Below are positions 1 to 64,000 of a stretch of DNA of 64,000 nucleotides, in pieces; within the stretch, counting starts at the first letter, position 1, and every line of letters begins with the position of its first letter. A program made the translations under genes and the position numbers. The notes beneath the pieces were generated by a model. The model was not told where the DNA came from. It made no database searches and saw only the letters and a program-made list of their open reading frames with translations. The stretch comes from a virus (taxonomy: Duplodnaviria > Heunggongvirae > Uroviricota > Caudoviricetes), in IMG/VR virus record IMGVR_UViG_3300045988_005753; one strand, written 5' to 3'.

Positions 1-57
1 ACGGGGAGGGAATGACCTTCCCCACTAAATAAAGTCCTAAACTGGAGATTCTAAATT

Positions 58-306
58 ATGTCAACTATCCGCGTAACTGTTAATGCTTATGGCTGCCACC
101 AACTTGATGCAAAATTCGATATCGGTGGAACAGATAACACCTTTGACCTTATCAAAATGCTGATTCAGCAGGTGATACCAGATTATAACCCTACTGATGA
201 CTTCTGGAAAGATGCCGTAAAAGAAGCCATAAACGAGGAATCTCACTACCATTATTGGGGTGACTTGATTATCTCTCTGTACTACAGCAAACAAGGTTAC
301 AACTAA
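58..306 (+). CDS. hypothetical protein (82 aa)
   Basis: ATG-initiated ORF from the track; followed by tandem hairpins and a T-run at 344-370. Confidence 0.5.
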   Translation: MSTIRVTVNAYGCHQLDAKFDIGGTDNTFDLIKMLIQQVIPDYNPTDDFWKDAVKEAINEESHYHYWGDLIISLYYSKQGYN

Positions 307-316
307 TCGACGCAGC

Positions 317-332
317 GGGGCTAAATAGCCCC
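317..332 (+). other. GC hairpin (GGGGCT/AGCCCC stem, 4-nt loop) with no T-run
   Basis: inverted repeat read directly; shares its stem sequence with the terminator hairpin at 344-364. Confidence 0.4.
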
Positions 333-343
333 AGATACCTTTA

Positions 344-370
344 CAGCCCCTATTTAAAGGGGCTTTTTTA
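344..370 (+). terminator. rho-independent terminator
   Basis: stem CAGCCCC/GGGGCT followed by TTTTT, directly after the 58-306 ORF. Confidence 0.6.
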
Positions 371-1900
371 CGTCTATGTGATAGCCTCTCTCAAAGACTT
401 ATACAATCCCTTTCCCTTTCCTTTCTAGAATCTTATCAGACCTTAAAAGCAATAACTCTATAGTCTACTCTATAGCCTTTTATCAAATCAACTTAAATAT
501 AAGCCCATAACCCGAAAGGGAAGGGCAACCATTAAAACGCTCTATAAAGCTCTATAACAGCCTTATCAACCTAACTTAAGCAATCATATTAACCCACTCT
601 AAAAAGCCCTTTATAGAGCTTCCCAGAGCCTTAAAAGAATCTTATAAGGTGTAAGCTTTATTATCTCGTTAGCTATCTTGTGAATATCTAAAAAGGGCTT
701 GTTAGTGTCTTAAAAGTATGTTATAGGAGCTTAAAAGTAGCTTAAAAGTTACGTAAATGCTAGCCCCCTTAACATCTTCTTAACAATTTCTTAACAATCC
801 CTACATAGTTATGCTTGTTAGAGACTTGTTAGCCCCTTGTTAAATCTCTGTTAAGACCATGTAAAATCCTTGTAAGAGTCTTTGGCATAGCCTTAAAAGC
901 TTCTGTAAAGCCCTATAAAGAGCTATCCATACAGTTGAGGGGTAGATACTAGGAAGAGGCTTAAAAGGGGCTATACAGAGCTATAGAGAGCTTTTAAGAG
1001 GCATGTTTAAGGAATCACTAAGAGGGAAAGGGAACGATAAGAAAAGAGTAGTGACCATGTTAATAGCTTGTTAAAAAGATTAAACACTTGTTAGAAACTT
1101 GTTAATTATCTTAACAAAATAACTCTTTAAAATTAACTTGTTAGCTCTTGTTAATCATCTGTTAAGATTCTGTAAAGCCCTATCAAATCTTGTTAGAAAA
1201 CTGTTAAGCCCTTGTTAGTTCTGTTAAGAATCTGTTAAGACCTTTGAAGAGTTGTTAAGAAGATGTGAGAACTGTTAAGGGATTGTTAAGGATATTTTAA
1301 AATTTTGCAAAGTACTTGTAAGGGAGCTGTTAAGGGCTACCAAGCAGATATACATCCTAATCAGATATTTTTCAGTTCCTTCAAAGACCCTAAAAAATGA
1401 CTTGATAGCCCTATTTTATAAAAATTTTAAAAATCTGAATAATTACCTAGACAGTCTTTTAAAAAATACAGGTAGAAACAGGCTTATAAGATACCTTGTT
1501 AGTACCGTGTTAGACCTTGTGAGATAAGGTCTGTGAAGATATTCCTGTTAAGTTTGTTAAAACAGTCTATATAGAGGCTTAGTAGTACCTAGTGAACACC
1601 TATAGAGGGTATCATAGCTTACCTAGAGATTAAGAGGTGTATAGGAGCTTCTAAGAGGGTGTAGAGGGATGGTTAAGGTGATTGTATAGGTTGTTAAGAA
1701 GGCTTGTTAGAGGGCTATTTAGAAGGGTTATACAGAGGGCTATTAAGACCACTAGATAGTTACTAAGATACTATATAGTACTATATAACTATATAGAGAG
1801 TAAGATTAAGAAGGTTGTTAAGAAGGATAGATATTTTATTCACATATGATGGTGACCCAGAGGTTGGGACAACCGATAAAATTTTATAAAAAATTAAAAA
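370..1900. repeat. non-coding repeat-rich region; array of TTGTTAAG/CTGTTAAG/CTTGTTAG octamers at about 9-12 bp spacing (densest 1060-1330), plus CTTAAAAG and CTATAAAG motifs
   Basis: no ORF of 60 aa or more on either strand; dozens of direct octamer copies and their reverse complements (CTTAACAA near 778-800) read directly. Confidence 0.75.
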
Positions 1901-1931
1901 GCCCCCAATTAAGGAGGCTCTTAAGATATTT

Positions 1932-2480
1932 TTAAATCAGTGTTTCCAGAACTGTTTTTAGTGATGACTTGGTTGTCTGATAAAAATGAGTAAAGCCGTT
2001 GTTGTTATCAAATACCTGCATCATGATATCATCTCCCTTGATTGGGTACACTCGGATATCATAGTGAAAACCATTAAAGACACAAGAGCCATTACAGAAT
2101 GCACTAAAGTCATCCACTGAGATATACTCTTCATGTCCTGTGATTTTTATACAGATACCTTTACTCGGTCTCTTAGGATTAATATCTTCCATCACAGACA
2201 TATTCTGTCCACCAAGAGATACCATAGTGACCACTTTACGGTTCTTCTGTCTAAAGTACATCTTAACTTTCTGTAAAGTGTCTTCATAGAACGGATAAGA
2301 CTTCTCTACAAAGATTCCTTCAAGTGGCTCTTTACCATTTTCAACTTCTCTGTTATGCCGTACTGCAAAGATAATTTGTTCGAACCAGTCAAGATTTTCT
2401 TCGGAGAGTGCTTCCCGAACATCACTCCAATCAAGGACTAGGTAGTTACCTTCAACTTCTTTTAAGTTATCTTTTTCCAT
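1932..2480 (-). CDS. hypothetical protein
   Basis: track ORF 1932-2525 starts on TTG; the first in-frame ATG at 2480 avoids overlap with the upstream gene. Confidence 0.45.
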   Translation of the reverse strand: MEKDNLKEVEGNYLVLDWSDVREALSEENLDWFEQIIFAVRHNREVENGKEPLEGIFVEKSYPFYEDTLQKVKMYFRQKNRKVVTMVSLGGQNMSVMEDINPKRPSKGICIKITGHEEYISVDDFSAFCNGSCVFNGFHYDIRVYPIKGDDIMMQVFDNNNGFTHFYQTTKSSLKTVLETLI

Positions 2481-2493
2481 ATCTATCACACCG

Positions 2494-2958
2494 TTATCGT
2501 AAAACTTGGTAAGCTGGTACTGCAAACTTGTTGCTATTGTTCCTAATAAGGTCTTCTTCTGTTACTAAGAATGTAATCCCACATAAGTGCGTATGGTGGC
2601 TGTCATACTCGAATATTTTAAGTAAGTATTTACCATCATGATAAACAGATTCTACTACACCTTTTGCAACAATCTTTCCAGTCTTGAAGTCTTTAAGAGG
2701 GTATGTATTACCAACTTTAGGGACTGTTTTCACTTCAGGTTCTTTTAGCTTCTCACTAGCTTCTACATCACCTAGTAAGTTAGAACTTTCAAAAGCTACG
2801 TGTTTCATATATGCTTCTGAACATTCCCAGATAAAACAATGTACAAGAACCTTAGCAGCATGTCTTGAGCAATTCAACTCATCACAGATTTCTTTGTACA
2901 TTTCATCTTTAGTTGAATTGGTAAGCATTGCTTTTCGAACTGTTTCTTTAATTTTCAT
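2494..2958 (-). CDS. hypothetical protein
   Basis: ATG start with GGAGAG RBS upstream. Confidence 0.55.
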   Translation of the reverse strand: MKIKETVRKAMLTNSTKDEMYKEICDELNCSRHAAKVLVHCFIWECSEAYMKHVAFESSNLLGDVEASEKLKEPEVKTVPKVGNTYPLKDFKTGKIVAKGVVESVYHDGKYLLKIFEYDSHHTHLCGITFLVTEEDLIRNNSNKFAVPAYQVLR

Positions 2959-3376
2959 AAGCTCTCCGAATAACCCTATTAAGCATCTCTAAAGTCAGCT
3001 TTCCAGATTCTAAATGTGGCACAATAAGTTTTAAAGCTTTTTCAACATCATGCACAACATCTATTATACCTTCTGCATAGGCTTCTACAAGGATATCTTT
3101 TACATTTTGTGATTTACCTTTTTGTGGTATCACTAGACGCATATCAAACTTATTTGCTTGAGGATGGTTCTTACCTTGCCAATAACCGTCTTTGTTAAAG
3201 CTGATGTAGTCACCGTGGTAAAAGTGTACACCATTAGCTTTAAACTTCTCCAGCACAAGGCATTGAATTGGGTATTCAGTATTCCACTCCCTGACTCCTA
3301 TAACCTTCACTGTTGCGATGTACTCCTGTGTTTTTGCATCTATGATGTCAAGTTCTTGACCAGCTATGATTTGCAT
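2948..3376 (-). CDS. hypothetical protein
   Basis: ATG start; operon-like packing with neighbours. Confidence 0.5.
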   Translation of the reverse strand: MQIIAGQELDIIDAKTQEYIATVKVIGVREWNTEYPIQCLVLEKFKANGVHFYHGDYISFNKDGYWQGKNHPQANKFDMRLVIPQKGKSQNVKDILVEAYAEGIIDVVHDVEKALKLIVPHLESGKLTLEMLNRVIRRAYEN

Positions 3377-3429
3377 ATTCGCTACCTTCTAAGTTTCTAC
3401 AAAGGGGCTATCAAGTAACCCCTAAGTTA

Positions 3430-3654
3430 TTACTCAGACTTTTCAGTCTTCTTATCGGATTTCTTACTAGTCTTCTTCTCAGCTTTCTGCTCAGGTTCCT
3501 TCTCAGGAGTTGCCTTGATAACCATATCAAGAAGCTCTGATAAGTCACTCTTCAGCAAAGTAACAGGCTGCTCGTTGTAGAAGTTTTTGTCAAGATAAAC
3601 TTTAAACTCTTCTATAGAAGGAAATCCAAAAATTGGTACAGGTGTCTTAATCAT
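3430..3654 (-). CDS. small lysine-rich hypothetical protein
   Basis: ATG start with GGAGAG RBS; KK-rich C-terminus. Confidence 0.5.
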   Translation of the reverse strand: MIKTPVPIFGFPSIEEFKVYLDKNFYNEQPVTLLKSDLSELLDMVIKATPEKEPEQKAEKKTSKKSDKKTEKSE

Positions 3655-3730
3655 TACTTAGTCTCTCCATAGGCATCTTTTAAGATTGCCTTGTTAATCA
3701 TTTCAGCGATTGCAAAACGAACACACACAG

Positions 3731-4234
3731 CTATAATTGTAGGTTGCATTCTTTACTTACCTCTTCAAGTTTAACCTCAGAATCCTTAAGTCGTTTCTTA
3801 TGAACCCTGAATCTCATTAGTGAGATGATAATACCAGCTAAAGGAACAGTATACAAGTACCAGATATCATGTAGCTTTGCAGTAATCTGTGTAATGGTCA
3901 AGTCTTGAGCTATGTAGCTGATTGCTGATACGGCTAGCAATGTTGCTAAGAAGAAAACCAGTATCATAACAATATTCAGACAACCTCTGGCGTGGTATTC
4001 ATGCTTAATGCACTTATTCTTCTCTTCAACAACCCTGTTGTAGTCATTTGTAAAGTCTCTGTAGAAAGCTTTCAAGTATTCTTGATTGTAGCCTTCAAAG
4101 CAACCTGTACCATACCAATAATCACCACCAAAATGTGCTATGATACCAGTATCTCCATTTGGTTTGGTTACTCTTAAAGAAGTATGATGACGAGTATCCT
4201 GGTAATCTATCTTATATCTCTCTTCAAAAATCAT
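3731..4234 (-). CDS. membrane protein (one hydrophobic segment)
   Basis: ATG at 4234 overlaps the upstream stop (ATGA) and has a GAGGGG RBS; hydrophobic stretch IVMILVFFLATLLAVSAISYI. Confidence 0.55.
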   Translation of the reverse strand: MIFEERYKIDYQDTRHHTSLRVTKPNGDTGIIAHFGGDYWYGTGCFEGYNQEYLKAFYRDFTNDYNRVVEEKNKCIKHEYHARGCLNIVMILVFFLATLLAVSAISYIAQDLTITQITAKLHDIWYLYTVPLAGIIISLMRFRVHKKRLKDSEVKLEEVSKECNLQL

Positions 4235-4449
4235 TTTCCAACCCCTCTCAATCGTTTGTTCCATTCAAGGTCAACAAATCTTTGCAGGACTTTCCCTCTA
4301 GGTGTTACACCTTTTAAATCTGCATCGTAACAATGGTAAAAGTCACCTTCAGCATGTTTACCATAGCATTTTCTGATATTCTGGCTTCTGCGATACTGTT
4401 CTAACAAGGACAGTTTGTAGTAATCTTCAACTGTAGTTAGTTTTTTCAT
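4231..4449 (-). CDS. hypothetical protein
   Basis: ATGA start-stop coupling with the upstream gene. Confidence 0.5.
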   Translation of the reverse strand: MKKLTTVEDYYKLSLLEQYRRSQNIRKCYGKHAEGDFYHCYDADLKGVTPRGKVLQRFVDLEWNKRLRGVGK

Positions 4450-4991
4450 TCTTTCACCATAGCATTTCTGAACTGACGTTGTGTTTCTCTTGTAATTTCG
4501 TTTGGAGTAAACCCTGCTTTTAGCATATCTCTGAAAAGAACTTCTAAATGGTTCCTCTCAATGATGTGAATGGCATTCTGAATAGCTGTTTTGCGCTCCT
4601 TCAGGTCACTACTAATCTCCTCGCACTTACTGGTAAGTTCTGTGTCAACTTTCTTATAGACTGGCATAACATGTGCGTAGCAACCTTTATTAGTCTCCAT
4701 GAAAAATTTAAAAGATTCTTCAGAGTCCTTTAGAGCAATCCCTATAAAGTTCTTGTAAGCACCTGTGAAAGATAAAGACTCAATCTCAGCAGTTGAGTAT
4801 ACAGTCCCTGCACACAGCCTTGCAGAAGTACTAAATGTGTGGTTTGGTGTCATGTCAAAATCTAAGTTCTTCAGTGGCCTGAAATAAACAATACCGTTGT
4901 GTGAGATATGTGTTACAACAGCCTCAACACTCTTTGACGGATTCTGTTTAACGTACAAAATTATTTTATCTTTTTCTTTCACTGTAGCCAT
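4446..4991 (-). CDS. hypothetical protein
   Basis: ORF of 181 aa packed in the operon. Confidence 0.55.
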   Translation of the reverse strand: MATVKEKDKIILYVKQNPSKSVEAVVTHISHNGIVYFRPLKNLDFDMTPNHTFSTSARLCAGTVYSTAEIESLSFTGAYKNFIGIALKDSEESFKFFMETNKGCYAHVMPVYKKVDTELTSKCEEISSDLKERKTAIQNAIHIIERNHLEVLFRDMLKAGFTPNEITRETQRQFRNAMVKE

Positions 4992-5063
4992 ATCTATTCT
5001 CCAGAAACTAAAAAGGGAACTACCTCTCGATAGCTCCCATCATAATTAATGTTGTATACTCAG

Positions 5064-5645
5064 TCAAGAGTATTTTTTAGGCAGTAATGCACTACGCTTG
5101 TTACTTTCCTCACTCAGTAGTGCGATAAATTCATCACCTTTGCCTTTCCACGGGCTAAATGTAGGGATGTGTTCTCTGATAGCCTCAATCACTGTTTTCA
5201 GGGCATTGTTCTTTAACCACCAATCAGACACTGCCGAAGCTACAATGTAGTAAGCACCATCATCCGTGAAGATTGGCTCAGAGATACATGGTGAAATCAT
5301 AGTGGTAATGATAGAACCATTATTCATGTAGTATGTTCTTTTTTCAACCTTGTCAAGAAGCTTATGAAGGTCTGCAAAGAGACTCACAACCTCTTTATGG
5401 TCAATATCTTTTTCAAGATTTGCTCTGTACTTTAATAGTGCAGCATCAACCTCTTTATCATTGAATTTGAAGTACTGGACTTCTTCATTCACACATACAC
5501 TGATATTGTTGGTGTTTATCGTCAATTTGCACAGTTTGACTGGAGAATTGATGTTAGTCTGAAAAAGTGCTACACAGCCTTCTACATTTCCGAAATGTTT
5601 TACTAATGTAACTTCTGGTTGGATATGCTCATGTTCTTCTGACAT
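5064..5645 (-). CDS. hypothetical protein
   Basis: ORF of 193 aa. Confidence 0.55.
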   Translation of the reverse strand: MSEEHEHIQPEVTLVKHFGNVEGCVALFQTNINSPVKLCKLTINTNNISVCVNEEVQYFKFNDKEVDAALLKYRANLEKDIDHKEVVSLFADLHKLLDKVEKRTYYMNNGSIITTMISPCISEPIFTDDGAYYIVASAVSDWWLKNNALKTVIEAIREHIPTFSPWKGKGDEFIALLSEESNKRSALLPKKYS

Positions 5646-5989
5646 TACAGTTTCCTCATTAAATACTTTTTAAGTTGTGTGTTAGGTTTCTCAAAAACTT
5701 CTATAGAAGATATCTTAACAGACTCACCACGCATACCAGTATGTTTGAATATATAGTACTCCAACATCCCTATGTACTTTGCTGGTAAGTCATACTTGAC
5801 ATACACCGTTACAGAATCTTCAAATTCAACAACCTTTGTGCCATCTTTGTAGTTAAACTCTTTAGGATGGTTGTAGTTGTCAATGTCATACATTAAAAAG
5901 AGTCTTTTACGTTGTAAGTCAAGCTTATTTGTTAAAGACTCTTTAATATCTGAGAAGTTTTTGTACACTGTGACATGGAGCTTGCTCAT
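5645..5989 (-). CDS. hypothetical protein
   Basis: ATG start with a GAGAG-type RBS. Confidence 0.5.
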   Translation of the reverse strand: MSKLHVTVYKNFSDIKESLTNKLDLQRKRLFLMYDIDNYNHPKEFNYKDGTKVVEFEDSVTVYVKYDLPAKYIGMLEYYIFKHTGMRGESVKISSIEVFEKPNTQLKKYLMRKL

Positions 5990-6275
5990 CGTTAAACTCT
6001 CTGACGAAGAAATAGTTGACTTTGTTATTACCTACCATAAGGTCAAAGCAGGTATTTTCAAAAGGTTTGTTGTAGGCATCGTATGAAATATATGGGTCAG
6101 CTACTTGCTTAGTGCTTAACTTCTTACTTGATGGATTTAAGAGGCCACCATACAGCTTCTTGATAGCCTCTTCTACAACAGACCAGATAATTTCGTCAGT
6201 AATTTCTTCGTACAGGTCAAGTTCACGCTCTAGTGAGAAGTCACAAATAGGGAAAACAACCTGTACTTTACTCAT
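5943..6275 (-). CDS. hypothetical protein
   Basis: ORF of 110 aa; its 3' end overlaps the next gene start by 47 nt. Confidence 0.45.
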   Translation of the reverse strand: MSKVQVVFPICDFSLERELDLYEEITDEIIWSVVEEAIKKLYGGLLNPSSKKLSTKQVADPYISYDAYNKPFENTCFDLMVGNNKVNYFFVREFNDEQAPCHSVQKLLRY

Positions 6276-6670
6276 TAACGAATAACCTGTGAGACTTGAA
6301 TTGCTTCAGTTACTGACAAGTCACCTACTTTCTCTTCTTTGATAAAAGTGAAGGTGAGTTCAACAGGTTCTTGCTCTTCTTGCTCAACTGGAATGCCATT
6401 AAGCTCATCGCGGATTGATTGGGTTGTCCAATCCTCCCCACCATCTGGATAATGGATGGCGTAAAGAGGAAACTCTAAATTATGCCAAGCAAAAACAGGA
6501 CAACCGTCTGCATCATCTCGGCATCTGTGGAGGTACGTATTTGTACCTTCAAAATGCAAATGAAGATTGCCATTCTTCTCAAATAGAAGAGCATCTTGCA
6601 GGTCTAGTTCCTCATTTTCGCTGTAACGACTGACATCAACTTTAACGTGGATATGACTGTTATTATTCAT
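6275..6670 (-). CDS. hypothetical protein
   Basis: ORF of 131 aa, tightly packed. Confidence 0.5.
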   Translation of the reverse strand: MNNNSHIHVKVDVSRYSENEELDLQDALLFEKNGNLHLHFEGTNTYLHRCRDDADGCPVFAWHNLEFPLYAIHYPDGGEDWTTQSIRDELNGIPVEQEEQEPVELTFTFIKEEKVGDLSVTEAIQVSQVIR

Positions 6671-7061
6671 AAAAACCTCTCTCTGCTTGTTCGATTTTTG
6701 CTCTTAAAGTTTCGCAATGCTGTAAATGGTAGTTAGCTTCTTGTTCATGTGTTGCTAACTGCCTTTCCAGAACAGTTTTATAGTAACCTGCAAGTTGCTC
6801 TTTTGTCAATGGGTGCTCTGAAATAATATCAAGTCCACTTTCACCAAGAGGATTGAATTGTCCATGCTCATTGACATTGTAAGTCTCAAACTTGAACATA
6901 CCATTGTTCACAGACTCAATAGGTGACAGTTCAACAAGCTCTACAGTAAACCGTGTATACACCTTGTCGCCTCTTGAAACTACATTGTTTCCAATGATGC
7001 GTACAAGCGAACCATTACGAGTGTATTTAAAAGTTCCAAAGTCACTAGCCCAAAGTTTCAT
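6663..7061 (-). CDS. hypothetical protein
   Basis: ATG with GGAGAAAA RBS immediately downstream of the terminator at 7079-7103. Confidence 0.55.
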   Translation of the reverse strand: MKLWASDFGTFKYTRNGSLVRIIGNNVVSRGDKVYTRFTVELVELSPIESVNNGMFKFETYNVNEHGQFNPLGESGLDIISEHPLTKEQLAGYYKTVLERQLATHEQEANYHLQHCETLRAKIEQAERGFYE

Positions 7062-7078
7062 AGTTTTCTCCTTAGAAA

Positions 7079-7103
7079 ATAAAAAAGGCTCCCGAAGGAG
7101 CCT
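7079..7103 (-). terminator. rho-independent terminator or attenuator after the endolysin gene
   Basis: hairpin AGGCTCC-CGAA-GGAGCCT followed by a T-run on the minus strand. Confidence 0.6.
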
Positions 7104-7112
7104 ATGAAGATA

Positions 7113-7577
7113 TTACTTTGGGTATACACTGTCAAGATAAATGTCAGCTTCCATTCTACGTCTGTTTTTCAGTCCGTTTGAAGTGACCTTCTTACCTTTG
7201 ACTGTAACCTTGTTCCACCACTGCATAGCTTCTGCACAACCTCCCTTATTACCAGCGTTGTGGCGCTTGATAAATGTTGAGTCCTGCATAGCTGTGATAC
7301 CGATGTTGTATGTTTCACTTACAAGTGCATCGAACTCATTCTGAGTAGTTGGAACCTTGATAGCTTTGTTCACTGCTGCAACAAACTTCTCAACATCCGC
7401 GAGAAGATACTGTTCAGCTTGTTCAGCAGTAATTTTCATACCCATCTTAACAGTTTTTCCGTCAATACGAATTGTACCATACCCGATTGTTGGGATTCCG
7501 GCAGAGTCTTCGTAAGCCTCTAACTCCAGACCTTCGAAGAACTTAATAGCGTCTAAACCTTTTCTTGAGAGTTGCAT
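7113..7577 (-). CDS. endolysin, phage lysozyme (T4 e / lambda R-like)
   Basis: N-terminal FEGLELEAYEDSAGIPTIGYG matches the catalytic-Glu region of phage lysozymes; 154 aa. Confidence 0.8.
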   Translation of the reverse strand: MQLSRKGLDAIKFFEGLELEAYEDSAGIPTIGYGTIRIDGKTVKMGMKITAEQAEQYLLADVEKFVAAVNKAIKVPTTQNEFDALVSETYNIGITAMQDSTFIKRHNAGNKGGCAEAMQWWNKVTVKGKKVTSNGLKNRRRMEADIYLDSVYPK

Positions 7578-8710
7578 TACGCCTCCCCTGCTGGGTTAAC
7601 TGTAACTGTTGCTGCATTGGATGTTACAGAGCCACCTGCACCAGTAACTACACAGGTGTAGCTTCCTGCATCAGCAGCGGTTGCACCTTCTTTGGTGTAA
7701 GTTGCAGTAGTTGCATCGAGGATGTCTTCCTCACCTTTCTTCCATTGGTAACCTGTCGCACCTGTTGCCACAACATTCAGCGTTAAGGTCTCACCTTCAG
7801 TGATTTCTTGATTGGTTGGCTGTTGAGTGATAACTGGTAAAGCTTTCACAGTAACGGTTGCAGGGCTAGAAGTGACAGAACCACCTGCACCTGTTACAAC
7901 GCAAGTGTATGAACCTGCATCTGCTGGCAGAGCACCAGACTTACTATAGGTTGCATCTGTAGCCGAAGGAATGTCAGAGCCATCTTTCTTCCACTGATAA
8001 CCTGTTGCACCTGTTGCAGTCACTTCCAAGTTGATGTTTCCACCCTCATTGACGGTCTGGCTAGAAGGTTGCTGTGTAATCACAGGCAGTGCGTTGACAG
8101 TAACTGTTGCCGCATCTGAGGTAACGCTTGTCCCAGCCTCTCCAGATACAACACAAGTGTATGAACCGGCATCAGAAGGTTCTACAGACTGTTTTGTGTA
8201 GGTTGCAGATGTGGCGCTAGTGATATCCTCACCATCCTTTTTCCATTGATATCCAGTGGCATTAGTTGCAACAACGCTTAGGGTAAGTGTACCACCTTCA
8301 TTTACTGTTTGATTGGTTGGTTGCTGAGTGATTGATGGTGGCTTGATAGCGTCCTTCAACTTAGCATTCAACATTGAGAATGGTTTAACTCTTGCCAGCC
8401 ATTCACAATAAACTGTATCAACGTCTTTACCATTGATAATTGCATATTGTAAGTCCATGAAGAAGTCAGAAGTTCTCATTTGAGCACCAATGCTGTAAAG
8501 CAACTCATCACTAAATGGAACTTTGTAGTCTGGTTTGTAGTCAAACTCATCGACTTCTGCAATATCAGCTTCAGGCCAATACGAACTGTAGGTAAGCGGT
8601 AAAATAGCCTCTTGATATGTTCTAAAATCATATCTCTTACCAGCCTTTACGTTTGCAATGAAGCCCTTCACAAACTCTTTGAAGTCTGGGTAAGTCTTTG
8701 CTTTAATCAT
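7577..8710 (-). CDS. protein with three tandem Ig-like domains; N-terminal domain paralogous to the 8707-9078 product
   Basis: three repeats of about 90 aa (ITQQP..NEGG..GATGYQWKKDG..DAGSYTCVV..VTV); shared WPE(A/E)DI and FMDLQY motifs with the neighbour. Confidence 0.7.
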   Translation of the reverse strand: MIKAKTYPDFKEFVKGFIANVKAGKRYDFRTYQEAILPLTYSSYWPEADIAEVDEFDYKPDYKVPFSDELLYSIGAQMRTSDFFMDLQYAIINGKDVDTVYCEWLARVKPFSMLNAKLKDAIKPPSITQQPTNQTVNEGGTLTLSVVATNATGYQWKKDGEDITSATSATYTKQSVEPSDAGSYTCVVSGEAGTSVTSDAATVTVNALPVITQQPSSQTVNEGGNINLEVTATGATGYQWKKDGSDIPSATDATYSKSGALPADAGSYTCVVTGAGGSVTSSPATVTVKALPVITQQPTNQEITEGETLTLNVVATGATGYQWKKGEEDILDATTATYTKEGATAADAGSYTCVVTGAGGSVTSNAATVTVNPAGEA

Positions 8711-9078
8711 TTCTTTTTAGCCTCTAAATGTGCGTTTAGTCTAAAATAACCTTTGTGATGCGGAGATACGTCACCAACAACAATACCTTTAACCTTATAA
8801 CCTTTACCAATTACATACTGGATATCCATAAGGAATCTTCCAAGACCAACAATATGGAACATTGGATATAATAGATTCTCAGAGTCTGGAATATTGATTT
8901 CGGGTTTGTAGGTACGATGTTCGATTGTTGGTGTAATATCTTCTTCAGGCCATTTGCTGAGTCTCCATGTCAAAGGTGTTGGGATAACATCATTAAGGCT
9001 GTACCTTTCACCATTTTGCACGGAATTGACATAGGATTGTAGGAAGCAATAAAAGTCTTTTGCACTCTTAGCTTTCAT
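8707..9078 (-). CDS. hypothetical protein, paralog of the N-terminal domain of the Ig-like protein
   Basis: alignable motifs KAK..DF, G(E/K)RY, WPEEDI, YKPE, LMDIQYVIGKG. Confidence 0.55.
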   Translation of the reverse strand: MKAKSAKDFYCFLQSYVNSVQNGERYSLNDVIPTPLTWRLSKWPEEDITPTIEHRTYKPEINIPDSENLLYPMFHIVGLGRFLMDIQYVIGKGYKVKGIVVGDVSPHHKGYFRLNAHLEAKKK

Positions 9079-9125
9079 TAAATATCCTTATAAATAGTTA
9101 AAGGGGCATCAGCCCCTATTCACAC

Positions 9126-9716
9126 TTAAGCTTTGGTCTTAAGTAGGTTCTTAAGTTTTTTAAGATTCATACTCTCATCAAACTTAAAACCAAATCCATT
9201 GACATAATCAATGAACTCGGATTTCTTACTAAGTGACAATGCGTAACTCATATCGAAGTTCTTACTTGTTTCTGCGTCTGGACTAGAGTTCACATCAAAT
9301 GAAATTTCTGTAGGTTCTTGCTTACTTTTTCTCATATTATCAACCAACAAACATGTATAGTTTGCTGGATAGAAGTTTACACTGCCATCAACGTAGCTGT
9401 ACTTATTATTATGGATAAGGTTGGAAAATACCTTAAGAAATGTTTCTGAGTCGTGGCAAACAAGTTTGAATTGGCTGCTCTCTCCAAGCGCAACTAATGA
9501 GTACGGACTTTCACTATCAAAGTCATAATTTGGATTCGATGGCGTCACTGTTACACGCATCAAGTTATTAGCGATAGTCTTCTGTTTAAAAGAATTTTGA
9601 ACATAGTGAAGACCTCTCTCACACTGATTGACTAGCTCTTTAAGTAGGTCATTTGCATATGGTGAATTAATTGATACAGAGCCATCACTATTGTAATTAA
9701 AACTTACTGTTAACAT
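9126..9716 (-). CDS. hypothetical protein
   Basis: ORF of 196 aa. Confidence 0.55.
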   Translation of the reverse strand: MLTVSFNYNSDGSVSINSPYANDLLKELVNQCERGLHYVQNSFKQKTIANNLMRVTVTPSNPNYDFDSESPYSLVALGESSQFKLVCHDSETFLKVFSNLIHNNKYSYVDGSVNFYPANYTCLLVDNMRKSKQEPTEISFDVNSSPDAETSKNFDMSYALSLSKKSEFIDYVNGFGFKFDESMNLKKLKNLLKTKA

Positions 9717-9943
9717 TTTTCAGTTCTCCTGCGATTTATAATTTTGCTGCAATAGAGAAACGAAGTAAACTCACTGGAAGAAACCACTAAGTGTTGTTCA
9801 CTAGATTGAGCCATTGCCCTGAAATACATTCCAGTCAAAGCATCATAGTGACTATTCTTTCCAATTGAGGTTATATAGCCATGACTCTTTGCAGTTTGAT
9901 ATAAATCTATAATATCTGCGATTTCTAATTGGGAACTACACAT
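9710..9943 (-). CDS. hypothetical protein
   Basis: ATG with AAGAGGA RBS. Confidence 0.5.
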   Translation of the reverse strand: MCSSQLEIADIIDLYQTAKSHGYITSIGKNSHYDALTGMYFRAMAQSSEQHLVVSSSEFTSFLYCSKIINRRRTEKC

Positions 9944-10086
9944 AGATAATCCTCTTGTCTTCTGTAATTTTGAAAGAACAGGTACAGACCAATTTCAGAG
10001 GATGAATAGTAGATTAACTCTACCCTTTTTGATTCCTTACAGTGATTGGTATTCTTACCTTTCTTCGGTTTATTTGATTTTCTCAT
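9925..10086 (-). CDS. small basic hypothetical protein
   Basis: ATG at 10086 has an AAGGAG RBS; the longer track ORF lacks one. Confidence 0.4.
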   Translation of the reverse strand: MRKSNKPKKGKNTNHCKESKRVELIYYSSSEIGLYLFFQNYRRQEDYLCVVPN

Positions 10087-10183
10087 TAAGTCTCCTTTGT
10101 AGAACAAGGCAGACCTACAGCTTTAAGTAAGATGGTACAGTAATCCATACAACAAGTCAAGAACTATTGCAAGTTAAAAAAGT

Positions 10184-10215
10184 TGTTGACAAAGTACTTG
10201 ACAAGGTGTAGGCTT
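10184..10215 (+). promoter_or_regulatory. conserved tandem TTGACAA element (GTTGACAAnnnACTTGACAAGGTGT) in a divergent intergenic region
   Basis: a near-identical element recurs at 51719-51746 in the second divergent intergenic region. Confidence 0.5.
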
Positions 10216-10335
10216 ATAAATACTTAGAAGATAACTTAAAAGGTTCCTCTAAAAAGGCTATTTAAACAGATATCTTTCTGGATATCTATCTTTTATCTTA
10301 AAAGCCTTTTAAGAGGTCTTATAAGAGGCATACCA

Positions 10336-10707
10336 ATGAAAAACAGAACAAACAAAGGCCAGTTTAAAAAAGGCCAGTCTGGAAACCCATCTGGAAGACC
10401 AAAAGGCTCACGTAACAAAAGCTCTCTCGTAAAAGCTCAACTGACCATTGATAATTCTGCTGAGTTTGCTGCAAAGTTGTTTGAAGCAATTGTTACAAGG
10501 GACGCTGCTAAGCTTGCAGAGTTCGGTTTGACGACTGACGATGTAAACCTGAAGTCGATGATGGAGGCTGGTAAAACTATCATGACTCACTCAGCAGGTG
10601 AGATGAAAGCGATTGCAGCAGACACTAAGAAGACCCCTGATAACGGTGGTCAGTCTCAGACAGATAACAAACCAACGTTCTCTGCTGTTGCAACGCTTAA
10701 AAAATAA
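10336..10707 (+). CDS. hypothetical protein with N-terminal GNPSGRPKG motif (possible DNA-binding, terminase-small-subunit-like)
   Basis: ATG with AGAGG RBS; basic glycine-rich N-terminus. Confidence 0.5.
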   Translation: MKNRTNKGQFKKGQSGNPSGRPKGSRNKSSLVKAQLTIDNSAEFAAKLFEAIVTRDAAKLAEFGLTTDDVNLKSMMEAGKTIMTHSAGEMKAIAADTKKTPDNGGQSQTDNKPTFSAVATLKK

Positions 10708-10789
10708 TTTTAAAAGGTGTTGACAGGCTCTATAAAGTTGCTCTAAAGTCTGTCACATCAACTAACAAAATGAGAGAAGAGAGTAAAAT

Positions 10790-12205
10790 ATGAGCGAATT
10801 ATTTAAACATGCGCACCTTCATGCAGGTCGAACTGAAAATGGTGCTGTAAACCATACTTCATCAATGTCTGCTCTTGTAGACTTTTACAAAGCTGCTGGT
10901 TCAAGCCGTAGCAATGTAGAAATCTTACCAGACCTGTTCTACAAAGCTTTGCGTGAGGATGTTGATGTTGCAGTTCGTATTTTACTGCATATGCGAGATG
11001 TACGAGAAGGTATGGGTGAGCGTAAAGCCTTCAGAACTGTTTTGCTTCAAGCGATTGAAGATAAAGTTTTAGAGCCTACGCAGGTTCTTCGCATTATGGA
11101 TAAGATTGCAGAGCTTGGTCGTTTTGATGACTTCAAAATCTTTGTAGGTACTCGTTTCGAGACAGATGCCTTCAAGCATTTAGAAGCAGCATTACTAGAC
11201 CCTGCAACAGCAGGTTTGGCAGCTAAGTGGTTACCACGAGTCAAACCACGTCATAAGCAGTTTGTAAAACGTTTCTGCAAGTTTGCAAACTTGAGTGAGA
11301 AAGAGTACCGCACACTGCTGTCTGCACTATCTGATACAGTTGAACAAAAAATATCTGCTAATGAGTTTGGTAAGATTGACTACAGTAAGATTCCTTCACT
11401 TGCTGCTGCACGTTACCAAAAGCTCTTTAACCGTAAAGATGGAGAACGCTACAAAGCTTACATTGAGTCCTTATCAAAGGGCGAGACTAAGATTAATGCT
11501 GGTGCTGTTTATCCATATGATGTGATTAAATCTATCAAGTATGGTAATGCAGATGTTGCTAATGAGCAGTGGAAAGCACTACCAAACTGGATGGCAGAAG
11601 GTGAAAACATCCTGTGTATGACTGATGTTTCAAGCTCAATGTCTTGGGTGAATCTTGGTTCAATCACTGCCCTTGATATTGGTGTATCCCTTGCCTTGTA
11701 TGTAGCAGAACGCAATACAGGTTGTTTTAAGAATGAGTTAATGGTTTATTCAACAAACCCTCATTTCATCGAACTGAGTGGTGATTTACGAAACCGTCAT
11801 CGTCAGGTAATGCGTCATGTTGAATATGGTTCAACTAACTTACAAGCAGCTTTTGACCGCATTCTTGAAATAGGTAAGAGAAACAACTTGACTCAGGAAG
11901 ATATGCCAAGTAAGCTTATCATCTTCTCTGATATGGAGTTCAATCAGGTTGACGGTGCAAATGGTCATACAAACTTTGAAGCAATTCAGAGTAAGTACAA
12001 AAAAGCTGGATATGAGATGCCACAATTGGTATTCTGGTACTTAGCAAACCGTAATGGTACTTGCGAAGTGTCTGTTAAGGATAACGGTGTAGCAATGGTA
12101 TCTGGTTTCTCTCCAGCCACTTTAAAAGCTCTGCTTGGTGGTGAGAAGTTTGACCCAATCAGCGTAATGCTCAAAGCAGTAATGATTGACCGCTATATCT
12201 GGTAA
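10790..12205 (+). CDS. vWA-domain protein, candidate Ro60/TROVE-like RNA-binding protein
   Basis: 471 aa; helical N-terminal part then a DxSxS MIDAS-type motif (DVSSSMS) typical of vWA folds; sits directly upstream of the tRNA array that contains Y-RNA-like elements. Confidence 0.55.
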   Translation: MSELFKHAHLHAGRTENGAVNHTSSMSALVDFYKAAGSSRSNVEILPDLFYKALREDVDVAVRILLHMRDVREGMGERKAFRTVLLQAIEDKVLEPTQVLRIMDKIAELGRFDDFKIFVGTRFETDAFKHLEAALLDPATAGLAAKWLPRVKPRHKQFVKRFCKFANLSEKEYRTLLSALSDTVEQKISANEFGKIDYSKIPSLAAARYQKLFNRKDGERYKAYIESLSKGETKINAGAVYPYDVIKSIKYGNADVANEQWKALPNWMAEGENILCMTDVSSSMSWVNLGSITALDIGVSLALYVAERNTGCFKNELMVYSTNPHFIELSGDLRNRHRQVMRHVEYGSTNLQAAFDRILEIGKRNNLTQEDMPSKLIIFSDMEFNQVDGANGHTNFEAIQSKYKKAGYEMPQLVFWYLANRNGTCEVSVKDNGVAMVSGFSPATLKALLGGEKFDPISVMLKAVMIDRYIW

Positions 12206-12223
12206 AAAGTTTTAAAAAGGGTA

Positions 12224-12252
12224 TTGACAATGTGTTTAATACCCTTTAATAT
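12224..12252 (+). promoter_or_regulatory. sigma70-type promoter upstream of the tRNA array
   Basis: TTGACA, 17-bp spacer, TAATAT. Confidence 0.55.
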
Positions 12253-12370
12253 GTTCTACATAGAAACGAAATGAGAGCTTTTCTAAGATACTGAAAAATA
12301 TTTTAAAAAAGTTCTTGACAACCACTAAAAAATAATGTTAAAGTAGTTACATAGAGTTTGAAAAGTTTAT

Positions 12371-12447
12371 CTCTGTTTAGCTCAGCTTGGTAGAGCGTTC
12401 CGTTTGGGGCGGTAAGGCCGGAGGTTCAAGTCCTCCAACAGAGACCA
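12371..12447 (+). tRNA. tRNA-Pro (UGG)
   Basis: cloverleaf folded by eye: acceptor CTCTGTT/AACAGAG, T-arm GGAGG-TTCAAGT-CCTCC, encoded CCA. Confidence 0.75.
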
Positions 12448-12454
12448 AATTAAT

Positions 12455-12532
12455 GTTCCAGTAGACAAAATGGTAAAGTCACCACTCTTTCAAAGTGGAT
12501 ATTTGAGGGTTCAAATCCCTTCTGGAACGCCA
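12455..12532 (+). tRNA. tRNA-Glu (UUC)
   Basis: acceptor GTTCCAG/CTGGAAC, anticodon stem CCACT/AGTGG, loop CTTTCAA, CCA. Confidence 0.75.
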
Positions 12533-12537
12533 GTTTT

Positions 12538-12618
12538 GACAGAAGACCAATTACAGCAAACTTAATCTTATTCATCTGAAGGTAAATCGGACAAAGAAGA
12601 GATTTGGTCTGGTCATTA
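12538..12618 (+). ncRNA. stem-bounded structured element A (ACAGAAGACCAATTACAGCAA ... TTGGTCTGG)
   Basis: 5' AGACCAA pairs with 3' TTGGTCT; compensatory changes relative to elements B and C. Confidence 0.4.
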
Positions 12619-12623
12619 AGAAT

Positions 12624-12700
12624 TGCGGGTATAGAGAAAGGGCGTCTCACATGTCTCATTAGCATGGTATCGGCAGGTTCGACTCCTGCACCCGCCTCCA
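12624..12700 (+). tRNA. tRNA-Met-like (CAU), irregular acceptor with a 1:72 mismatch
   Basis: T-arm GCAGG-TTCGACT-CCTGC, anticodon stem CATGT/GCATG, loop CTCATTA, CCA; 5' boundary uncertain. Confidence 0.5.
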
Positions 12701-12705
12701 AATTT

Positions 12706-12776
12706 ACAGAAGACCGTTTACAGCAACATTTATTAAATTTTTAGCGGAAAAATTGAAAGATACGGTCTGGTAATAC
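12706..12776 (+). ncRNA. stem-bounded structured element B (ACAGAAGACCGTTTACAGCAA ... ACGGTCTGG)
   Basis: 5' AGACCGT pairs with 3' ACGGTCT; internal AATTTTT-AGCGG-AAAAATT hairpin. Confidence 0.4.
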
Positions 12777-12783
12777 TAAACAT

Positions 12784-12860
12784 GGTTAGGAAGCACATAA
12801 GGTATGTGCGGTCGCCTGTTAAGCGAATGGCACAGGGTTCGAATCCCTGACTAACCGCCA
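12784..12860 (+). tRNA. tRNA-Asn (GUU)
   Basis: acceptor GGTTAGG/ACTAACC, D-stem GCAC/GTGC, loop CTGTTAA, T-arm CAGGG-TTCGAAT-CCCTG, CCA. Confidence 0.75.
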
Positions 12861-12929
12861 AATTTAGGAGAGAAGCGATTGCTCACCGATTTGTAAGGTG
12901 CAAGTCCTTAGCCTGAATAGAAATTAAAT

Positions 12930-13017
12930 GTGTCGTTATCCCGTAGATGGTAGCGGTGGGGACTGTAAATCCCTTGTCATTGAGACTCGGTAGGTTCGAC
13001 TCCTACACGGCACACCA
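12930..13017 (+). tRNA. tRNA-Tyr (GUA), long variable arm
   Basis: 88 nt; acceptor GTGTCGT/ACGGCAC, loop CTGTAAA, T-arm GTAGG-TTCGACT-CCTAC, CCA. Confidence 0.7.
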
Positions 13018-13022
13018 ATAAA

Positions 13023-13100
13023 GGTTATGTAGTTTAATCTGGTTAAAATACTCCCCTGTCACGGGAGATGATGAGGGTTCAAATCCCTTCGTAACCGCCA
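13023..13100 (+). tRNA. tRNA-Asp (GUC)
   Basis: acceptor GGTTATG/CGTAACC, anticodon stem CTCCC/GGGAG, loop CTGTCAC, CCA. Confidence 0.75.
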
Positions 13101-13124
13101 ATTTTGAGAGGGCTATTTAGCCCC

Positions 13125-13160
13125 TCCCTTAAAGAGTTCTTACGAGTATTCTTTAAAGGA
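13125..13160 (+). other. conserved hairpin (stem CCTTAAAGA/TCTTTAAAGG, loop containing TTCTTACGAG)
   Basis: same hairpin family recurs at 13974-14005 and 16466-16495, each time in a spacer of the tRNA array. Confidence 0.45.
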
Positions 13161-13161
13161 G

Positions 13162-13240
13162 CAGAAGGCCAAATACAGCAAGAATGTATGAAATTTCAAG
13201 CCAATTTAATTTTGAAAATTTAAAACTTGGTCTGGCTCAA
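13162..13240 (+). ncRNA. stem-bounded structured element D (AGAAGGCCAAATACAGCAAG ... TTGGTCTGG)
   Basis: 5' GGCCAA pairs with 3' TTGGTC (one G-U); same ACAGCAA core as A, B and C. Confidence 0.35.
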
Positions 13241-13247
13241 CAAATTT

Positions 13248-13385
13248 ACAGAAGACCGTTTACAGCAAAACTTAAACAATCTATTTCTCCGGTAAAGAAA
13301 AGGCGAAGGTTCGATTCCTTCACTCGGCAGATGTCGAGTTGGTGTAATGGTAGCACTTAAGATGATAAACAACGGTCTGGTAATT
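13248..13385 (+). ncRNA. candidate Y-RNA / YrlA-like tRNA mimic: closing stem around a circularly permuted tRNA-like module
   Basis: order read directly: 5' stem AGACCGTT, T-arm GAAGG-TTCGATT-CCTTC, acceptor 3' strand ACTCGGC, 4-nt loop, acceptor 5' strand GTCGAGT, D-arm GTGT-AATGGTA-GCAC, 3' stem AACGGTCT. Confidence 0.5.
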
Positions 13386-13529
13386 ATCTTTGTAGATAAG
13401 TTATTAAGCTTACCTGTGAGTATGCGACCACAAAGGGTGAATGGGTAAATTCTAGATTTAAACCCAAAAAGGCACATCGCTACAGACCTTAAGCAAGTCT
13501 GGGTAGCTTATCTACAAAGATAATTTAAT

Positions 13530-13605
13530 GGAAGTGTAGCAGAATGGTGATGCGGCAGACTTTTAATCTGACAGGCGATGGGTTCGAATCCCTCCACTTC
13601 TACCA
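13530..13605 (+). tRNA. tRNA-Lys (UUU)
   Basis: acceptor GGAAGTG/CACTTCT, loop CTTTTAA, T-loop TTCGAAT, CCA. Confidence 0.7.
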
Positions 13606-13609
13606 ATAT

Positions 13610-13686
13610 GGTTCAGTCGCAGATAAGGTAATGCAAGGGTCTCATAAGCCCTATGAATGTGGGTTCGATTCCCATCTGAACCTCCA
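13610..13686 (+). tRNA. tRNA-Met or tRNA-Ile2 (CAU)
   Basis: acceptor GGTTCAG/CTGAACC, anticodon stem AGGGT/GCCCT, loop CTCATAA, CCA. Confidence 0.7.
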
Positions 13687-13687
13687 A

Positions 13688-13763
13688 GCTGGTATAGTTA
13701 AGAAGGTTATAACACTCCCCTGATAAGGGAACATCGGTGGTTCGATTCCACCTACCAGTACCA
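13688..13763 (+). tRNA. tRNA-Ile (GAU)
   Basis: acceptor GCTGGTA/TACCAGT, D-stem GTTA/TAAC, loop CTGATAA, T-arm GGTGG-TTCGATT-CCACC, CCA. Confidence 0.7.
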
Positions 13764-13778
13764 ATTTCAATAAAGTTG

Positions 13779-13807
13779 TTGACATTGAGATGTGACTACT
13801 TTATAGT
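13779..13807 (+). promoter_or_regulatory. internal sigma70-type promoter within the tRNA array
   Basis: TTGACA, 17-bp spacer, TATAGT. Confidence 0.5.
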
Positions 13808-13973
13808 AACCTTAGTTTTCGTTGCGTAGCGTCTATTTTGCAAATTTAAAATAAATGCAAACGACAATGTTTTTCTGGCAGTAGCTTGATAGGCTAAACA
13901 CCAGTGAGGTCTTCCAATCCCTCATCAAAGAATTTGGCGTACTCGCCCACGGTATGATTAATAAGGTGGGCAT

Positions 13974-14005
13974 CTTTAAGGACTTTCTAAGAGAGTCTTT
14001 AAAGA
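13974..14005 (+). other. conserved hairpin (stem CTTTAAGGA/TCTTTAAAG, loop CTTTCTAAGAGAG)
   Basis: member of the TTCT(T)A(C/A)GAGAG-loop hairpin family. Confidence 0.45.
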
Positions 14006-14009
14006 TAAT

Positions 14010-14086
14010 GCACCCTTAGTTCAATTGGATAGAGCAACGGTCTTCTAAATCGTTAGTTACAGGTTCGAATCCTGTAGGGTGTACCA
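14010..14086 (+). tRNA. tRNA-Arg (UCU)
   Basis: acceptor GCACCCT/AGGGTGT, anticodon stem ACGGT/ATCGT, loop CTTCTAA, T-arm ACAGG-TTCGAAT-CCTGT, CCA. Confidence 0.75.
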
Positions 14087-14228
14087 AATAGTTAGCAGAT
14101 TACTTAGACTGCCTTAGCGGGTCTTCCTGTAGGGAGGTGGTCTGTATCTCATGTTTTCCAGAACATGTAAATAATCTGAGAAGAAGCTTGACAGTGTTGA
14201 GATAACAGGGTAAGCTTCGAATTATAAT

Positions 14229-14311
14229 ATGGGACGATGTTAAGACTCTAAGGCATGAGCAACGGCCTCCAAAACCGTTTCAAAGGGGTTCAACTCCTCC
14301 GTCCCATGCCA
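14229..14311 (+). tRNA. tRNA-like gene, probably tRNA-Trp (CCA), with an enlarged irregular D-region
   Basis: perfect 7-bp acceptor ATGGGAC/GTCCCAT, T-loop TTCAACT, CCA end, anticodon loop CTCCAAA; 83 nt. Confidence 0.5.
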
Positions 14312-14324
14312 AAGTCTTATTAGG

Positions 14325-14414
14325 GGTAGGTAGCGGCTAATGGCAGCCAAACAGTCTTGAAAACTGTTGCCACTGTAGAGATACGGTGAGGGTTCGACTC
14401 CTTTACTTACCGCC
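14325..14414 (+). tRNA. tRNA-Ser (UGA), long variable arm; CCA apparently not encoded
   Basis: acceptor GGTAGGT/ACTTACC, anticodon stem ACAGT/ACTGT, loop CTTGAAA, T-loop TTCGACT. Confidence 0.65.
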
Positions 14415-14565
14415 TAATAAGATTTACTCCGTCCATGCTTGTTCGCATTGTCGGTTTATCCCTCGTGTATTGTCGTACACTGTCAAAGCACCTAGTAGGT
14501 GTCATGGAGAGAGATAATATCAAGCTCTCCAAAGGTTCTAGTCACCGGATTAAACAAGACTATGC

Positions 14566-14588
14566 AAAGACCTAAATAGGTCTTTTTA
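14566..14588 (+). terminator. rho-independent terminator-like hairpin inside the tRNA array
   Basis: AAGACC-TAAATA-GGTCTT followed by TTTTT. Confidence 0.45.
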
Positions 14589-14591
14589 GAG

Positions 14592-14650
14592 GGCTTCTAA
14601 GGTTATTACAGCTTGTTGTGGAACCTTGTTGCTTAGGTTCTTAGAAGTTC
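14592..14650 (+). other. long hairpin (CTTCTAAGG ... CTTAGAAG)
   Basis: 8-bp inverted repeat around a 40-nt loop; related to the CTAAGG hairpin family. Confidence 0.35.
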
Positions 14651-14666
14651 TCTAAAAAGATTTAAT

Positions 14667-14744
14667 GGGAGATTGACGGTAATTGGTAAACCTACCATCC
14701 TTAGAAGTTGGTGTTTGAGGGTTCGAATCCCTTGTCTCCTACCA
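14667..14744 (+). tRNA. tRNA with anticodon UAG (Leu-type) but a short variable arm
   Basis: acceptor GGGAGAT/GTCTCCT, D-loop AATTGGTAA (Leu-like), anticodon stem CCATC/GTTGG, loop CTTAGAA, A73, CCA; 78 nt. Confidence 0.6.
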
Positions 14745-14751
14745 AATTAAT

Positions 14752-14827
14752 GCAGGTGTAGCAAAATGGTTATGCGGCTGACTCTTAATCAGTAAGACGA
14801 TGGGTTCAATTCCCTCCACCTGTACCA
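14752..14827 (+). tRNA. tRNA-Lys (CUU)
   Basis: acceptor GCAGGTG/CACCTGT, anticodon stem GCTGA/TCAGT, loop CTCTTAA, CCA; close paralog of the Lys(UUU) gene. Confidence 0.7.
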
Positions 14828-14833
14828 AACAAT

Positions 14834-14909
14834 GGGGTCATAGTTTATATGGTTAAAATTCGAGTTTTGCAAACTTGGGAACTGAGTTCAATTCTCAGTG
14901 ACTCCACCA
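14834..14909 (+). tRNA. tRNA-Ala (UGC)
   Basis: acceptor GGGGTCA/TGACTCC, anticodon stem CGAGT/ACTTG, loop TTTGCAA, T-arm CTGAG-TTCAATT-CTCAG, CCA. Confidence 0.75.
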
Positions 14910-14915
14910 ATTAGT

Positions 14916-14990
14916 GCATCCATAGTTTAAACGGGAAAATTACAGTCTTCCAAACTGAGGTTGAGGGTTCGATTCCCTCTGGATGCTCCA
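14916..14990 (+). tRNA. tRNA-Gly (UCC)
   Basis: acceptor GCATCCA/TGGATGC, loop CTTCCAA, T-arm GAGGG-TTCGATT-CCCTC, CCA. Confidence 0.7.
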
Positions 14991-14997
14991 AATTAAT

Positions 14998-15073
14998 GCT
15001 CCTATCGTATAATTGGTTATTACGGTTGCCTTGTAAGCAACTTATCAGGGTTCGAGTCCTTGTGGGAGCACCA
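14998..15073 (+). tRNA. tRNA-Thr (UGU)
   Basis: acceptor GCTCCTA/TGGGAGC, anticodon stem GTTGC/GCAAC, loop CTTGTAA, CCA. Confidence 0.75.
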
Positions 15074-15074
15074 A

Positions 15075-15165
15075 TTCAGAGGTCAAGTGAAAGACCGCTT
15101 TGAGTCAACTGAAGACCGTAACAAATTCCACGGAGTTGAGTTAGCGGCACAACTCCAGACCTCTT
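15075..15165 (+). ncRNA. structured spacer element E (long-range stem CAGAGGTC/GACCTCT, internal hairpin GGAGTTG...CAACTCC, GAAGACCGTAACAA motif)
   Basis: inverted repeats read directly; shares the GAAGACCGT core with elements A-D. Confidence 0.35.
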
Positions 15166-15169
15166 TCAT

Positions 15170-15244
15170 ACTCGCTTAGTTTATATGGTAAAACATCACC
15201 CTTACAAGATGAAGAAAAAGGTTCAAGTCCTTTAGTGAGTACCA
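15170..15244 (+). tRNA. tRNA-Val (UAC)
   Basis: acceptor ACTCGCT/AGTGAGT, D-stem GTTT/AAAC, anticodon stem TCACC/GATGA, loop CTTACAA, CCA. Confidence 0.7.
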
Positions 15245-15245
15245 T

Positions 15246-15323
15246 GTTCCAGTATCCCAATTGGCAGAGGATGCAAGCTCAAACCTTGTATTAGTGACGG
15301 TTCGAATCCGTCTTGGAACACCA
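15246..15323 (+). tRNA. tRNA with anticodon CAA (Leu-type) but a short variable arm
   Basis: acceptor GTTCCAG/TTGGAAC, D-loop AATTGGCAGAG (Leu-like), anticodon stem GCAAG/CTTGT, loop CTCAAAC, A73, CCA. Confidence 0.6.
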
Positions 15324-15328
15324 ATTTT

Positions 15329-15404
15329 GCAGGATTAGTTCAAATGGAAAGAGCAACAGTCTACGAAGCTGTTAATAGGGGTTCGAATCCCTTATCCTGC
15401 GCCA
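15329..15404 (+). tRNA. tRNA-Arg (ACG)
   Basis: acceptor GCAGGAT/ATCCTGC, D-stem GTTC/GAGC, anticodon stem ACAGT/GCTGT, loop CTACGAA, CCA. Confidence 0.75.
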
Positions 15405-15421
15405 GATAAAAAGGTGACACT

Positions 15422-15664
15422 ATGCAAACATTAACAGTAGTTGAACATGAAAACTGTGAGAGTATTGAGTTTGTCAGGGTCATTGGTGTTGAACACCACA
15501 TTTTCTTAAAAGTGGGATACTTATGTGACCCCGCTAGAGTAGAAAGATTTATACGTGATTGTTTTGGTGGTAGACATCTGAAGAGTGTTATTTTTGAGAC
15601 AGTTTTACCAGAAGGTTTAGAAACGAATAATAACATTTACCTCCTTACGAGGATTAGACAATGA
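15422..15664 (+). CDS. hypothetical protein embedded in the tRNA array
   Basis: ATG with AGGTGA RBS; ATGA coupling to the next ORF. Confidence 0.45.
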   Translation: MQTLTVVEHENCESIEFVRVIGVEHHIFLKVGYLCDPARVERFIRDCFGGRHLKSVIFETVLPEGLETNNNIYLLTRIRQ

Positions 15665-16218
15665 GATACTTAAAGTATGCTTCATGGATTTTCTTAGCTT
15701 TGTTAGAGCCATTTGCAGCAATCTTAGCAGTTATCTTAGCACCTTTCGTAGTTCCATTCTACAGTGAGAAGAAAGGACATCTACCTTTCGGGTTCAGATG
15801 GATGGAAACTTATGACAACCCAATTGATGGTGATGAAGGTCACGTTAAAAGATGGGCTAATATTAGATGGATTGGTAAACTAGGTGTCTACATGCAAAGA
15901 GTCGGATGGCTCTGGAGAAACAAAGCTTATAACTTCTCTTACCATGTATTAGGGAGAGATGTAAAAGATGTTACTAAGTGGAAAGGTAATATCAACGTAA
16001 GTTCTGACCCTGAAGATAATCAGACAGGTTATCTCCTAATGTGGAACAGTAATGCTTGGGGATTATTCGCTTTTATCCCATCAATTAAAATCTTTGGTAA
16101 ACAATTTTACTGGAGAATTTATATTGGATGGAAACTAAAAAGTGTTGTCCCAGAAGAAAGAGCATTCTCAAGGGAAAGAGTTATGTTGGCATTCTTTATT
16201 CATCCACTGAGAAAGTAA
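15661..16218 (+). CDS. membrane protein embedded in the tRNA array
   Basis: N-terminal hydrophobic segment WIFLALLEPFAAILAVILAPFVVPF; 185 aa. Confidence 0.5.
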   Translation: MRYLKYASWIFLALLEPFAAILAVILAPFVVPFYSEKKGHLPFGFRWMETYDNPIDGDEGHVKRWANIRWIGKLGVYMQRVGWLWRNKAYNFSYHVLGRDVKDVTKWKGNINVSSDPEDNQTGYLLMWNSNAWGLFAFIPSIKIFGKQFYWRIYIGWKLKSVVPEERAFSRERVMLAFFIHPLRK

Positions 16219-16226
16219 AGATTTAA

Positions 16227-16302
16227 AGGGGATTAGTTTACAAGGTTAAAACCTCGGTCTTTGAAATCGAAGAAGTTGGTTCAATTCCAACATCCCCCGC
16301 CA
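16227..16302 (+). tRNA. tRNA-Gln (UUG)
   Basis: acceptor AGGGGAT/ATCCCCC, anticodon stem TCGGT/ATCGA, loop CTTTGAA, T-arm GTTGG-TTCAATT-CCAAC, CCA. Confidence 0.7.
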
Positions 16303-16304
16303 AT

Positions 16305-16383
16305 GCTCCATTACTCCAATTGGCAGAGAGGCCAGACTTAAAATCTGTGTTATGTATCGGTTCGAATCCGATATGGAGTACCA
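16305..16383 (+). tRNA. tRNA with anticodon UAA (Leu-type) but a short variable arm
   Basis: acceptor GCTCCAT/ATGGAGT, D-loop AATTGGCAGAG (Leu-like), loop CTTAAAA, T-arm ATCGG-TTCGAAT-CCGAT, A73, CCA. Confidence 0.6.
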
Positions 16384-16388
16384 AATTT

Positions 16389-16464
16389 AGCGGTATAGCA
16401 TAACTGGCAATGCAGCAGTCTCTGAAGCTGTCTTATTAAGGTTCAAATCCTTATGCCGCTGCCA
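16389..16464 (+). tRNA. tRNA-Gln (CUG)
   Basis: acceptor AGCGGTA/TGCCGCT, anticodon stem GCAGT/GCTGT, loop CTCTGAA, CCA. Confidence 0.65.
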
Positions 16465-16465
16465 C

Positions 16466-16495
16466 TTCTAAGGATTCTTACGAGAGTCCTTAAAT
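16466..16495 (+). other. conserved hairpin (stem TAAGGA/TCCTTA, loop TTCTTACGAGAG)
   Basis: member of the TTCTTACGAG-loop hairpin family. Confidence 0.45.
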
Positions 16496-16571
16496 GTGGC
16501 CTTATCATAAATGGTAATGACCCATGCTGTGAACATGGTCTATACGGGTTCAAATCCCGTAGGTCACCCCA
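16496..16571 (+). tRNA. tRNA-His (GUG)
   Basis: acceptor GTGGCCT/AGGTCAC, D-stem TCAT/ATGA, anticodon stem CCATG/CATGG, loop CTGTGAA, CCA. Confidence 0.75.
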
Positions 16572-16576
16572 ATTTA

Positions 16577-16653
16577 TAGTCCAAGTAGCTTATATGGTTA
16601 AAGCGCGTGTCTGAAAAACATGAGAAGAGGGTTCAAATCCCACTGGACTACCA
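16577..16653 (+). tRNA. tRNA-Phe (GAA)
   Basis: acceptor TAGTCCA/TGGACTA, anticodon stem CGTGT/ACATG, loop CTGAAAA, T-loop TTCAAAT, CCA; 5' end uncertain by 1 nt. Confidence 0.65.
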
Positions 16654-16669
16654 ATTTCAAAGGTGCTTA

Positions 16670-17404
16670 ATGAAAGAGATGACAGAACAAGGTAAGGAGA
16701 TTTTTAATCTCTTAAAAACTGGTAAAGGGTTTTCTAACCCCCTTATTACTGGTGCAGCAGTTCTCGGTGGAACCGTAGCTGCCTCCACATCACTTGTAAG
16801 CTCTATTAGTTCTGTATCAGACCCTACAGTAAAAGATAAGCTTGTTGCTGCTGGACTTACAACAGTTCTGCTTAACAGCTTTACCACGAGTCTGACAAGC
16901 ACTACATCAACTACCAAAACACTGACAGATTACGGTCAAAAGTCCATTGATGAGTTTTCATCACGTATGCAGGTAGCAAAAGGTTATTCTAATGTTATGG
17001 GTGCAGCAGGTGAACAAGTTGGCTGTACACCATTTAGTGGTATTATGGGTGTTGCTACAGAGTATGGTCAAAAAGCTATTGATACGATTAACAGTGCACT
17101 AGACGGTGTTAATGATGTATTAAGTGATTTACAAGACGCTATTGACAAAGGTCTTGATACTATTTCTGATTTAGCTAACCAAGCTGTTAGTAAGATTAAT
17201 GAAGGTATCTCGAAGATTACAGCTTATGCAGATGAAGTTGTGCAGATGATTGAAGAAGAAGCTGCCCTTATTGCAGAGTACCTTAAAACGAATATCAATG
17301 GGTTCTTAGCAGGTATCTTACCAGACTGGTTTGATGATGCTTGTAAAACTGGTGTAATTGACACTATTGCAACACCAGAAATGAAGAACGCATTACAGAA
17401 ATAA
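16670..17404 (+). CDS. hypothetical Ser/Thr-rich protein
   Basis: track ORF starts inside tRNA-Phe; first ATG downstream of the tRNA (16670) has an AAAGGTG RBS. Confidence 0.5.
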   Translation: MKEMTEQGKEIFNLLKTGKGFSNPLITGAAVLGGTVAASTSLVSSISSVSDPTVKDKLVAAGLTTVLLNSFTTSLTSTTSTTKTLTDYGQKSIDEFSSRMQVAKGYSNVMGAAGEQVGCTPFSGIMGVATEYGQKAIDTINSALDGVNDVLSDLQDAIDKGLDTISDLANQAVSKINEGISKITAYADEVVQMIEEEAALIAEYLKTNINGFLAGILPDWFDDACKTGVIDTIATPEMKNALQK

Positions 17405-17405
17405 T

Positions 17406-17498
17406 GGAAGATTAACCCTAAAAGGTAAGGGAGCAGTTTGCTAAACTGCCAGTAGCTGAGAAATCGGTGTACCAGTTCAAGTCTGGTATCTTCCTCCA
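17406..17498 (+). tRNA. tRNA-Ser (GCU), long variable arm
   Basis: 93 nt; acceptor GGAAGAT/ATCTTCC, anticodon stem GCAGT/ACTGC, loop TTGCTAA, T-arm ACCAG-TTCAAGT-CTGGT, CCA. Confidence 0.7.
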
Positions 17499-17502
17499 AT
17501 TT

Positions 17503-17578
17503 GAATCCGTGACAGAAATGGCTATGTGCCTGTCTGCAAAACAGGTTTATAAGGGTTCGAGTCCCTTCGGATTCTCCA
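17503..17578 (+). tRNA. tRNA-Cys (GCA)
   Basis: acceptor GAATCCG/CGGATTC, anticodon stem CCTGT/ACAGG, loop CTGCAAA, T-arm AAGGG-TTCGAGT-CCCTT, CCA. Confidence 0.75.
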
Positions 17579-17615
17579 AGTTATTTTACTCTCTCTCAAT
17601 TAAAATAATAATAAT

Positions 17616-17676
17616 GCCCTGCTATCAGTATTCTTCCTTTCGCTACCGAAGAGTATTTTTAGACAGGGCTTTTTTA
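17616..17676 (+). terminator. terminator-like structure after the tRNA array
   Basis: GCCCTG ... CAGGGC stem around a structured loop, followed by TTTTTT. Confidence 0.5.
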
Positions 17677-17730
17677 CAGAGTTATACTTTATAAGAAGCC
17701 TTATACAGTATGTCTCTGACGTACATTGTG

Positions 17731-17755
17731 GTTTCTCCTTGACGGTCTCTGTACC
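17731..17755 (+). terminator. rho-independent terminator
   Basis: GACGGT-CTCTGT-ACCGTC followed by TTTTTT. Confidence 0.6.
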
Positions 17756-17800
17756 GTCTTTTTTAAGGGGAAACATGATTAACTATTTGGAGAAAACATA

Positions 17801-18001
17801 ATGAGCGAGACCGTTTATAAAGAACTTTATGAAGCTAATAAGAAGCTAGAATTTATGCAGAATACTATCATGGCAATTGCAGACAGATTGTCTGTAGCAA
17901 CAGGTATTGATATTAAAGAAGCATCTATGGATGCACTTCTTGATGCTGTTGATGCAAAGTTCGAAGTTAAGAAAGAAGAGACTGCTACAGACTCTGAATA
18001 A
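17801..18001 (+). CDS. small hypothetical protein upstream of the large terminase
   Basis: ATG with GGAGAAAA RBS; 66 aa. Confidence 0.5.
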   Translation: MSETVYKELYEANKKLEFMQNTIMAIADRLSVATGIDIKEASMDALLDAVDAKFEVKKEETATDSE

Positions 18002-18022
18002 TTCTATTTGCGGAGGCGCTTA

Positions 18023-19624
18023 ATGGACTTAAATGCTGTTAAGCAGAAGCGAGTGGAAGATGTTAGGAAAGTCCTAGCTGGAGAGTTGGGGCTTTCTGAT
18101 GAAGTAAAAGAAATTATTAAATCATTCGGTAAAGACCCCTCTAAATTCCTTCCAACTCAAATTCTGACTTTATTAAGATACACACCAGACCAAGTTCGCC
18201 TTATCTTTAAATTGATGACTGATAAGAATTATGTAGCCCCTCAGCCGGGTTCTCAAGAGGTCTTTTTAAATACTAATGCTGACTTGGTTCTTTATGGTGG
18301 TGCTGCTGGTGCTGGTAAAACTGCTGCATTGTTAATGGACTCTCTAAGATTTATTGAAGACCCTAACTATAATGCTGTATATTTCCGTCGAAATACAACA
18401 CAGCTACAAGGTGGTTTATGGCCTGCTGCAAAGAAACTATTTGGTAAGTTTGGTGGGATTCCTCACGAGCAGAAAATGACTATCACATTCCCTTCTGGGG
18501 CAACTATCAAGTTTACCTACCTAGAACTTGAAAAGCACGCTGAAGGTCATCAGGGTATTGAGTATTCAGCCATTTACTTTGACGAAGGTACACACTTCTC
18601 CGCTTCACAGATTTCATACCTACAAACCCGTCTACGTTCTGGTGCTGAAGGTGATTCATACATGAAGATTTCCATGAACCCAGACAGAGACCACTTTATT
18701 TATGATTGGGTGGAGCCATTCTTAGATGAAGAAGGCTATCCAGACCCTGAAAAGTGTGGTCGTATTCGTTGGTATGTAATGAATGATGGTGTGATGGTTT
18801 CTGATTGGGAGAGAGACAAGATTCTTGAAATGTTCCCTCTTGAGATTCCTCAAACATACACCTTTATCTCTGGTACGATTGATGATAACCCAATCCTTGA
18901 CTTCTTAGAGCCTAAGTACCGTGGTAAGTTGGAAAACAACACCCCTGTAAACGTTGCAAGACTTCGTTTCGGTAACTGGAAGGCTCGTGCAGAAGGTTCA
19001 AACTATTGGCAAAGACAATGGTGTGAAATTGTTGATTCACTCCCAGAAGATGTATTTGATGTTAGAGCATGGGACTTAGCAGCAACTTTACCATCTGAGG
19101 TTAACCCTAATCCAGACTGGACAGCAGGTGTTAAGATGGGTAAATCTAAAAAAGACGGTTGCTATTATATCATTGATGTAGTAAGATTTAGAGATAGACC
19201 CTCTGGAGTCGAAACACAAATTAATTTGACTGCTGAAAGTGACGGTAAGCGAACTGGTATTTTTATCCCTCAAGACCCAGGCGCTGCTGGTAAATCCTAC
19301 GCAACATCCCTCATCAGGAAACTTGCCGAGAAAGGTTATCGAGCAAGAGCCAAACCAACAAATAAAGATAAAGTTACCCGCTTTGCGGGATTTTCTGCTG
19401 CTTCTGAAGCTGGACTTGTAAAAGTCTTGAGAGGTAGTTGGAATGAAGCTTACTTTCAAGAACTTGAAGGCTTTTGTGGTGATGGTAAAACTAAAGATGA
19501 CCAAGTGGATGCTACCAGTGATGCTTTCAACAGTCTTAACGAAGTTAAATTATTCAAGCCACCATCAATGGGTGCTCACACAGATTTAGTGAGAGGAAAC
19601 CCATATGAGGGGCTTAGACGTTGA
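18023..19624 (+). CDS. terminase large subunit
   Basis: Walker A LVLYGGAAGAGKTAAL near the N-terminus; track ORF starts on TTG at 18008, ATG at 18023 has a GGAGG RBS. Confidence 0.85.
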   Translation: MDLNAVKQKRVEDVRKVLAGELGLSDEVKEIIKSFGKDPSKFLPTQILTLLRYTPDQVRLIFKLMTDKNYVAPQPGSQEVFLNTNADLVLYGGAAGAGKTAALLMDSLRFIEDPNYNAVYFRRNTTQLQGGLWPAAKKLFGKFGGIPHEQKMTITFPSGATIKFTYLELEKHAEGHQGIEYSAIYFDEGTHFSASQISYLQTRLRSGAEGDSYMKISMNPDRDHFIYDWVEPFLDEEGYPDPEKCGRIRWYVMNDGVMVSDWERDKILEMFPLEIPQTYTFISGTIDDNPILDFLEPKYRGKLENNTPVNVARLRFGNWKARAEGSNYWQRQWCEIVDSLPEDVFDVRAWDLAATLPSEVNPNPDWTAGVKMGKSKKDGCYYIIDVVRFRDRPSGVETQINLTAESDGKRTGIFIPQDPGAAGKSYATSLIRKLAEKGYRARAKPTNKDKVTRFAGFSAASEAGLVKVLRGSWNEAYFQELEGFCGDGKTKDDQVDATSDAFNSLNEVKLFKPPSMGAHTDLVRGNPYEGLRR

Positions 19625-19640
19625 TAGCTAGGTGAGAAGA

Positions 19641-21107
19641 ATGGCAGATATTACAGAAACACAAGAAAGCTTACCACCATTTAGAATGGGTGAAGTAGGT
19701 TCTTTGGGTCTGAAGGTTAAGAATGGAAGAATCTATGAAGAACCTCGTCAGGCACTAAGGTTCCCTGAAAGTATTAAAACTTTCCAATTAATGATGCGTG
19801 ACCCTGCTGTAGCAGCATCTGTAAATATTATTAAGATGTTTGTCAGAAAAGTCAACTGGAGATTTGTACCTCCAAAGGGAAAAGAGCAAGACCCTAAAAT
19901 GCTTGAAAGAGCAGACTTCTTTAATTCTTTAATGGATGACATGGAGCATGATTGGGCAGATTTTATTAATTCTGTAATGTCATTCTGCACTTATGGGTTC
20001 TGTGTTAACGAGAAAGTTTATAAGAAGCGTCAGGGTAAAAAAGGAAAGTACCAGTCTAAATTTGATGACGGTTTAATTGGATGGGCTAAATTACCAATCA
20101 GAAACCAGTCAACGCTTGATAAGTGGTATTTTGACGAAGACTTTAGAAAAGTTACTGGTGTCAGACAAAATCTGAGAAATGTTTCACATATTGCTGGAGC
20201 AATTAATCTCGGAGAAAGACCACTAACAAGAAAACTTCCACGAGCTAAATTCATGCTGTTCAAGTATGACGATGAATATGGAAATCCAGAAGGTCGTTCA
20301 CCATTACTTAATGCTTATGTACCGTGGAAGTATAAAGTACAGATTGAAGAGTATGAAGCTGTTGGTGTTTCAAGAGACTTGGTAGGTATGCCAAAGATTG
20401 GTTTACCACCAGATTATCTGGATGAAAATGCAGAACCTGAAAAGAAAGCTTTCGTACAATACTGCAAAACTGTTGTCAATGACATGATTGCTAATGACAG
20501 AGCAGGTTTAATCTGGCCTAGATATATTGACCCAGACACTAAAGAGGATATTTTTGAGTTCTCATTAGTTTCTAGACAGGGTGCTAAAGCATACGATACA
20601 GGTTCTATTATTGACAGATATTCCAAGCAGATTATGATGGCATTTATGTCAGATGTTCTTGCTATGGGTCAGTCAAAATACGGTTCATTCTCTCTTGCAG
20701 ATTCTAAGACAAGCTTACTAGCGATGTCAGTAGATATTCTGCTGAAGCAAATTAAGAACGTAATTAACCGTGATTTAGTTGCACAGACTTATGCTCTTAA
20801 TATGTGGGATGATGAAGAACATGTACAAATCACATATGATGATATCGAAACTCCAGACCTTGAAGCAATTGGTTCTTATATTCAGAAGACTGTTGCAGTA
20901 GGTGCTTTGGAAGTTGACAAAGAGCTATCTAACAAGCTTAGAGAGCATATTGGTCTTCCTCCTGCTGATGAGTCTCAGCCAGTATCTGAAAAGCTTTCTC
21001 CAAATAGCCAAAGCCGTTCAGGAGATGGTTATAAGACCGCTGGAGAAGGTACTGCAAAGACACCTTCAGCGAAAGACCCAAGCACAGCAAATAAGGCAAA
21101 TAAATAA
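19641..21107 (+). CDS. portal protein (by position and size)
   Basis: about 490-aa ORF directly after the terminase; track ORF starts on GTG at 19632, ATG at 19641 has an AGGTGA RBS. Confidence 0.65.
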   Translation: MADITETQESLPPFRMGEVGSLGLKVKNGRIYEEPRQALRFPESIKTFQLMMRDPAVAASVNIIKMFVRKVNWRFVPPKGKEQDPKMLERADFFNSLMDDMEHDWADFINSVMSFCTYGFCVNEKVYKKRQGKKGKYQSKFDDGLIGWAKLPIRNQSTLDKWYFDEDFRKVTGVRQNLRNVSHIAGAINLGERPLTRKLPRAKFMLFKYDDEYGNPEGRSPLLNAYVPWKYKVQIEEYEAVGVSRDLVGMPKIGLPPDYLDENAEPEKKAFVQYCKTVVNDMIANDRAGLIWPRYIDPDTKEDIFEFSLVSRQGAKAYDTGSIIDRYSKQIMMAFMSDVLAMGQSKYGSFSLADSKTSLLAMSVDILLKQIKNVINRDLVAQTYALNMWDDEEHVQITYDDIETPDLEAIGSYIQKTVAVGALEVDKELSNKLREHIGLPPADESQPVSEKLSPNSQSRSGDGYKTAGEGTAKTPSAKDPSTANKANK

Positions 21108-21607
21108 TGGCTGAAGTTATCTCTATTTCAAATGCTACACGGGTGCATTCGTATAGAGGTGTTCTTATCATCACTGACAAGTTATCTGTAGAGGCTGGCT
21201 CAAGGGTCAGCCTTTCAGGTTATGTAAGTGATGGTGGAGCCTCTGACGTTTTCACTATTTGTAGGTTACTTGATGCACCAATGAGTGGAAAACCGTTTAT
21301 TTCAGGAAATTGTAGTGAAATTGTTAAAATTCCATTTGACAGTTCATGCCTTTTGGGTGTAAAGTTATATAACTGCGAGAATAAACGTATCAATGTTAAT
21401 AGCATTGAAGCCGCTTTCATTACCCTCGACACTGCATTTCAATCTCCAATGACAGTTAATAAAGAAACAAACAGACTTGAATACATTTTTTCACAAAATG
21501 ATTACAAAGTACTTGTCAAAGGCAAAGTATATGATATGATTGTAAATGTGGTAGATGAATCTGGTAACCATTCAACAGTCCTTAAACAAAAAGTAAGGTT
21601 TAATTAA
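21107..21607 (+). CDS. hypothetical head-module protein
   Basis: start overlaps the portal stop (TAATG); 166 aa. Confidence 0.5.
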   Translation: MAEVISISNATRVHSYRGVLIITDKLSVEAGSRVSLSGYVSDGGASDVFTICRLLDAPMSGKPFISGNCSEIVKIPFDSSCLLGVKLYNCENKRINVNSIEAAFITLDTAFQSPMTVNKETNRLEYIFSQNDYKVLVKGKVYDMIVNVVDESGNHSTVLKQKVRFN

Positions 21608-21939
21608 TGGGAACATTAACTATTGATGGTAAGAACAAAATCCTCGCCACGCTAACCCCAACGACTATTATTTTACACAATGTAGACCCAACGGCAGACC
21701 CTACAGCAAATAAGGTTACTCAGCCAGTGGCTATTTATTTTTCTGAACCGGATAATGGCTTAATTGCCTCAGAAGACACAGTTAATATCACTGTTCCAGC
21801 TTCTGCAACGGTCTCACACTATAGCTTGTGGGATGCTAACGATAAATGCGTGGCAACTGGTGCTCTTAGCAAACCTCAATTCTTTGCTGAAGAAGGTATC
21901 TATGTTATCTCTTCAGTCTCTGTAGATTTAAACAAATAG
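21607..21939 (+). CDS. hypothetical head-module protein
   Basis: 110 aa, translationally coupled. Confidence 0.5.
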   Translation: MGTLTIDGKNKILATLTPTTIILHNVDPTADPTANKVTQPVAIYFSEPDNGLIASEDTVNITVPASATVSHYSLWDANDKCVATGALSKPQFFAEEGIYVISSVSVDLNK

Positions 21940-21950
21940 GGTGAGTAAAA

Positions 21951-23297
21951 ATGAGTTCGAATATCTTCAGACTTGCTGATAGATTATTCAACCAACCTTT
22001 ACTAGCCACTGAATCATTAGCTCACTCAGCAGCAACTTATGTGAATAACAGATTGCTGGGTGATGTCCAAGCAGCAGTAAACTTTGATAAACCCAAAGGT
22101 GACGCAAGAAGTCTTTTAAAAGTAAAAGATGACATTGCTATTATCCCTATTATGGGTGGCTTAACCCATCGTATGACATTCATTGATGCAATGTGTACAG
22201 GTGGATTAAGCTCTTATGAGGGTTTACGTAGAGGCTTTGACGAAGCTTTAGCAGATGAGTCAATTAAGACTATTGTTCTGCATATTGATTCTGGTGGTGG
22301 TGAAGCTTCAGGTTGCTTTGAATTAGCACGTCACATCATGGCTTCAAGAGGCCAAAAGAAAATTATTGCTTATGTAGATGAGTTCGCTTGTTCCGCTGCA
22401 TATGCTCTTGCATCTTCTGCTGAAGAAATTATTGCATCACCAGATGCAGATGTTGGTTCTATTGGTGTAATCATGGTTCATCAGGAATTAACTAAGGCAT
22501 TTGAAAAGAATGGCGTAACAATTAACGTCATCAAAGCTGGTGAGTTTAAAGGTATGGGTTCACCATTCCAAGCACTTTCAGAAGAAAGCAAAGAAAGACT
22601 TCAAAAGAGAATTAATGATACCTACGCAACCTTTACAGGTTTTGTAGCTGAAGCTCGTAATATCTCTGAAGAAGCTGTAAAGAATACTGAGGCGAATGTT
22701 TATTCTGCTCAGGAAGCTCTTGAACTTGGTTTAATTAACTCAATCATGTCTCAAGATGATTTCTTAAATTACTTACAAGGTTCTGAAGAGGCTCCTGTAA
22801 GTTTAAACGTTAACAATTCAGGTGAAGAAATGACTGAACAAGAAAAGCAAGAACTAGAAGCTTTGCGTCTTCAGGTTGCTCAAATGAAAGCTAAAGAACA
22901 GGAAGCTGCTTTGTCAGATTTGACTAATAAGATTTCTGCTTCTGCTGAAGCTTTTGGATTTGATGCAAAAGAAGCTGCAACGACTATTTTAGGTGCTGGT
23001 CTTGATAACCCTCTAAGTGTTCTGTTTATGAATGCTATGGAAGGTGCTAACCAGAAACTTAATGAAACTATCGCGTCCCATGCTTCTGCAATGGAAGAAA
23101 AAGAATCAGAAATTACCAAGCTGAAAGAAACTGCTGGTGCTGTTCTTGAACATTCTAACGCTATGGAAGAAGTGGGTAATGACGGCGAAGCTGATTTGGT
23201 TGAAGAAGAAAAAGAACCAGCTAAGAATGCTTCCGAAGACACCGCTGAACAACGCAAACTGGCTCTCCAGAATGCTCTAAAATCTCTTATCAAATAA
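21951..23297 (+). CDS. prohead protease (S49/SppA-ClpP-like) with Ala/Glu-rich scaffold-like C-terminal domain
   Basis: motifs IIPIMGG, HIDSGGGEASG, YVDEFACSAAYALAS; C-terminal coiled-coil-like region. Confidence 0.75.
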   Translation: MSSNIFRLADRLFNQPLLATESLAHSAATYVNNRLLGDVQAAVNFDKPKGDARSLLKVKDDIAIIPIMGGLTHRMTFIDAMCTGGLSSYEGLRRGFDEALADESIKTIVLHIDSGGGEASGCFELARHIMASRGQKKIIAYVDEFACSAAYALASSAEEIIASPDADVGSIGVIMVHQELTKAFEKNGVTINVIKAGEFKGMGSPFQALSEESKERLQKRINDTYATFTGFVAEARNISEEAVKNTEANVYSAQEALELGLINSIMSQDDFLNYLQGSEEAPVSLNVNNSGEEMTEQEKQELEALRLQVAQMKAKEQEAALSDLTNKISASAEAFGFDAKEAATTILGAGLDNPLSVLFMNAMEGANQKLNETIASHASAMEEKESEITKLKETAGAVLEHSNAMEEVGNDGEADLVEEEKEPAKNASEDTAEQRKLALQNALKSLIK

Positions 23298-23308
23298 GGA
23301 ACACAATA

Positions 23309-23686
23309 ATGGCATATCAAGGTTTTACTAAGTTAGGTAACAGAGAACCTCTGAATGATATCATTCTTTGGGAACAGGTTACACCAACAGGCCACTCTCG
23401 TAAAGAGTATACCCCACAGGCATCTACAGAGTATCGTGTAGGTGAAGTTCTGAAAGCAAACGGTACTAAGGTACAAGCTGGAGAAGAATCTCAAGCAGAC
23501 TCTGTATGTATCGTTAATTTCTACGCAGACCTGCAACTGTCTTACCACGGTCAGTTGAAAGTTGTTGGTATTTACCGCGACGCAGAGCTAAAAGACCTGC
23601 TAACTCTTGAATCAAGCGTTGATGCTACTGAAGTCAAGAAAGCTCTGGCTGCTAAAGGTATTGATTTCGTACCAACTGGCCTGTAA
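23309..23686 (+). CDS. head decoration-like protein (by position, lambda gpD-like)
   Basis: 125-aa ORF between protease and major capsid gene. Confidence 0.45.
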   Translation: MAYQGFTKLGNREPLNDIILWEQVTPTGHSRKEYTPQASTEYRVGEVLKANGTKVQAGEESQADSVCIVNFYADLQLSYHGQLKVVGIYRDAELKDLLTLESSVDATEVKKALAAKGIDFVPTGL

Positions 23687-23719
23687 TAACAATAATAAGA
23701 CATTCTGGAGAATTTTACA

Positions 23720-24826
23720 ATGTTGACTAATTCTGAAAAAAGCAGATTTTTCCTTGCTGACCTGACTGGTGAAGTCCAGTCTATCCCAAATACTTATGGG
23801 TATATTTCCAACTTAGGTCTGTTCCGTTCAGCACCAATCACCCAAACTACTTTCCTTATGGACTTGACTGATTGGGATGTTAGCTTGCTTGATGCGGTAG
23901 ACCGTGATAGCCGTAAAGCAGAGACTAGCGCACCTGAGCGTGTTCGTCAAATCAGCTTCCCAATGATGTACTTCAAAGAAGTTGAAAGCATTACTCCTGA
24001 TGAAATTCAGGGTGTACGTCAGCCAGGCACTGCAAACGAACTGACTACTGAAGCTGTAGTACGTGCTAAGAAGCTGATGAAGATTCGTACCAAGTTCGAT
24101 ATTACTCGTGAGTTCCTGTTTATGCAAGCTCTGAAGGGTAAAGTTGTTGATGCTCGTGGTACTCTGTATGCTGACCTGTACAAGCAGTTCGACGTTGAGA
24201 AGAAGACTGTTTACTTCGACCTTGACAACCCTAATGCTGACATCGACGCTTCTATTGAAGAACTGCGTATGCACATGGAAGACGAAGCTAAGACTGGCAC
24301 TGTAATCAACGGTGAAGAAATTCACGTAGTTGTTGACCGCTTATTCTTCAGCAAACTGGTTAAACACCCTAAGATTCGTGACGCTTATCTTGCACAGCAG
24401 ACTCCGCTGGCTTGGCAACAGATTACTGGTTCTCTGAGAACTGGTGGTACTGACGGCGTTCAGGCTCACATGAACACTTTCTACTACGGTGGTGTTAAGT
24501 TTGTCCAGTACAACGGTAAGTTCAAAGACAAGCGTGGTAAGGTTCACACTCTGGTGAGCATTGATAGTGTAGCAGCAACTGTTGGTGTAGGTCATGCTTT
24601 CCCTAACGTTTCTATGCTGGGTGAAGCTAACAACATCTTCGAAGTGGCATATGGTCCATGCCCTAAGATGGGTTATGCAAATACACTTGGTCAGGAACTG
24701 TACGTATTCGAATACGAAAAAGACCGTGACGAAGGTATTGACTTTGAAGCTCACTCTTACATGCTGCCATACTGCACACGTCCTCAGTTGCTGGTAGACG
24801 TTCGTTCTGACGCTAAACCAGACTAA
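23720..24826 (+). CDS. major capsid protein
   Basis: 368-aa ORF after protease and decoration genes, followed by a strong AAGGAGG RBS for the next gene. Confidence 0.7.
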   Translation: MLTNSEKSRFFLADLTGEVQSIPNTYGYISNLGLFRSAPITQTTFLMDLTDWDVSLLDAVDRDSRKAETSAPERVRQISFPMMYFKEVESITPDEIQGVRQPGTANELTTEAVVRAKKLMKIRTKFDITREFLFMQALKGKVVDARGTLYADLYKQFDVEKKTVYFDLDNPNADIDASIEELRMHMEDEAKTGTVINGEEIHVVVDRLFFSKLVKHPKIRDAYLAQQTPLAWQQITGSLRTGGTDGVQAHMNTFYYGGVKFVQYNGKFKDKRGKVHTLVSIDSVAATVGVGHAFPNVSMLGEANNIFEVAYGPCPKMGYANTLGQELYVFEYEKDRDEGIDFEAHSYMLPYCTRPQLLVDVRSDAKPD

Positions 24827-24847
24827 TATTCTTAAGGAGGGTTATGA

Positions 24848-25297
24848 ATGTGCTATACAGGCGACCCAGCCAATAACCCTCTTGATAGAGTAAGAATCCT
24901 CTGCACAGACACCAATAATGATGAAATTCTTATTGAGCAGTCTGTGCTAGAGTGGTTCTATCTAGAATCTGGAAAGGATGAAAAGAAAGCAGCCATCAAA
25001 GCTCTTAAATATTTACTCTTTCAAGTAGCCAAGATGGGAGATGAGAAGGTTGGTGGTGTTTATTTACGTAACTCTTCCAGATTCAAATCTCTGAAAGCTG
25101 TTTATGACGACCTTGTTAAAAGCTCTGTTTCAGGACTACCCTATGCAGGTGGTATTAATCAGTGCGACATTGATATGCGTCGTCAAAATCCTTGCTCTGT
25201 CAAGAAATACACAGAATATGGTGATGCTGCCAGATACGAAGGCAGAGATTACTGCAACCGTGTTAATGGCGTATTTATTATCGAGCGAGATGAATAA
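24848..25297 (+). CDS. head completion / connector protein (positional)
   Basis: AAGGAGGG RBS; 149 aa. Confidence 0.5.
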   Translation: MCYTGDPANNPLDRVRILCTDTNNDEILIEQSVLEWFYLESGKDEKKAAIKALKYLLFQVAKMGDEKVGGVYLRNSSRFKSLKAVYDDLVKSSVSGLPYAGGINQCDIDMRRQNPCSVKKYTEYGDAARYEGRDYCNRVNGVFIIERDE

Positions 25298-25779
25298 TGG
25301 TTAAAAGGGTTATTCACCCCGCTAGAGCAAAATTAGTCGGGGCTATGAAGAACTTGCAAACGGCTAATGCTCAAGTTGGGTATTTTCAAGAACAAGGTCA
25401 ACATAGCTCTGGTTTTTCTTATCCTGCTTTAATGTATTTACAAGAAGTTATTGGGGTTCCTTCAGCTTCTGGTAAAGTATATCGTAGGTTGTTTGAAATC
25501 ACTATGATGCTAAACAAACAGACCTTGTTAGAGCAGACTAAGAAGAATCTATATAAGCAACTTAGCAGTCTCAACACAGACCCTTCAAATACCTTAGAAG
25601 CATTTGCAAAGAATGCTCAAAAGGCAATTAAAAGAGGTTTTGGTAATTCTGCTATCCTCCCTCCTAACGCACCTTCCACAGTCAAGAAAAAAGGCTTTAA
25701 TGCACCTCTTGTTGAGACAGGTGACTTAAGAGATAACCTTGCTTATAAAATTTCTACTAAGAAGGGTATTAAGAAATGA
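25297..25779 (+). CDS. head-tail joining protein (positional)
   Basis: translationally coupled 160-aa ORF. Confidence 0.5.
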   Translation: MVKRVIHPARAKLVGAMKNLQTANAQVGYFQEQGQHSSGFSYPALMYLQEVIGVPSASGKVYRRLFEITMMLNKQTLLEQTKKNLYKQLSSLNTDPSNTLEAFAKNAQKAIKRGFGNSAILPPNAPSTVKKKGFNAPLVETGDLRDNLAYKISTKKGIKK

Positions 25780-26177
25780 GACTCTTAAACAGACACAGCT
25801 TTGTAGTAAAGCGTAAAGTCTCTGAAGACGGTTATTACAATGATGATGGTGATTGGGTAGCTTCACAAGATATTGTAGAGGTTAACTGTAAAGGTAATAT
25901 CCAGCCATATATCAAAGGTTCTGTAAAGAATGGTACACAGATTGCTTTACCGGAAGGTATCAGGCTTACCGATACAAGAATCCTGTATACTACATATAAA
26001 CTTAGAACTTCAGATGATGTAGAGTGGAATGAGTCTGACATTGTTATGATTGATGGTCATGAGTATGAAGTATTTATGACTATGGATTGGTCACAGCAAT
26101 TAGCCCATACGTCCCATTATGAATATATCATTATTAGAAGGGATAAAATGAATGCAGTTAGAAACAGCAGAACTTGA
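25776..26177 (+). CDS. head-tail joining protein (positional)
   Basis: ATGA-coupled 133-aa ORF. Confidence 0.5.
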   Translation: MRLLNRHSFVVKRKVSEDGYYNDDGDWVASQDIVEVNCKGNIQPYIKGSVKNGTQIALPEGIRLTDTRILYTTYKLRTSDDVEWNESDIVMIDGHEYEVFMTMDWSQQLAHTSHYEYIIIRRDKMNAVRNSRT

Positions 26178-26751
26178 AAAAGGTCTAGTTAGAACCTTAG
26201 TGGATGTTATTGGTCACAGACTAGCTCGTGATAAAAATAATAGACCAAACGTAATTAGAGCTTACCCTTCTGATAACTCAAATGACAAAGGTTTAAAACC
26301 TGACCAGCCATTTATTACCGTATATTGTCAAGATGCTGCAACACCTTATGGTTGGGTTCTTGATAAGTTTGTTGAGGATGATGTAGTTTGCTACAGAATT
26401 GCTTTTCAGATTCCTGTACTAATTACGGTGAATGGTAAAGGTGCTCACAGCATCATGCTTGAGCTTAAACAACGATTAGAGATGAGTTCAGTCAGAGATT
26501 TAATTCTTGAAGAGACAGGAGCTACAGTTCTAGACACTGGAGCTATTCCAAATGACTACACTTATCTTAATACAGATTTCGAAAATTCTGCACCTCTTGT
26601 TGTAACTCTTGTAAAAAATTCGGTCCTGAAAGATGAACGTGGAAGTATTATCGAACGTGTTATTGTGGATGGTGAATTAGTTTACGAAGAAGGACAAGAG
26701 CCACCAGAATATACTATCCATCTAGATGTAGACTCCAAAGGGGTAAAATAA
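26152..26751 (+). CDS. tail completion protein (positional)
   Basis: 199-aa ORF overlapping the upstream gene by 26 nt. Confidence 0.5.
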   Translation: MQLETAELEKGLVRTLVDVIGHRLARDKNNRPNVIRAYPSDNSNDKGLKPDQPFITVYCQDAATPYGWVLDKFVEDDVVCYRIAFQIPVLITVNGKGAHSIMLELKQRLEMSSVRDLILEETGATVLDTGAIPNDYTYLNTDFENSAPLVVTLVKNSVLKDERGSIIERVIVDGELVYEEGQEPPEYTIHLDVDSKGVK

Positions 26752-28104
26752 ATGTGGAATCCAATTGTTAATGTAGATATTACATTGAACACCGCAGGAA
26801 CTACAAGAGAAGGTTTTGGGCTGCCACTATTTTTAGCTTCAACAGATAATTTTGAAGAAAGAGTGCGTGGTTACACTTCCTTAACTGAAGTTGCTGAAGA
26901 TTTCGATGAGAACTCTGCTGCATATAAAGCTGCTAAACAACTTTGGAGTCAGACTCCTAAAGTAACTCAGCTTTATATTGGTAGACGTGCTATGCAGTAT
27001 ACTGTATCAATTCCTGATGAAGTTTCTGAAAGCACAGATTATTCTCTAACTGTAGCTGTTAGTGGTGGAGTTTCTCAGCCATTCCAGTACACTGCACAGT
27101 CAGAAGATACTGCTGAGAAAGTACTACAGCAGTTTAAAACACAGATTGAAGCAGAGCCTTCTGTTAAAGACCTTGTTACAGTTAATGTAACTGGTTCTGG
27201 CGGTTCAGCAACAATGGTAATTACCAAAGCTGGTGATAATGACTTCGTGAAGGTGACTTCTACAGCACAAACAGTATCAATTGCAAGTACTACTGCTGAC
27301 ACAGCATCGACTGCTCTGGCAGCTATTGAAGCTTATTCAACTGACTGGTATTTCATTGCAGCAGAAGACAGAACTCAACAGTTTGTCTTAGCAATGGCTT
27401 CTGAGATTCAAGCTCGCAAGAAGATTTTCTTTACAGCTAACTCCGATGTAACAGCCCTACAAGGCACAGAATTAGCTAGTGCAAACGATGTTCCAGCACA
27501 GCTTGCTAAGAGTCAGTACACTCGTACCGTTTGCTTGTGGCATCACACAGCAGCAGAAGACTATCCAGAAATGGCATACATCGCTTATGGTGCTCCGTAT
27601 GATGCAGGTTCAATTGCTTGGGGTAATGCACAGTTAACTGGTGTAGCTGCTTCTCTACAGCCATCTAATCAGAGACCTCTGACAAGTATTCAGAAGTCAG
27701 CTTTAGATGCACGTCACTGTAACTTTATTGACCTTGATGGTGGTGTTCCAGTGGTTCGTAGAGGGATTACTTCTGGTGGGGAATGGATTGATATCATCCG
27801 TGGTGTTGACTGGTTAGAATCAGACCTGAAAACTTCTCTGAGAGACTTGCTAATTAACCAGAAGGGTGGTAAGATTACTTATGATGATACTGGTATTACC
27901 CGTATTCGTCAAGTCATTGAAACCTCTCTGCAAAGAGCAGTCAACAGAAACTTCCTGTCATCTTACACAGTTAATGTTCCTAAAGCCTCTCAAGTTGCTT
28001 TGGCAGACAAGAAAGCTCGTATCCTGAAAGACGTTACCTTCTCAGGTATCTTAGCAGGGGCTATCTTGGATGTTGACTTGAAAGGTACAGTGGCTTACGA
28101 ATAA
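26752..28104 (+). CDS. tail sheath protein
   Basis: 450-aa ORF immediately upstream of the tube gene and chaperone pair; myovirus gene order. Confidence 0.6.
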   Translation: MWNPIVNVDITLNTAGTTREGFGLPLFLASTDNFEERVRGYTSLTEVAEDFDENSAAYKAAKQLWSQTPKVTQLYIGRRAMQYTVSIPDEVSESTDYSLTVAVSGGVSQPFQYTAQSEDTAEKVLQQFKTQIEAEPSVKDLVTVNVTGSGGSATMVITKAGDNDFVKVTSTAQTVSIASTTADTASTALAAIEAYSTDWYFIAAEDRTQQFVLAMASEIQARKKIFFTANSDVTALQGTELASANDVPAQLAKSQYTRTVCLWHHTAAEDYPEMAYIAYGAPYDAGSIAWGNAQLTGVAASLQPSNQRPLTSIQKSALDARHCNFIDLDGGVPVVRRGITSGGEWIDIIRGVDWLESDLKTSLRDLLINQKGGKITYDDTGITRIRQVIETSLQRAVNRNFLSSYTVNVPKASQVALADKKARILKDVTFSGILAGAILDVDLKGTVAYE

Positions 28105-28119
28105 TAGAGGTAAATTGGA

Positions 28120-28566
28120 ATGACTATGTATCAGCAATATTCCCCTAAAGACGTTGTGTGTAGCTGGAATGGTATTGCCATTGAAGGCTTTGCCCCAGAC
28201 TCATTCTTACGTCTACAGAGAACATCACCACTTGTGACACCAGTTGTAGGTGCAGGTGGTCAAGTTGCTCTGACAAGAAATGCAGACAAGACAGGTACTA
28301 TTGAGATTGAGCTAATGCAGACTTCTCTCTCTAACCAGATGCTTTCTGCAATTCAAGCTAAACAAGACAATATGGAACTTGAAGAAGATATCTCTTCTAA
28401 CTTCGTAATCTACGACCCATCAGGCTCTGTTCTGGCAACTGGTATTAATGCTTGGTTGCAGGAATTACCGCAGATTGAACTTGGTCGTGACCAGAACTCT
28501 AAAACTTGGATTTTTGGTTGTGAGAAGCTAGACTACACTTCTACAATTCCAGCGTCAAGTGTTTAA
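28120..28566 (+). CDS. tail tube protein
   Basis: 148-aa ORF after the sheath gene with AGAGG RBS, followed by a terminator. Confidence 0.6.
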   Translation: MTMYQQYSPKDVVCSWNGIAIEGFAPDSFLRLQRTSPLVTPVVGAGGQVALTRNADKTGTIEIELMQTSLSNQMLSAIQAKQDNMELEEDISSNFVIYDPSGSVLATGINAWLQELPQIELGRDQNSKTWIFGCEKLDYTSTIPASSV

Positions 28567-28576
28567 TAAATCCTAT

Positions 28577-28612
28577 AAGGGGGAGACTTTAAAAGGTCTT
28601 CCCCTTTTTTGT
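28577..28612 (+). terminator. rho-independent terminator after the tail tube gene
   Basis: AAGGGGGAGAC ... GTCTTCCCCTT stem followed by a T-run. Confidence 0.6.
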
Positions 28613-28639
28613 TTCTTTTAAAAGTATTAAGGAATCACA

Positions 28640-29038
28640 ATGAAAACAGAATCTAGAGTAATTAATGGTAAGAAAGTAAATATTGTTCTGCTTGGGGCAA
28701 GAGATGGTATTAAGATGTCTATGAAGTTGGGTAAAATTGTTGTTCCAACCTTTGCACAGATGCTGTCAAGTCTGACTGATAAAGACAAGAAAGAAGCTCC
28801 AATGGTTCCATTTAAAGAACTTGTTGAAGCTTGTTTTGACAGAATTGAAGAAATTAACCTTGAAGAAATAGCTACATTACTATTTCAAGGGGCAACTGTC
28901 GATGACTTCCCACTTAATATTGATACGTACTTCCAAGCAAACTACGGTGAGTTTATTGATTACTTAGCATTTGCGCTGGAGGCAAACTTCGGAAGTTTTT
29001 TCGAAGCAAGCATTTTCAAAAGCCTAACTTCTCAGTAA
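28640..29038 (+). CDS. tail assembly chaperone (upstream frame)
   Basis: position between tube and tape measure genes; slippery T_TTT_TTC at 28996-29002 near its 3' end. Confidence 0.6.
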   Translation: MKTESRVINGKKVNIVLLGARDGIKMSMKLGKIVVPTFAQMLSSLTDKDKKEAPMVPFKELVEACFDRIEEINLEEIATLLFQGATVDDFPLNIDTYFQANYGEFIDYLAFALEANFGSFFEASIFKSLTSQ

Positions 29039-29040
29039 AC

Positions 29041-29279
29041 ATGGGTAACACTCTACAGACACCACTAACTGATGCTGCTGTAGAGGCAACCTATGAAGAA
29101 GCAGACGAGATGAAATTTGTGCTTGCTATTTATGGTATGGAAGGGTGTAAAGAAACACTTGACCAACTCTTTGCTATGACATTCTCTGATTTATTATCAT
29201 TGAGACAATTTCTTGAGATTCAGAGGTCGTATAAAGAGGAAATTGCTTACAACGAACTTAGAAGAGCAGGAAAAATGTA

Positions 29280-29280
<1 letters not shown>
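29041..29280 (+). CDS. tail assembly chaperone -1 frame extension
   Basis: in the -1 frame relative to 28640-29038; the -1 frame is open from the slippery site to 29280. Confidence 0.5.
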
Positions 29281-34664
<5,384 letters not shown>

Positions 34665-34665
<1 letters not shown>

Positions 34666-36134
34666 TGGCAGGATTAACTACAACAGGATTACAAACTCTA
34701 AGATATCAGGAAATTTTTGATAATATCAAATCAAGACTTCTTAGAGATATTTCACCAAACCTTGACGTTTCTGAAGATAGCCAATTAGGTCTCTTCCTAG
34801 CTTCAATTGCAAGGTCTTTAGCAGATACACATGAGATTCTATCAGAAATCTATGACGGCGGGACAATTGACAAGGCTGAAGGATTTAACCTTGATGATAT
34901 TACAGCTTTGAATGCTGTATACAGATATGTTGCTCAGGCAACAAGGGGTCAGGTTGAGTTCACTGGAACAACTGGTGCTACCATCTCTTCAACAACAAGA
35001 TTGAGAAGTACTGCTGGAAATATCTTTTATCCAGTTAACAATATTACCCTCACCCCATCATATTGTGTTGAAGCTGTTCTTGAAGTTAACTCTTTACGAA
35101 CTGATGCAGATTATGTTATTATTATTGATAACGTTATTTTCTCATATAAACCAACCTCATCAGACACAATCACCACACTACTAACTAAATTAGCAGAGGT
35201 TATTAATGGTGGTATTGTAGCAAAAGCAGAAGTTATCAATGATGGAGCCTCATTAAGAATCTATAAAGACGAGGGTGATATCATTGCAAGAACAAACCCT
35301 ATGGTTGTTACTGCGACAACGTTTCTGACCTTTACAAAGATTACAACTATCTCAGATGTAGTGGCTGAAGAGGTTGGTGCTATTCCTGCTTTAGCTGGGA
35401 CTCTTATTGAGATTGAGACAACTGTTGATGGTCTTGACAGCATCTATAACAGGTATGACTTAACAACTGGTAGAAACGAAGAAACTGACACAGAACTTAG
35501 ACAGAGATATTTAGAATCCTTAGCAGTTACTGGTGTAGGGACTTTGGATGCAATTGTAGCTGCTGTTAAAAGGGTTCAAGGTGTCTCAGATGCTTCAGGT
35601 GTTGAAAATGATACTGAAGAGACGAACTCAGAAGGTCTTCCACCAAAATCTTTTAAGATTGTCGTAGTCGGTGGTCAAAATGATAATGTTGCTCAAGCAA
35701 TCTGGGATACAAAACCTGCTGGTATTAGAGCTTACGGCTCAATTTTTGGTACAGCCCATGATTTAGGTGGCTTAGCACATAATATTTACTTTAGCAGACC
35801 AACACCAAAATACGCATTTGTTAAAGTATCTTACTCATTATATGACGAAGAAAGCTTGACAATCCCTGAAGAGGATATCAGAGACAGTATTGTACAAGGT
35901 ATTAATGCCTACGGAAGAACTCTTAAGGTTGGTAATGACGTTATCCCTAACAGAATCTACGGATATATCTATGATGTAATTAAAGGTATTGAGATTAATG
36001 AGGTGAAAGTAGCATTATCAAACAGCCAATCAGTTCCACCTAGTGACGGACAATATACTACAGCAAGAATTACTGTTGACGGTGACCAATATACTGTTTG
36101 GGAAAGTAGCCAGTATACCATCACTAAGGAGTAA
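34665..36134 (+). CDS. baseplate J-like protein
   Basis: 489-aa ORF in the canonical position. Confidence 0.55.
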
Positions 36135-36136
36135 TA

Positions 36137-36991
36137 ATGTTTGAAAAGATTGATAGTGTTTATTATAAAACACTTGATGAAAGGACTGTAACACAGTTTA
36201 AAGATAAATTTATCTATACAAGTATCTTGAAAGCAATCACTGATGAGCTACAAACATTAGAGGATGTTTGCTGGCAGATGCACACAGAGAGAAATATCAG
36301 GACGTCAGTAGGCCAACAACTTGATAATATTGGCTCACTGATTAAAGTTCCTAGACCTTTAGGTGCAGATGATGAAACATATAGAGCTATGCTTTATATC
36401 CAAATCTTCCTAAGACGTTCTGACACTACTCCAACATTCTTGCAAAAAGCAATTATGACATTGTATGGTGCAACTTTCTCTCAGATTTTTGAGCATATTA
36501 CTCCTAAGACTGGTGGTATCGTTATCCGTATTAACACCAGAAAAAGCGTTCTAGATGCTGCATATACGCTGTCAAAGATTTCTGCAACAACTACTGGCTC
36601 CGCTGTTATCTTAAGAGATGTTACTTTAAATGGGACTGCTTGGACACCTGTAGAGGTTGCTGATTCATCACTTGCTATTGTTGATGATAAAGAGAACTGG
36701 TTTGTAACTGATGCTAACAGAGGTCTTGTCACAAATAATACTGGTGGCTCTCTGGAGTCCAACTTAGTAGGTAGCCTTGCAGATGCTGGTGTTATTGATG
36801 GTTACTTTAAGGTTGACAGAGCAGCAAACTCACAGAGTGATGATTATATGACTGTAGATAGGTCCAATAATAGTGGCTATTTCATCGTTGGTAAAGAAGC
36901 TATTGCAGATGGTGCATATGGAATCATGGCTGAGGTTGCACAAATTGTCAAAGGCAGAAAAGATAAATCACAACAAGAAGGAAATTCTTAA
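36137..36991 (+). CDS. baseplate/tail fibre attachment protein (positional)
   Basis: 284-aa ORF. Confidence 0.5.
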
Positions 36992-37293
36992 TGGCAGTTT
37001 TAAATTGGTCTACAAATGAAGTAGATACTGATGGTAATCAGTTAAAAGTTTTACCACCACCGGAAGTTCAAGAGACAGGTCTTTTAAAGGGTGAGCCTAT
37101 GGGTAGACAGTGGTTCAACTATATTATCAACTACCTGCTGAATAAAGTAAATGGCACTGTTGGTGAAGTTCGTTCATATGCAACTGAGCAACCAGATTTA
37201 GTAGCTAATGGCTGGAATCTCATTAAGTCTGAGACAGGGACTGCATCAACAAGTACAAGAAACCTTTACACATATGAATATGTAGGAGCTTAA
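36991..37293 (+). CDS. hypothetical tail protein
   Basis: 100-aa coupled ORF. Confidence 0.45.
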
Positions 37294-37295
37294 TA

Positions 37296-38471
37296 ATGGC
37301 AGTAGGTGAAATTCAAATTAGTGCCTTGCCACAAGCGGCCTTACCAATTGATTTGAGTGATATCTTCCATCTTAAGCAAGGTGTTGAGGATAAAAGATGT
37401 ACGCTTGAACAGTTGTTAGCACCTCACGCATCTTTGAGGAATAACCCTCATGGTGTAACGAAATCGCAAGTAGGTCTTGATAATGTTATTAACTCTCTTC
37501 AATTAGTTGCAGCTAATAACTTGTCAGACATTGTAAATGTTGCTGAGGCAAGAGCAAATCTACAAATTATGTCGTCAGAGGAAGTGAATAACTTAATTCA
37601 GCAACATATTGACGACAAAAGTAACCCACATAACACAACGAAAGCACAGGTCGGTTTAAGTAATGTTCAGAACTGGACAACATCTAATCTGTACAATGAA
37701 GATGCTGATAAGTACGCTACCGCGAAAGCAGTTAATAATTTATACAAAGCTATCCAAGCATCATATCCAGTGGGGACTATTCATCTGTCTGTTAACTCTG
37801 CTAACCCATCCACTTACTTGCTTTGTGGAGGTACTTGGGAGTTAGTTTCTAAAGGTAGAGCACTAGTTGGTTATGATACAGATTCCAGACCTGTTGGTTC
37901 AACGTTTGGTTCTCAGACTGTAGCATTAACAAATAATAATTTACCAGCACATACTCACTCTATCTATCTAACAGGTGGTGGTCATACACACTCTGCAAGT
38001 GTATCTATCTCTAGTTTTGATTATGGTTCAAAAAGTACATCAACTTTTGATTACGGTACAAAAACGACTAATAGTGCTGGTGCTCACACTCACACGTTTA
38101 GTGGCACAACAAGTAATGCTGGTAACCACAACCATAGAGTTCCTATGAGGGGTAATGATAGGGGTGGCACAAACGCTATTACTGCATCTGCTGATGCTGG
38201 TGTTGGTAATGCTATGTATACTGATTTAGCTGGTGCTCACACCCATAGCTTCTCAGGTACAACTGCATCATCTGGTGCTCATAGCCATACTGTCGCAATT
38301 GGTGCTCACAGCCACACTGTTAATATTGGTTCGCACAGTCATACAGGCACTGTTACTGTTTCTAGCTCTGAGCATACACACTCAGGGACATCTGGTTCTG
38401 TTGGTGGTGGTCAAGCTTTCAGTGTTGAGCAGCCATCTTTTGTAGTGTATGTGTGGCAGAGAACAGCTTAA
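37296..38471 (+). CDS. tail fibre protein with His-x-His C-terminal tip
   Basis: two copies of the NPH..TK.QVGL.NV phage fibre repeat; C-terminal repeats AHTHS, GHTHS, AHSHTV, SHSHTG. Confidence 0.75.
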   Translation: MAVGEIQISALPQAALPIDLSDIFHLKQGVEDKRCTLEQLLAPHASLRNNPHGVTKSQVGLDNVINSLQLVAANNLSDIVNVAEARANLQIMSSEEVNNLIQQHIDDKSNPHNTTKAQVGLSNVQNWTTSNLYNEDADKYATAKAVNNLYKAIQASYPVGTIHLSVNSANPSTYLLCGGTWELVSKGRALVGYDTDSRPVGSTFGSQTVALTNNNLPAHTHSIYLTGGGHTHSASVSISSFDYGSKSTSTFDYGTKTTNSAGAHTHTFSGTTSNAGNHNHRVPMRGNDRGGTNAITASADAGVGNAMYTDLAGAHTHSFSGTTASSGAHSHTVAIGAHSHTVNIGSHSHTGTVTVSSSEHTHSGTSGSVGGGQAFSVEQPSFVVYVWQRTA

Positions 38472-38480
38472 TTTCTTTAC

Positions 38481-38501
38481 AGGGGCTTTATAGCCCCTTT
38501 T
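38481..38501 (+). terminator. weak terminator-like hairpin between the two fibre genes
   Basis: AGGGGCT-TTAT-AGCCCCT followed by TTT. Confidence 0.4.
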
Positions 38502-38517
38502 AAGAGGAAAATTCATA

Positions 38518-41067
38518 ATGGCAGATTACAAATTGAGTCAATTAAACTCAATCGACACAATTCGTTCAGAAGACCTATTGCACATCAGAGTTAAGAAAAG
38601 ACCTGAAATGTTGGGTGATGAAGACCGCAGAATGACCTATCAAGACTTCTTAGCTTCCTTCAAACTAGAAAGGTTTGTTCAGATTGCTGGAAGTAATATG
38701 ACTGGGGATTTAGGTATTGTCAAGTTACTTTATGGTGGTAAGGCAGTATTTGACCCTACAGGTTCTTCTGAAATTACTATTGGGGATGTTTTAAAGACTT
38801 TTAAACTTAATGCAAATGGTCTTAAACTAACTATTGCAGATGCTTCAAGGTCAGCAACTGTTTATCATACTCTGAATAAGCCAAGTCCTAATGAGCTTGG
38901 TATGAGAACTAATGAAGAGAATGACGCAAGATATGCAAGACTTGCTATCACAAACACATTCTCTGGAACTCAAAATATTCAAGGTGATGCTAACTTACTT
39001 CGCCTTAGAAACCAAAATGCAAATAATGCACAATACATCGAAGGTGTAAACCTAGATGGTTCGGCTAGATGGTGGGTTGGTATTGGTAGTAATGGCTCTG
39101 ATGAAGTAAAGCTGTACAATAACAAATACAACTCAGCCTTGACTGTTGCAAGTAATGTCTCTGTTAATAAGTCTTTAGCAATCACTGGTCAAGTTCAACC
39201 TTCAGATTTCTCTAACTTAGATGCTAGATACTTCACTCAGACAGTTGCTAATCAGAGATTTGCACAGTTAGCTGCTAATAATAATTTCACGGGCACTAAC
39301 ACGTTTAGTAGAAATCTAACCATCATTAGTGACAGTGCTGCTTTAAGGTTGAAAAATGCAACAGCTAGCTCACTATTCATTCATGGTGTTGACTCTCAGA
39401 ACACTAACAGGTGGTATGTAGGGAACGGGGATAACACAGCCTCTGTGCTGCTACACAACTATGTACACGGTTCAAATATCAGGCTTGATAATGGCTATAT
39501 CTCAGTCAACCAGAACTTCAGAATCACTGGTCAAGTTCAACCTTCGGATTGGACTAATATTGACTCTAGATATATTCCGGCAGCAACATTAAGTACGATT
39601 GCAAGAACTAATGCACAAAATACTTTTAATGGTGTACAGAAAGTTGTTACGGATAATGAAGCCCTAATTGTGAAAAACTCTACTCAGAACAGACCATTGT
39701 ATATCCGTGGTGTGGACACTGCTAATGTGTCAAGGTGGTGGGTAGGTGTTGGTAGGGCAGATAATAATGATGTAACCCTAAATAACAGTTATTCTGGAAC
39801 CCAATTGGTTCTCGGGAATACAACATCATACATTAACAAAACATTGACTATTGCTGGACAAGTTCAACCTTCAGATTTCTCTAACTTAGATGCTAGATAC
39901 TTTACGCAAAGTGCTAGTGATAGTAGATACCTAAGAATCAGAAGCACTAGCTTCAATGTGGGAAACACTGATAAGTGGGCTAAAATTGCCACTGTTGTGA
40001 TGCCACAATCAGCATCCACTGCTGTTATTGAGGTATTTGGTGGGTCAGGTTTTAATATTAATACACCAAACCAAGCAGGTAAATGTGAAATTGTTCTGCG
40101 AACTTCAAATAACAATCCAAAGGGCTTAAATGTTGTTGCTTGGAGAACATCAGAGAACACCATTATCAGGGATATTGGTTATGTGAATACTTCTGGAGAC
40201 ACCTATGATATTTACTATCTTGCTGGTACGCATCAAAACAGCACAACGACAAGGGTTCAGTCTTCTAGTAATGCAAGTGTACAGTTGTTTGAAGTCCCAC
40301 AGACATTTGATGATGCTCCACAAGGTATTGTGAAGGGTACAATTGCAAAATACTACACAAGTTTGCAAAAACCAACCCCTTCAGATATTGGTGCATACAC
40401 TAAAGCAGAGACTGACCAGAAAATTGCAGAAGCAATTAGTGACTCTACAGACCTGAATAAAATCTATCCAGTAGGTATTGTAACGTGGTTTAACAGTAAT
40501 GTTAACCCTAATACAGCACTTCCTGGTCTAACTTGGACGTACCTGAACAATGGTGTTGGTAGAACTATTAGAATTGCAGCAGCAAACGGTTCAGATGTTG
40601 CTACAACTGGTGGTTCAGACTCTGTAACGTTATCTGTTGGTAACTTACCTTCACATACACACAGTTTCTCTGCTACCACTTCATCATTTGATTATGGTAC
40701 TAAGACTTCTAGCACAACTGGTAACCATAACCACAACAGAGGTACTATGGAGATTACTGGTTCATTTGGTTACTTCAGGAGTGACACTAGCAGCTTCTAC
40801 ACAGCAAGTGGTGCATTCCACCTCGGTAGTCAGGCAGGTTCTAAAGGGTTTACTGGTAATAACTTTACTAATGGTATCCCTGTCAACTTCAACGCATCAA
40901 GAAACTGGTCTGGTGTAACAAATACAACAGGTAACCATAGCCACACTGTAGGTATTGGTGCTCACAGTCACACTGTTAGTGGTAACACAGGTGGTACTGG
41001 TTCTGGTTCAGCATTTAGTGTTACTAACCAGTTCTATAAGCTAATGGCTTGGGTAAGAACTGCTTAA
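38518..41067 (+). CDS. long tail fibre protein with three internal tandem repeats and a His-x-His C-terminal tip
   Basis: repeated ITGQVQPSDFSNLDARYFTQ and WWVG.G blocks; C-terminus SHTHSFS..NHNHN..NHSHTVGIGAHSHTV; ends ..WVRTA like the shorter fibre. Confidence 0.75.
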   Translation: MADYKLSQLNSIDTIRSEDLLHIRVKKRPEMLGDEDRRMTYQDFLASFKLERFVQIAGSNMTGDLGIVKLLYGGKAVFDPTGSSEITIGDVLKTFKLNANGLKLTIADASRSATVYHTLNKPSPNELGMRTNEENDARYARLAITNTFSGTQNIQGDANLLRLRNQNANNAQYIEGVNLDGSARWWVGIGSNGSDEVKLYNNKYNSALTVASNVSVNKSLAITGQVQPSDFSNLDARYFTQTVANQRFAQLAANNNFTGTNTFSRNLTIISDSAALRLKNATASSLFIHGVDSQNTNRWYVGNGDNTASVLLHNYVHGSNIRLDNGYISVNQNFRITGQVQPSDWTNIDSRYIPAATLSTIARTNAQNTFNGVQKVVTDNEALIVKNSTQNRPLYIRGVDTANVSRWWVGVGRADNNDVTLNNSYSGTQLVLGNTTSYINKTLTIAGQVQPSDFSNLDARYFTQSASDSRYLRIRSTSFNVGNTDKWAKIATVVMPQSASTAVIEVFGGSGFNINTPNQAGKCEIVLRTSNNNPKGLNVVAWRTSENTIIRDIGYVNTSGDTYDIYYLAGTHQNSTTTRVQSSSNASVQLFEVPQTFDDAPQGIVKGTIAKYYTSLQKPTPSDIGAYTKAETDQKIAEAISDSTDLNKIYPVGIVTWFNSNVNPNTALPGLTWTYLNNGVGRTIRIAAANGSDVATTGGSDSVTLSVGNLPSHTHSFSATTSSFDYGTKTSSTTGNHNHNRGTMEITGSFGYFRSDTSSFYTASGAFHLGSQAGSKGFTGNNFTNGIPVNFNASRNWSGVTNTTGNHSHTVGIGAHSHTVSGNTGGTGSGSAFSVTNQFYKLMAWVRTA

Positions 41068-41074
41068 TCCCTTG

Positions 41075-41103
41075 TTGACTGATTGTTAAGATGGTGTTAA
41101 TAT
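41075..41103 (+). promoter_or_regulatory. sigma70-type promoter upstream of the holin-like gene
   Basis: TTGACT, 17-bp spacer, TAATAT; overlapped by inverted repeat AGATGGTG ... CACCATCT. Confidence 0.55.
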
Positions 41104-41146
41104 TCTTTATGGGTATTCTCACCATCTTGGCTGATGAGGTGATTAA

Positions 41147-41341
41147 ATGCCTACAATCCTAGCAATTCTTCTAAAAAATCTAGGTAGCTTCTTCTGGAAA
41201 CTCATTTTATCCCTTCTGAGTGAATACATGATTGAGAAAGTGTTCTTTAAGCTTGCAAGATACCTTGCGAGTAAAACAGACACACCTATTGATGATGAGT
41301 TCGTAGATAACTTAGAAAAAGCTTTTAAGGGGGAGAAATAA
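41147..41341 (+). CDS. holin-like small membrane protein
   Basis: 64 aa, N-terminal hydrophobic segment, charged C-terminus, GAGGTGA RBS. Confidence 0.45.
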   Translation: MPTILAILLKNLGSFFWKLILSLLSEYMIEKVFFKLARYLASKTDTPIDDEFVDNLEKAFKGEK

Positions 41342-41713
41342 ATGAAGTGGCTAGAGGAAGCTTTTAAAAATAATATTGGTGCAATTGTAGTTGGTATTTT
41401 TAGTGTTATCGGGATGTATACCACTATGCAAGTTTCAAGTGGTAAGCAAGAAGTGTCTGTCACAACAAAGTTACAGCAGCTAGATAATTATTCCAAAAGT
41501 AACTATTCAGCTATTCGTGATTTACAGTCTGACATGAGACTAATTCAGCTAGGGATGGAGAACCAGAAAGTCCAGTTAGAGAATGTTAAGGGTGAGAATG
41601 CGAAACTTACCAAAACTCTTGATAAATTCTCTGACAGTGTGAACAATCTGGCCCAATCAGTATCAGCCTTGCAAGCTATTACTGAAAAGAACACAAAGAA
41701 TACTGAAAAATAA
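41342..41713 (+). CDS. membrane-anchored coiled-coil protein (spanin or antiholin candidate)
   Basis: N-terminal TM segment IGAIVVGIFSVIGMY then coiled-coil-like region; coupled to the holin-like ORF. Confidence 0.4.
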   Translation: MKWLEEAFKNNIGAIVVGIFSVIGMYTTMQVSSGKQEVSVTTKLQQLDNYSKSNYSAIRDLQSDMRLIQLGMENQKVQLENVKGENAKLTKTLDKFSDSVNNLAQSVSALQAITEKNTKNTEK

Positions 41714-41720
41714 AATTTTA

Positions 41721-41748
41721 AGGCTCCCGTAAAAAGGAGCCTTTTTTG
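41721..41748. terminator. bidirectional rho-independent terminator between convergent operons
   Basis: GGCTCC ... GGAGCC hairpin flanked by T-runs on both strands. Confidence 0.65.
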
Positions 41749-41750
41749 TT

Positions 41751-42650
41751 TTATTTACCTACTGACAAAGGTGCTTCAATCTTCCCTGCATGTTGGTAGT
41801 TGTTAATACCACCAATAAAATCACTTGCAGTAAGATGTTTCAGGTCACTTAAAGTATTAAGTGGTAGACCAATCTCAAAAGTTGGTGCATGGAACTCTTC
41901 ATTGTTCATCAGTTCATAAACCTGCTTCATATGGTTCTGATAAATCTGAGTATCTCCAAAGACACCTATCAAGTACCGTGGAGTGTATCCAGTCATCTTG
42001 CAAAGAACTTCTAAGATGAAGCCATAAGACGCAATGTTAAATGGAAGTCCTAAAAAGGTGTCTACAGAACGCTGATACCATTGCAAATCCACTTCACCTT
42101 CATTAGTGATATAAATCTGAAACAGAACATGACAAGGTGCTAAAGCCATTGAGTTTGCTGCAATATCTGCTGCATTCCAAGCATTAACAAGCATGTAACG
42201 GTCTGTGATATCACCCTTCATCTTCGTTACTAAGGTCTCTAGTTGGTCTACAACACAACCATTATGACCTTCGAAGTTTCTCCACTGGACCCCATAGATT
42301 CTCCCACCTGCATCTTCTAACCAATCTTGTTCAGAAGAATAATTAGAACTTAACCAGCGTTTAAAATCATCTGACCAGATAGTCCAGCGTTCCCCATCAT
42401 TTTCACCCCAAGTACGGTAACGGAGTTCACCAAGTTTATTCTCACCATTCAGGAACCATAAAGCTTCCCCAATAACTTGCCGTGTAAACACCTGTTTAGA
42501 TGTTAAGAGTGGGAAACCAGTGCGCATATCAAAACGAAATTTTGGTGGAGCAAATGCAGAGATAACATCTCCAGTTCGTGTAGTACGCAGTTCACCAACG
42601 GATAAAACATGGTTCAGGATATTTTTGTAACTTGTATCTGCTTGTGACAT
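41751..42650 (-). CDS. thyA: thymidylate synthase
   Basis: active-site region LAPCHVLFQIYI and overall ThyA-like sequence; 299 aa. Confidence 0.85.
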   Translation of the reverse strand: MSQADTSYKNILNHVLSVGELRTTRTGDVISAFAPPKFRFDMRTGFPLLTSKQVFTRQVIGEALWFLNGENKLGELRYRTWGENDGERWTIWSDDFKRWLSSNYSSEQDWLEDAGGRIYGVQWRNFEGHNGCVVDQLETLVTKMKGDITDRYMLVNAWNAADIAANSMALAPCHVLFQIYITNEGEVDLQWYQRSVDTFLGLPFNIASYGFILEVLCKMTGYTPRYLIGVFGDTQIYQNHMKQVYELMNNEEFHAPTFEIGLPLNTLSDLKHLTASDFIGGINNYQHAGKIEAPLSVGK

Positions 42651-42651
42651 A

Positions 42652-43098
42652 TCAAAAGTGCCCTTTTACTTGTGGAACATAAATTTCAAAGGTGGCTTTA
42701 CCATCCTCTGATGGTTTTGACTGTACCTTTGTAAATACACGGTTATCATACAGCTTCTCAAAGAAGTTTTCAAAAGGTAAATACACAGTGGCCTCTTCAG
42801 TAACTTTATGGAAAACTGTATGGAAAACTACACCATCAAGATTCTGGTAAAGCTCTTTGATGAAGTGGTCTTTCACAATCTGACTGCTAGTTGTTTCCAG
42901 CTTAATGTTCGAGATTGCTGAACCTACAGCCATATAGCCCATGACACGTTTCTTCTCAGTATGCTTAATCTTACCATCTTTGTAAGCCATAATGAGATTG
43001 GAGAGAATCTTCACACCATAATACTTTTCAAGGTGAGTGGGTACGCCATAAAAACCTAATGCGAAGTTTTCAGAGTGGATAATGTTTTCACGTTTCAT
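42652..43098 (-). CDS. hypothetical protein
   Basis: 148-aa ORF coupled to thyA. Confidence 0.5.
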   Translation of the reverse strand: MKRENIIHSENFALGFYGVPTHLEKYYGVKILSNLIMAYKDGKIKHTEKKRVMGYMAVGSAISNIKLETTSSQIVKDHFIKELYQNLDGVVFHTVFHKVTEEATVYLPFENFFEKLYDNRVFTKVQSKPSEDGKATFEIYVPQVKGHF

Positions 43099-43099
43099 A

Positions 43100-43399
43100 T
43101 TAATCTGCCAACCTTAAATTAAAATTAACACCAAATTTTTCACATACTCCCAACATATACTCAAGGGAGACATTACCAGTGAGATGAATTATGTTGGATA
43201 CACGAGCCTGAGAGATACCACAAATTTTAGCAACTTGCTCTTGAGAAAGACCTCTGGATTTAATCTCTCTCTTAAAACGATGTGCAACGAAATCTCTCAT
43301 TTCGTCTACATCCATTGGACAAATATAACTCTCCATTTCAGCCTCTCTATCAGCCTCCCAATCATCTTGTGGGGCATAAGGGTCAAAAACCTCATTCAT
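43100..43399 (-). CDS. helix-turn-helix DNA-binding protein
   Basis: LSQEQVAKICGISQARVSNI HTH motif; track ORF starts on TTG at 43429, ATG at 43399 chosen. Confidence 0.55.
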   Translation of the reverse strand: MNEVFDPYAPQDDWEADREAEMESYICPMDVDEMRDFVAHRFKREIKSRGLSQEQVAKICGISQARVSNIIHLTGNVSLEYMLGVCEKFGVNFNLRLAD

Positions 43400-43604
43400 C
43401 TTTCTTCTTCCGTTTGCGTGAAGTATCAATCAACGAATCTATGTTTGTAGCCCTAACCTTTTCACGTTCATCATTAAGATAATCATCAAGAGCCTTTTCA
43501 ATCTGTGAATCATCTTGACAGATAACTGTAAAGACTGTAAAGCCGTCTGTATCGTCAATTATCTTACCATAACCGCTTCTGGGATGTAACTTTTTAAGAG
43601 CCAT
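43392..43604 (-). CDS. hypothetical protein
   Basis: 70-aa ORF. Confidence 0.45.
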   Translation of the reverse strand: MALKKLHPRSGYGKIIDDTDGFTVFTVICQDDSQIEKALDDYLNDEREKVRATNIDSLIDTSRKRKKKDE

Positions 43605-43605
43605 A

Positions 43606-43989
43606 TTAGATACCTGTGCAGCTTCTGTTTTCTAAGAAATACTCAACACCATACATAGCTTTTTGCATCAAATCTTCTTTAAACTGGATACGATGGTTGA
43701 GCATAGCCTGTACATCAATATCATCATGGTGCTTCTCTTTAATATTTGCAGATTGCAGGAAATACTCTGCAAGAACGCGATATTGATAGTCAGTCACCTT
43801 GTCAGTCATCTCTGTCAAAGATTCTTCAGAGATTGGTTTAAGTAGCTCACCATTAGCTAGAGCAACACCTTTTACAATCTGGCAAGTATCTTCTGGAACA
43901 CCTGACAAGTCCACATTTGGGAGTTCTGTTGCATTGACTGGTAAATTCATTGCCATAACCATTGCAGCAGCTAATAAAATCTTTTTCAT
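43606..43989 (-). CDS. secreted/periplasmic protein (signal peptide)
   Basis: N-terminal MKKILLAAAMVMAMNLPVNA; GAGGT RBS. Confidence 0.55.
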   Translation of the reverse strand: MKKILLAAAMVMAMNLPVNATELPNVDLSGVPEDTCQIVKGVALANGELLKPISEESLTEMTDKVTDYQYRVLAEYFLQSANIKEKHHDDIDVQAMLNHRIQFKEDLMQKAMYGVEYFLENRSCTGI

Positions 43990-44084
43990 AATGACCTCAA
44001 AGTTATATTAAATTTTGTATTACATTGAGTATAAAAATAAGCTATAACACCTGACTTGTCAACAGATTTTATAGCTTATTTGGC

Positions 44085-44195
44085 AGATTTTTTATAAGGC
44101 TACTGCCATCCTTCCATACATTACCTAACCAAGCCGAACATCACACAACCAGACCGAGCCGCACCCCGCCTTATTAAAAGACCCTGTTTAAAGAC
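44085..44195. repeat. CA-rich (GT-rich on the minus strand) repeat element, copy 1, with core TTAAAAGACCCTGTTTAAAGACCTTTTAAAAAGG
   Basis: aligned by eye to copy 2 at 45330-45650. Confidence 0.6.
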
Positions 44196-44222
44196 CTTTT
44201 AAAAAGGAGCCTCCAAAGAGGC
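44196..44222 (-). terminator. rho-independent terminator after the 44235-44675 gene
   Basis: AGCCTC-TTTG-GAGGCT hairpin followed by a T-run on the minus strand. Confidence 0.5.
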
Positions 44223-44234
44223 TACCTAGTCAAC

Positions 44235-44675
44235 TTAGAAAGGTTTTCTACGTTGCTTGTTAATGTTAGCTTTCATAGCAGCTAAATGGTTTTGCTGTTC
44301 AATTAGTCGTGAACGTTCTTGATGGCTAAGTGCCATAGTGTTCACATTCTCAATTGCTTGAGTGGCTTGCTTTAAAGCTCGACCAATCTTACCAGACATT
44401 TTACGTTTTGCAATAGTTGCTTGATGTTTAGGCTCAACCACACGATAACCAACACCCATTGAAGCAACCAGATAAATCTTCTCTTCTTTAAGAAGCTTTT
44501 CAATAAACTTCTCAAGTCGGTTTAGACGTGTAAGTGCATAAGCCTTCATTTCATCTTCGTACTTAACAATGTCACCTTGATAAGTTGGCTTCACAATACC
44601 TAAGAAGGTATCCATCTCAGAGTGTGATACAGTGTCACCGTAACTAAACTTTGCTGCTAATGCTTTTGTATTCAT
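44235..44675 (-). CDS. hypothetical protein
   Basis: 146-aa ORF. Confidence 0.5.
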   Translation of the reverse strand: MNTKALAAKFSYGDTVSHSEMDTFLGIVKPTYQGDIVKYEDEMKAYALTRLNRLEKFIEKLLKEEKIYLVASMGVGYRVVEPKHQATIAKRKMSGKIGRALKQATQAIENVNTMALSHQERSRLIEQQNHLAAMKANINKQRRKPF

Positions 44676-44677
44676 AA

Positions 44678-45283
<606 letters not shown>

Positions 45284-45329
45284 TTAGTTGATTGTTAAGT
45301 TGTTTGTAAAGAACCCTCAATAGAAGACT

Positions 45330-45650
45330 CTTTAGAAACTTGGTAGATTTTTAACGTGGCTACTACCATCCACCCATACCATACCATACCAAACCTGACC
45401 AAATCTTGCCGCACCCAACCTGACCTCGCCTAACCTTACCACACCTCATTAAAAGACCCTTTTAAAGACCTTTTAAAAAGGTAAGTCTCATTTTAATGTA
45501 GCTGAGACTAACTACCCATACCTTACCGCACCGGACCTTACCGGACCGCACATCGCCGCACCAAACCAAACATCACATTACCTGACCTCACCGCGCCTTA
45601 CCATACCTCACTTAAAAACCCTCTTAGAAAGACTCTTAAGTGATGCTGGT
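45330..45650. repeat. CA-rich repeat element, copy 2 (two CA-rich arms flanking the same TTAAAAGACCC...TTTTAAAAAGG core and a hairpin)
   Basis: shares GGCTACT(G/A)CCATCC and the 34-bp core with copy 1. Confidence 0.6.
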
Positions 45651-45699
45651 GAGTACCCGTTGGTTTATGCTGCTCAGTATACTCACCAAATTTTCTATG

Positions 45700-45888
45700 T
45701 CAACAACTTTCTAATAAAGTTTTATGAAGATTTTGCTTAACAACTCGCCTCACATGCCTATGTTCTTTCTTAATAAAGAGTGACCTCTTCTTGATAGAGC
45801 GCCTATTCTTGTAAGTATTACTAGGATACTTATCATGAACCGGACAACAACTACCCGGATTTGTAAACTTGATAATCTCTCTTTTCAC
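45700..45888 (-). CDS. small basic hypothetical protein
   Basis: 62-aa ORF immediately downstream of the ligase gene; weak. Confidence 0.3.
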   Translation of the reverse strand: MKREIIKFTNPGSCCPVHDKYPSNTYKNRRSIKKRSLFIKKEHRHVRRVVKQNLHKTLLESC

Positions 45889-46988
45889 TATTCATAATCC
45901 CTAATAACGAGACCAACAGGGAACTGTAAAGACCCCTTACGAGTCATCTTCTGGAACTGAACCGTTAAAGGCTTCCCGATAAACTCTTCAGGATGCTCAG
46001 CAAGATACTGTTTCTTCTCATGAGTAGTCTTCCATGAGACATCTACAAAGACGTTAGGAAGAGTCTCTACAACGAACTTGCCATGACCACGTTTATCGGT
46101 CTTGACACCAGTCACTTTAAACTCTTCAGTGTGCATCTTCTTGTGCTTAATCAAGAAATATGAACGGTGACAACACTCATAGAAGGAGTCTTCAGAGATT
46201 GAACGGTACATTGCACCTTCAAACTTAGCTTCAACCCACTTATCATGGGCTTCGTCAAACTCTTCCCAAGAATTTACACGGATAGTCTGTACAGGAACAA
46301 CTCTACAGGTATCCCCAAGCTCAACAATGGGTGAGTTATCGATAACTTCACGACGCTCAGGCCAAGATTTTGAATTGTCACAGATATCATACCAGTAGAA
46401 TTTAAGAAGGTGACGGTCTGGATTGTCAGCATTCTTAATCATAGACACAATATCTTCTAAGTCCCAACCATGAGCATAAATCTCGCCATCAAAGTCTTCA
46501 ACTTGCGGGTGTAATTTAAGCAACAAAAGCAAATCTGGGATTAGTTCTGCTGGAACGTTGTAAACAGTATTCTCACGAGAATAAGCCGTGAAACTAACTG
46601 TATCAGCATCTCTTGAAATTCTACAACGGACACCATCAAGCTTTGGTTGAGCATCAGCAGGGAACTTCAGATACTTTGCATGACTAACCTTTGCAGCGTC
46701 ATGAGCAAGCTGTACACCTACCTTCTCAGTATTCTGTGCAGACTCTTTTGTGTAAGCATAACCCTTGCGGTCAACTTGCTTTTTATACTTAGCAGCAACT
46801 TCAAAGAGAGCTTGCTGTTCAGCGTTACGCTCATTCTTTTTACCGATGTTTTTAGGTTCTGCTGTATACTCTTCAAACATCATCTTGCCATTTTCTTTAC
46901 CGTAGGTTGTAATAACTTTGTCACCTACAGCAACACATGACCAAACGTTGAAGGAACCATCTTTATTTTGTTTGTACAGAATTGTCAT
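45888..46988 (-). CDS. ATP-dependent DNA ligase
   Basis: KxDG adenylation motif (PKLDGVRC) and typical size of 366 aa. Confidence 0.8.
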   Translation of the reverse strand: MTILYKQNKDGSFNVWSCVAVGDKVITTYGKENGKMMFEEYTAEPKNIGKKNERNAEQQALFEVAAKYKKQVDRKGYAYTKESAQNTEKVGVQLAHDAAKVSHAKYLKFPADAQPKLDGVRCRISRDADTVSFTAYSRENTVYNVPAELIPDLLLLLKLHPQVEDFDGEIYAHGWDLEDIVSMIKNADNPDRHLLKFYWYDICDNSKSWPERREVIDNSPIVELGDTCRVVPVQTIRVNSWEEFDEAHDKWVEAKFEGAMYRSISEDSFYECCHRSYFLIKHKKMHTEEFKVTGVKTDKRGHGKFVVETLPNVFVDVSWKTTHEKKQYLAEHPEEFIGKPLTVQFQKMTRKGSLQFPVGLVIRDYE

Positions 46989-46993
46989 TCAAA

Positions 46994-47518
46994 TTACCTT
47001 AGCATGTGTGATTTTACTGGAATAAAGATACCAAATTGTGAGACTGCTAAACCAGATAGTGACATACACTGTTCAGGTAAGTACACAAAAACCCCTGTGT
47101 AGAAGTCTATAAAAGAACCATCATCTTGTTTGCAGGCTAGTTTTCCATAACCATAGTTGTACAACTTTAATGAACCATCATCATACTTTAAGTAGTTCTT
47201 GAACTGAACATTAAAAGCATATTCAGAGAACCTTGTGTACAGGTCATAAAGCAATCCAATACTGTCGTCGACTATTGCTACACCAAACTTTTTACAAATA
47301 TCTACATAGTTTTTGTATAATTTATTATGATTTTCAGGTGTTGCAAAGTTTGTATACCAATGTTCTAAGATAGATAACTTAATTGGCTGATTTTTAGAAT
47401 ATTCTAATACCTTCATGTCATACCAAGATTTCCTAAGTCTGACATCATCTAGCCTTAAATTTTGAGACACTTCGCGGAAGTTTTTGATGATTATATTTCT
47501 GCGCCTATTGTCAATCAT
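46994..47518 (-). CDS. hypothetical protein
   Basis: track ORF starts on TTG at 47551; ATG at 47518 has an AGAGGA RBS. Confidence 0.5.
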   Translation of the reverse strand: MIDNRRRNIIIKNFREVSQNLRLDDVRLRKSWYDMKVLEYSKNQPIKLSILEHWYTNFATPENHNKLYKNYVDICKKFGVAIVDDSIGLLYDLYTRFSEYAFNVQFKNYLKYDDGSLKLYNYGYGKLACKQDDGSFIDFYTGVFVYLPEQCMSLSGLAVSQFGIFIPVKSHMLR

Positions 47519-47520
47519 AA

Positions 47521-47712
47521 TCAATCCTCTGAGTGATACCAAGTGTTGCAAGCATTACATGCGTAAAGCTCTAAGTCATTTTTATCTGGTTTATGAAAAC
47601 AGTTCGCTCCGCAGTGACAACGAAATGGTTTTCCACCAACTGTCAGAATGAAGGATTGAACCTTTCCATCAGGAGTTCGTACAGCATTTTTATGCTTGTC
47701 TTCTTTATTCAT
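47521..47712 (-). CDS. small Cys-rich (zinc-ribbon-like) protein
   Basis: CHC..C and C..C pairs (FRCHCGANCF ... YACNACN). Confidence 0.5.
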   Translation of the reverse strand: MNKEDKHKNAVRTPDGKVQSFILTVGGKPFRCHCGANCFHKPDKNDLELYACNACNTWYHSED

Positions 47713-47868
47713 TTGTGCTATTGCCTTTGTCAGATTTCATATAGGACATGTTACTACGCCTTTTAATAAAATGTACAACGCATTTTGGTGTATCCTTTGC
47801 GTCTTTGATGTGCAATCTCTCGAAACTGTGCACTGTGAAGGTTGCATCTGTCATTGTTTGCTTAGGTT

Positions 47869-48075
47869 TCATTTTCTCTTACCACCAATCTCTACGTCGA
47901 TAACTTGAACATCGCCAGCAACATCAAACTTATGAATGATGCTTTCAACAGTGTAAGTCCAACCATCAATGCGAACCAACTCACCTTCTCGTGGGACGAT
48001 TGGATTACGTTGAGCTACGGTTGTAGTGGAGTGAACAACATCATAACGATAGATATAGTTTACTAATACTTCCAT
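47869..48075 (-). CDS. hypothetical protein
   Basis: track ORF overlaps the upstream gene by 89 nt; internal ATG at 48075 with GAGGT RBS chosen. Confidence 0.4.
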   Translation of the reverse strand: MEVLVNYIYRYDVVHSTTTVAQRNPIVPREGELVRIDGWTYTVESIIHKFDVAGDVQVIDVEIGGKRK

Positions 48076-48085
48076 CGTGAAAACC

Positions 48086-48343
48086 TCACTCAATAACCGT
48101 GGTATGTGATTGACTATTTTTGCCATAGTTATAAGATGTTGTTGTTTGAGAGTTTGGACATCTGACAACAACAATATCTCTGCTTATAGCATCACCATTG
48201 AGTTTGTAGATTTTGCAGTCTTGCATCTCTGGAGGGAGGCTGTAAGAATCATCTTTGATTTCATAAGATGGGTTGCAGCCAGCCAGAAAAATTACTCCAA
48301 GTGCAACCATTGCTTTCACACAACCCTTAACCTTATTGTTCAC
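48086..48343 (-). CDS. lipoprotein
   Basis: signal peptide with lipobox LAGC (MVALGVIFLAGC). Confidence 0.55.
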   Translation of the reverse strand: MNNKVKGCVKAMVALGVIFLAGCNPSYEIKDDSYSLPPEMQDCKIYKLNGDAISRDIVVVRCPNSQTTTSYNYGKNSQSHTTVIE

Positions 48344-48475
48344 GATAGTCTACCTCTCTGTATGTTTTTAAATAGTGAGTGATGAGTTCTGGTAATTCAC
48401 TACGTTTAACGTTTGAACGAAGAAGTGTCCAGTCAAAACCTTTACCAACCCTTCCCCAGAGACTGTACATTTTCT

Positions 48476-48709
48476 TCATAGCAACTCCAGAATATCAATA
48501 CGTTCGCCTTTGAGTACTCCAGTACGGTCTTTTGCAATCTTACCATCAACGATAAGGATGTGTGTAGACCTTAAAGCGTCGTTGTTAAAGGTTTTTACGA
48601 ACTTGCTAGGCATGACTACAATGGACATCTCCTGAATTAACTCTGGAGTGTAGCAGTTATCATGAAGTTGCTGAATAACGTCTGCAAGTGTCATTTTTGA
48701 TGTCTCCAA
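48476..48709 (-). CDS. hypothetical protein
   Basis: 77-aa ORF. Confidence 0.45.
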   Translation of the reverse strand: METSKMTLADVIQQLHDNCYTPELIQEMSIVVMPSKFVKTFNNDALRSTHILIVDGKIAKDRTGVLKGERIDILELL

Positions 48710-48906
48710 TATTCAATATCTACAAGTTCTTGTGCAATACTTTTAAGGTTACTTTTAAGGAAAACTTTCTCACCACCAGACATGGAAGTGTTATCAATGA
48801 GTCTATTCATTCTCTCAAACAACTTCTGCTTACGGTTCTTGATAGTTTCCTTTGATGCACCTTTCATCATTGCTGCATGGGTTCTTCCACGGTGGCTCAT
48901 AATCAC
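48691..48906 (-). CDS. hypothetical protein
   Basis: 71-aa ORF. Confidence 0.45.
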   Translation of the reverse strand: MIMSHRGRTHAAMMKGASKETIKNRKQKLFERMNRLIDNTSMSGGEKVFLKSNLKSIAQELVDIEYWRHQK

Positions 48907-48961
48907 TCCTATATAAGATATTGTATATGGTACTCTTCCATGAGCACCTTGTCAATACTAA

Positions 48962-51661
48962 TCAGTGAACCTCAAGCCAGCTTTTACCAACCTTACCAGT
49001 ACCTGTAACAAGTGTTTCTTTCTTAAGACCTAAGTTTTTAGAAGCTTGTCCATAATACCAGTCAGTAACTGCTTTCACTTCTGCCGTCATACTTTCTGGA
49101 CATTCCCAGCTTGTTTCATCGTGATATGCGCAGAGTAAACGAGCACCAATAGCTGGTTGACGACCATTTAACTTCATCAAACCTTCGTCAATCATACGAC
49201 GACAAGCAAGGTTAATTGCCTCATTTTGAATCTGAGCCTCTGAACCCATCAAAAGGTAGTTCAACAGTTTGTGTGGAGATTTACACCACAACCAAGCTCC
49301 AGCAACCTTTACAAAACCCCCTTTAGAGATTGCAGCAGTCTTACCAAACACCTCTTCAAGTGCCTTTTTAGTTGCTTTGTAGTCAGCTTCCAAGTCATCT
49401 AGCAGCTTCTTAATTTTAGGCAAACGGATAAAGTAAGTCTGTTTAGTCAGCGCACCTTCCTGAGTAGTTGCAGCCTTAATCGTCTTAGCAAACTTCTCAT
49501 CACCTGCACCGAACAGCAGTGCATAGATACCATTCTTAGCTTTCTTACGACCCTTACTAATCTCATGAAGAAGGTTCTCATCCTGAGTAGCACGACAAGT
49601 CAAGATGTCCTGCTCATCATTCAAGCTAAAGTAAATACTATTCAGTGTATGCGCATCAGTCCCTGAATAGACAACGTACAGGTCATTCTCAGAGTCATAA
49701 CGAAGGTACTTATCAATCTCTGGGTTGAGGTACTCATCAAAGTGTTTGCAGTAATAGCGTCCATCTTCTTGACGAATAAACTCAATCTCTTCTTTACCTT
49801 GCGTTACCGCTTTGGTGAAGTCTTTATCACCCATAAAGTTACAAAGCAGAACTAACTGGGCCGAGTTCATATCTACAGAGACAACGTTAGTACCTTCCTC
49901 ACAAATCCACACTGCCCTCATTGGTTCCCCATAGACAGCAGCACCAGACGGTACGTTTACAATACCATATTGTGTCATACGTCCAGTTGAAGTACCAAAC
50001 ACCATTGCACCAGCACTAAGTCGACCATCAGGACGAATCTGGTTCAACCAACCTTTTTCATCATCCTTTGAGTTCTCAATAGTTCTGCGTCTGTGCATCA
50101 AAGTATAGTACTTAGCAATCTTCTGTCCAAGCTCACCTTCAATCGTATCATAAGATGATTCAGTAAGTTTTGGTGAAGTACGGATTAAGCAAGGCTCAAG
50201 CAAATCTGTGTACTTCTTCACAGACCAGTTATGCTCAATGTACTGGACACCTTCATGCTCAACATAGCTCAAACCACACCGCTCAACCATTTCCTGCCAC
50301 TTAGGATGCTTTGTAATCATCTTTTTATTGTCTTTGAAACGACAAACTTTGACAGGGCGACCATCTGAGTCTTTCTTGTAATTCCAATCATCTGGAATCC
50401 AGCCAACTGATTTCAAGTAGTCTTTAACAACTGCTACCTGAGTCATGCGAGAAACTTCGAACTCAATTGGTGTATATGGTGCATCAATCAAACCTGTGTA
50501 GCGACTTGACTCAAGTTCAAAGTGGTTAACAACATGACTGTTATAGTACTTCACAGTTTTGACTGTTTTTACTGGCTTCCAGTCTTTGCATTTCTTACCA
50601 ATCTTTGCGTTCAACTCATTGCAAATTGCACGAGCATCCTTCATTGCTACAAAACCTTCCTTGTACTCTTCACCAGTTACAGAGTTGGTTGGCGTATAGC
50701 AATTTCTCTTTTCAATGTTAAAAATCTTTGTAGTTGGCTTACCAAATGGCTTGATTTCGTATGTCTGCATCTCACCGTTACGTACCTGCTGACGATACTT
50801 TGTTTTAGGGTACTTGGTAATTCTCTTCAGTCCATCTGCATGACCAAATGTTTCAACATACTCATTCCAAGCTTTTGCAAACTCTTCTCCAGTGACTTTA
50901 CCTTTGGTCTTAATAGTTGGAGGTAGATGTGGTTCAACCTCTGAGGCAAGCTCATTAGTCAACTTGTCAAGCTCCTTTACATGGAACTCCATAAGCTCCT
51001 TATCAGCTTTCCAACCATTGATAGCTTGTTGACTCATCCAGAAAGATGTTTCTTTAGCTCGCATGTAGGTTTCATAAGTGTCTATGCCACACTTCTTAAG
51101 CTTGAGATACTCATTATCAAGTGCCCGTTTAGTTTTGGCGTTAATACGAATATCTTCTACAACACGAGTGAAGATTTCTGCATTCCAAACACCCCAATGC
51201 TCAATCTCTGGCTTACGAACACCAACACGAGCACCCCATGCAGCCAAGCCATGAGCACCTTTATAACCCTTTGGAGTTGGTCTATCCATCCACTGAACAC
51301 GAGACTGGATAAGAGAATCCTGAAAGAAATTACTCCACGGCTTACACTTTGGATTATCAAAGTTCCATAAATCAGGGGCAATGTGATTGAAAACCCACCA
51401 GTCATAACCGAGACCATTATGGATGCAAAGACGTTTTGCCTTTAACGCAAACTCAATACCTTCACGTAAGCCACCCTTAATGTACTTGGTATACTTGTGA
51501 CCGAGGATAGGCTCGTCTGTAAATACCCATACAGGCGGCTCTTCATCGTCAGATTTATAGTCTGCGAAAGCCATTACGTGAACTTTAGTGAACTCAAGGA
51601 GTAAACCATCAGTTTCTGTATCACCAACTAAATGTAAGTTTTTAAAATCTACGTTTTCCAT
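48962..51661 (-). CDS. DNA polymerase, family A, with 3'-5' exonuclease domain
   Basis: exo motif DTETDGL, motif-B-like KKAKNGIYALLFGAG, motif C YHDE; ATG at 51661 has a GAGGGAG RBS. Confidence 0.85.
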   Translation of the reverse strand: MENVDFKNLHLVGDTETDGLLLEFTKVHVMAFADYKSDDEEPPVWVFTDEPILGHKYTKYIKGGLREGIEFALKAKRLCIHNGLGYDWWVFNHIAPDLWNFDNPKCKPWSNFFQDSLIQSRVQWMDRPTPKGYKGAHGLAAWGARVGVRKPEIEHWGVWNAEIFTRVVEDIRINAKTKRALDNEYLKLKKCGIDTYETYMRAKETSFWMSQQAINGWKADKELMEFHVKELDKLTNELASEVEPHLPPTIKTKGKVTGEEFAKAWNEYVETFGHADGLKRITKYPKTKYRQQVRNGEMQTYEIKPFGKPTTKIFNIEKRNCYTPTNSVTGEEYKEGFVAMKDARAICNELNAKIGKKCKDWKPVKTVKTVKYYNSHVVNHFELESSRYTGLIDAPYTPIEFEVSRMTQVAVVKDYLKSVGWIPDDWNYKKDSDGRPVKVCRFKDNKKMITKHPKWQEMVERCGLSYVEHEGVQYIEHNWSVKKYTDLLEPCLIRTSPKLTESSYDTIEGELGQKIAKYYTLMHRRRTIENSKDDEKGWLNQIRPDGRLSAGAMVFGTSTGRMTQYGIVNVPSGAAVYGEPMRAVWICEEGTNVVSVDMNSAQLVLLCNFMGDKDFTKAVTQGKEEIEFIRQEDGRYYCKHFDEYLNPEIDKYLRYDSENDLYVVYSGTDAHTLNSIYFSLNDEQDILTCRATQDENLLHEISKGRKKAKNGIYALLFGAGDEKFAKTIKAATTQEGALTKQTYFIRLPKIKKLLDDLEADYKATKKALEEVFGKTAAISKGGFVKVAGAWLWCKSPHKLLNYLLMGSEAQIQNEAINLACRRMIDEGLMKLNGRQPAIGARLLCAYHDETSWECPESMTAEVKAVTDWYYGQASKNLGLKKETLVTGTGKVGKSWLEVH

Positions 51662-51718
51662 TTTTACTCCCTCTAAAATCATTAACCCCATACATTACTG
51701 CAAAAAATTATAAAAAGC

Positions 51719-51746
51719 AAGTTGACAATACACTTGACAAGGTGTT
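51719..51746 (+). promoter_or_regulatory. second copy of the conserved tandem TTGACAA element
   Basis: GTTGACAATACACTTGACAAGGTGT, near-identical to 10184-10215. Confidence 0.5.
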
Positions 51747-51918
51747 AATCTTTGCGAAGTGGGTTTTTACTTAAAAGGTTACTTAACAGTTTAACTATAC
51801 AGATACTTTAGAACTCTTAAAAGATTATTTAATAGCTTTTAAAAAGCTTTAAAGTATAACGTATAGAATACGTTAAGATAAAAGATTAAAACTTAATAGT
51901 TACTTAAAAGAGGCTTAC

Positions 51919-52341
51919 ATGCAGAAAATGTTTGTTCACCCAGACATAGCTGACTTTGTTAGAGCTTTGCAGAAGTTGGAAGAACTTGACATTGCTGCTC
52001 AACGGGAATATGCTCACCATCACAGGGGAATGGTAGATATACAACATGAAATAGAGTTGTCTGAAAACTATGAAGATGACTTAAAATGCTCTGTATTTGA
52101 GCATATGAAAGATGTTGCTACAGCGAGACGTAAAGCTAAAGACACAGTTGCTTTACTAGATTCTCTTAAAAAGAGGTTGCAAAGTGGTACAGACCTGTGT
52201 AATCTAGCGTCACTGATTAACGATGTTGAAACTTCTTGGGATAGGCACTATTATCCACGTTCTGAAAAGACACTTGACTTTTCTTCATCAGAAAACTTAA
52301 AATGTTCTAGAAAGAAACTTAACCAACTGAGAGAGAAATAA
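51919..52341 (+). CDS. hypothetical protein
   Basis: AGAGG RBS; 140 aa. Confidence 0.5.
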   Translation: MQKMFVHPDIADFVRALQKLEELDIAAQREYAHHHRGMVDIQHEIELSENYEDDLKCSVFEHMKDVATARRKAKDTVALLDSLKKRLQSGTDLCNLASLINDVETSWDRHYYPRSEKTLDFSSSENLKCSRKKLNQLREK

Positions 52342-52342
52342 T

Positions 52343-53143
52343 ATGAATATCGATGTAGAAAAGATGCTTGAAGAAAAAGGTATTGACGAAGCATTTTTAA
52401 TCAATGCCGTAGAAAGCATGGCTATGATTCTTCGTGGGAACAACTACACAGAACAGTTTATGCCTGCAAGCTACAACTTGCCTGAAGACAAGTCTGATAA
52501 CGGTGCTTTTGCAGAACAGGTCAACATGATGCTTTGCGACAAAACACTTGCTTTAGCATCTATCGTTGTAGGTGTTGATGCTCTTGCAGAGTTCATTTTT
52601 TATGAGATGCAGAAAAATGACTATATTGCCATGACCACTGAAGAAAAAGACTTGCTACTACTCGCAGGTAATGATGAGCTAATTGACCTGTTAATTTCAT
52701 CAACCAGTGCTGTTATGGCTGCTCTTGAGAAGCGAATGGAAGAGAAGTTGTCACGATATGAAAAACTTGATTGGGGTGTAGAAGAACTAAACCCACGAAT
52801 CAAGGAGATTATCCAGCAAACTAAAGAGTCTTTGGAAGAAGCTGTTGAGAATGACTCTGTAGCTGATATAGAACCGCTTCAGGTGAAAGTTGCACTAATG
52901 ATTCCAGCTATCTCTACGATGATGAATATCGTTGCACTAATCCAACTTTCACAGATGATGGGTGTGAGTATTGAGTTCATTGAAGAGATGACTGGTGGCG
53001 TCAGTATGCAAGCAATCAATGATGTTTTGGTGAACATTGGTGCTTCCATCATTGAAGAGAAACTACGCATCAACTTCGGTGATGATTTTGTGAAGCAACT
53101 CTCAGCTATGGCTGAAAAAGAGTCTGCTGAGCAACTACACTAA
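52343..53143 (+). CDS. hypothetical acidic protein
   Basis: 266-aa coupled ORF. Confidence 0.5.
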   Translation: MNIDVEKMLEEKGIDEAFLINAVESMAMILRGNNYTEQFMPASYNLPEDKSDNGAFAEQVNMMLCDKTLALASIVVGVDALAEFIFYEMQKNDYIAMTTEEKDLLLLAGNDELIDLLISSTSAVMAALEKRMEEKLSRYEKLDWGVEELNPRIKEIIQQTKESLEEAVENDSVADIEPLQVKVALMIPAISTMMNIVALIQLSQMMGVSIEFIEEMTGGVSMQAINDVLVNIGASIIEEKLRINFGDDFVKQLSAMAEKESAEQLH

Positions 53144-53161
53144 GTCTTTATAAATCTTACA

Positions 53162-53186
53162 AGCCTCCTTAGTTGGGGGCTTTTTA
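53162..53186 (+). terminator. rho-independent terminator
   Basis: AGCCTCC ... GGGGGCT hairpin followed by TTTTT. Confidence 0.6.
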
Positions 53187-53204
53187 GTAATTAATGGAGA
53201 TAAA

Positions 53205-53948
53205 ATGAGTAATATTATCGCATTTACTGGAAAGGCACGTTCTGGAAAAGACACCTCATGTTCTATTGTGAAGAACATCTTAGAGGATGAGTATGGCTAC
53301 AATGTTGAAGTAATGGCCTTTGCAGACAACCTTAAACTATCTGCATCAAAGATATTTGACTTGACTTGGAATGACCTGTACGGTGAAACTAAAGAGACTC
53401 CACAGGTTTTTGACTTATCATATCCTGAACTGATGTTTAAAGTTACGGAAGCTATGGAGTTCACCTTCAGGGATGAACGTTACCATATGGACTTCAAGCT
53501 TATGTCAGAGTTAACCGGACGATTAATCATGGAGCTTAAGAAGGTTGCTAAACCAACTCTATTGACACGTCTGGGGTTTAGCAAAAAGTATAAATTCTCA
53601 TCAAGACAAATTCAACAGATTTGGGGTACTGAAGTTGTCCGTAAAGTAATGGGCGACAAGTTCTGGTCTAAAGACCTTGAAAAAAGAATGGTTAGATTCC
53701 ATGAAATGTGCTCACTTAGAAATCAATATGGTTTTGTCTTAATCAGTGATTTAAGATTTGACTCTGAAGCTGAATGGCTGAGTAGATTTGCACACCAAAC
53801 TATTGAAGTAAAAAGAGACAATGTGGACAAAGTTTCATCACATGTTTCAGAAAATGGGATTTCTACAAAATATGAGCGTGACATTATTCATAATAATGGT
53901 ACTCTTGCAGACCTTGAGAACAAGCTAAGAGCCATCATTAAAGTTTAA
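53205..53948 (+). CDS. deoxynucleoside monophosphate kinase-like protein
   Basis: N-terminal P-loop IIAFTGKARSGKDT resembling T4 gene 1 dNMP kinase. Confidence 0.55.
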   Translation: MSNIIAFTGKARSGKDTSCSIVKNILEDEYGYNVEVMAFADNLKLSASKIFDLTWNDLYGETKETPQVFDLSYPELMFKVTEAMEFTFRDERYHMDFKLMSELTGRLIMELKKVAKPTLLTRLGFSKKYKFSSRQIQQIWGTEVVRKVMGDKFWSKDLEKRMVRFHEMCSLRNQYGFVLISDLRFDSEAEWLSRFAHQTIEVKRDNVDKVSSHVSENGISTKYERDIIHNNGTLADLENKLRAIIKV

Positions 53949-53956
53949 AAGAGAGA

Positions 53957-54157
53957 ATGAAGATGAGAGTAAAAGACAATTTTAAAGTTATTGACCACCG
54001 TTTAGTGGAACTCTCATCTCTTTCCAATGAGGTAATGATTGAACGTCTTAAGAGAGTTGAATCACGAAGGAAAGAGATTGCAGATGAAATTCATGAACTG
54101 GACAAGATTGAAAATGGATTGAAGGCAGAACTACAACGAAGAGGTGCTAATGTCTAA
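53957..54157 (+). CDS. small hypothetical protein
   Basis: 66-aa ORF. Confidence 0.45.
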   Translation: MKMRVKDNFKVIDHRLVELSSLSNEVMIERLKRVESRRKEIADEIHELDKIENGLKAELQRRGANV

Positions 54158-56135
54158 AGGTCGTAAATTGAAAGAGGCTGGTCAGTTTGTTGGTCATTGC
54201 GCATGTCCACGTTGTGGTTCATCAGATGCTGGTTCAATCTATCATCATGACGATGATTCTTATTCAATGACTTGCTTTAGTTGTAACAAAGGTTTCCCAG
54301 AGTGGGATTTTGATAAAGGACAAATCGTGAGCACTTATTCTACTGGTTCAGACAATAAAAACCGTACTTTCCGTGGAATGGATTTAGACGATGTAAAAGA
54401 AAACCTAGAAGCAATGGACTTGAAAGATAGGAAGATTCCTGCAAAAGTCCTTGAACGCTTAGGTATCAAGGTTGACATTGACAGTGACGGTGAAATTGAT
54501 GCGCACTTCTATCCAACTTACAAACGTAATGAAGATGGTAAGCTAGCACATGTTGGCTACCGTGTTCGTCACCGTTACCCAGAAGACCATCCAAAAGAGC
54601 ACCTACGTGGTAAGCTAAAAGACTTTTCTGGTGGTGTTGGAGACATTAAAGGTGAACTGGCAATGTTCGGTTCATGGATTGCTCCAGAAGGTGGTAACCG
54701 TCTATTCATCTGGGAAGGTGAGATGGAATGTGCGACAGCAATCTACATGACTTCTTTGGCGATTAAAGATAAGTCTCGTCGTAAGAATTACTGTCACGTA
54801 TCTGTTCCGTCAGGTGCAAACATTAAGTCTATCAAAGACAACTATCAGTACATCACATCATTTGATGAGATTTACTTGTGCTTTGATAACGATGAAGCAG
54901 GTGCTAAAGCTACCAAAGAGGCTGCTGGTATCCTACCTATTGAGAAGGTTCGTTTATTCCAGTATCCAGAAGGTGTAAAAGACCTTAACGAATGGTGGAC
55001 AAAGTTCTATAAAGAGAAAGACACAGTTCTTGAAGGGTTTAAGCAGCGTATCTACAATGCGCCCCGTTACTGCCCTGCTGGTATCAAGAACTTCGCAGAT
55101 GGTTTTGAGGCAATGAAGAATCGTGGTCAGATTCCATTGATTCCTTTCCCAGAATCTTTCGGAGATTTGAACAGGCTGACTTATGGCGGTTACGGTTTAG
55201 GTGAGATTACAACTCTGGCAGCACCATCTTCAGTGGGTAAATCTGCATACACTCGTGAAATGATTTATACTGCTTGGAAAGATACCGATTACAATATTGG
55301 TGTAATTCCTGTAGAAGATACCTATGAAGAGTTGATGGAGATGCTTTGTGCAATCCACCTGAGCAAGCAGATTTCTGAGATTCCTTATGACGAACGTGAT
55401 TGGGATGAATTGAAGGAAGCACATGCAGAACTGTCTAAAGGTCGTCGTATCCACATCGTAGACCATCAAGGGGCAATTGACCAAGATAACCTGCTGGAAT
55501 TTGTTGATTATCTTGTTAACAGTTTAGACTGTAAGATTATTATTCTTGACCCTATTACGTTGGCTCTGTCACGTTCAGATACGGATGAAGAGGAAGTTTT
55601 GTCTGAGCTATTGCGCCGTTGCAAACGCTACCAGTATGCACAGGTGAACGTCTGTCACGTTCGTAAGAGCGCAGGTGGTCAGAAAGCCAACTCTGAAGGT
55701 GGAGATATCTCTGAAGAGGATATTAAAGGCTCTGGTGCGTATTTCCAGATTTCTATGAACAACATTCTGTTAATGCGTAACAAGGTTGACCCAGACCCTG
55801 TTAAGAAAAACTTGACAAAAATCAAGTTAACTAAATGTCGTCGTCATGGTAAGTCAACTGGTATTGCTGGTCATACTTGGTACAATCCAGATACAGGACG
55901 TCTCATCAAAGCATCTGGTTGTGGAGTTGACATTGATGGCGCAGCAGAGAATATTCGCCAACAGTTTGGTATTGGTGAAGCTGAAGACCATTACGATGAC
56001 TCTTTGCCACATTATGAGGATGAAGTGTTTGACCGTGAGACTGGTGAAGTCTATACTGAAGAGCAGCGTCAAAGCTCAACGATTCCACCTGTATTAAGTG
56101 AGGATGCAGATGACTGCCCGTTCGAAACTGAGTGA
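54150..56135 (+). CDS. bifunctional DNA primase / DnaB-like helicase (T7 gp4-like)
   Basis: N-terminal zinc ribbon CACPRCGS...CFSCN, TOPRIM-like region, Walker A GEITTLAAPSSVGKSA; ATG at 54150 with AGAGGTG RBS. Confidence 0.85.
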   Translation: MSKGRKLKEAGQFVGHCACPRCGSSDAGSIYHHDDDSYSMTCFSCNKGFPEWDFDKGQIVSTYSTGSDNKNRTFRGMDLDDVKENLEAMDLKDRKIPAKVLERLGIKVDIDSDGEIDAHFYPTYKRNEDGKLAHVGYRVRHRYPEDHPKEHLRGKLKDFSGGVGDIKGELAMFGSWIAPEGGNRLFIWEGEMECATAIYMTSLAIKDKSRRKNYCHVSVPSGANIKSIKDNYQYITSFDEIYLCFDNDEAGAKATKEAAGILPIEKVRLFQYPEGVKDLNEWWTKFYKEKDTVLEGFKQRIYNAPRYCPAGIKNFADGFEAMKNRGQIPLIPFPESFGDLNRLTYGGYGLGEITTLAAPSSVGKSAYTREMIYTAWKDTDYNIGVIPVEDTYEELMEMLCAIHLSKQISEIPYDERDWDELKEAHAELSKGRRIHIVDHQGAIDQDNLLEFVDYLVNSLDCKIIILDPITLALSRSDTDEEEVLSELLRRCKRYQYAQVNVCHVRKSAGGQKANSEGGDISEEDIKGSGAYFQISMNNILLMRNKVDPDPVKKNLTKIKLTKCRRHGKSTGIAGHTWYNPDTGRLIKASGCGVDIDGAAENIRQQFGIGEAEDHYDDSLPHYEDEVFDRETGEVYTEEQRQSSTIPPVLSEDADDCPFETE

Positions 56136-56391
56136 TAGCTATAAAAGAGAGGGGTTCACACCCTTCTTTGAAGAAAAAAGTTTAAATAAATTTCAGGAAG
56201 AGTGTTTGACAAAGGTTGATAGGTTCTATAGAATGCTCTACATGAAATGTGATGGAGGTGTTGAGGTAGAAGAAAAGTTCCATCACAGTATTATCACAGT
56301 CACTATTACTATACCTGAACATAATATTGGTTGGCTGTTTATAATGAAAGAAAATGTGTTTGAATATCAAGTATATCGGAGAATATCATGA
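56098..56391 (+). CDS. doubtful ORF overlapping the primase-helicase 3' end
   Basis: contains a candidate promoter inside; kept at low confidence. Confidence 0.25.
   Translation: MRMQMTARSKLSDSYKREGFTPFFEEKSLNKFQEECLTKVDRFYRMLYMKCDGGVEVEEKFHHSIITVTITIPEHNIGWLFIMKENVFEYQVYRRIS
56206..56234 (+). promoter_or_regulatory. sigma70-type promoter
   Basis: TTGACA, 17-bp spacer, TAGAAT. Confidence 0.5.
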
Positions 56392-56537
56392 AACACTCTA
56401 AAGCATTTGAAAAAGTTTTTGGGGATTCCTTAAAAGCCACTGCTGGAAAACCAGCAAAATACTATGAAGAAAAACGTGTAAGAACTGGAAAAACTGCACG
56501 TAAAGCAGCTTCTAAAGATAAGCACAACTTCCAGTAA
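56388..56537 (+). CDS. small basic protein (49 aa, below the ORF-track cutoff)
   Basis: ATG with GGAGA RBS; reads MKHSKAFEKVFGDSLKATAGKPAKYYEEKRVRTGKTARKAASKDKHNFQ. Confidence 0.4.
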   Translation: MKHSKAFEKVFGDSLKATAGKPAKYYEEKRVRTGKTARKAASKDKHNFQ

Positions 56538-56544
56538 TTAGTAT

Positions 56545-56573
56545 TTGACAATAGAGTATCAACAAATTAGAAT
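56545..56573 (+). promoter_or_regulatory. sigma70-type promoter upstream of the SSB-like gene
   Basis: TTGACA, 17-bp spacer, TAGAAT. Confidence 0.55.
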
Positions 56574-56609
56574 TGGTACTCTTCATAAATTGAGATAGAG
56601 GTTTAAATA

Positions 56610-57467
56610 ATGTCTAAAGTTGTTAAAATGAAAGCTCCGGTAGAGAAGTACAACGGTACTGAACGTCAAACTCTGCGTTACCTTCTGAAAGATGTCTGGT
56701 TTTATTACCTGAACACTTCACCACGTCCGGGAAAAGGTAAGTCTATTGATAAGAAATTTCCAGGCAAAGATTGTAACTACAGCGTATCAATTCTGGCAGA
56801 AGACGGTAACAAACTGTTTAAAGAGTTTACTAAGTCTAAGAAAAATCCAGAAGGCTGGGATAAAGTCACTACTGAAGCAGTTGATGCAGATGACTTCGAA
56901 GAGAAGTTTGGTTGCAAACCACCATTTGAAGCAGATACTTACTACATCTTGAAAGTAAGTCGTGCAGCAGCTTATAAAGATGGTGCTGTGTGGACAGCTA
57001 AACAGTCATTCCCTGTAATGCTGATTGAAGAAGTAAATGGTAAGCGTGTAGCTGTTAAGCAGCCGATGAAGAAAATCAAAGCTCAAGCATCTGATAAACA
57101 TGAAGATGACAAGAACTATGATGTAATTCATCCAGATATTGCAGTTGGTAACGGTTCTTTTGGTAGTGTGATTCTTTCTACTCACTTCTACACTTTTGAG
57201 AACAATGTCTTGACAAAGCCTATTCAGGAACAGTTTATCATTGATACTCTTGTACCTTACACTGGTGGTAACGGTGCTAATGGTGAGCCTGAACTGGATG
57301 AAGATGAATTGGCTATGCTTGGTCTTGATGGTGTTGAAGATAACGGTGAAATCACTGAAGAAGACGCAACAGACCATAAATCTTCGAATGATTCTGATGA
57401 TGGTGACGATGAAGACTTGCCAGACCCAGATGACGAAGAAGATGAAGACTTCGATACAGAAGACTAA
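56610..57467 (+). CDS. single-stranded DNA-binding protein-like (acidic C-terminal tail)
   Basis: C-terminus DDGDDEDLPDPDDEEDEDFDTED resembles the acidic tails of T7 gp2.5-type SSBs; lies within the replication module. Confidence 0.45.
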   Translation: MSKVVKMKAPVEKYNGTERQTLRYLLKDVWFYYLNTSPRPGKGKSIDKKFPGKDCNYSVSILAEDGNKLFKEFTKSKKNPEGWDKVTTEAVDADDFEEKFGCKPPFEADTYYILKVSRAAAYKDGAVWTAKQSFPVMLIEEVNGKRVAVKQPMKKIKAQASDKHEDDKNYDVIHPDIAVGNGSFGSVILSTHFYTFENNVLTKPIQEQFIIDTLVPYTGGNGANGEPELDEDELAMLGLDGVEDNGEITEEDATDHKSSNDSDDGDDEDLPDPDDEEDEDFDTED

Positions 57468-57486
57468 TCTCTAAAAAGTTACTTTA

Positions 57487-57514
57487 AAGCCCTGTACTTA
57501 GTATGGGGCTTTTT
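57487..57514 (+). terminator. rho-independent terminator
   Basis: AGCCC ... GGGCT hairpin followed by TTTTT. Confidence 0.55.
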
Positions 57515-57530
57515 CATATGGAGAGCCATA

Positions 57531-58571
57531 ATGGAGAAGTACACATTAACAAAACTTCCAGATTCAGTTACACATGTCTTTATTGACTCTGACAGCATTG
57601 CCTATAAAGGTGCTTGTGTAGTTGAGAAAGCAAAGTATAAATACGTTAATAAACTCACAGCAGAAGAATCTGAACCATTTGATAATGCGAAAGATGCTGC
57701 AAGATGGTTAGCAGACCAGAGAATCCTTGTGGAAGAGCTTGGCCTGACATTTGATGAAGATGAATGGGAAAGACAAACTTGGAAAGAAGCTAAGAGTGAA
57801 AAAGAAGCTATCATGGCTACTCAACAGGTTCTTCAGGAATGGCTTAAGGTTGTTGGTAAAGAAAGAACTTGGGTGGGTTATTTAACAGAGAAAGGTGTGC
57901 ATAAACATAAAGACATTAAAGGTCTTGAGCACCAATATCAAGGTAACCGTAAAGATGCTGTCACACCAACACACTTAGTCGCTTGTCGTGAATACCTTTT
58001 ATCCAGACCAGAGTTCAAGCTCTTAAAGGGAGGCTTCGAAGCCGATTCAATCGTAATTGCTAAAGCTGAAAAGATGGGTAAGAAGGCTGCTCTTATGAGT
58101 ATTGACAAAGACCTTCGACAAGCTGAAGGAACTTATTGTATTGATATGACTTATGAAAAATCACCACTAATCTTTATTGCTGATAATAATGTTGGTGATA
58201 TCTGGGATTGTCCTATCAAATCAAAACCAAAAGCTGCAAAAACAGTTGGTGTAGGTTTTAAATTTTTGTGTTATCAGGCTGTTGCTGGAGATAATGCAGA
58301 CAACTACTTTGGCCTTAAAGGTGCTGGCAAAGTAGCTGTGATGAATGCTTTAGATGGTAAAGAGACCTATAAAGAGTGCCTTGACGCTATCTATGAACTC
58401 TATGCTAAAAAAGAGTCTTACACCTATGTGTCATGGGATGGACAGACTGTTACCAAAACACCATTAGAGTTAATGGAGCAACATTTCTGGATAGCATATC
58501 AAGAGAGAAATCCAAAAGATAATTTCTCTTTTAAGAAATATAATTGGGAGCCGTGTATGAATGAAGATTAA
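57531..58571 (+). CDS. 5'-3' exonuclease / flap endonuclease-like protein
   Basis: N-terminal HVFIDSDSIAYKGA resembles the FEN-family metal-binding motif; position beside primase and SSB. Confidence 0.45.
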   Translation: MEKYTLTKLPDSVTHVFIDSDSIAYKGACVVEKAKYKYVNKLTAEESEPFDNAKDAARWLADQRILVEELGLTFDEDEWERQTWKEAKSEKEAIMATQQVLQEWLKVVGKERTWVGYLTEKGVHKHKDIKGLEHQYQGNRKDAVTPTHLVACREYLLSRPEFKLLKGGFEADSIVIAKAEKMGKKAALMSIDKDLRQAEGTYCIDMTYEKSPLIFIADNNVGDIWDCPIKSKPKAAKTVGVGFKFLCYQAVAGDNADNYFGLKGAGKVAVMNALDGKETYKECLDAIYELYAKKESYTYVSWDGQTVTKTPLELMEQHFWIAYQERNPKDNFSFKKYNWEPCMNED

Positions 58572-59058
58572 AGGATTTGGCAATTGTCCCACCTACGGTC
58601 ATTGGGTATCTTTGTGTGGGGAAGTTGACCCCACTAAACATTTTGGCTTTGTCTATTTAGTATACTGTAAGAAAACCGGACAATACTATATCGGAAAGAA
58701 ACAGCTTAATAGTGTGACCAAAAGAAAAGTTGCTGGTAAGACTCGGAAGAAGGTAGTCACTAAGGAAAGTGATTGGATGACTTATGAGACTTCTTCTGAG
58801 TATATTAAAAAAGATATTGAAAGCTTTGGAAAAGAATCTTTTGACTTTTACATTATTCAAACCTACTACACAAAAGGTGGCCTAGTCTATGGTGAAGCAA
58901 ACCTTCAACATAAATTCGATGTAATGACAAAAAGGATTGACTCGAAGCTCAGACTCTTCTACAATGCCAATATTGCAGCAATTAAGTTTATTACTAAAGA
59001 AACTTATGAAGATGCTGAAAAAAGAATCCATAAGGTAATGAAAGCAAATTGTGCTTGA
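58561..59058 (+). CDS. GIY-YIG nuclease-like protein (homing endonuclease candidate)
   Basis: FGFVYLVYCKKTGQYYIGKK matches the GIY ... YIG spacing. Confidence 0.5.
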   Translation: MKIKGFGNCPTYGHWVSLCGEVDPTKHFGFVYLVYCKKTGQYYIGKKQLNSVTKRKVAGKTRKKVVTKESDWMTYETSSEYIKKDIESFGKESFDFYIIQTYYTKGGLVYGEANLQHKFDVMTKRIDSKLRLFYNANIAAIKFITKETYEDAEKRIHKVMKANCA

Positions 59059-59064
59059 TAACTA

Positions 59065-59328
59065 TTGAGAGAGAATAAAATGTTTAACAAAAGTAAAGCT
59101 GTGAGTCATGTAGCAAAAGTTGACAGCAAGATTGAAGAACTTGAGCGCATTCTTGCAAATGCCAGAGAGTCGATAATTAAAGAGGTTGAAGCTGTTGAAT
59201 CTCAAATGCAGCACCTAATGCTTAAACGTCAAGAGCTACGTGAGCATCTGGAATATATTGAAACACGAGAGCTAAAGGTTAACAGATATTTTAAGGAGTC
59301 CAAATGTTTAACTCAAGAGAATCAGTAA
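59065..59328 (+). CDS. hypothetical coiled-coil protein
   Basis: 87-aa ORF. Confidence 0.45.
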   Translation: MRENKMFNKSKAVSHVAKVDSKIEELERILANARESIIKEVEAVESQMQHLMLKRQELREHLEYIETRELKVNRYFKESKCLTQENQ

Positions 59329-60059
59329 AAAACTGGAATCTTCGTTGTGGAAACACTCAAAAGCAACCTTACAGTGATGAGTATTGGGAATCTTTGAAAT
59401 CTCAATCTCTGTGTATGCTTGAAGAAGCAAAAGAGCTTGTAAAAGCAATTGAAGAGAAAGACCCCATTGAGACACTGGATGCTCAGGCAGATTTGCAATA
59501 TGTTCTTGACGGTTTGATTTACCTGTCACAACATGACCATAACGGTGCTATGAAAGCTGTTTGCCATAATAATGACCTGAAGTACACAGACGACTATGAA
59601 GAAGCTTTAAAGCGTCTTGCAGATATTGAGAAGCGTACTGGTCAAGAGTGTATCATCAGAATGTCAGTAGTTGATGGTAAAGAGTGGTATGCGATTGTTC
59701 GTGCAGCCGATGGGAAGATTATGAAGCAATCAAATCTCCCTAAAGTTCAGCTTGGTGAATACATTGTAGAACTTGAAAGCCAAGAACTTTTTGTGGTAGT
59801 ATCTGACACATGCGTTATCTGCAAAGGTATTGTATGTAGCTTAAAGGATTTGGGTGTAGATGGTTTTGTAGAAGTTAATCCAATTACCTCTAAAGCAGAT
59901 AAAGATTTCTGTAAAGAGAATGGACTATGGATTGCAGATATTGTCTACTATGATGGTGAGCAGTTCCATGTAACCTCATACCCGAAACTGAATTATGATG
60001 CTAATAACCTGAAGTGCTGGTTAAAAGGGGTTGGTTATAATGGATTCACAGAACATTAA
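59304..60059 (+). CDS. hypothetical protein
   Basis: AAGGAG RBS; 251 aa. Confidence 0.5.
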   Translation: MFNSRESVKNWNLRCGNTQKQPYSDEYWESLKSQSLCMLEEAKELVKAIEEKDPIETLDAQADLQYVLDGLIYLSQHDHNGAMKAVCHNNDLKYTDDYEEALKRLADIEKRTGQECIIRMSVVDGKEWYAIVRAADGKIMKQSNLPKVQLGEYIVELESQELFVVVSDTCVICKGIVCSLKDLGVDGFVEVNPITSKADKDFCKENGLWIADIVYYDGEQFHVTSYPKLNYDANNLKCWLKGVGYNGFTEH

Positions 60060-60363
60060 TAAAGAAGGTGTGGCTCAGAAGAGCCACTTCTCAAACTACA
60101 ATATCTCTATGACGGTGTTTATGAATGACCCGTTACTTGAGAAGTATGGTGAGACTCCAGATACACTTCTGGATAATGAACAAGTTTTAAAAGCAGTCCT
60201 GTACAAATACGGGATTGATATTGAGAAAGAGTATTCTTTTGAAATCTGTCAACACAGGAATACTTTTGGTAAAGTTGTAATGGCTCCACTCTTCATGGGT
60301 GTAGAAAGAACTGACTATGGTTGGTTATATCTAAAAAGAAACTTGGAGAAATACCGTGTCTAA
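60040..60363 (+). CDS. hypothetical protein
   Basis: track ORF starts on TTG at 60031; ATG at 60040 chosen. Confidence 0.45.
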   Translation: MDSQNINKEGVAQKSHFSNYNISMTVFMNDPLLEKYGETPDTLLDNEQVLKAVLYKYGIDIEKEYSFEICQHRNTFGKVVMAPLFMGVERTDYGWLYLKRNLEKYRV

Positions 60364-60688
60364 AGCAAAAAAGTTATCTTATGATGACATTATCTCAGGT
60401 GCTAAATTAGGTGTTGATAGTATCGGACAAGATGTTAAGCACGGAGACACAGTTATGTACTGTGATGACCGAAGAGGCAGAAGTGCAATCTTGTTTGGAA
60501 GAGTTGTTTGCAAGATGCGAGGCAATTACGTTGTTGAAGACATGAATGTGGATGTCACAAAACAGCTTGAAATAATTATGAATAGTGATATATCATGGTT
60601 CGTCAATTGTATGCACACTTCGTCAGTCACAAAGGTAAGTGATAAGTTTTACGATATGTGGCAGAATGAGCAAATTTTCAAGATTTAA
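60356..60688 (+). CDS. hypothetical protein (GTG start)
   Basis: no in-frame ATG near the 5' end; GTG with TGGAGA RBS. Confidence 0.4.
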   Translation: MSKAKKLSYDDIISGAKLGVDSIGQDVKHGDTVMYCDDRRGRSAILFGRVVCKMRGNYVVEDMNVDVTKQLEIIMNSDISWFVNCMHTSSVTKVSDKFYDMWQNEQIFKI

Positions 60689-60692
60689 ACTA

Positions 60693-60720
60693 GGAGCCTC
60701 TTCGGAGGCTCTTCTCATCT
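60693..60720 (+). terminator. hairpin with UUCG tetraloop upstream of the RNR gene (attenuator or terminator)
   Basis: GGAGCCTC-TTCG-GAGGCTC followed by a T-rich tract. Confidence 0.5.
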
Positions 60721-60733
60721 GTAGGATTCAAAA

Positions 60734-62968
60734 ATGATTAAGACAATTAAAAAATCAAACGGTACAGTGGTAAGTTTTGACCCAGAAAGACTGAATAAGT
60801 GGGCATCATGGGCAGATAAGCGTGGAATCATCTGGTCAGAAGTCACTATGGAAGCCATGAAACGTGTCTATGAAGGTTGCACCACAAAAGAGATGCACCA
60901 AGCCATGATTGATGTTTGTGTTGATAAACAAACTCAAGAGTACTCAGACATGGCTGGACGGCTACTTCTGGGGATTATCTACAAAGAAGCCTTTGGAGGC
61001 TTTACTAAGGTTCCTACGCTGGTTACCTTCGTTAAAAATATGGAGAGAGCAGGACTTTGGGAGAAAATGGACTATTCTCAGGAAGAGCTTGAATATCTGC
61101 AAGGGTATATTGTGCACTCAAAAGATATCTCTTACGGCTATGCAGTGTTGAAACAGTTCAGAGACAAATATGGTATCCGTGATATTAAAACAGGAAGACT
61201 TTTTGAGTCACCACAGTTTATGTTTATGGGTATGGCTATGAAAGCCTTTGAGAAGCAACCAAAACACCGTAGACTGCAAGATGTGATTAAGCTGTACACT
61301 TACTTATCTGACCTGAAGATTAACGCTCCTACGCCTTATCTGAATGGCTTAAGAGCTACTAAATCAGGTTATGCGTCATGCTGTTTGATTAAGGCGAATG
61401 ATACTGCTGAATCTCTAGGTATTGCTGCAAAGGTTGCCTATGACATGACCACAAAGCAAGCTGGTATTGGTATGCTGATGGAGACTCGCACTATTGGTGA
61501 TGGTATCCGTCAAAACACTATTGAGCACATGGGTAAACTGCCTTATTACAAGCTTGTACGTTCATCTGTAGAGGCAAATAAACAGAAGAGTCGTGGTGGT
61601 TCAGCTAACAACTTCTACACCGCTCTAGACCCGCAGATTGAAGATTTACTACGTTTGAAGCACCCTACAACGGTTCCTTCTAAACGTATTAATGAGATGG
61701 ACTACTCATTTGGTACAAATGATTATTTCTGGCAGTGTGTTCAATATGATACAGATTGGTTGCTATTCTCTTACAAGGATGCACCAAAACTTTATGATAT
61801 GTTCTACACCGCATCTGCTGATGAGTTTGCTATGGCAGTTGGTCACGCAGTACATTCTGGTGTTAAACATAGACGAGTAAAGGCTCGTGAAATTGCTAAA
61901 CTGTTTATCCAGCAGCGTTATGCAACAGGTCGTGTGTACCCATTCTTCACAAATAATGCAAACACACATACACCATTTAAAGAGCCTTTGAAGATGTCAA
62001 ATCTTTGCATGGAAATTGTGTTGCCAGTGTACGGCTTTGAGAAAGAGACAGACCTTTACAGAGATGATGCTGTGAAAGAGGATGGTGAGGTAGCTCTTTG
62101 CTTCCTAGCTAGTTTGGTTGCAGGGAGAATTTCAGAAGATGAATACGCTGACGTTGCTTATTATGCTCTTGCAATGGTTGACTCCGTTATTGACCTTATG
62201 GATTATCCGTATCCATCGATGCGCAACCATGTTCAGAAGCGTCGTTCTGTTGGTATTGGCCTTACAAATGTGGCTCATTACCTTGCGAAAAACTACGTGA
62301 ACTACTCTTCAAGAGCAGGTAAAACGAAGCTTCATGAGCTTGCTGAAATGCACTCTTACTACTTACACGAAGCTTCTTTAAGACTTGCTAAAGAGCGTGG
62401 TGTACCTGAATACATGAAGTTCACTAAGTATCCTGAAGGATGGGTTCCTCCGAAGACAGCTAACAAGAAGATTGATGAGAAGCATGATGCAAAACTAAGA
62501 TATGATTGGGAAGACTTAGCACAACGTATCAAAGAAAATGGTGGCATCCGAAACTCTGTACTTGAGGCTTATATGCCTAATGAGAGTTCTTCACTGGCAA
62601 CTAACACGACAAATGGCTTGTACCCAATTCGTGACTTTATTTTAACTAAAAAGTCTGCAACTGGTAACGTACTGTTTATTGTTCCAGATTATGAAGAGTT
62701 AAAGTATGTCTATGAAATTGCTTGGGCTATTGACACCTTTGACCTGATTGATTGTTATGCAATTGTTCAAAAGTTCACTGGTCAAGCTATCTCTTCAGAC
62801 TTCTATGTTGACTATGCAAAGTCTAAGAAGGTATCATTGGCTCAAGCTTTAAAATACATGATTTACGCTAACTCGGTAGGTATGAAAACCATGTACTACC
62901 TTAACAGTCGCATCGGTGTAGGTAAGTCTGCACTGCAAGATGCCTATTGCGAGGGTTGTGGTGTTTAG
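60734..62968 (+). CDS. nrdA: ribonucleotide reductase class I alpha subunit
   Basis: active-site region NLCMEIVLP and N-terminal ATP-cone-like segment; 744 aa. Confidence 0.85.
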   Translation: MIKTIKKSNGTVVSFDPERLNKWASWADKRGIIWSEVTMEAMKRVYEGCTTKEMHQAMIDVCVDKQTQEYSDMAGRLLLGIIYKEAFGGFTKVPTLVTFVKNMERAGLWEKMDYSQEELEYLQGYIVHSKDISYGYAVLKQFRDKYGIRDIKTGRLFESPQFMFMGMAMKAFEKQPKHRRLQDVIKLYTYLSDLKINAPTPYLNGLRATKSGYASCCLIKANDTAESLGIAAKVAYDMTTKQAGIGMLMETRTIGDGIRQNTIEHMGKLPYYKLVRSSVEANKQKSRGGSANNFYTALDPQIEDLLRLKHPTTVPSKRINEMDYSFGTNDYFWQCVQYDTDWLLFSYKDAPKLYDMFYTASADEFAMAVGHAVHSGVKHRRVKAREIAKLFIQQRYATGRVYPFFTNNANTHTPFKEPLKMSNLCMEIVLPVYGFEKETDLYRDDAVKEDGEVALCFLASLVAGRISEDEYADVAYYALAMVDSVIDLMDYPYPSMRNHVQKRRSVGIGLTNVAHYLAKNYVNYSSRAGKTKLHELAEMHSYYLHEASLRLAKERGVPEYMKFTKYPEGWVPPKTANKKIDEKHDAKLRYDWEDLAQRIKENGGIRNSVLEAYMPNESSSLATNTTNGLYPIRDFILTKKSATGNVLFIVPDYEELKYVYEIAWAIDTFDLIDCYAIVQKFTGQAISSDFYVDYAKSKKVSLAQALKYMIYANSVGMKTMYYLNSRIGVGKSALQDAYCEGCGV

Positions 62969-63023
62969 TTTTAATAACTATGAGGGTCGTAAAAGACCCT
63001 CTAAAATTAACTTTGGAGAGACT

Positions 63024-63281
63024 ATGAAAGATTTAATAGCAAACCATGAATGGACTATATACTTGCTCCACAAACCTCGGAAAACGTTGTACTACGTGAG
63101 TAGCACAGACATGATGATAAAACAAAATGATGACTCATGGGTCGATGGTGTCTCTTACATCTCTACAGCAGATGGTAAAATCTATGCAAGACCTTATGAC
63201 ATGTTTAATAAAGAAAATTGGGAAGTTTTAGACAGAAAACAAGCCTTAGAGATGATAAAGAAAGGAGAAATCACATTATGA
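63024..63281 (+). CDS. small hypothetical protein between the RNR genes
   Basis: track ORF 62940-63281 overlaps nrdA; ATG at 63024 has a GGAGAG RBS. Confidence 0.4.
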   Translation: MKDLIANHEWTIYLLHKPRKTLYYVSSTDMMIKQNDDSWVDGVSYISTADGKIYARPYDMFNKENWEVLDRKQALEMIKKGEITL

Positions 63282-64000
63282 TTAACCAACACCCAATCTT
63301 TTTAGGTGGTGAGAGAAAGACATTTGACTCACTTAACAAGCACTACCCAAAAATCTTTGAGCTATATAAACAACAAAAAGCTCAAGACTGGTCAGAAGAT
63401 GAGTTCCCTTTTGAACAATCACGTCTTGATTTTGAGAGTGTACCAGCATCAATGTCAGGTGTAATGCTTGAGATTCTTAAGTGGCAGTGGGAAGCAGATA
63501 CCCAAGTTGCTAAGAGTTTAGCGTTTGCTTTTGCACCATTCATCTCTGATGACATTTATGCAACTGCAATTATGAAGCAGTCTGAGATTGAAAACCTACA
63601 CGCTCTGACTTACTCGGAGATTGTAAGGCAATGTATTAAAAATCCTGAAACAATCTTAGATGAGATTAACCAGAACATTGCTGTACAAGACCGATTAAAA
63701 ACTGTGAATCATGTTCTTGAAGAATTACTGGATGAAGGTATAAACTATCGACTGAGTTATGTCCGCGACTCACTTCTGGACAAAGACCCTTTACACTTCC
63801 ATAAAGTGATTCTGAAAGGTCTATTTGCAGTGACTGCACTGGAAGGTATTTCTTTTATGGCATCCTTTGCATGTACTTTTGCACTTGATGCTCAAGATAA
63901 ATTTCAGGGTATTGCTCAAGCTGTCCAGAAAATTATGCTTGACGAAATCCTTCACACTAAAATTGATATTGAAGTTTTAAAAGAAACTTTAAGAGATGAT
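63279..64000 (+). CDS. nrdB: ribonucleotide reductase beta subunit, 5' part (runs off the window end)
   Basis: ATG at 63279 with AAGGAG RBS; ferritin-like motifs EGISFMASFA and DEILH; frame open to the window end. Confidence 0.7.

Follow-up and report, generated by a model that had tools for sequence, protein, structure and literature searches.

What is the function of a gene-free block of 1.5 kb, filled with short repeats, in the genome of a Felix O1-like phage? The block occupies positions 370-1900 of the window, the 64,000-nucleotide stretch of viral DNA analysed here. The phage belongs to the genus Felixounavirus, and its lineage is, by taxonomy, that of a virulent myovirus. Felix O1-like phages are widely applied to Salmonella and E. 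coli, in typing, biocontrol and therapy, with more than 250 deposited genomes. Among the records inspected, the block is annotated at most with isolated repeat or terminator features or with spurious small ORFs, and none has a genome-end or terminal-repeat annotation there. Records of this group have been opened at arbitrary points. The genome papers on Felix O1 (2010) and wV8 (2009) mention neither the region nor the array, and no data for the region were found in the PhageMaP paper on Felixounavirus Bas63, which used a gene-targeting library. A preliminary description had read the block as an iteron array and offered four functions: replication origin, packaging recognition region, partition-like site or regulator-binding array. 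Comparison with related genomes indicates that the block is a concatemer junction, holding the direct terminal repeat (DTR), of which packaged DNA has one copy at either end. The most probable role of the repeat array is to direct DNA cutting and packaging by the phage machinery.

The gene-free region and its phased repeats

The absence of any ORF of 60 aa or more from 370-1900, noted in the preliminary description, holds: the longest ORFs are 31, 41 and 33 aa. The genes on both sides end convergently, as described, at 58-306 (+ strand) and 1932-2480 (- strand). Each gene cluster is closed by a terminator-like hairpin, and the DNA between is organized as follows.

345..370, + strand: terminator-like hairpin (AGCCCCTATTTAAAGGGGCT followed by TTTTTT; hairpin at 345-364), closing the rightward early-gene cluster
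371..762, no strand: left non-coding flank of the DTR; CTTAAAAG, CTATAAAG and CTCTATAG units in mixed orientation
750..775, no strand: left DTR boundary, ...ACGTAAATGCTA/GCCCCCTTAACAT, the slash marking the predicted end between 762 and 763
763..1341, + strand: predicted DTR, 579 bp, one collapsed copy in the window
768..798, - strand: left DTR end, with three units in reverse orientation (CTTAACA x3, 11-bp period) that pair with the right DTR end as an inverted repeat
814..1340, + strand: main same-strand array (CTTGTTAG, CTGTTAAG, CTTGTTAA and CTTAAAAG units), with peak density at 1057-1340
1296..1354, + strand: right DTR boundary, TTTTGCAAAG...CTGTTAAGGGCTACC/AAGCAGATATACA, predicted end between 1341 and 1342
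1342..1896, no strand: right non-coding flank of the DTR; more units, with G/A-rich spacers and an AT-rich stretch at about 1405-1470
1897..1922, - strand: terminator-like hairpin, closing the leftward gene cluster

An Rfam scan of 1-2600 (E<=1) returned one match, to Phe_leader; it is sub-threshold and lies on a terminator, so no RNA family is recognized in this interval. Promoter-like sites in the region number 10, against 7.3 +/- 2.6 expected. With no such excess, there is no sign of an internal transcription unit. The region has no Chi site.

Short words of the CTNNNNAG type, 8-mers, fill 370-1900, in agreement with the dozens of copies claimed from first inspection. The three words singled out then, TTGTTAAG, CTGTTAAG and CTTGTTAG, are present in 24 exact copies in total, where the rest of the 64-kb window predicts 0.06-0.15 of each. 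CTTGTTAG occurs nine times (0.06 expected) and CTGTTAAG eight times (0.15 expected), all on the + strand; TTGTTAAG has four exact copies on the + strand and three on the - strand. The true unit is broader than these three words. It is an 8-bp frame, CT-N4-AG, followed by a spacer of 2-4 nt, and its members include CTTGTTAG, CTGTTAAG, CTTAAAAG, CTRTAAAG and CTATAGAG, among others. Counting with a looser pattern, CT[ATG][ATG][AT][AT]A[AG], gives 52 (+) and 27 (-) matches over both flanks and the DTR. Density on the + strand is 27-45 per kb in the region and 4.1 per kb elsewhere, and the region holds about 50-80 units in all. Orientation changes along the block. The left flank carries 28 (+) and 31 (-) units per kb; the DTR carries 45 (+) against 10 (-) per kb (26 against 6 units), and TGTTAAG-type units predominate inside it.

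Successive copies in the densest part, 1060-1330, were originally placed 9-12 bp apart. This spacing is found: start-to-start distances are mostly 11 bp, also 9, 10 and 12 bp, and include the multiples 20-22 and 33 bp. The stretch 1137-1242 packs ten consecutive units into 105 bp, one every 10.5 bp on average. In the autocorrelation, lags of 10-12, 20-22 and 31-32 stand out (maximum z of 8.6 relative to 39 control windows). The 300-bp periodicity score climbs to 0.20 in the region, compared with 0.007 +/- 0.022 elsewhere; no second site in the 64 kb shows such periodicity, and no score elsewhere exceeds 0.10. Fourier analysis over the 1.5 kb gives no single sharp period, with power spread over 9.7-12 bp. 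Phasing is local, with slips, and long-range phase is lost across the full 1.5 kb. Since the units recur about once per helical turn, the sites face one side of the DNA.

Sequence comparison argues that the array is under selection. In Moogle and SUSP1, taken as an independent pair, 0.929 of core positions are identical against 0.818 of non-core positions (Fisher p = 3e-7). Conservation of the region is 0.91, compared with 0.88 at third codon positions next door. Across genera the region is about 79% identical, against 47-54% for the neighbouring protein. Indels in the array cluster at 11 and 22 bp. The right flank is very conserved within the genus (0.925-0.99 in 50-bp tiles over 20 relatives) and has an identity of 0.975 to Felix O1; identity of the left flank to Moogle and SUSP1 is 0.80-0.81. 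Erwinia phage phiEa104 shares the array architecture with the window phage.

Terminal repeat and genome ends

The physical genome ends of relatives map inside the gene-free region. The Ro111lw record (MH571750) carries an exact 613-bp repeat at both ends, which maps to 763-1341. These ends come from PhageTerm read analysis, which gave a non-permuted DTR of 613 bp (PMC6454146). The NBSal004 record (MN994503), from an independent source, has an exact 694-bp end repeat with the identical two boundaries. A third relative, Pr103Blw, has a 581-bp DTR by PhageTerm (PMC8303462), and records of further relatives open at window position 763 or about 1340. By homology to these phages, the segment 763-1341 would stand at both virion ends of the window phage. 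DTR lengths inferred in 24 genomes range from 569 to 694 bp and are quantised in roughly 11-bp steps; isolates differ in DTR length through the gain and loss of entire 11-bp units. The non-coding flanks measure about 390 bp and 555 bp. In the virion, 371..762 is the unique DNA immediately inside the right-end repeat, and 1342..1896 that immediately inside the left-end repeat. DTR and flank together leave each virion end non-coding for at least 950 bp. The record of Erwinia phage Prophecy has no end repeat. The record-end overlap of REP10 was rejected as a DTR, as it spans only 77 bp and is an assembly overlap.

The putative cut sites carry conserved sequences, as short-DTR genome ends should. 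The Ro111lw and NBSal004 records start exactly at the left boundary, 762/763. Felix O1, Moogle and SUSP1 all conserve this sequence, and phiEa104 has a recognisable version of it. The right boundary, 1341/1342, coincides with the ends of both records. It is the most deeply conserved element, found in Moogle, SUSP1, phiEa104 and Yersinia phage P778, the last of which also retains the boundary sequence AAGCAGRTATACA. Across 23 genomes of three genera, the two sites GCTA/GCCCCCTTAACAT and GGGCTACC/AAGCAGATATACA do not vary, and they can still be recognised in phiEa104 and P778; written as GCTA/GCCCCCTTAACAT and TGTTAAGGGCTACC/AAGCAGATATACA, they are nearly unchanged over four Ounavirinae genera. 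Units are inverted relative to each other at the two boundaries. The left end, reverse-complemented, reads ATGTTAAGGGGGC/TAGC and the right end CTGTTAAGGGCTACC/AAGC, and the two DTR ends pair as inverted repeats of 30-38 nt (I1, I4, I6, I15-I18). The symmetry is not exact: from the start of TGTTAAG to the putative cut there are 12 nt at one boundary and 14 nt at the other. Words at the boundary sites include AAGCAGATATACA and GCCCCCTTAACA.

Ends at two conserved sequences provide a simple rule for orienting, annotating and engineering these genomes without breaking their ends. They also bear on the four functions proposed at the outset. Packaging, or end processing, fits best because the ends of relatives fall inside the region. 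A headful pac site, with permuted DNA and one imprecise cut, is a different matter: the ends of relatives are fixed at two conserved boundaries and non-permuted, so the region is not a site of that kind. Origin and partition-like site found no support, and the regulator array keeps some weight.

A candidate binding protein and the weighing of alternatives

Three features outside the junction enter the argument.

10297..10325, + strand: mini-array of three phased units (CTTAAAAG, CTTTTAAG, CTTATAAG), from a promoter-like site to the DUF5681 start codon
10336..10707, + strand: DUF5681 protein, 123 aa, with an invariant N-terminal motif FKKGQSGNPSGRPKGSRNK; candidate small terminase and array binder
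18008..19624, + strand: terminase large subunit (TerL; Terminase_6N/6C, phrog_979), the expected maker of the end cuts

The DUF5681 protein bears the GNPSGRPKG motif and had been suggested earlier as a target for binding tests, a sound choice. In four of six unrelated contexts a homologous DUF5681 gene lies directly upstream of TerL, the position of a small terminase. In the window the gene is also upstream of TerL, but 7.3 kb and a tRNA cluster separate the two. The Felix O1 paper of 2010 found no TerS. In an AlphaFold model of the protein, of only moderate confidence (pLDDT 67.7), the N-terminal residues 1-27 are basic and disordered; the model also contains three short helices, and residues 72-99 form a long one. 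DUF5681 has no named homologue and no PDB sequence match, and a fold search against solved structures gave no meaningful match (best E = 3.3). In unrelated phage contigs, the 5 kb to either side of DUF5681 genes contained no phased array. The leader mini-array is retained in Moogle, and in the P778 leader the run counts five units or more. In phiEa104 a three-unit array (CTTAAAAG, CTTTAAAG, CTGTAAAG) lies upstream of the promoter-like sites of the DUF5681 gene; it is built of CTTAAAAG/CTGTAAAG, not of the CTTCTAAG word of that phage's own left array. Runs of at least three phased units occur at three sites outside the region, where none is expected. The other two are at 38475-38504 and 51770-51802, and all three are intergenic.

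The following mechanism is proposed. (i) An oligomeric phage protein would bind along the face of the DNA that carries the phased units. (ii) DUF5681, with its AT-hook-like arm, is the leading candidate and would act as the small terminase thought to be missing. (iii) The bound protein would bend or wrap the junction and so position the large terminase. (iv) At each boundary, the large terminase would cleave 5-7 bp beyond the TGTTAAGGG units, which point outward. (v) The repeat would be duplicated during packaging, as in T7. We infer from the phasing, the conservation and the end positions that the array is a protein-binding platform with a part in end cutting and packaging. That the junction is a DTR set inside a phased array, a candidate platform guiding the end cuts with DUF5681 as its best candidate binder, is judged probable on balance, with reserve. 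A fuller version for the Felix O1 group is tentative and, taken whole, doubtful: DUF5681 would be an unrecognised class of small terminase that uses its GNPSGRPKG AT-hook-like arm to form a junction-wide (1.5-kb) filament on dozens of phased CT-N4-AG sites, sets both cuts, and regulates itself through the mini-array in its own leader. If DUF5681 is the small terminase, the gap left by the 2010 paper is filled and a Pfam family with no assigned function gains a role. Counter-points to the mechanism are that the array runs hundreds of bp past what a cut-site signal would need, that the ends of the window phage are placed by homology to relatives, and that the mini-arrays at 38475-38504 and 51770-51802 suggest a transcriptional or architectural role for which packaging is not required.

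The last point leads to a different account, in which the array is a field for a regulator or architectural protein, phage-encoded or of the host nucleoid type, that silences, insulates or titrates transcription near the genome ends and at a few promoters, the overlap with the DTR being secondary. This option retains weight because mini-arrays of the same unit stand at three other intergenic sites, one in a promoter leader (10297-10325) and one in a divergent promoter region (51770-51802). CTTAAAAG and CTRTAAAG are threefold enriched outside the region, the leader array is kept in P778 despite only about 51% identity of DUF5681, and terminators against inward transcription bracket the block. 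We nonetheless regard it as rather unlikely: the TGTTAAG family, dominant in the DTR, shows no enrichment elsewhere (24 against 16.6 +/- 3.9), unit orientation is tied to the DTR boundaries, and promoters in the region are not in excess. An origin of replication, with the repeats as iterons and 1405-1470 as the approximate unwinding element, would suit conserved, AT-rich non-coding DNA (GC content 34% against 39%) with many direct repeats, and would give a reason for the otherwise unexplained conservation of the right flank; T7 has secondary origins near both ends. Typical origin iterons, by contrast, number 3-8, measure 17-22 bp and lie beside or inside the initiator gene. Here there are about 50-80 cores of 8 bp at 11-bp spacing. 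Neither an initiator nor a replication gene lies next to the region; the neighbouring genes belong to PHROG families of unknown function, and no replication domains were found in them. DnaA-like boxes number 18 across the window against 20.5 expected, with one single-mismatch box in the region, and the AT-rich stretch is in itself not diagnostic. An iteron origin is left unsupported by the missing initiator, the lack of a DnaA-box excess and the form of the cores, and is improbable. The GC-skew check recommended in the preliminary description proved uninformative on this question, as skew follows gene orientation and transcription direction only. A partition centromere of the parC/parS kind likewise gained no support: the genes tested (two to the right, one to the left) have no partition ATPase or centromere-binding domains.

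Two further accounts were weighed. The array might serve the DNA after ejection as a non-coding buffer or binding field, by protecting the first-entering end from exonuclease or by annealing ends into concatemers. At least 950 bp of non-coding DNA at both virion ends would suit this role, as would a DTR length that drifts in unit steps, as if copies annealed or recombined out of register. The PhageMaP authors state that Bas63 lacks a RecBCD inhibitor. A mere buffer needs neither conserved 8-mers nor helical phasing, however, the cores are selectively conserved, and Chi is absent from the region, so that this role is decidedly improbable. Unit-sized indels and variable copy number are also what a functionless minisatellite, generated by neutral slippage, would show. 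That idea is hardly credible and already disfavoured: conservation is at coding level over three genera while adjacent genes diverge or are replaced, cores are better conserved than spacers, and Erwinia phage phiEa104 has a matching architecture.

Comparison with known systems

A packaging platform of the kind proposed here would resemble several known systems in part. The lambda cosB R sites and the SPP1 and SF6 pac boxes are short sites on bent DNA bound by oligomeric small terminase. They would share with the proposed mechanism several short sites on one face near a terminase cut. In those systems the elements number 2-4, occupy about 100-200 bp and adjoin or fall within the terminase genes. 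The junction instead spreads dozens of units across 1.5 kb, well away from TerL, and its DTR would be delimited by two cut sites. The parC site of plasmid R1 has ten 11-bp direct repeats for ParR. Such sites, and omega/MetJ-type operator arrays, have head-to-tail short repeats of 11-bp period in common with the junction, and cooperative binding to them yields a helical protein-DNA filament. A filament of this type may be a good physical model for the reading of a phased array. Here, unlike in those systems, there is no adjacent partition ATPase or ribbon-helix-helix gene, the phage is virulent, and the array stands at the genome ends.

In phage T5 the first-step-transfer DNA is said, after Davison in 2015, to end in a non-coding, repeat-rich zone. 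T5 is likewise a virulent coliphage, and its ORF-free zone, roughly 1.5-2 kb, is tied to a terminal repeat. Unlike the junction, this zone lies within a 10-kb repeat and is linked to injection arrest. Its repeats are longer, with palindromes and DnaA boxes that the junction lacks.

The closest analogue, by analogy rather than membership, is the set of short arrays around the T7 terminal repeat, reportedly named SRL and SRR by Dunn & Studier in 1983. We know of no established function for them. The role of short arrays around phage terminal repeats is an old question, for which the present system should be tractable: its array is large, helix-phased and conserved across genera, and has a named candidate binder. 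A direct count on the T7 sequence gave 13 copies of CCTAAAG within and near the 160-bp DTR; all lie on the same strand (none on the other), and they include a 13-bp-spaced run. Both phages have a non-coding concatemer junction with a DTR that is filled and flanked by same-strand words of 7-8 bp at near-helical spacing. The words are alike, CCTAAAG, CTTAAAG and CATAAAG in T7 and CTTAAAAG and CTRTAAAG here. The two phages belong to unrelated lineages and have unrelated types of terminase and portal. Units repeat every 10.5-11 bp here and every 13 bp in T7, and the dominant word here is TGTTAAG. The array is about three to four times larger than that of T7 (1.5 kb, about 50-80 units), with a DTR of 579 bp against 160 bp, and its units, unlike those of T7, are inverted at both DTR boundaries.

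Genome ends within the gene-free region

Positions 300-2000 of the window match 257 phage records at 80-93% identity. Almost all belong to Felixounavirus, Felix O1-like myoviruses that infect Salmonella, E. coli and Shigella, and the Felix O1 counterpart is 12300-13996. The Ro111lw record (MH571750) opens within the gene-free region at 370-1900; its first 613 bases equal its last 613, and this end repeat maps to window 763-1341. In the paper on Ro111lw, PhageTerm gives a direct terminal repeat (DTR) of 613 bp, non-permuted and 'similar to T7' (PMC6454146). An unrelated record, NBSal004 (MN994503), opens and closes with a 694-bp repeat that has these same boundaries, beginning GCCCCCTTAACAT and finishing ...TTAAGGGCTACC. 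More relatives' records start at window 763 or ~1340, and a third relative, Pr103Blw, has a DTR of 581 bp (PMC8303462). Because these end repeats map inside it, the region is, on the evidence of relatives' records, the concatemer junction of the packaged genome. The single DTR copy in the window is expected when an assembly collapses two copies. Between two terminators, the junction is ordered as follows.

371-762: left flank, non-coding, 392 bp
763-1341: DTR, 579 bp
1342-1896: right flank, non-coding, 555 bp

The preliminary description had offered a replication origin, a packaging (pac) region, a partition-like site or a regulator-binding array. The observation itself is confirmed and its interpretation partly supported: packaging fits best, by way of the relatives' DTR, origin and partition find no support, and a regulator array keeps some weight. 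Fixed ends rule out a headful pac site. The nearest known parallel is the concatemer junction of T7, which has the same architecture: in T7, analysed directly, 13 same-strand CCTAAAG heptamers fill and flank the 160-bp DTR, with one run at 13-bp spacing. Lineage, word, period and scale differ, however; this is resemblance and not membership. The small-terminase sites of lambda cosB and SPP1 pac, and ParR/parC-type centromeres with their 11-bp repeats, provide physical models for a phased array, but the region lacks their defining contexts.

The short DTR of Felixounaviruses is already published as PhageTerm statements in the two papers cited. The region has no functional annotation in the records inspected: those of Felix O1 and FO1a give flanking genes only, and that of finno adds two short 'repeat_region' features. 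Neither the genome paper on Felix O1 nor that on wV8 mentions it. We found no published description of a DTR placed inside a conserved 1.5-kb gene-free block, of the helically phased CT-N4-AG array, of invariant boundary sequences with inverted end units, of DTR length variation in unit steps, or of any connection with a DUF5681 protein as candidate small terminase. A record labelled as Staphylococcus phage SA1 (GU169904.1, 147 kb) has a copy of the Felix O1-type region at 135434-137023 with 87.6% identity; its assembly is apparently chimeric or contaminated.

The phased array and its conservation

The longest ORF in the region is 41 aa, in keeping with its description as gene-free, and the flanking genes do converge, each ending in a terminator-like hairpin. 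The three repeated words first reported total 24 exact copies (plus/minus strand: TTGTTAAG 4/3, CTGTTAAG 8/0, CTTGTTAG 9/0), far above the 0.06-0.15 per word expected from the rest of the window. These words are real, but the true unit is broader, consisting of the 8-bp frame CT-N4-AG and the 2-4 variable bases after it; instances are CTTGTTAG, CTGTTAAG, CTTGTTAA, CTTAAAAG, CTRTAAAG, CTATAGAG and CTTATAAG. On the plus strand, the loose unit pattern occurs at 27-45 per kb across the three parts of the region versus 4.1 per kb elsewhere. The reported spacing of 9-12 bp holds: most units start 11 bp after the previous one, with distances of 9, 10, 12 and multiples of these also found, and the stretch 1137-1242 fits ten units into 105 bp, a period of exactly 10.5 bp. 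In the autocorrelation, peaks stand at lags 10-12, 20-22 and 31-32 (z up to 8.6). Phasing is local; it slips over the full 1.5 kb, which smears the Fourier power across 9.7-12 bp. The sliding periodicity score reaches 0.20 in the region against a background of 0.007 +/- 0.022, and the rest of the 64 kb stays at or below 0.10. Weak 11-bp blips (0.08-0.10) lie at 12051-12500 and 56351-56650, both containing TTGACA promoter-like sites, and at 29301-29600, which is apparently coding.

Conservation of the region among 20 close relatives is 0.91, versus 0.88 at third codon positions in the gene next to it, and 50-bp tiles of the right flank score 0.925-0.99. The left flanking gene (58-306) is mosaic among close relatives, at 66-100% nucleotide identity, beside non-coding DNA at ~92%. 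Mooglevirus and Suspvirus hold a syntenic gene-free block of ~1.5 kb at 78-79% nucleotide identity, whereas the adjoining protein is merely 47-54% identical. When 1.5-kb windows genome-wide are ranked by conservation against Moogle, the region comes at the 53rd percentile, level with an average coding segment; 2001-3500, immediately to its right, is 0-33% matched. With units defined in the window and scored on the independent pair Moogle-SUSP1, identity is 0.929 at core positions (n = 336) versus 0.818 at all others (n = 1195; Fisher p = 3e-7). Erwinia phage phiEa104 (Kolesnikvirus) has a gene-free, 11-bp-periodic block of 1.43 kb between convergent genes, with 12 copies of TGTTAAGA and nine of a different second word, CTTCTAA[GA]; by BLAST, the right DTR boundary alone aligns with the window.

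Indels relative to the window peak at 11 and 22 bp (20 cases each). Across 24 genomes, boundary-to-boundary distance is quantised (569/570, 579-582, 591/592, 601-603, 613, 623, 638, 658 and 694 bp); the phiEa104 distance is 439 bp. Whole units are thus gained or lost, and the boundaries never change.

Boundaries and a candidate binding protein

The left boundary reads ...ACGTAAATGCTA|GCCCCCTTAACAT and the right ...CTGTTAAGGGCTACC|AAGCAGATATACA. Felixounavirus, Moogle and SUSP1 share both virtually unchanged, and the two can still be recognized in phiEa104; the TTTTGCAA...CT|AAGCAGGTATACA element is retained even in the much more distant Yersinia phage P778. The first three DTR units are reversed (CTTAACA x3, 11-bp spacing) and nearly all others point rightward, so that the two DTR ends pair as inverted repeats of 30-38 nt. 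Seen from outside, each end lies 5-7 bp past an outward-pointing TGTTAAGGG. This near-symmetry suggests that one protein reads both boundaries in opposite orientations. In P778, an unclassified relative, a gene-poor stretch (locus L049 ~1-1190; PP693300 86600-87790) has weak 11-12-bp periodicity, a few copies of CTGTTAAGA and TGTAAAGT, and the conserved AAGCAGGTATACA element, which suggests the same junction architecture.

The following mechanism is proposed. (i) An oligomeric phage protein would bind along one face of the DNA, with the phased units as its platform. (ii) The bound protein would organize the junction and position the large terminase at the two boundaries. (iii) The DTR would then be duplicated during packaging, as is established for the terminal repeat of T7-type phages. 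Two genes are concerned.

10336-10707 (+): 123-aa protein, DUF5681 family
18008-19624 (+): large terminase (TerL), Terminase_6N/6C

The DUF5681 protein, pointed to in the preliminary description, is a circumstantial candidate for the binder. Its N-terminal motif FKKGQSGNPSGRPKGSRNK, invariant in 29 diverse homologues, is like an AT-hook, a motif that binds the minor groove of AT-rich DNA (for example, PRGRPKGSKNK in HMGA1). The TTAA and TAAA unit cores are AT-rich DNA of this kind. In four of six contexts in unrelated phage contigs, the DUF5681 gene lies directly upstream of and overlaps the large terminase gene, the usual small-terminase position; the family may therefore be a small terminase. 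The Felix O1 paper states that none could be found. The structure model is of moderate confidence (pLDDT 67.7) and matched no solved structure, and unrelated DUF5681 phages have no array near the gene.

Units outside the junction and competing explanations

Three phased CT-N4-AG units recur at each of three mini-arrays, where shuffles predict none.

10297-10325: intergenic, DUF5681 leader
38475-38504: intergenic regulatory DNA
51770-51802: intergenic regulatory DNA

The leader units (CTTAAAAG, CTTTTAAG, CTTATAAG) lie between a promoter-like site and the DUF5681 start codon. Moogle retains this array; phiEa104 has a similar three-unit array at the gene, but upstream of the promoter-like sites, and P778 a run of at least five units with a 12-bp period.

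Such mini-arrays in regulatory DNA, with the 3-fold enrichment of CTTAAAAG and CTRTAAAG outside the region, mean that a regulator or an architectural protein may be what reads the units; packaging may then be only one role among several, or not the principal one. This binding field is the main rival, though an unlikely one; TGTTAAG is not enriched outside. A replication origin is less probable again: no initiator gene is nearby, DnaA boxes are not in excess, repeat type and number are wrong, and GC skew, a check suggested at the outset, tracks transcription. A role of the array in end protection or annealing would account for non-coding ends and for DTR length drift in unit steps, but it leaves the conserved, phased cores unexplained and seems distinctly improbable. 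A neutral minisatellite is contradicted by the conservation and can scarcely be entertained.

Promoter-like TTGACA-N5-CTTGACAAGGTGT sites with a tandem -35-like pair, at 10186-10212 and 51724-51750, head two major transcription units; Moogle has a related version, TTGACA-N6-CTTGACAACGTGT. Just upstream of a stretch matching Moogle's tRNA cluster, 10790-12205 encodes a protein of 471 aa whose matches are DUF2828, DUF7788 and vWA-like, and whose family is named 'RNA-binding protein' in PHROGs; the PhageMaP preprint likens the Bas63 gene directly upstream of the Bas63 tRNA genes to Ro60. In every relative, several small early genes are preceded by a ~55-bp element that also lies at window 1-55 and comprises hairpin ggggagggaatgaccttcccc and a ribosome-binding-site context; the relatives' loci L001-L022 have 2-4 copies each. 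It probably belongs to the class of direct repeats between genes that the Felix O1 paper lists.

Follow-up and report, generated by a model that had tools for sequence, protein, structure and literature searches.

A putative Ig-less paralogue of the capsid-binding domain encoded beside the Hoc-like decoration protein gene of a Felixounavirus

The capsids of phages Bas63 and Sf14 carry Hoc-like decoration proteins that have been seen by cryo-EM: Hex-Dec of Bas63 (PDB 9NCF chain S) and gp20 of Sf14 (PDB 9C2D chain S) (PMC12609058, PMC11821841). [quoted passage not shown] In Bas63, over 10 kb separate it from the structural module (PMC12609058). Pseudo-C2 symmetry has been reported for the Bas63 CapBD; in Sf14, Arg79 and Arg107 of this domain form salt bridges with Asp221 of the MCP (PMC11821841). 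The number of Ig domains varies from one to four, as already described in both cryo-EM studies (PMC12609058, PMC11821841), and the Felix O1 orthologue, gp36, is present in purified virions by mass spectrometry with 44% peptide coverage (PMC3185647). T4 Hoc likewise sits as a monomer in the centre of hexamers, and its chain of Ig-like domains extends away from the head, but its CapBD is C-terminal rather than N-terminal, and the authors of the Bas63 study call their own CapBD larger and topologically distinct.

The DNA analysed here (referred to below as the window; 64,000 nucleotides, IMG/VR record IMGVR_UViG_3300045988_005753) is a Felixounavirus genome with 96-98% identity to LMP34 and wV8. 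An initial reading of the letters without database searches (the sequence-only reading) had singled out two adjacent minus-strand ORFs, with products of 123 and 377 aa, that share a domain of about 120 residues. Both ORFs are present exactly as it gave them, and the features of the locus, in the direction of transcription, are as follows.

9103-9116, minus: hairpin GGGGC-TGAT-GCCCC followed by TTTAACTATTTAT, upstream of the paralogue gene; a rho-independent terminator in the wV8 and Felix O1 annotations
8707-9078, minus: predicted stand-alone CapBD paralogue, 123 aa, no Ig domain (ORF; BLASTP, phmmer, AF2 model)
8707-8710, minus: ATGA overlap of the paralogue stop and Hex-Dec start codons in the window sequence; junction kept in 10 phages
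7577-8710, minus: predicted Hex-Dec, 377 aa (ORF), an N-terminal domain of ~120 aa and then three Ig_3/I-set domains
8351-8710, minus: Hex-Dec CapBD, residues 1-120, with Arg79 and Arg107; 98% identity to the solved Bas63 CapBD
8096-8350, minus: Hex-Dec Ig-like domain 1, residues ~121-205 (Pfam Ig_3, best stretch 124-189; repeat alignment)
7844-8095, minus: Hex-Dec Ig-like domain 2, residues ~206-289 (Pfam Ig_2 and I-set, residues 209-288; repeat alignment)
7577-7843, minus: Hex-Dec Ig-like domain 3, residues ~290-377, and stop codon (Pfam; repeat alignment)
7113-7577, minus: GH24 endolysin (lysozyme; PF00959, E 4e-41; PHROG 7, endolysin)
7076-7103, minus: intrinsic terminator AGGCTCC-TTCG-GGAGCCT and T run, annotated in wV8 and Tribble

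The terminator at 7076-7103 ends a unit that consists of the paralogue, Hex-Dec and lysozyme genes. The lysozyme ATG and the Hex-Dec TAA stop overlap by one base (TAATG), and the GAGG Shine-Dalgarno sequence for Hex-Dec sits within the 3' end of the paralogue gene; that site is conserved together with the ATGA overlap, and the two suggest that translation of the paralogue and Hex-Dec is coupled, which it probably is. The same gene order (195-aa protein, paralogue, Hex-Dec, lysozyme) is common to Bas63, Sf14, Moogle, UAB_Phi87, EcSzw-2 and a metagenomic contig. A scan of the 47-nt leader for sigma-70-like promoters found nothing, and no Rfam structured RNA matches between positions 6900 and 12400. 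A leader motif, AACTATTTATAAGG, considered as a shared late promoter, has 14 matches at three or fewer mismatches versus 11.8 expected. The sequence-only reading correctly placed this block beside the endolysin gene and away from the structural module, which occupies the plus strand from TerL at 18008 to the tail fibre at 41067; its start is 9.3 kb from the locus, with 26 tRNA genes between. The implied puzzle, that such a position does not go with a virion role, falls away with Bas63 and Sf14, whose orthologues have been visualized as capsid decoration proteins.

The 377-residue protein aligns over its full length with 9NCF_S (phmmer E 2e-300) and 9C2D_S (E 2e-168), and its CapBD has 98% identity to that of Bas63 and 87% to that of Sf14. 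It shares with Bas63 Hex-Dec and Sf14 gp20 the order of N-terminal CapBD and tandem I-set/Ig_3 domains, a near-identical MCP (99% identity to that of Bas63, with Asp221 present) and both Arg79 and Arg107, as seen in the translation and the family alignment. By these comparisons it appears to be the orthologue of Hex-Dec and gp20, the Hoc-like decoration protein of an Ounavirinae phage. In Pfam, the stretch from residue ~124 to 377 matches as three Ig_3 domains (E 2e-34), and Ig_2 (1.2e-27) and I-set (1.4e-26) match as well. The three tandem Ig-like domains had been noticed from the letters; the length of about 90 aa assigned to them was too generous (the repeats are 83-88 aa long with a period of 249-252 nt and 72-73% mutual identity) and, of the two Ig profiles named for a check, I-set is the one that matches, Big_2 having no match in the 377-aa protein in Pfam. 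A lobe duplication of the kind that pseudo-C2 symmetry might bring to mind is not detectable at the sequence level in the CapBD (BLASTP of its two halves, E 2.9). By orthology, the CapBD would be plugged as a monomer into the centre of each of the 60 pentamer-proximal hexamers of a T=9 head, and the three Ig-like domains would stick outward as a flexible Hoc-like fibre, with roles that are presumably in adhesion, aggregation or sensing of the environment. The decoration protein is already known: cryo-EM has solved it, and the 377-aa protein represents an allele with three Ig domains. What is left to be explained is the Ig-less copy, rather than the Ig protein.

The window protein has three Ig domains and Bas63 Hex-Dec four, the equivalent of Bas63 Ig3 being absent; its Ig-like domain 3 corresponds to Bas63 Ig4 (window residues 195-375 align with Bas63 residues 278-458). 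The PHROG families annotated as Hoc-like head decoration match only residues ~121-290 of Hex-Dec, which is Ig region, and with PHROG matches so confined, a CapBD of the T4 Hoc family was not found in the 377-aa protein. We know of no stand-alone CapBD paralogue in T4. T5 pb10 matches the Ig domains of the 377-aa protein through its own Ig domain (5LXK, E 4e-11; 8ZVI_a, residues 80-157), but the capsid-binding domain of pb10 has no detectable sequence similarity to the window CapBD in a PDB chain search. A homologous CapBD does occur in Kolesnikvirus, the group of Erwinia phage phiEa21-4 (HMM E 5e-8; BFVD TM 0.50), in a gene that occupies the same place, between a homologue of the 195-aa protein and the lysin. 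That protein differs from the window Hex-Dec in having one Big_2-type Ig domain instead of the I-set/Ig_3 type, and no stand-alone paralogue lies upstream of its gene. A neighbour-joining tree puts Kolesnikvirus with Hex-Dec at a bootstrap of only 52%, and loss of the paralogue fits as well as its never having been present. Foldseek finds the CapBD fold in PDB and BFVD in Ounavirinae proteins only, and an HMM search run exhaustively over 1.8 billion representatives yields 12 CapBD proteins and no more, the three most distant of which (P0059-P0061) have no taxonomic placement.

The sequence-only reading did not recognize the duplicated domain as a CapBD, but the duplication itself is real, and its interpretation overall is partly supported. 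The 123-aa protein and the Hex-Dec N-terminus have 35% identity over 101 residues (BLASTP E 2e-16), and the relationship is reciprocal at profile level (phrog_4463 matches the 377-aa protein with E 2.2e-16, phrog_3995 the 123-aa protein with E 1.4e-14). The motifs by which the duplication was spotted (G.RY, WPE.DI, YKP, F.MD.QY and LNA.L) turn out to be columns that vary little or not at all in the family alignment. The 123-aa protein also finds 9NCF_S and 9C2D_S directly (phmmer E 2e-11, residues about 2-117). Its AF2 model, of moderate confidence (pLDDT 71), superimposes on the solved CapBDs with a TM of 0.67 (Foldseek probability 1.0), to be read against a ceiling of 0.75, which is what a control model of the genuine CapBD attains with its own solved structure, 9NCF_S, at 98% identity; Foldseek of this model in PDB gives no match besides CapBDs. 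The protein stops at the CapBD boundary (LNAHLEAKKK). Compared with Bas63 and Sf14 Hex-Dec, it is CapBD only (32-35% identity), lacking the Ig domains and Arg79. Pfam has no match for it, no hydrophobic stretch was noticed on reading its sequence, and a six-frame HMM scan of the window finds these two CapBD copies and no third. Its equivalents elsewhere are wV8 gp42, Felix O1 gp37, Sf14_gp21 and bas63_0125 (PHROG 4463). In the neighbour-joining tree, the paralogues form one monophyletic clade and the Hex-Dec proteins another, both with 100% bootstrap. Judged by its sequence, the 123-aa protein appears to be a true paralogue of the CapBD alone and an old tandem duplicate.

Of 253 phage records, 233 carry a complete paralogue of constant length, and it is inherited together with Hex-Dec in Felixounavirus, Mooglevirus, Suspvirus and a divergent metagenomic lineage; the ORF is intact across these four divergent lineages, in one of them at only 49% identity. 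With dN/dS of 0.09-0.25 at dS up to about 1.9, it is under purifying selection, while evolving two to four times faster than the Hex-Dec CapBD. Residues common to both paralogue classes are all kept in the 123-aa protein, and motifs specific to the paralogue are strongly conserved. The MCP contacts have fared differently: Arg79 is replaced by Gly in every paralogue aligned, and Arg107 is His or Gln, only the metagenomic copy keeping Arg. Between the window and Bas63, the paralogue has 82% identity and the MCP and Hex-Dec CapBD 98-99%, which makes for a poor fit with tight capsid co-evolution. In a lineage of 19 genomes, the paralogue is a pseudogene that has lost its start codon and suffered an internal deletion; the Hex-Dec CapBD of these phages shows no obvious change (97-98% identity), and any role of the paralogue must therefore be accessory. 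REP5, SP116, Z31 and mio are natural nulls for the gene. One isolate, SP3_SHan-2021, has an apparent paralogue/Hex-Dec chimera, with the ~49 N-terminal residues of the paralogue in Hex-Dec and the separate gene gone. The paralogue is maintained by selection yet is not essential.

The paralogue is co-transcribed late with Hex-Dec: in Felix O1, transcripts of ORF 36 and of ORF 37 reach their maximum late in infection, at 60 min. Neither the virion proteomes nor the capsid structures published so far include it. Felix O1 gp37 is not among the 17 virion proteins (PMC3185647), and the virion proteins newly listed in the main text of the VpaE1 study do not include ORF40c. The Bas63 paper describes no density on other hexamers (PMC12609058), and the Sf14 asymmetric unit contains gp34, gp33 and gp20 only (PMC11821841). 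Both phages encode intact paralogues, which are absent from both capsid models and go unmentioned in the Bas63 and Sf14 main texts and the Sf14 supplement. On these published proteome lists and averaged maps, the mature virion does not contain the paralogue in stoichiometric amounts; the lists apply thresholds (at least 25% coverage for Felix O1) and the maps are icosahedrally averaged, so that a 14-kDa protein in low copy could escape both. Taken together, these data make it probable that the 377-aa protein is a Hex-Dec orthologue and the 123-aa protein a genuine, functional, non-virion paralogue of its CapBD.

What the paralogue does is a matter for more guarded statements. That it is a functionless leftover of tandem duplication in slow decay would accord with the pseudogene of the 19-record lineage and with the chimera that eliminates the separate gene, but it is very unlikely in view of dN/dS values this low while dS exceeds 1, of an ORF that keeps its length in 233 of 253 records and across four divergent lineages, and of the conserved paralogue-specific motifs. 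Still harder to credit is programmed -1 frameshifting on the A-rich sequence T AAA AAG AAA TGA where the two genes meet, which would yield a two-CapBD fusion. AAG at the A site is a slippery codon in E. coli; it is present in the window, where a -1 slip in the last three Lys codons would lead directly to the Hex-Dec ATG. Re-pairing in the P site would not be perfect, however, a larger Hex-Dec species has never been reported, and we reject the fusion since the motif varies: it is GAA AAG AAA in wV8, GCT AAG AAA in Sf14 and Moogle, and wholly different in EcSzw-2 and the metagenomic phage. A blank plug on the mature capsid, that is, a second, Ig-less decoration occupying the 20 true 3-fold hexamers or sites at low occupancy, is an improbable reading, although the paralogue has the fold and family of a proven hexamer-centre binder, is expressed late with Hex-Dec under probable translational coupling, and would find one hexamer class left free by Hex-Dec. 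Against it, Bas63 and Sf14 carry intact paralogues and their published structures show none, with no density reported for the other hexamers of Bas63 and three other proteins making up the Sf14 unit; the Felix O1 and VpaE1 virion proteins do not include it; and the Arg79 contact has become Gly in all paralogues.

The same substitutions (Arg79 to Gly, Arg107 mostly to His or Gln) raise the prospect that hexamer centres are not what the paralogue binds. A function that has nothing to do with the capsid, for example in binding a host factor or in the lysis cassette, would have a precedent in the P4 decoration protein Psu, which also inhibits Rho (PMC11718236). The loss of those contacts, the two- to fourfold faster evolution, paralogue alleles that do not follow the near-identical MCP, absence from virion data and a terminator-bounded unit common to the paralogue and the endolysin would all suit such a role. 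It is nevertheless somewhat doubtful: nothing points to another partner or activity (Pfam is blank and no hydrophobic stretch was noticed), all residues common to both classes are kept, and the tight coupling to Hex-Dec, retained in four lineages, suggests a linked function. We tentatively favour an action in the infected cell while heads are being assembled, with the Ig-less protein binding either capsid hexamers or Hex-Dec. The paralogue could for a time occupy, or compete for, hexamer centres; alternatively, it could escort Hex-Dec. We do not think of it as a permanent decoration. A more specific and unlikely form of this proposal makes the paralogue a dedicated regulator of decoration, a soluble or transient ligand of hexamer centres or of Hex-Dec during assembly that leaves the mature particle. 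Such a regulator might occupy the procapsid or the true 3-fold hexamers, or hold Hex-Dec at 60 rather than 80 sites. We are aware of no phage in which a gene of its own is described as governing the sites that a Hoc-like protein occupies.

The Ig protein itself adds nothing new; its Ig-less paralogue poses a small, testable question, for which the 19-genome loss lineage and the chimera are ready-made natural controls. Like Hoc and pb10, Hex-Dec-type anchors are candidates for phage display, and an accessory or competing binder of the same site would then be of practical relevance. For phage head assembly, the question is why a late, probably coupled and selected Ig-less copy of the CapBD, unseen on the virion, has been retained by ~90% of the phages related to Felix O1, Moogle and Susp.

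The sequence-only reading had described two minus-strand ORFs beside the endolysin gene that share a domain, with one copy fused to three Ig-like repeats of about 90 aa. The observation is real and was correctly read, and both ORFs lie exactly where it placed them:

9103-9116: hairpin before the paralogue/Hex-Dec/lysozyme trio, annotated as a terminator in wV8 and Felix O1
8707-9078, minus strand: paralogue ORF, 123 aa, Ig-less
7577-8710, minus strand: ORF of Hex-Dec, the hexamer-centre decoration protein, 377 aa
7113-7577, minus strand: GH24 lysozyme (PF00959, E 4e-41)
7076-7103: intrinsic terminator after the trio, annotated as such in wV8 and Felix O1
18008 (TerL) to 41067 (tail fibre), plus strand: structural module, beyond 26 tRNA genes from the Ig gene
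23720-24826: major capsid protein (MCP), 99% identical to the Bas63 MCP, Asp221 present

The paralogue stop sits within the Hex-Dec start codon in an ATGA overlap that is kept in relatives (it is longer in EcSzw-2), as is an internal GAGG Shine-Dalgarno ahead of Hex-Dec; the Hex-Dec TAA stop and the lysozyme ATG have one base in common. The shared domain, hereafter CapBD (the capsid-binding N-terminus of Hex-Dec), is evident in BLASTP of the small against the long protein (35% identity over 101 residues, E 2e-16) and in the PHROG profile of each, which matches the other (2e-16 and 1e-14); the motifs named as common to both are invariant or near-invariant columns of a 17-sequence alignment. Pfam finds three tandem Ig domains at residues ~124-377 (Ig_3/Ig_2/I-set, E 2e-34 to 1e-26), but the repeats are slightly shorter than claimed, at 83-88 aa (period 249-252 nt, 72-73% mutual identity), and Big_2, the other profile proposed, has no match. 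No third CapBD copy was found in a six-frame HMM scan of the window, and 6900-12400 gave no Rfam match above threshold. The 26-tRNA-gene array (12371-17578, plus strand; 23 genes are reported for wV8 and 22 for Felix O1) lies between the minus-strand block and the structural module. Immediately upstream of the array is a gene (10790-12205, plus strand) whose 471-aa product carries DUF2828, DUF7788 and VWA_2 domains and is named 'RNA-binding protein' in RefSeq wV8.

The headline feature of this locus is a solved and published decoration protein. Among the 251 phage records that match the region are Felixounavirus genomes, LMP34 and wV8 for instance, with 96-98% identity. The 377-aa protein is wV8 gp41, the homologue of Felix O1 NP_944848; its annotation has long read 'putative tail protein' or 'immunoglobulin I-set domain protein'. 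It is matched over its full length by chain S of PDB 9NCF, the capsid of phage Bas63/JohannRWettstein (E 2e-300), and by chain S of 9C2D, Sf14 gp20 (E 2e-168). In these T=9 capsids CapBD is a monomer at the centre of the pentamer-proximal (facet-edge, quasi-3-fold) hexamers and is absent from the true 3-fold hexamers; the Ig domains, numbering 1-4 across Felixounaviruses, are flexible and not resolved by cryo-EM; the gene is >10 kb away from the structural module, and its mis-annotation as a tail protein is widespread (PMC12609058, PMC11821841). Bas63 Hex-Dec has four Ig repeats, the third of which the window allele lacks. In Sf14, Arg79 and Arg107 form salt bridges to MCP Asp221 (PMC11821841); both arginines are present in the window protein. 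Felix O1 gp36 was detected in purified virions with 44% coverage (PMC3185647). A place at hexamer centres, with the Ig fibre pointing outward, is shown in the orthologues with solved structures, from which the window protein would inherit it; a Hoc-like role of the fibre in adhesion, aggregation or sensing was put forward by the cryo-EM authors and may apply here. The site is indeed remote from the structural module, but the hint that this speaks against a virion role does not survive, since the orthologues are capsid decoration proteins whose gene position has been reported. With these structures, and the published data on position and Ig number, neither the Ig protein nor its odd location nor its variable repeat number is new. 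Novelty lies only in the conserved paralogue, a CapBD without Ig domains, of which no description was found in the literature searched.

The paralogue stops exactly where CapBD does and matches residues 3-117 of both 9NCF_S and 9C2D_S (E 2e-11). Its AF2 model (pLDDT 71, pTM 0.72) has these two chains as its only significant PDB neighbours, each at TM 0.67 and rmsd 4.0 Å; compared with its own experimental structure, a genuine Hex-Dec CapBD modelled with the same alignment reaches only TM 0.75 (rmsd 3.9 Å), so that 0.67 is close to the best score this approach can give. Within BFVD only Ounavirinae proteins have the fold, and among 1.8 billion representatives searched exhaustively by HMM there are 12 family members in total: stand-alone paralogues, a few truncated forms, and otherwise CapBD followed by various Ig-like types or a tail (Lys/Ser-rich in the member P0059, in place of Ig-like domains).

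A full-length paralogue is present in 233 of the 253 matching phage records, nearly always beside Hex-Dec. Genes for the 195-aa protein, paralogue, Hex-Dec and lysozyme follow one another in that order in Felixounavirus (wV8, UAB_Phi87, Bas63), Mooglevirus (Sf14, Moogle) and Suspvirus (EcSzw-2), and also in an 87-kb metagenomic contig whose paralogue has only ~49% identity to the known ones. In a neighbour-joining tree paralogues and Hex-Dec CapBDs form separate clades, each with 100% bootstrap, which places the duplication before the split of these genera. Two paralogue allele classes exist in Felixounavirus (95-100% identity to that of the window in 117 records, 80-90% in 67), the window copy having been compared with the Bas63 copy at L013 1269-1640; between the window and UAB_Phi87 dS falls from 0.73 in the paralogue to 0.39 in Hex-Dec CapBD and 0.15 in lysozyme, a pattern that suggests local mosaicism or exchange. 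At this locus Kolesnikvirus encodes a CapBD-Big_2 protein and no paralogue; the paralogue may have been lost there or never present, the tree grouping Kolesnikvirus with Hex-Dec at only 52% bootstrap. Informative variants are:

L003 (Salmonella phage SP3_SHan-2021, MW296865.1), 2501-3379: single in-frame chimera with residues 1-~49 of the paralogue ahead of Hex-Dec residues from ~50 on
L004 (Escherichia phage REP5), 2306-2497: paralogue pseudogene, ATG changed to ATA, small indels, internal deletion
L005 (Salmonella phage ST11), 2869-3750: paralogue intact, Hex-Dec broken into three short ORFs
L010 (Erwinia phage Fifi318, Kolesnikvirus), 2501-3115: CapBD with a single Big_2-type Ig domain, terminator before the lysin, no paralogue

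As the Fifi318 locus shows, CapBD has been joined to Ig domains of more than one family. The pseudogene, with the same lost start codon, small indels and internal deletion, is shared by 19 records (REP5-12, Shigella phage Tf, SP116, Z31, mio, fBSPA4, fKMPT1, P54 and CECAV phages) and looks like one ancestral loss; Hex-Dec CapBD is unchanged in all 19, so the paralogue is dispensable. The chimera, which deleted ~372 nt, joins the genes at the shared WPE(E/A)DI motif, where they are 86% identical over 21 nt of DNA. It occurs in this record alone (the closest intact relative is vB_EcoM_Shy) and could reflect either domain swapping in nature or an error of assembly. The ST11 split, similarly, could be a natural Hex-Dec null or sequencing errors.

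What, then, does the paralogue do? The data support a functional but accessory protein, made late together with Hex-Dec, that is not a stoichiometric virion component. Its dN/dS is 0.09-0.25 at dS up to ~1.9 (Hex-Dec CapBD 0.03-0.12, lysozyme 0.07-0.12), and that it is a decaying duplicate, as the 19 pseudogenes might be taken to imply, is very improbable. RT-PCR in Felix O1 has ORFs 36 and 37 peaking late, at 60 min, alongside portal, sheath and fibre genes, and the lysin ORF35 at 25 min; gp37 is equated with the paralogue through the FO1a annotation. Fusion to Hex-Dec by a -1 frameshift, which the A-rich run T-AAA-AAG-AAA-TGA at the junction (8711-8722, minus strand) would permit, was rejected as scarcely credible because the motif is not kept in relatives; the run probably represents no more than the Lys codons that separate the Shine-Dalgarno from the Hex-Dec start.

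Gp37 was not found among the 17 virion proteins identified in Felix O1 (PMC3185647), nor is the VpaE1 paralogue (ORF40c) among the virion proteins newly named for that phage, which add only gp54, gp58 and gp68 to the Felix O1 set. The Bas63 and Sf14 genomes each carry an intact copy (bas63_0125 and Sf14_gp21, respectively), and the paralogue goes unmentioned in both main texts and in the Sf14 supplement (PMC12609058, PMC11821841); the other hexamers of Bas63 are without density (PMC12609058), and the Sf14 asymmetric unit consists of MCP, a β-tulip protein and gp20 only (PMC11821841). A plug of the 3-fold hexamers, or one of low occupancy, is improbable. Hex-Dec Arg79 is Gly in all paralogues and Arg107 is His or Gln in all except the metagenomic one. 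Between the window and Bas63 the paralogue is 82% identical, as against 98-99% for MCP and Hex-Dec CapBD, so that on these alignments its divergence is out of step with that of the capsid. That the paralogue has moved to a function unconnected with the capsid is rather unlikely; P4 Psu, which decorates hexamer centres and also inhibits Rho, would be a precedent. Our best guess, a tentative one, is that the paralogue might serve during assembly as a ligand of hexamer centres or of Hex-Dec itself. It is the paralogue, as the new element of this locus, that makes the finding modestly interesting, and it is easily tested.

What the first reader, a model, noticed from the sequence alone, without database searches (positions are those of the whole stretch)
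10184..10215. Conserved tandem TTGACAA element shared by both divergent intergenic regions
GTTGACAAAGTACTTGACAAGGTGT (10184-10215) and GTTGACAATACACTTGACAAGGTGT (51719-51746) are nearly identical and each lies where a minus-strand block meets a plus-strand block. No good -10 hexamer sits at a conserved distance, so this looks like a shared operator or regulator site, or an unusual promoter class. Both regions are also rich in the CTTAAAAG octamer that recurs in the 370-1900 repeat region.
Basis: seen in the sequence. Interest (0 to 1): 0.45.

Follow-up and report, generated by a model that had tools for sequence, protein, structure and literature searches.

The report
Phage promoters with doubled −35 box
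Two matching control regions of this Felix O1-type phage each look like an ordinary host-type promoter whose TTGACA "−35" box is repeated exactly 12 bases downstream; the repeat is real and strictly conserved, but it embellishes promoters that are already partly annotated and is not a new kind of element.

Summary
The window is a Felixounavirus (Felix O1-like) genome. The two 25-mers exist at 10185-10209 and 51721-51745, match at 22 of 25 bases, and far exceed chance. Each sits at a divergent gene junction (Felix O1 genes 40|41 and 96|97).

The upstream TTGACA is followed at 17 bp (site 1) or 18 bp (site 2) by a TAnnnT hexamer, TAGGCT or TAATCT. Its T, A and final T never change in relatives, and the same layout recurs in the matching promoters of other Ounavirinae genera. 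So these are most likely host sigma-70 promoters for the gene-41 and gene-97 operons. Felix O1 "P41" and GenBank promoter features already cover them in part.

What was not noted before:
- The second TTGACA lies inside the spacer, has no −10 of its own, and is invariant in 21 natural variants while the 6 bases between the boxes vary freely.
- The same double-box layout occurs in Kolesnikvirus and in marine T4-like phages.
- The similarity between the two sites extends about 170 nt, into leaders that fold as long hairpins built from CTTAAAAG-type words.

The role of the second box is unresolved. I favour an auxiliary contact for RNA polymerase over an operator.

The parts
10176..10181 (+). A-tract just upstream of the first hexamer (AAAAAA, then GTTG). 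It could act as an UP-like element.
   Evidence: Sequence. The same aaaGTTG/aaaGTTC context precedes other perfect TTGACA hexamers in the window, at 12315, 13779 and 45703(-).
10186..10191 (+). Site 1, hexamer 1: TTGACA, proposed −35 box of the rightward promoter P41.
   Evidence: Invariant in 12 distinct natural variants. With N17 and TAGGCT it ranks 14 of 127,930 positions in the weight-matrix scan. Felix O1 P41 uses this hexamer.
10192..10197 (+). Six bases between the hexamers (AAGTAC), free to vary.
   Evidence: All 6 columns vary among relatives: AAGTAC, AAGCAC, AAGGAC, AATGAC, AGCCTC, AGGGGA, TTCCTC.
10198..10203 (+). Site 1, hexamer 2: TTGACA inside the spacer, about −23 to −18 relative to the predicted start. 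It has no −10 of its own.
   Evidence: Invariant in all variants. Its best own register (N15 AATACT) ranks only 327th. GACAA lies 4 bp upstream of the −10, the position of the beta' zipper 'Z-element' (PMC3173786).
10209..10214 (+). Proposed −10 of P41: TAGGCT (TAnnnT).
   Evidence: Relatives carry TAGGCT, TAGCCT, TAAGTT or TAGTGT. Positions 1, 2 and 6 never change and positions 3-5 do.
10221..10335 (+). Untranslated leader of the gene-41-like operon. It holds a long hairpin at 10235-10325 (inner hairpin 10268-10287) built from CTTAAAAG-type words and their complements. The predicted start near 10221 is inferred.
   Evidence: 89-94% identical in relatives whose flanking coding sequence is 78-86% identical. 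MFE z-score −2.7. Consensus of 33 pairs with 1 covarying pair.
10132..10160 (-). Leftward promoter P40: TTGACT (10160-10155), N17, TACCAT (10137-10132). It lies upstream of the small ORF 9925-10086(-).
   Evidence: Called by the scanner. Both hexamers are invariant in the alignment. A Wc4-1 counterpart reads TTGACA-N17-TACCAT.
10336..10707 (+). First gene downstream of site 1, the Felix O1 gene 41 homologue (DUF5681).
   Evidence: Pfam PF18932, E = 7.8e-14. Annotation of NC_005282.
51692..51720 (-). Candidate leftward DNA polymerase promoter P96: TTGCTT (51720-51715), N17, TAATGT (51697-51692). It lies back to back with hexamer 1, 1 bp apart.
   Evidence: Weak score of 5.9. However AAGCAA is invariant, and the −10 varies as TAATGT, TAGGGT, TAAGGT or TAGTGT (TAnnGT) in relatives. 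This part is inferred.
51722..51727 (+). Site 2, hexamer 1: TTGACA, proposed −35 box of the rightward promoter P97.
   Evidence: Invariant in 9 distinct variants. With N18 and TGT-TAATCT it ranks 30 of 127,930 positions. MZ726791 annotates a promoter starting here.
51734..51739 (+). Site 2, hexamer 2: TTGACA in the spacer, with no usable −10.
   Evidence: Invariant. Its own best register ranks 5,224th.
51746..51751 (+). Proposed −10 of P97: TAATCT, preceded by TGT (an extended −10 TGn).
   Evidence: Relatives carry TAATCT or TAGTCT preceded by TGT or TGG.
51758..51918 (+). Untranslated leader of the gene-97-like operon, with a long interrupted hairpin at 51782-51877. The predicted start near 51758 is inferred.
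   Evidence: 26 pairs in 4 helices, 97.4% of cells paired, 2 covarying pairs. No shuffle of 500 reaches the covariation score, and slid controls give 11-59% pairing. MFE z-score −2.0.
51919..52341 (+). First gene downstream of site 2, the Felix O1 gene 97 homologue. Function unknown.
   Evidence: PHROG 4039, no Pfam hit. Homologues in Wc4-1 and FIfi106.

Best explanation
The two sites are paralogous promoter-plus-leader modules of a Felix O1-like phage. They drive the two long rightward transcription units, starting at the gene 41 and gene 97 homologues. Host RNA polymerase with sigma-70 uses the upstream TTGACA as the −35 box. It uses a non-consensus TAnnnT hexamer 17 bp (site 1, TAGGCT) or 18 bp (site 2, TGT-TAATCT) downstream as the −10 box, and starts near 10221 and 51758. 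The second TTGACA sits in the spacer at about −24/−23 to −18. It cannot act as a −35 box because nothing like a −10 follows it. I infer that RNA polymerase itself reads it as an auxiliary contact. It occupies the spot where the beta' zipper touches the 'Z-element' of T7 A1/A2, or it may offer a second docking site for sigma region 4. Either way it would strengthen or stabilise polymerase binding at promoters whose −10 matches only 3 of 6. The transcripts begin with conserved leaders that fold into long AU-rich hairpins made of CTTAAAAG-type words, which accounts for the octamer enrichment at these two sites. Shown: sequence, statistics, conservation pattern, paralogy, leader pairing.
For: The window is a Felixounavirus, with 250+ records at 80-98% identity. 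The pattern occurs twice against 0.01 expected.

Conservation. In 21 distinct natural variants retrieved by flanking anchors, 0 of 24 hexamer columns vary while 10 of 12 inter-hexamer columns do (p = 2.6e-7). The −10 candidates keep T, A and final T while the middle bases vary.

Promoter scoring. Hexamer-1 registers rank 14th and 30th of 127,930 positions. Hexamer-2 registers rank 327th and 5,224th.

Other genera. Matching promoters are TTGACA-N17-TAnnnT: Wc4-1 P97 is TTGACA-N8-TTTACA-TGC-TAGGCT, Kolesnikvirus P97 is TTGACA-N17-TACATT, and Wc4-1 P41 is TTGACA-N18-TACCCT.

More double-box promoters, all with the −10 exactly 17 bp after hexamer 1. Felix O1 has a third copy at 11269 (TTGACA-N7-TTGACA-TTGG-TAACTT). 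Kolesnikvirus has TTGACA-TTCTAC-TTGACA-GGGGC-TAAAGT in FIfi106, phiEa21-4 and Ep030. Marine T4-like phages carry it next to g55. When those were retrieved without requiring hexamer 2, 17 of 21 contigs had TTGACA and the rest had TTAACA, TCGACA or TTTACA, with hypervariable neighbours.

Prior predictions and precedent. Promoters were predicted here by others. The Z-element is a spacer 5-mer (AACCT/AACAT) 4 bp upstream of the −10 that helps promoters with a weak −10 (PMC3173786). At site 1 GACAA occupies that slot.

Module and leaders. The two regions align over about 170 nt with score 93, against 41.6 ± 6.4 for shuffles. Leader hairpins show covariation, and the leaders are conserved as well as or better than coding DNA.
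Against: No transcription start data exist for any Ounavirinae phage in the searchable literature, so promoter use is inferred. Both −10 candidates match TATAAT at only 3 of 6, and a simple consensus scanner does not call them. The −10 sits at 17 bp in site 1 but 18 bp in site 2, so relative to hexamer 2 it is off by one. The Z-element analogy is therefore exact only for site 1. The Z-element has no defined consensus, and it would not explain why the TTG part is also invariant in Felixounavirus. Exact identity to the −35 consensus would also suit a protein that competes with sigma. Published RT-PCR places genes 41, 42 and 96-98 in a 25-minute class and gene 22 in the 5-minute class, so the double-box promoters do not share one timing class. 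Other perfect-−35 promoters in the window show no common spacer motif.
Confidence: 0.6

Rival explanations
1. The hexamer pair is an operator. A phage-encoded or host DNA-binding protein binds both TTGACA boxes, which lie 12 bp apart on nearly the same face of the helix. It competes with sigma region 4 and so switches the gene-41 and gene-97 operons (and gene 22 in Felix O1) off or on together during infection.
For: The spacing is fixed and both boxes are invariant at two or three promoters of one genome. The pair overlaps the −35 box and spacer, the classic place for a repressor. TTGNCAA-N5-TTGNCAA is formally also a 19-bp dyad. The phage encodes an HTH_3 regulator (43100-43429, minus strand; Pfam E = 3e-9, plus a sub-threshold Sigma70_r4 hit). 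The Felix O1 authors state that temporal regulation is unexplained.
Against: The same layout is conserved in Kolesnikvirus and in marine T4-like phages, which are unlikely to share a regulator. The HTH protein has no homologue in FIfi106 or Wc4-1. The dyad-related 7th positions vary (TTGACAT, TTGACAG) while the asymmetric central A is invariant, so the conserved unit is the hexamer and not a symmetric half-site. The gap between boxes is 5, 6, 7 or 9 bp in different promoters, while the −10 always stays 17-18 bp from hexamer 1.
Confidence: 0.22
2. These are two overlapping functional sigma-70 promoters 12 bp apart (P1 and P2), each using one of the hexamers as its −35 box and giving two transcript starts.
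For: Both hexamers are perfect −35 consensus. The MZ726791 annotators chose hexamer 2 at site 1, with N15 and AATACT. TTGACAAGGTG also occurs as the −35 context of a single-hexamer promoter at 48955(-) with TACCAT at N17.
Against: At 15-19 bp after hexamer 2 there is no hexamer with A at position 2 and T at position 6 at site 2, at Felix O1 11269, in Kolesnikvirus or in the T4-like groups. At site 1 the candidate changes from AATACT to AACACT and its spacing shifts with a 1-bp indel in relatives. Ranks are 327 and 5,224.
Confidence: 0.07
3. The second hexamer has no function of its own. It is a remnant of a 12-bp duplication of the −35 region that was copied along with the whole promoter-leader module, and it looks conserved only because the region is conserved.
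For: The two sites are paralogous over about 170 nt. Hexamer 1 carries the typical upstream context (aaaGTTG) and hexamer 2 the typical downstream context (AGGTG) of single promoters. This is what a duplication would produce.
Against: The columns next to the hexamers vary freely while the hexamers never do (0 of 24 against 10 of 12). An independent lineage of marine T4-like phages shows the same contrast. Non-homologous promoters in Kolesnikvirus and at Felix O1 11269 have the same architecture.
Confidence: 0.06
4. The junctions are not primarily promoters. They are replication or packaging signals, for example transcription-primed origins as in T7, in which the repeated boxes and CTTAAAAG words bind an initiator.
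For: The replication genes are T7-like and pol abuts site 2. The words recur in a 1.6-kb non-coding, iteron-like region. GC skew turns at both junctions.
Against: The skew turns coincide with switches in gene strand and need no origin. The big repeat region contains 34 TAACA words at an 11-bp period and not one TGACA, so its repeats are a different motif. The words in the leaders are accounted for as arms of covarying hairpins.
Confidence: 0.05

Closest known systems
Predicted Felix O1 promoter P41 (Whichard et al. 2010, PMC3185647) and the 'regulatory/promoter' features of phage vB_EcoM_ASO1A (MZ726791)
   Same: Same loci. P41 uses hexamer 1 of site 1. ASO1A annotates a promoter at hexamer 2 of site 1 and at hexamer 1 of site 2.
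   Different: Those predictions chose −10 boxes that are not conserved: TATAGG at N15, AATACT at N15, GTTAAT at N16. The Felix O1 paper states that no promoter-like sequence was found in the 96-97 region. None of them noted the doubled hexamer, its conservation, or the paralogy of the two regions.
[quoted passage not shown] 2011, PMC3173786)
   Same: These are strong phage promoters for host polymerase with a functional spacer element 4 bp upstream of the −10 (AACCT, AACAT) that matters most when the −10 is weak. At site 1 GACAA lies in that slot, and ACA is the part of hexamer 2 that never varies in any lineage.
   Different: The Z-element is a 5-mer with no defined consensus. Here a full TTGACA is conserved, and at site 2 and in one T4-like group it sits one base further from the −10. 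Dependence on the beta' zipper is untested.
Lambda CII / P22 C1 activator sites (TTGC-N6-TTGC straddling the −35 region); from my own knowledge, motif also mentioned in PMC4837284
   Same: Short direct repeats beginning with TTG, on one face of the helix, overlapping the −35 region of a phage promoter.
   Different: The period is 12 rather than 10 bp. The first repeat is itself a perfect −35 box instead of flanking a poor one. The phage is virulent, and no CII-like protein was seen among the ORFs scanned.
Lambda PR' late promoter, which has a second −35-like TTGACT used by sigma region 4 in the Q-engaged paused complex (own knowledge)
   Same: A phage promoter with a second −35-like hexamer that sigma can contact after the first.
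   Different: In PR' the second hexamer lies downstream of the −10, next to a −10-like pause element. Here it lies upstream of the −10 and no pause-type −10-like element follows. No Q-like antiterminator is known in these phages.

Membership tests
Sigma-70 (housekeeping) promoter | −35 hexamer close to TTGACA | tested here: met
   Perfect TTGACA at 10186 and 51722, invariant in relatives.
Sigma-70 (housekeeping) promoter | −10 hexamer close to TATAAT, with A at position 2 and T at position 6, 16-18 bp downstream | tested here: inconclusive
   TAGGCT at N17 and TAATCT at N18 match only 3 of 6 and fail the simple scanner. However T, A and final T are invariant across relatives and genera, and the combined scores rank 14th and 30th of 127,930.
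Sigma-70 (housekeeping) promoter | Location upstream of, and co-oriented with, the first gene of a transcription unit | tested here: met
   115 nt and about 160 nt upstream of the first plus-strand genes at both divergent junctions.
Sigma-70 (housekeeping) promoter | Transcription start, or open complex formed by E-sigma-70 | not testable with these tools
   No start-site data found. Only end-point RT-PCR timing is available.
Tandem overlapping promoters (two productive registers) | Each −35 box has its own −10 at 16-18 bp | tested here: not met
   The hexamer-2 registers rank 327th and 5,224th. No conserved TAnnnT follows hexamer 2 at any of the sites examined.
Operator of a dimeric helix-turn-helix repressor | Dyad symmetry, with conservation of the symmetry-related positions | tested here: not met
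   The 19-mer is formally a dyad. But the 7th positions vary, and the central A is the same in both arms rather than complementary.
Operator of a dimeric helix-turn-helix repressor | A cognate regulator that co-occurs with the site | tested here: inconclusive
   An HTH_3 protein is encoded at 43100-43429(-). It has no homologue in FIfi106 or Wc4-1, although FIfi106 has the same double box.
Beta' zipper Z-element promoter (−10/Z/−35) | Spacer 5-mer resembling AACCT/AACAT placed 4 bp upstream of the −10 | tested here: inconclusive
   Site 1 has GACAA + GGTG + TAGGCT, in the right slot with 3 of 5 matches to AACAT. Site 2 is shifted by one base.
Beta' zipper Z-element promoter (−10/Z/−35) | The effect depends on beta' zipper residues (Y47/R48) | not testable with these tools
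   This needs in vitro transcription with mutant polymerase.
Lambda CII-type activated promoter | TTGC-N6-TTGC (10-bp period) flanking a poor −35 box | tested here: not met
   The period is 12 bp and the repeat is TTGACA. The first repeat is a perfect −35 box.
T4 middle (MotA-dependent) promoter | MotA box (a/t)(a/t)(a/t)TGCTTtA centred at −30, 12 ± 1 bp from TAnnnT | tested here: not met
   No TGCTT-type box is present. The element at that position is the variable gap between the hexamers. The MotA consensus is from my own knowledge.

The most novel reading that the evidence does not exclude
A second TTGACA-like box (invariant core ACA) centred near −21 may be a general, undescribed core-promoter element of phage promoters that host RNA polymerase reads. 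It is conserved independently in Felixounavirus, in Kolesnikvirus and in marine T4-like phages, where it forms an antisense promoter abutting the late-sigma gene g55. RNA polymerase would read it through the beta' zipper or a second sigma region 4 contact, making unusually stable or 'sticky' complexes. These could capture polymerase early in infection, or act as head-on roadblocks.
Probability: 0.22. Interest if true: 0.6.

Novelty: new variant of a known kind. Interest (0 to 1): 0.35.

Why it matters
Felix O1 is a classic Salmonella typing and biocontrol phage, and its transcription programme is still unexplained. It has no phage RNA polymerase and no known sigma or modifier, and its genome paper says temporal control is unknown. 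This work pins down the two promoter-leader modules that open its two long rightward units. It shows that they are paralogous, share an invariant extra −35-like box, and carry structured leaders. That gives concrete mutational targets for reporter and in vitro transcription work. If the second box proves to be read by RNA polymerase itself, it would add a natural, conserved example of a spacer element to the sigma-70 promoter model. It would also give a compact part for building very strong or very stable promoters. If not, it marks a shared operator and hence the missing regulator.

Tried and rejected
1. Hexamer 2 as a second −35 box. No conserved −10 follows it.

2. Reverse complements of the heptamers (TTGTCA) as −35 boxes for the leftward genes. 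At site 1, TTGTCA-N18-AATAGT exists, but its −10 and TG are not conserved. At site 2 nothing fits.

3. The perfect leftward TATAAT at 51712-51707. It has no −35 box and is not conserved.

4. TATAAATA at 10215-10222 as a T4-type late promoter. It is not conserved, and no gp55-like sigma is reported for Felix O1.

5. Host regulator boxes recalled from memory: PhoB, OmpR, PhoP, CpxR, ArcA, CreB, PmrA, FNR, CRP, IHF, Fis and sigma-54. None fits a TTGACA direct repeat with a 12-bp period. This was not tested with matrices.

6. The same motif as the repeats of 307-1931. Rejected: that region has 34 TAACA and no TGACA, at an 11-bp period.

7. Known RNA families in the leaders. Rfam finds only the 24 tRNAs.

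8. Literature searches for start-site or RNA-seq data on Felix O1-like phages, and for the CTTAAAAG motif, gave nothing useful.

9. Sense-strand bias of CTTAAAAG-type words. Outside the big repeat region the count is only 9 to 3, which is not convincing.

10. CTGACA-N6-TTGACA at 7147(-). There the downstream box is the productive −35. The upstream 5-of-6 match lies in coding DNA and is compatible with chance.

Full report
**What the window is.** BLAST of both regions against GenBank phages gives more than 250 Felix O1-like myoviruses (Felixounavirus) at 80-98% identity. Site 1 corresponds to the Felix O1 gene 40|41 junction and site 2 to the 96|97 junction, between DNA polymerase and gene 97.

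**The observation.**
- The 25-mers are at 10185-10209 and 51721-51745 and match at 22 of 25 bases.
- TTGACAA-N5-TTGACAA occurs twice against 0.01 expected.
- Both copies lie where a minus-strand block meets a plus-strand block.
- CTTAAAAG is enriched, with 24 copies against about 5 expected, and is clustered at both junctions and in 442-998.

**Conservation.**
- I fetched the matching junctions from about 30 IMG/VR contigs, including relatives whose neighbouring proteins are only 82-92% identical, and from Felix O1.
- Retrieval by flanking anchors that do not include the hexamers gave 12 distinct variants of site 1 and 9 of site 2.
- Both TTGACA hexamers are invariant in all 21. The six bases between them vary at 10 of 12 columns (p = 2.6e-7).
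- The seventh base (TTGACAA) is not invariant, and the central A is. So the selected unit is the hexamer, which equals the sigma-70 −35 consensus, and not the dyad-symmetric heptamer.

**A −10 does exist.**
- At site 1, TAGGCT lies 17 bp after hexamer 1. Relatives have TAGCCT, TAAGTT or TAGTGT.
- At site 2, TAATCT lies 18 bp after hexamer 1 and is preceded by TGT. Relatives have TAGTCT preceded by TGG.
- The first T, the A and the last T never change.
- These hexamers match the consensus at only 3 of 6, so a simple scanner misses them.
- In a weight-matrix scan of both strands, using approximate published frequencies, the hexamer-1 registers rank 14th and 30th of 127,930 positions. The hexamer-2 registers rank 327th and 5,224th.
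- The window holds about a dozen other promoters of the same style, with a perfect TTGACA, often preceded by aaaGTTG, and a TAnnnT box 16-18 bp downstream.

**Other genera of the subfamily.**
- The matching gene-97 promoter is TTGACA-N8-TTTACA-TGC-TAGGCT in Pectobacterium phage Wc4-1.
- It is a plain TTGACA-N17-TACATT in Kolesnikvirus.
- The Wc4-1 gene-41 promoter is TTGACA-N18-(TGA)TACCCT.
- This supports hexamer 1 plus TAnnnT as the ancestral promoter.

**Prior knowledge.**
- The Felix O1 genome paper lists P41 as TTGACA(N15)TATAGG at hexamer 1 and states that nothing comparable was seen in the 96-97 region. It also says temporal regulation is unknown.
- GenBank record MZ726791 annotates promoters at hexamer 2 of site 1 and at hexamer 1 of site 2.
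- The −10 boxes chosen in those predictions are not conserved.
- Nobody appears to have noted the doubled box or the paralogy. I found no start-site or RNA-seq data.

**The second hexamer.**
- It lies in the spacer at about −23 to −18 at site 1 and −24 to −19 at site 2. No −10-like hexamer follows it at any site.
- The same architecture recurs with the −10 always 17 bp after hexamer 1.
  - Felix O1 has a third copy upstream of gene 22, outside this window: TTGACA-ATACCCC-TTGACA-TTGG-TAACTT.
  - Kolesnikvirus has TTGACA-TTCTAC-TTGACA-GGGGC-TAAAGT at the edge of its large non-coding region, in FIfi106, phiEa21-4 and Ep030.
- A pattern scan of IMG/VR also turned up marine T4-like myoviruses carrying TTGACA-N5/6-TTGACA-N5/6-TATACT or TAAAGT next to g55.
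  - I retrieved one of those groups again without requiring hexamer 2. Of 21 contigs, 17 had TTGACA and the others had TTAACA, TCGACA or TTTACA, while the neighbouring spacer bases were hypervariable.
  - Across all lineages the ACA half never changes, although ACA is the least conserved half of real −35 boxes (own knowledge).
- The phage's HTH_3 regulator (43100-43429, minus strand) has no homologue in FIfi106 or Wc4-1.
- Together these points favour a reader common to all hosts, namely RNA polymerase, over a phage-specific repressor.
- A precedent exists. The beta' zipper 'Z-element' of T7 A1/A2 (AACCT/AACAT) lies 4 bp upstream of the −10 and contributes most when the −10 is weak (PMC3173786).
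  - At site 1 GACAA sits exactly there. At site 2 it is one base off.
  - In Felix O1-like phages the three double-box promoters have the weakest −10 boxes (3 of 6).
- This assignment is an inference, and an operator role remains possible.

**The sites are modules, not just 25-mers.**
- The two regions align over about 170 nt, with score 93 against 41.6 ± 6.4 for shuffles and a maximum of 65. The shared blocks are TAyTGCAA, an A-tract, the double box, ACTTAAAAGGTT and ACAGATAyCTTT.
- The untranslated leaders are as conserved as, or more conserved than, the flanking genes. The P41 leader is 89-94% identical against 78-86% for coding sequence.
- The leaders fold into long AU-rich hairpins whose arms are CTTAAAAG-type words and their complements.
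  - 10235-10325: 33 pairs, one covarying pair.
  - 51782-51877: 26 pairs, two covarying pairs, 97.4% paired, no shuffle of 500 reaching the covariation score, and slid controls at 11-59%.
- This explains the octamer enrichment at the junctions. The hairpins could be RNase III or translational-control sites, which is a guess.
- The repeats of the 307-1931 region are a different motif: TGTTA(A/G) at an 11-bp period, with no TGACA.

**Neighbouring promoters.**
- P40 is leftward: TTGACT-N17-TACCAT at 10160-10132.
- A candidate polymerase promoter, TTGCTT-N17-TAATGT at 51720-51692, lies back to back with hexamer 1. Its TAnnGT pattern is kept in relatives.

**Verdict.**
- The finding is real and conserved.
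- It is best read as a variant of a known kind: host-type phage promoters with a conserved extra −35-like box in the spacer, embedded in paralogous promoter-leader modules.
- I put about 0.6 on this reading as a whole and about 0.8 on the narrower claim that hexamer 1 plus TAnnnT is a promoter. The role of the second box is open.
- Interest is moderate to low.

Noticed in passing
window 307-1931: A 1.6-kb stretch with no ORFs lies between convergent gene blocks. It is packed with short words. CTTAAAAG-type words sit in the left part. TGTTA(A/G) words dominate 1040-1340 at a strict 11-bp period: 34 TAACA in all, 5.8 times the window-wide density, and no TGACA. A region of the same kind, with TCTTAACA and CTTAGAAG words, exists in Kolesnikvirus FIfi106 at 70006-71493. 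It looks like an iteron array for an origin, partition or packaging site, or for a host response regulator. One GenBank record guesses 'StbAB binding' for a repeat elsewhere (window ~9183-9193), not in this region. Function unknown.
   Followed up: partly
window 10235-10325 and 51782-51877: Both leaders fold into long interrupted AU-rich hairpins with compensatory changes in relatives. The base of the first one touches the gene-41 ribosome-binding site (AAGAGG, 10321-10326). They may be RNase III or translational-control structures. No Rfam family matches.
   Followed up: partly
window 51661-51691: The DNA polymerase start is probably ATG 51661, preceded by GAGGGAG. The upstream in-frame ATGs at 51682 (the one annotated in Felix O1 and ASO1A) and 51691 fall in a stretch that is not conserved and lacks the ATG in relatives.
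   Followed up: partly
Felix O1 NC_005282 11269-11310 (L083), about 740 bp left of the window start: A third double-box promoter, TTGACA-ATACCCC-TTGACA-TTGG-TAACTT, lies upstream of gene 22. It sits inside the loop of a CCCC...GGGG hairpin. The Kolesnikvirus copy also sits in a hairpin loop (AGCCC...GGGCT).
   Followed up: partly
window 12215-12245: A promoter, TTGACA-N17-TAATAT, is embedded in the loop and arm of the terminator-like hairpin GGGTATTGACAATGTGTTTAATACCC. Felix O1 lists this as terminator t42. It lies just upstream of the tRNA cluster, so terminator and promoter share the same DNA.
   Followed up: no
IMG/VR loci L101 1764-1808(-), L103 6154-6178(-), L127 4415-4460(+): Marine T4-like myoviruses carry a conserved double-box promoter placed about 20 nt from the start codon of g55 (the late sigma factor). 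In L101 and L103 it points against the neighbouring genes; the L127 neighbourhood is less clear (only g55 was resolved there). It could make an antisense RNA, or act as a head-on block to g55 expression early in infection.
   Followed up: partly
window 10215-10222: TATAAATA, identical to the T4 late-promoter consensus, overlaps the predicted P41 start. It is not conserved in relatives (TAATAAAA, TTCTAAAT), so it is probably chance.
   Followed up: yes
window 10790-12205 and 12371-17575: The second gene after site 1 carries DUF2828/DUF7788 and a weak VWA hit, and some records annotate it as an 'RNA-binding protein'. A cluster of 24 tRNA genes, each group with its own TTGACA promoter, follows it.
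   Followed up: no
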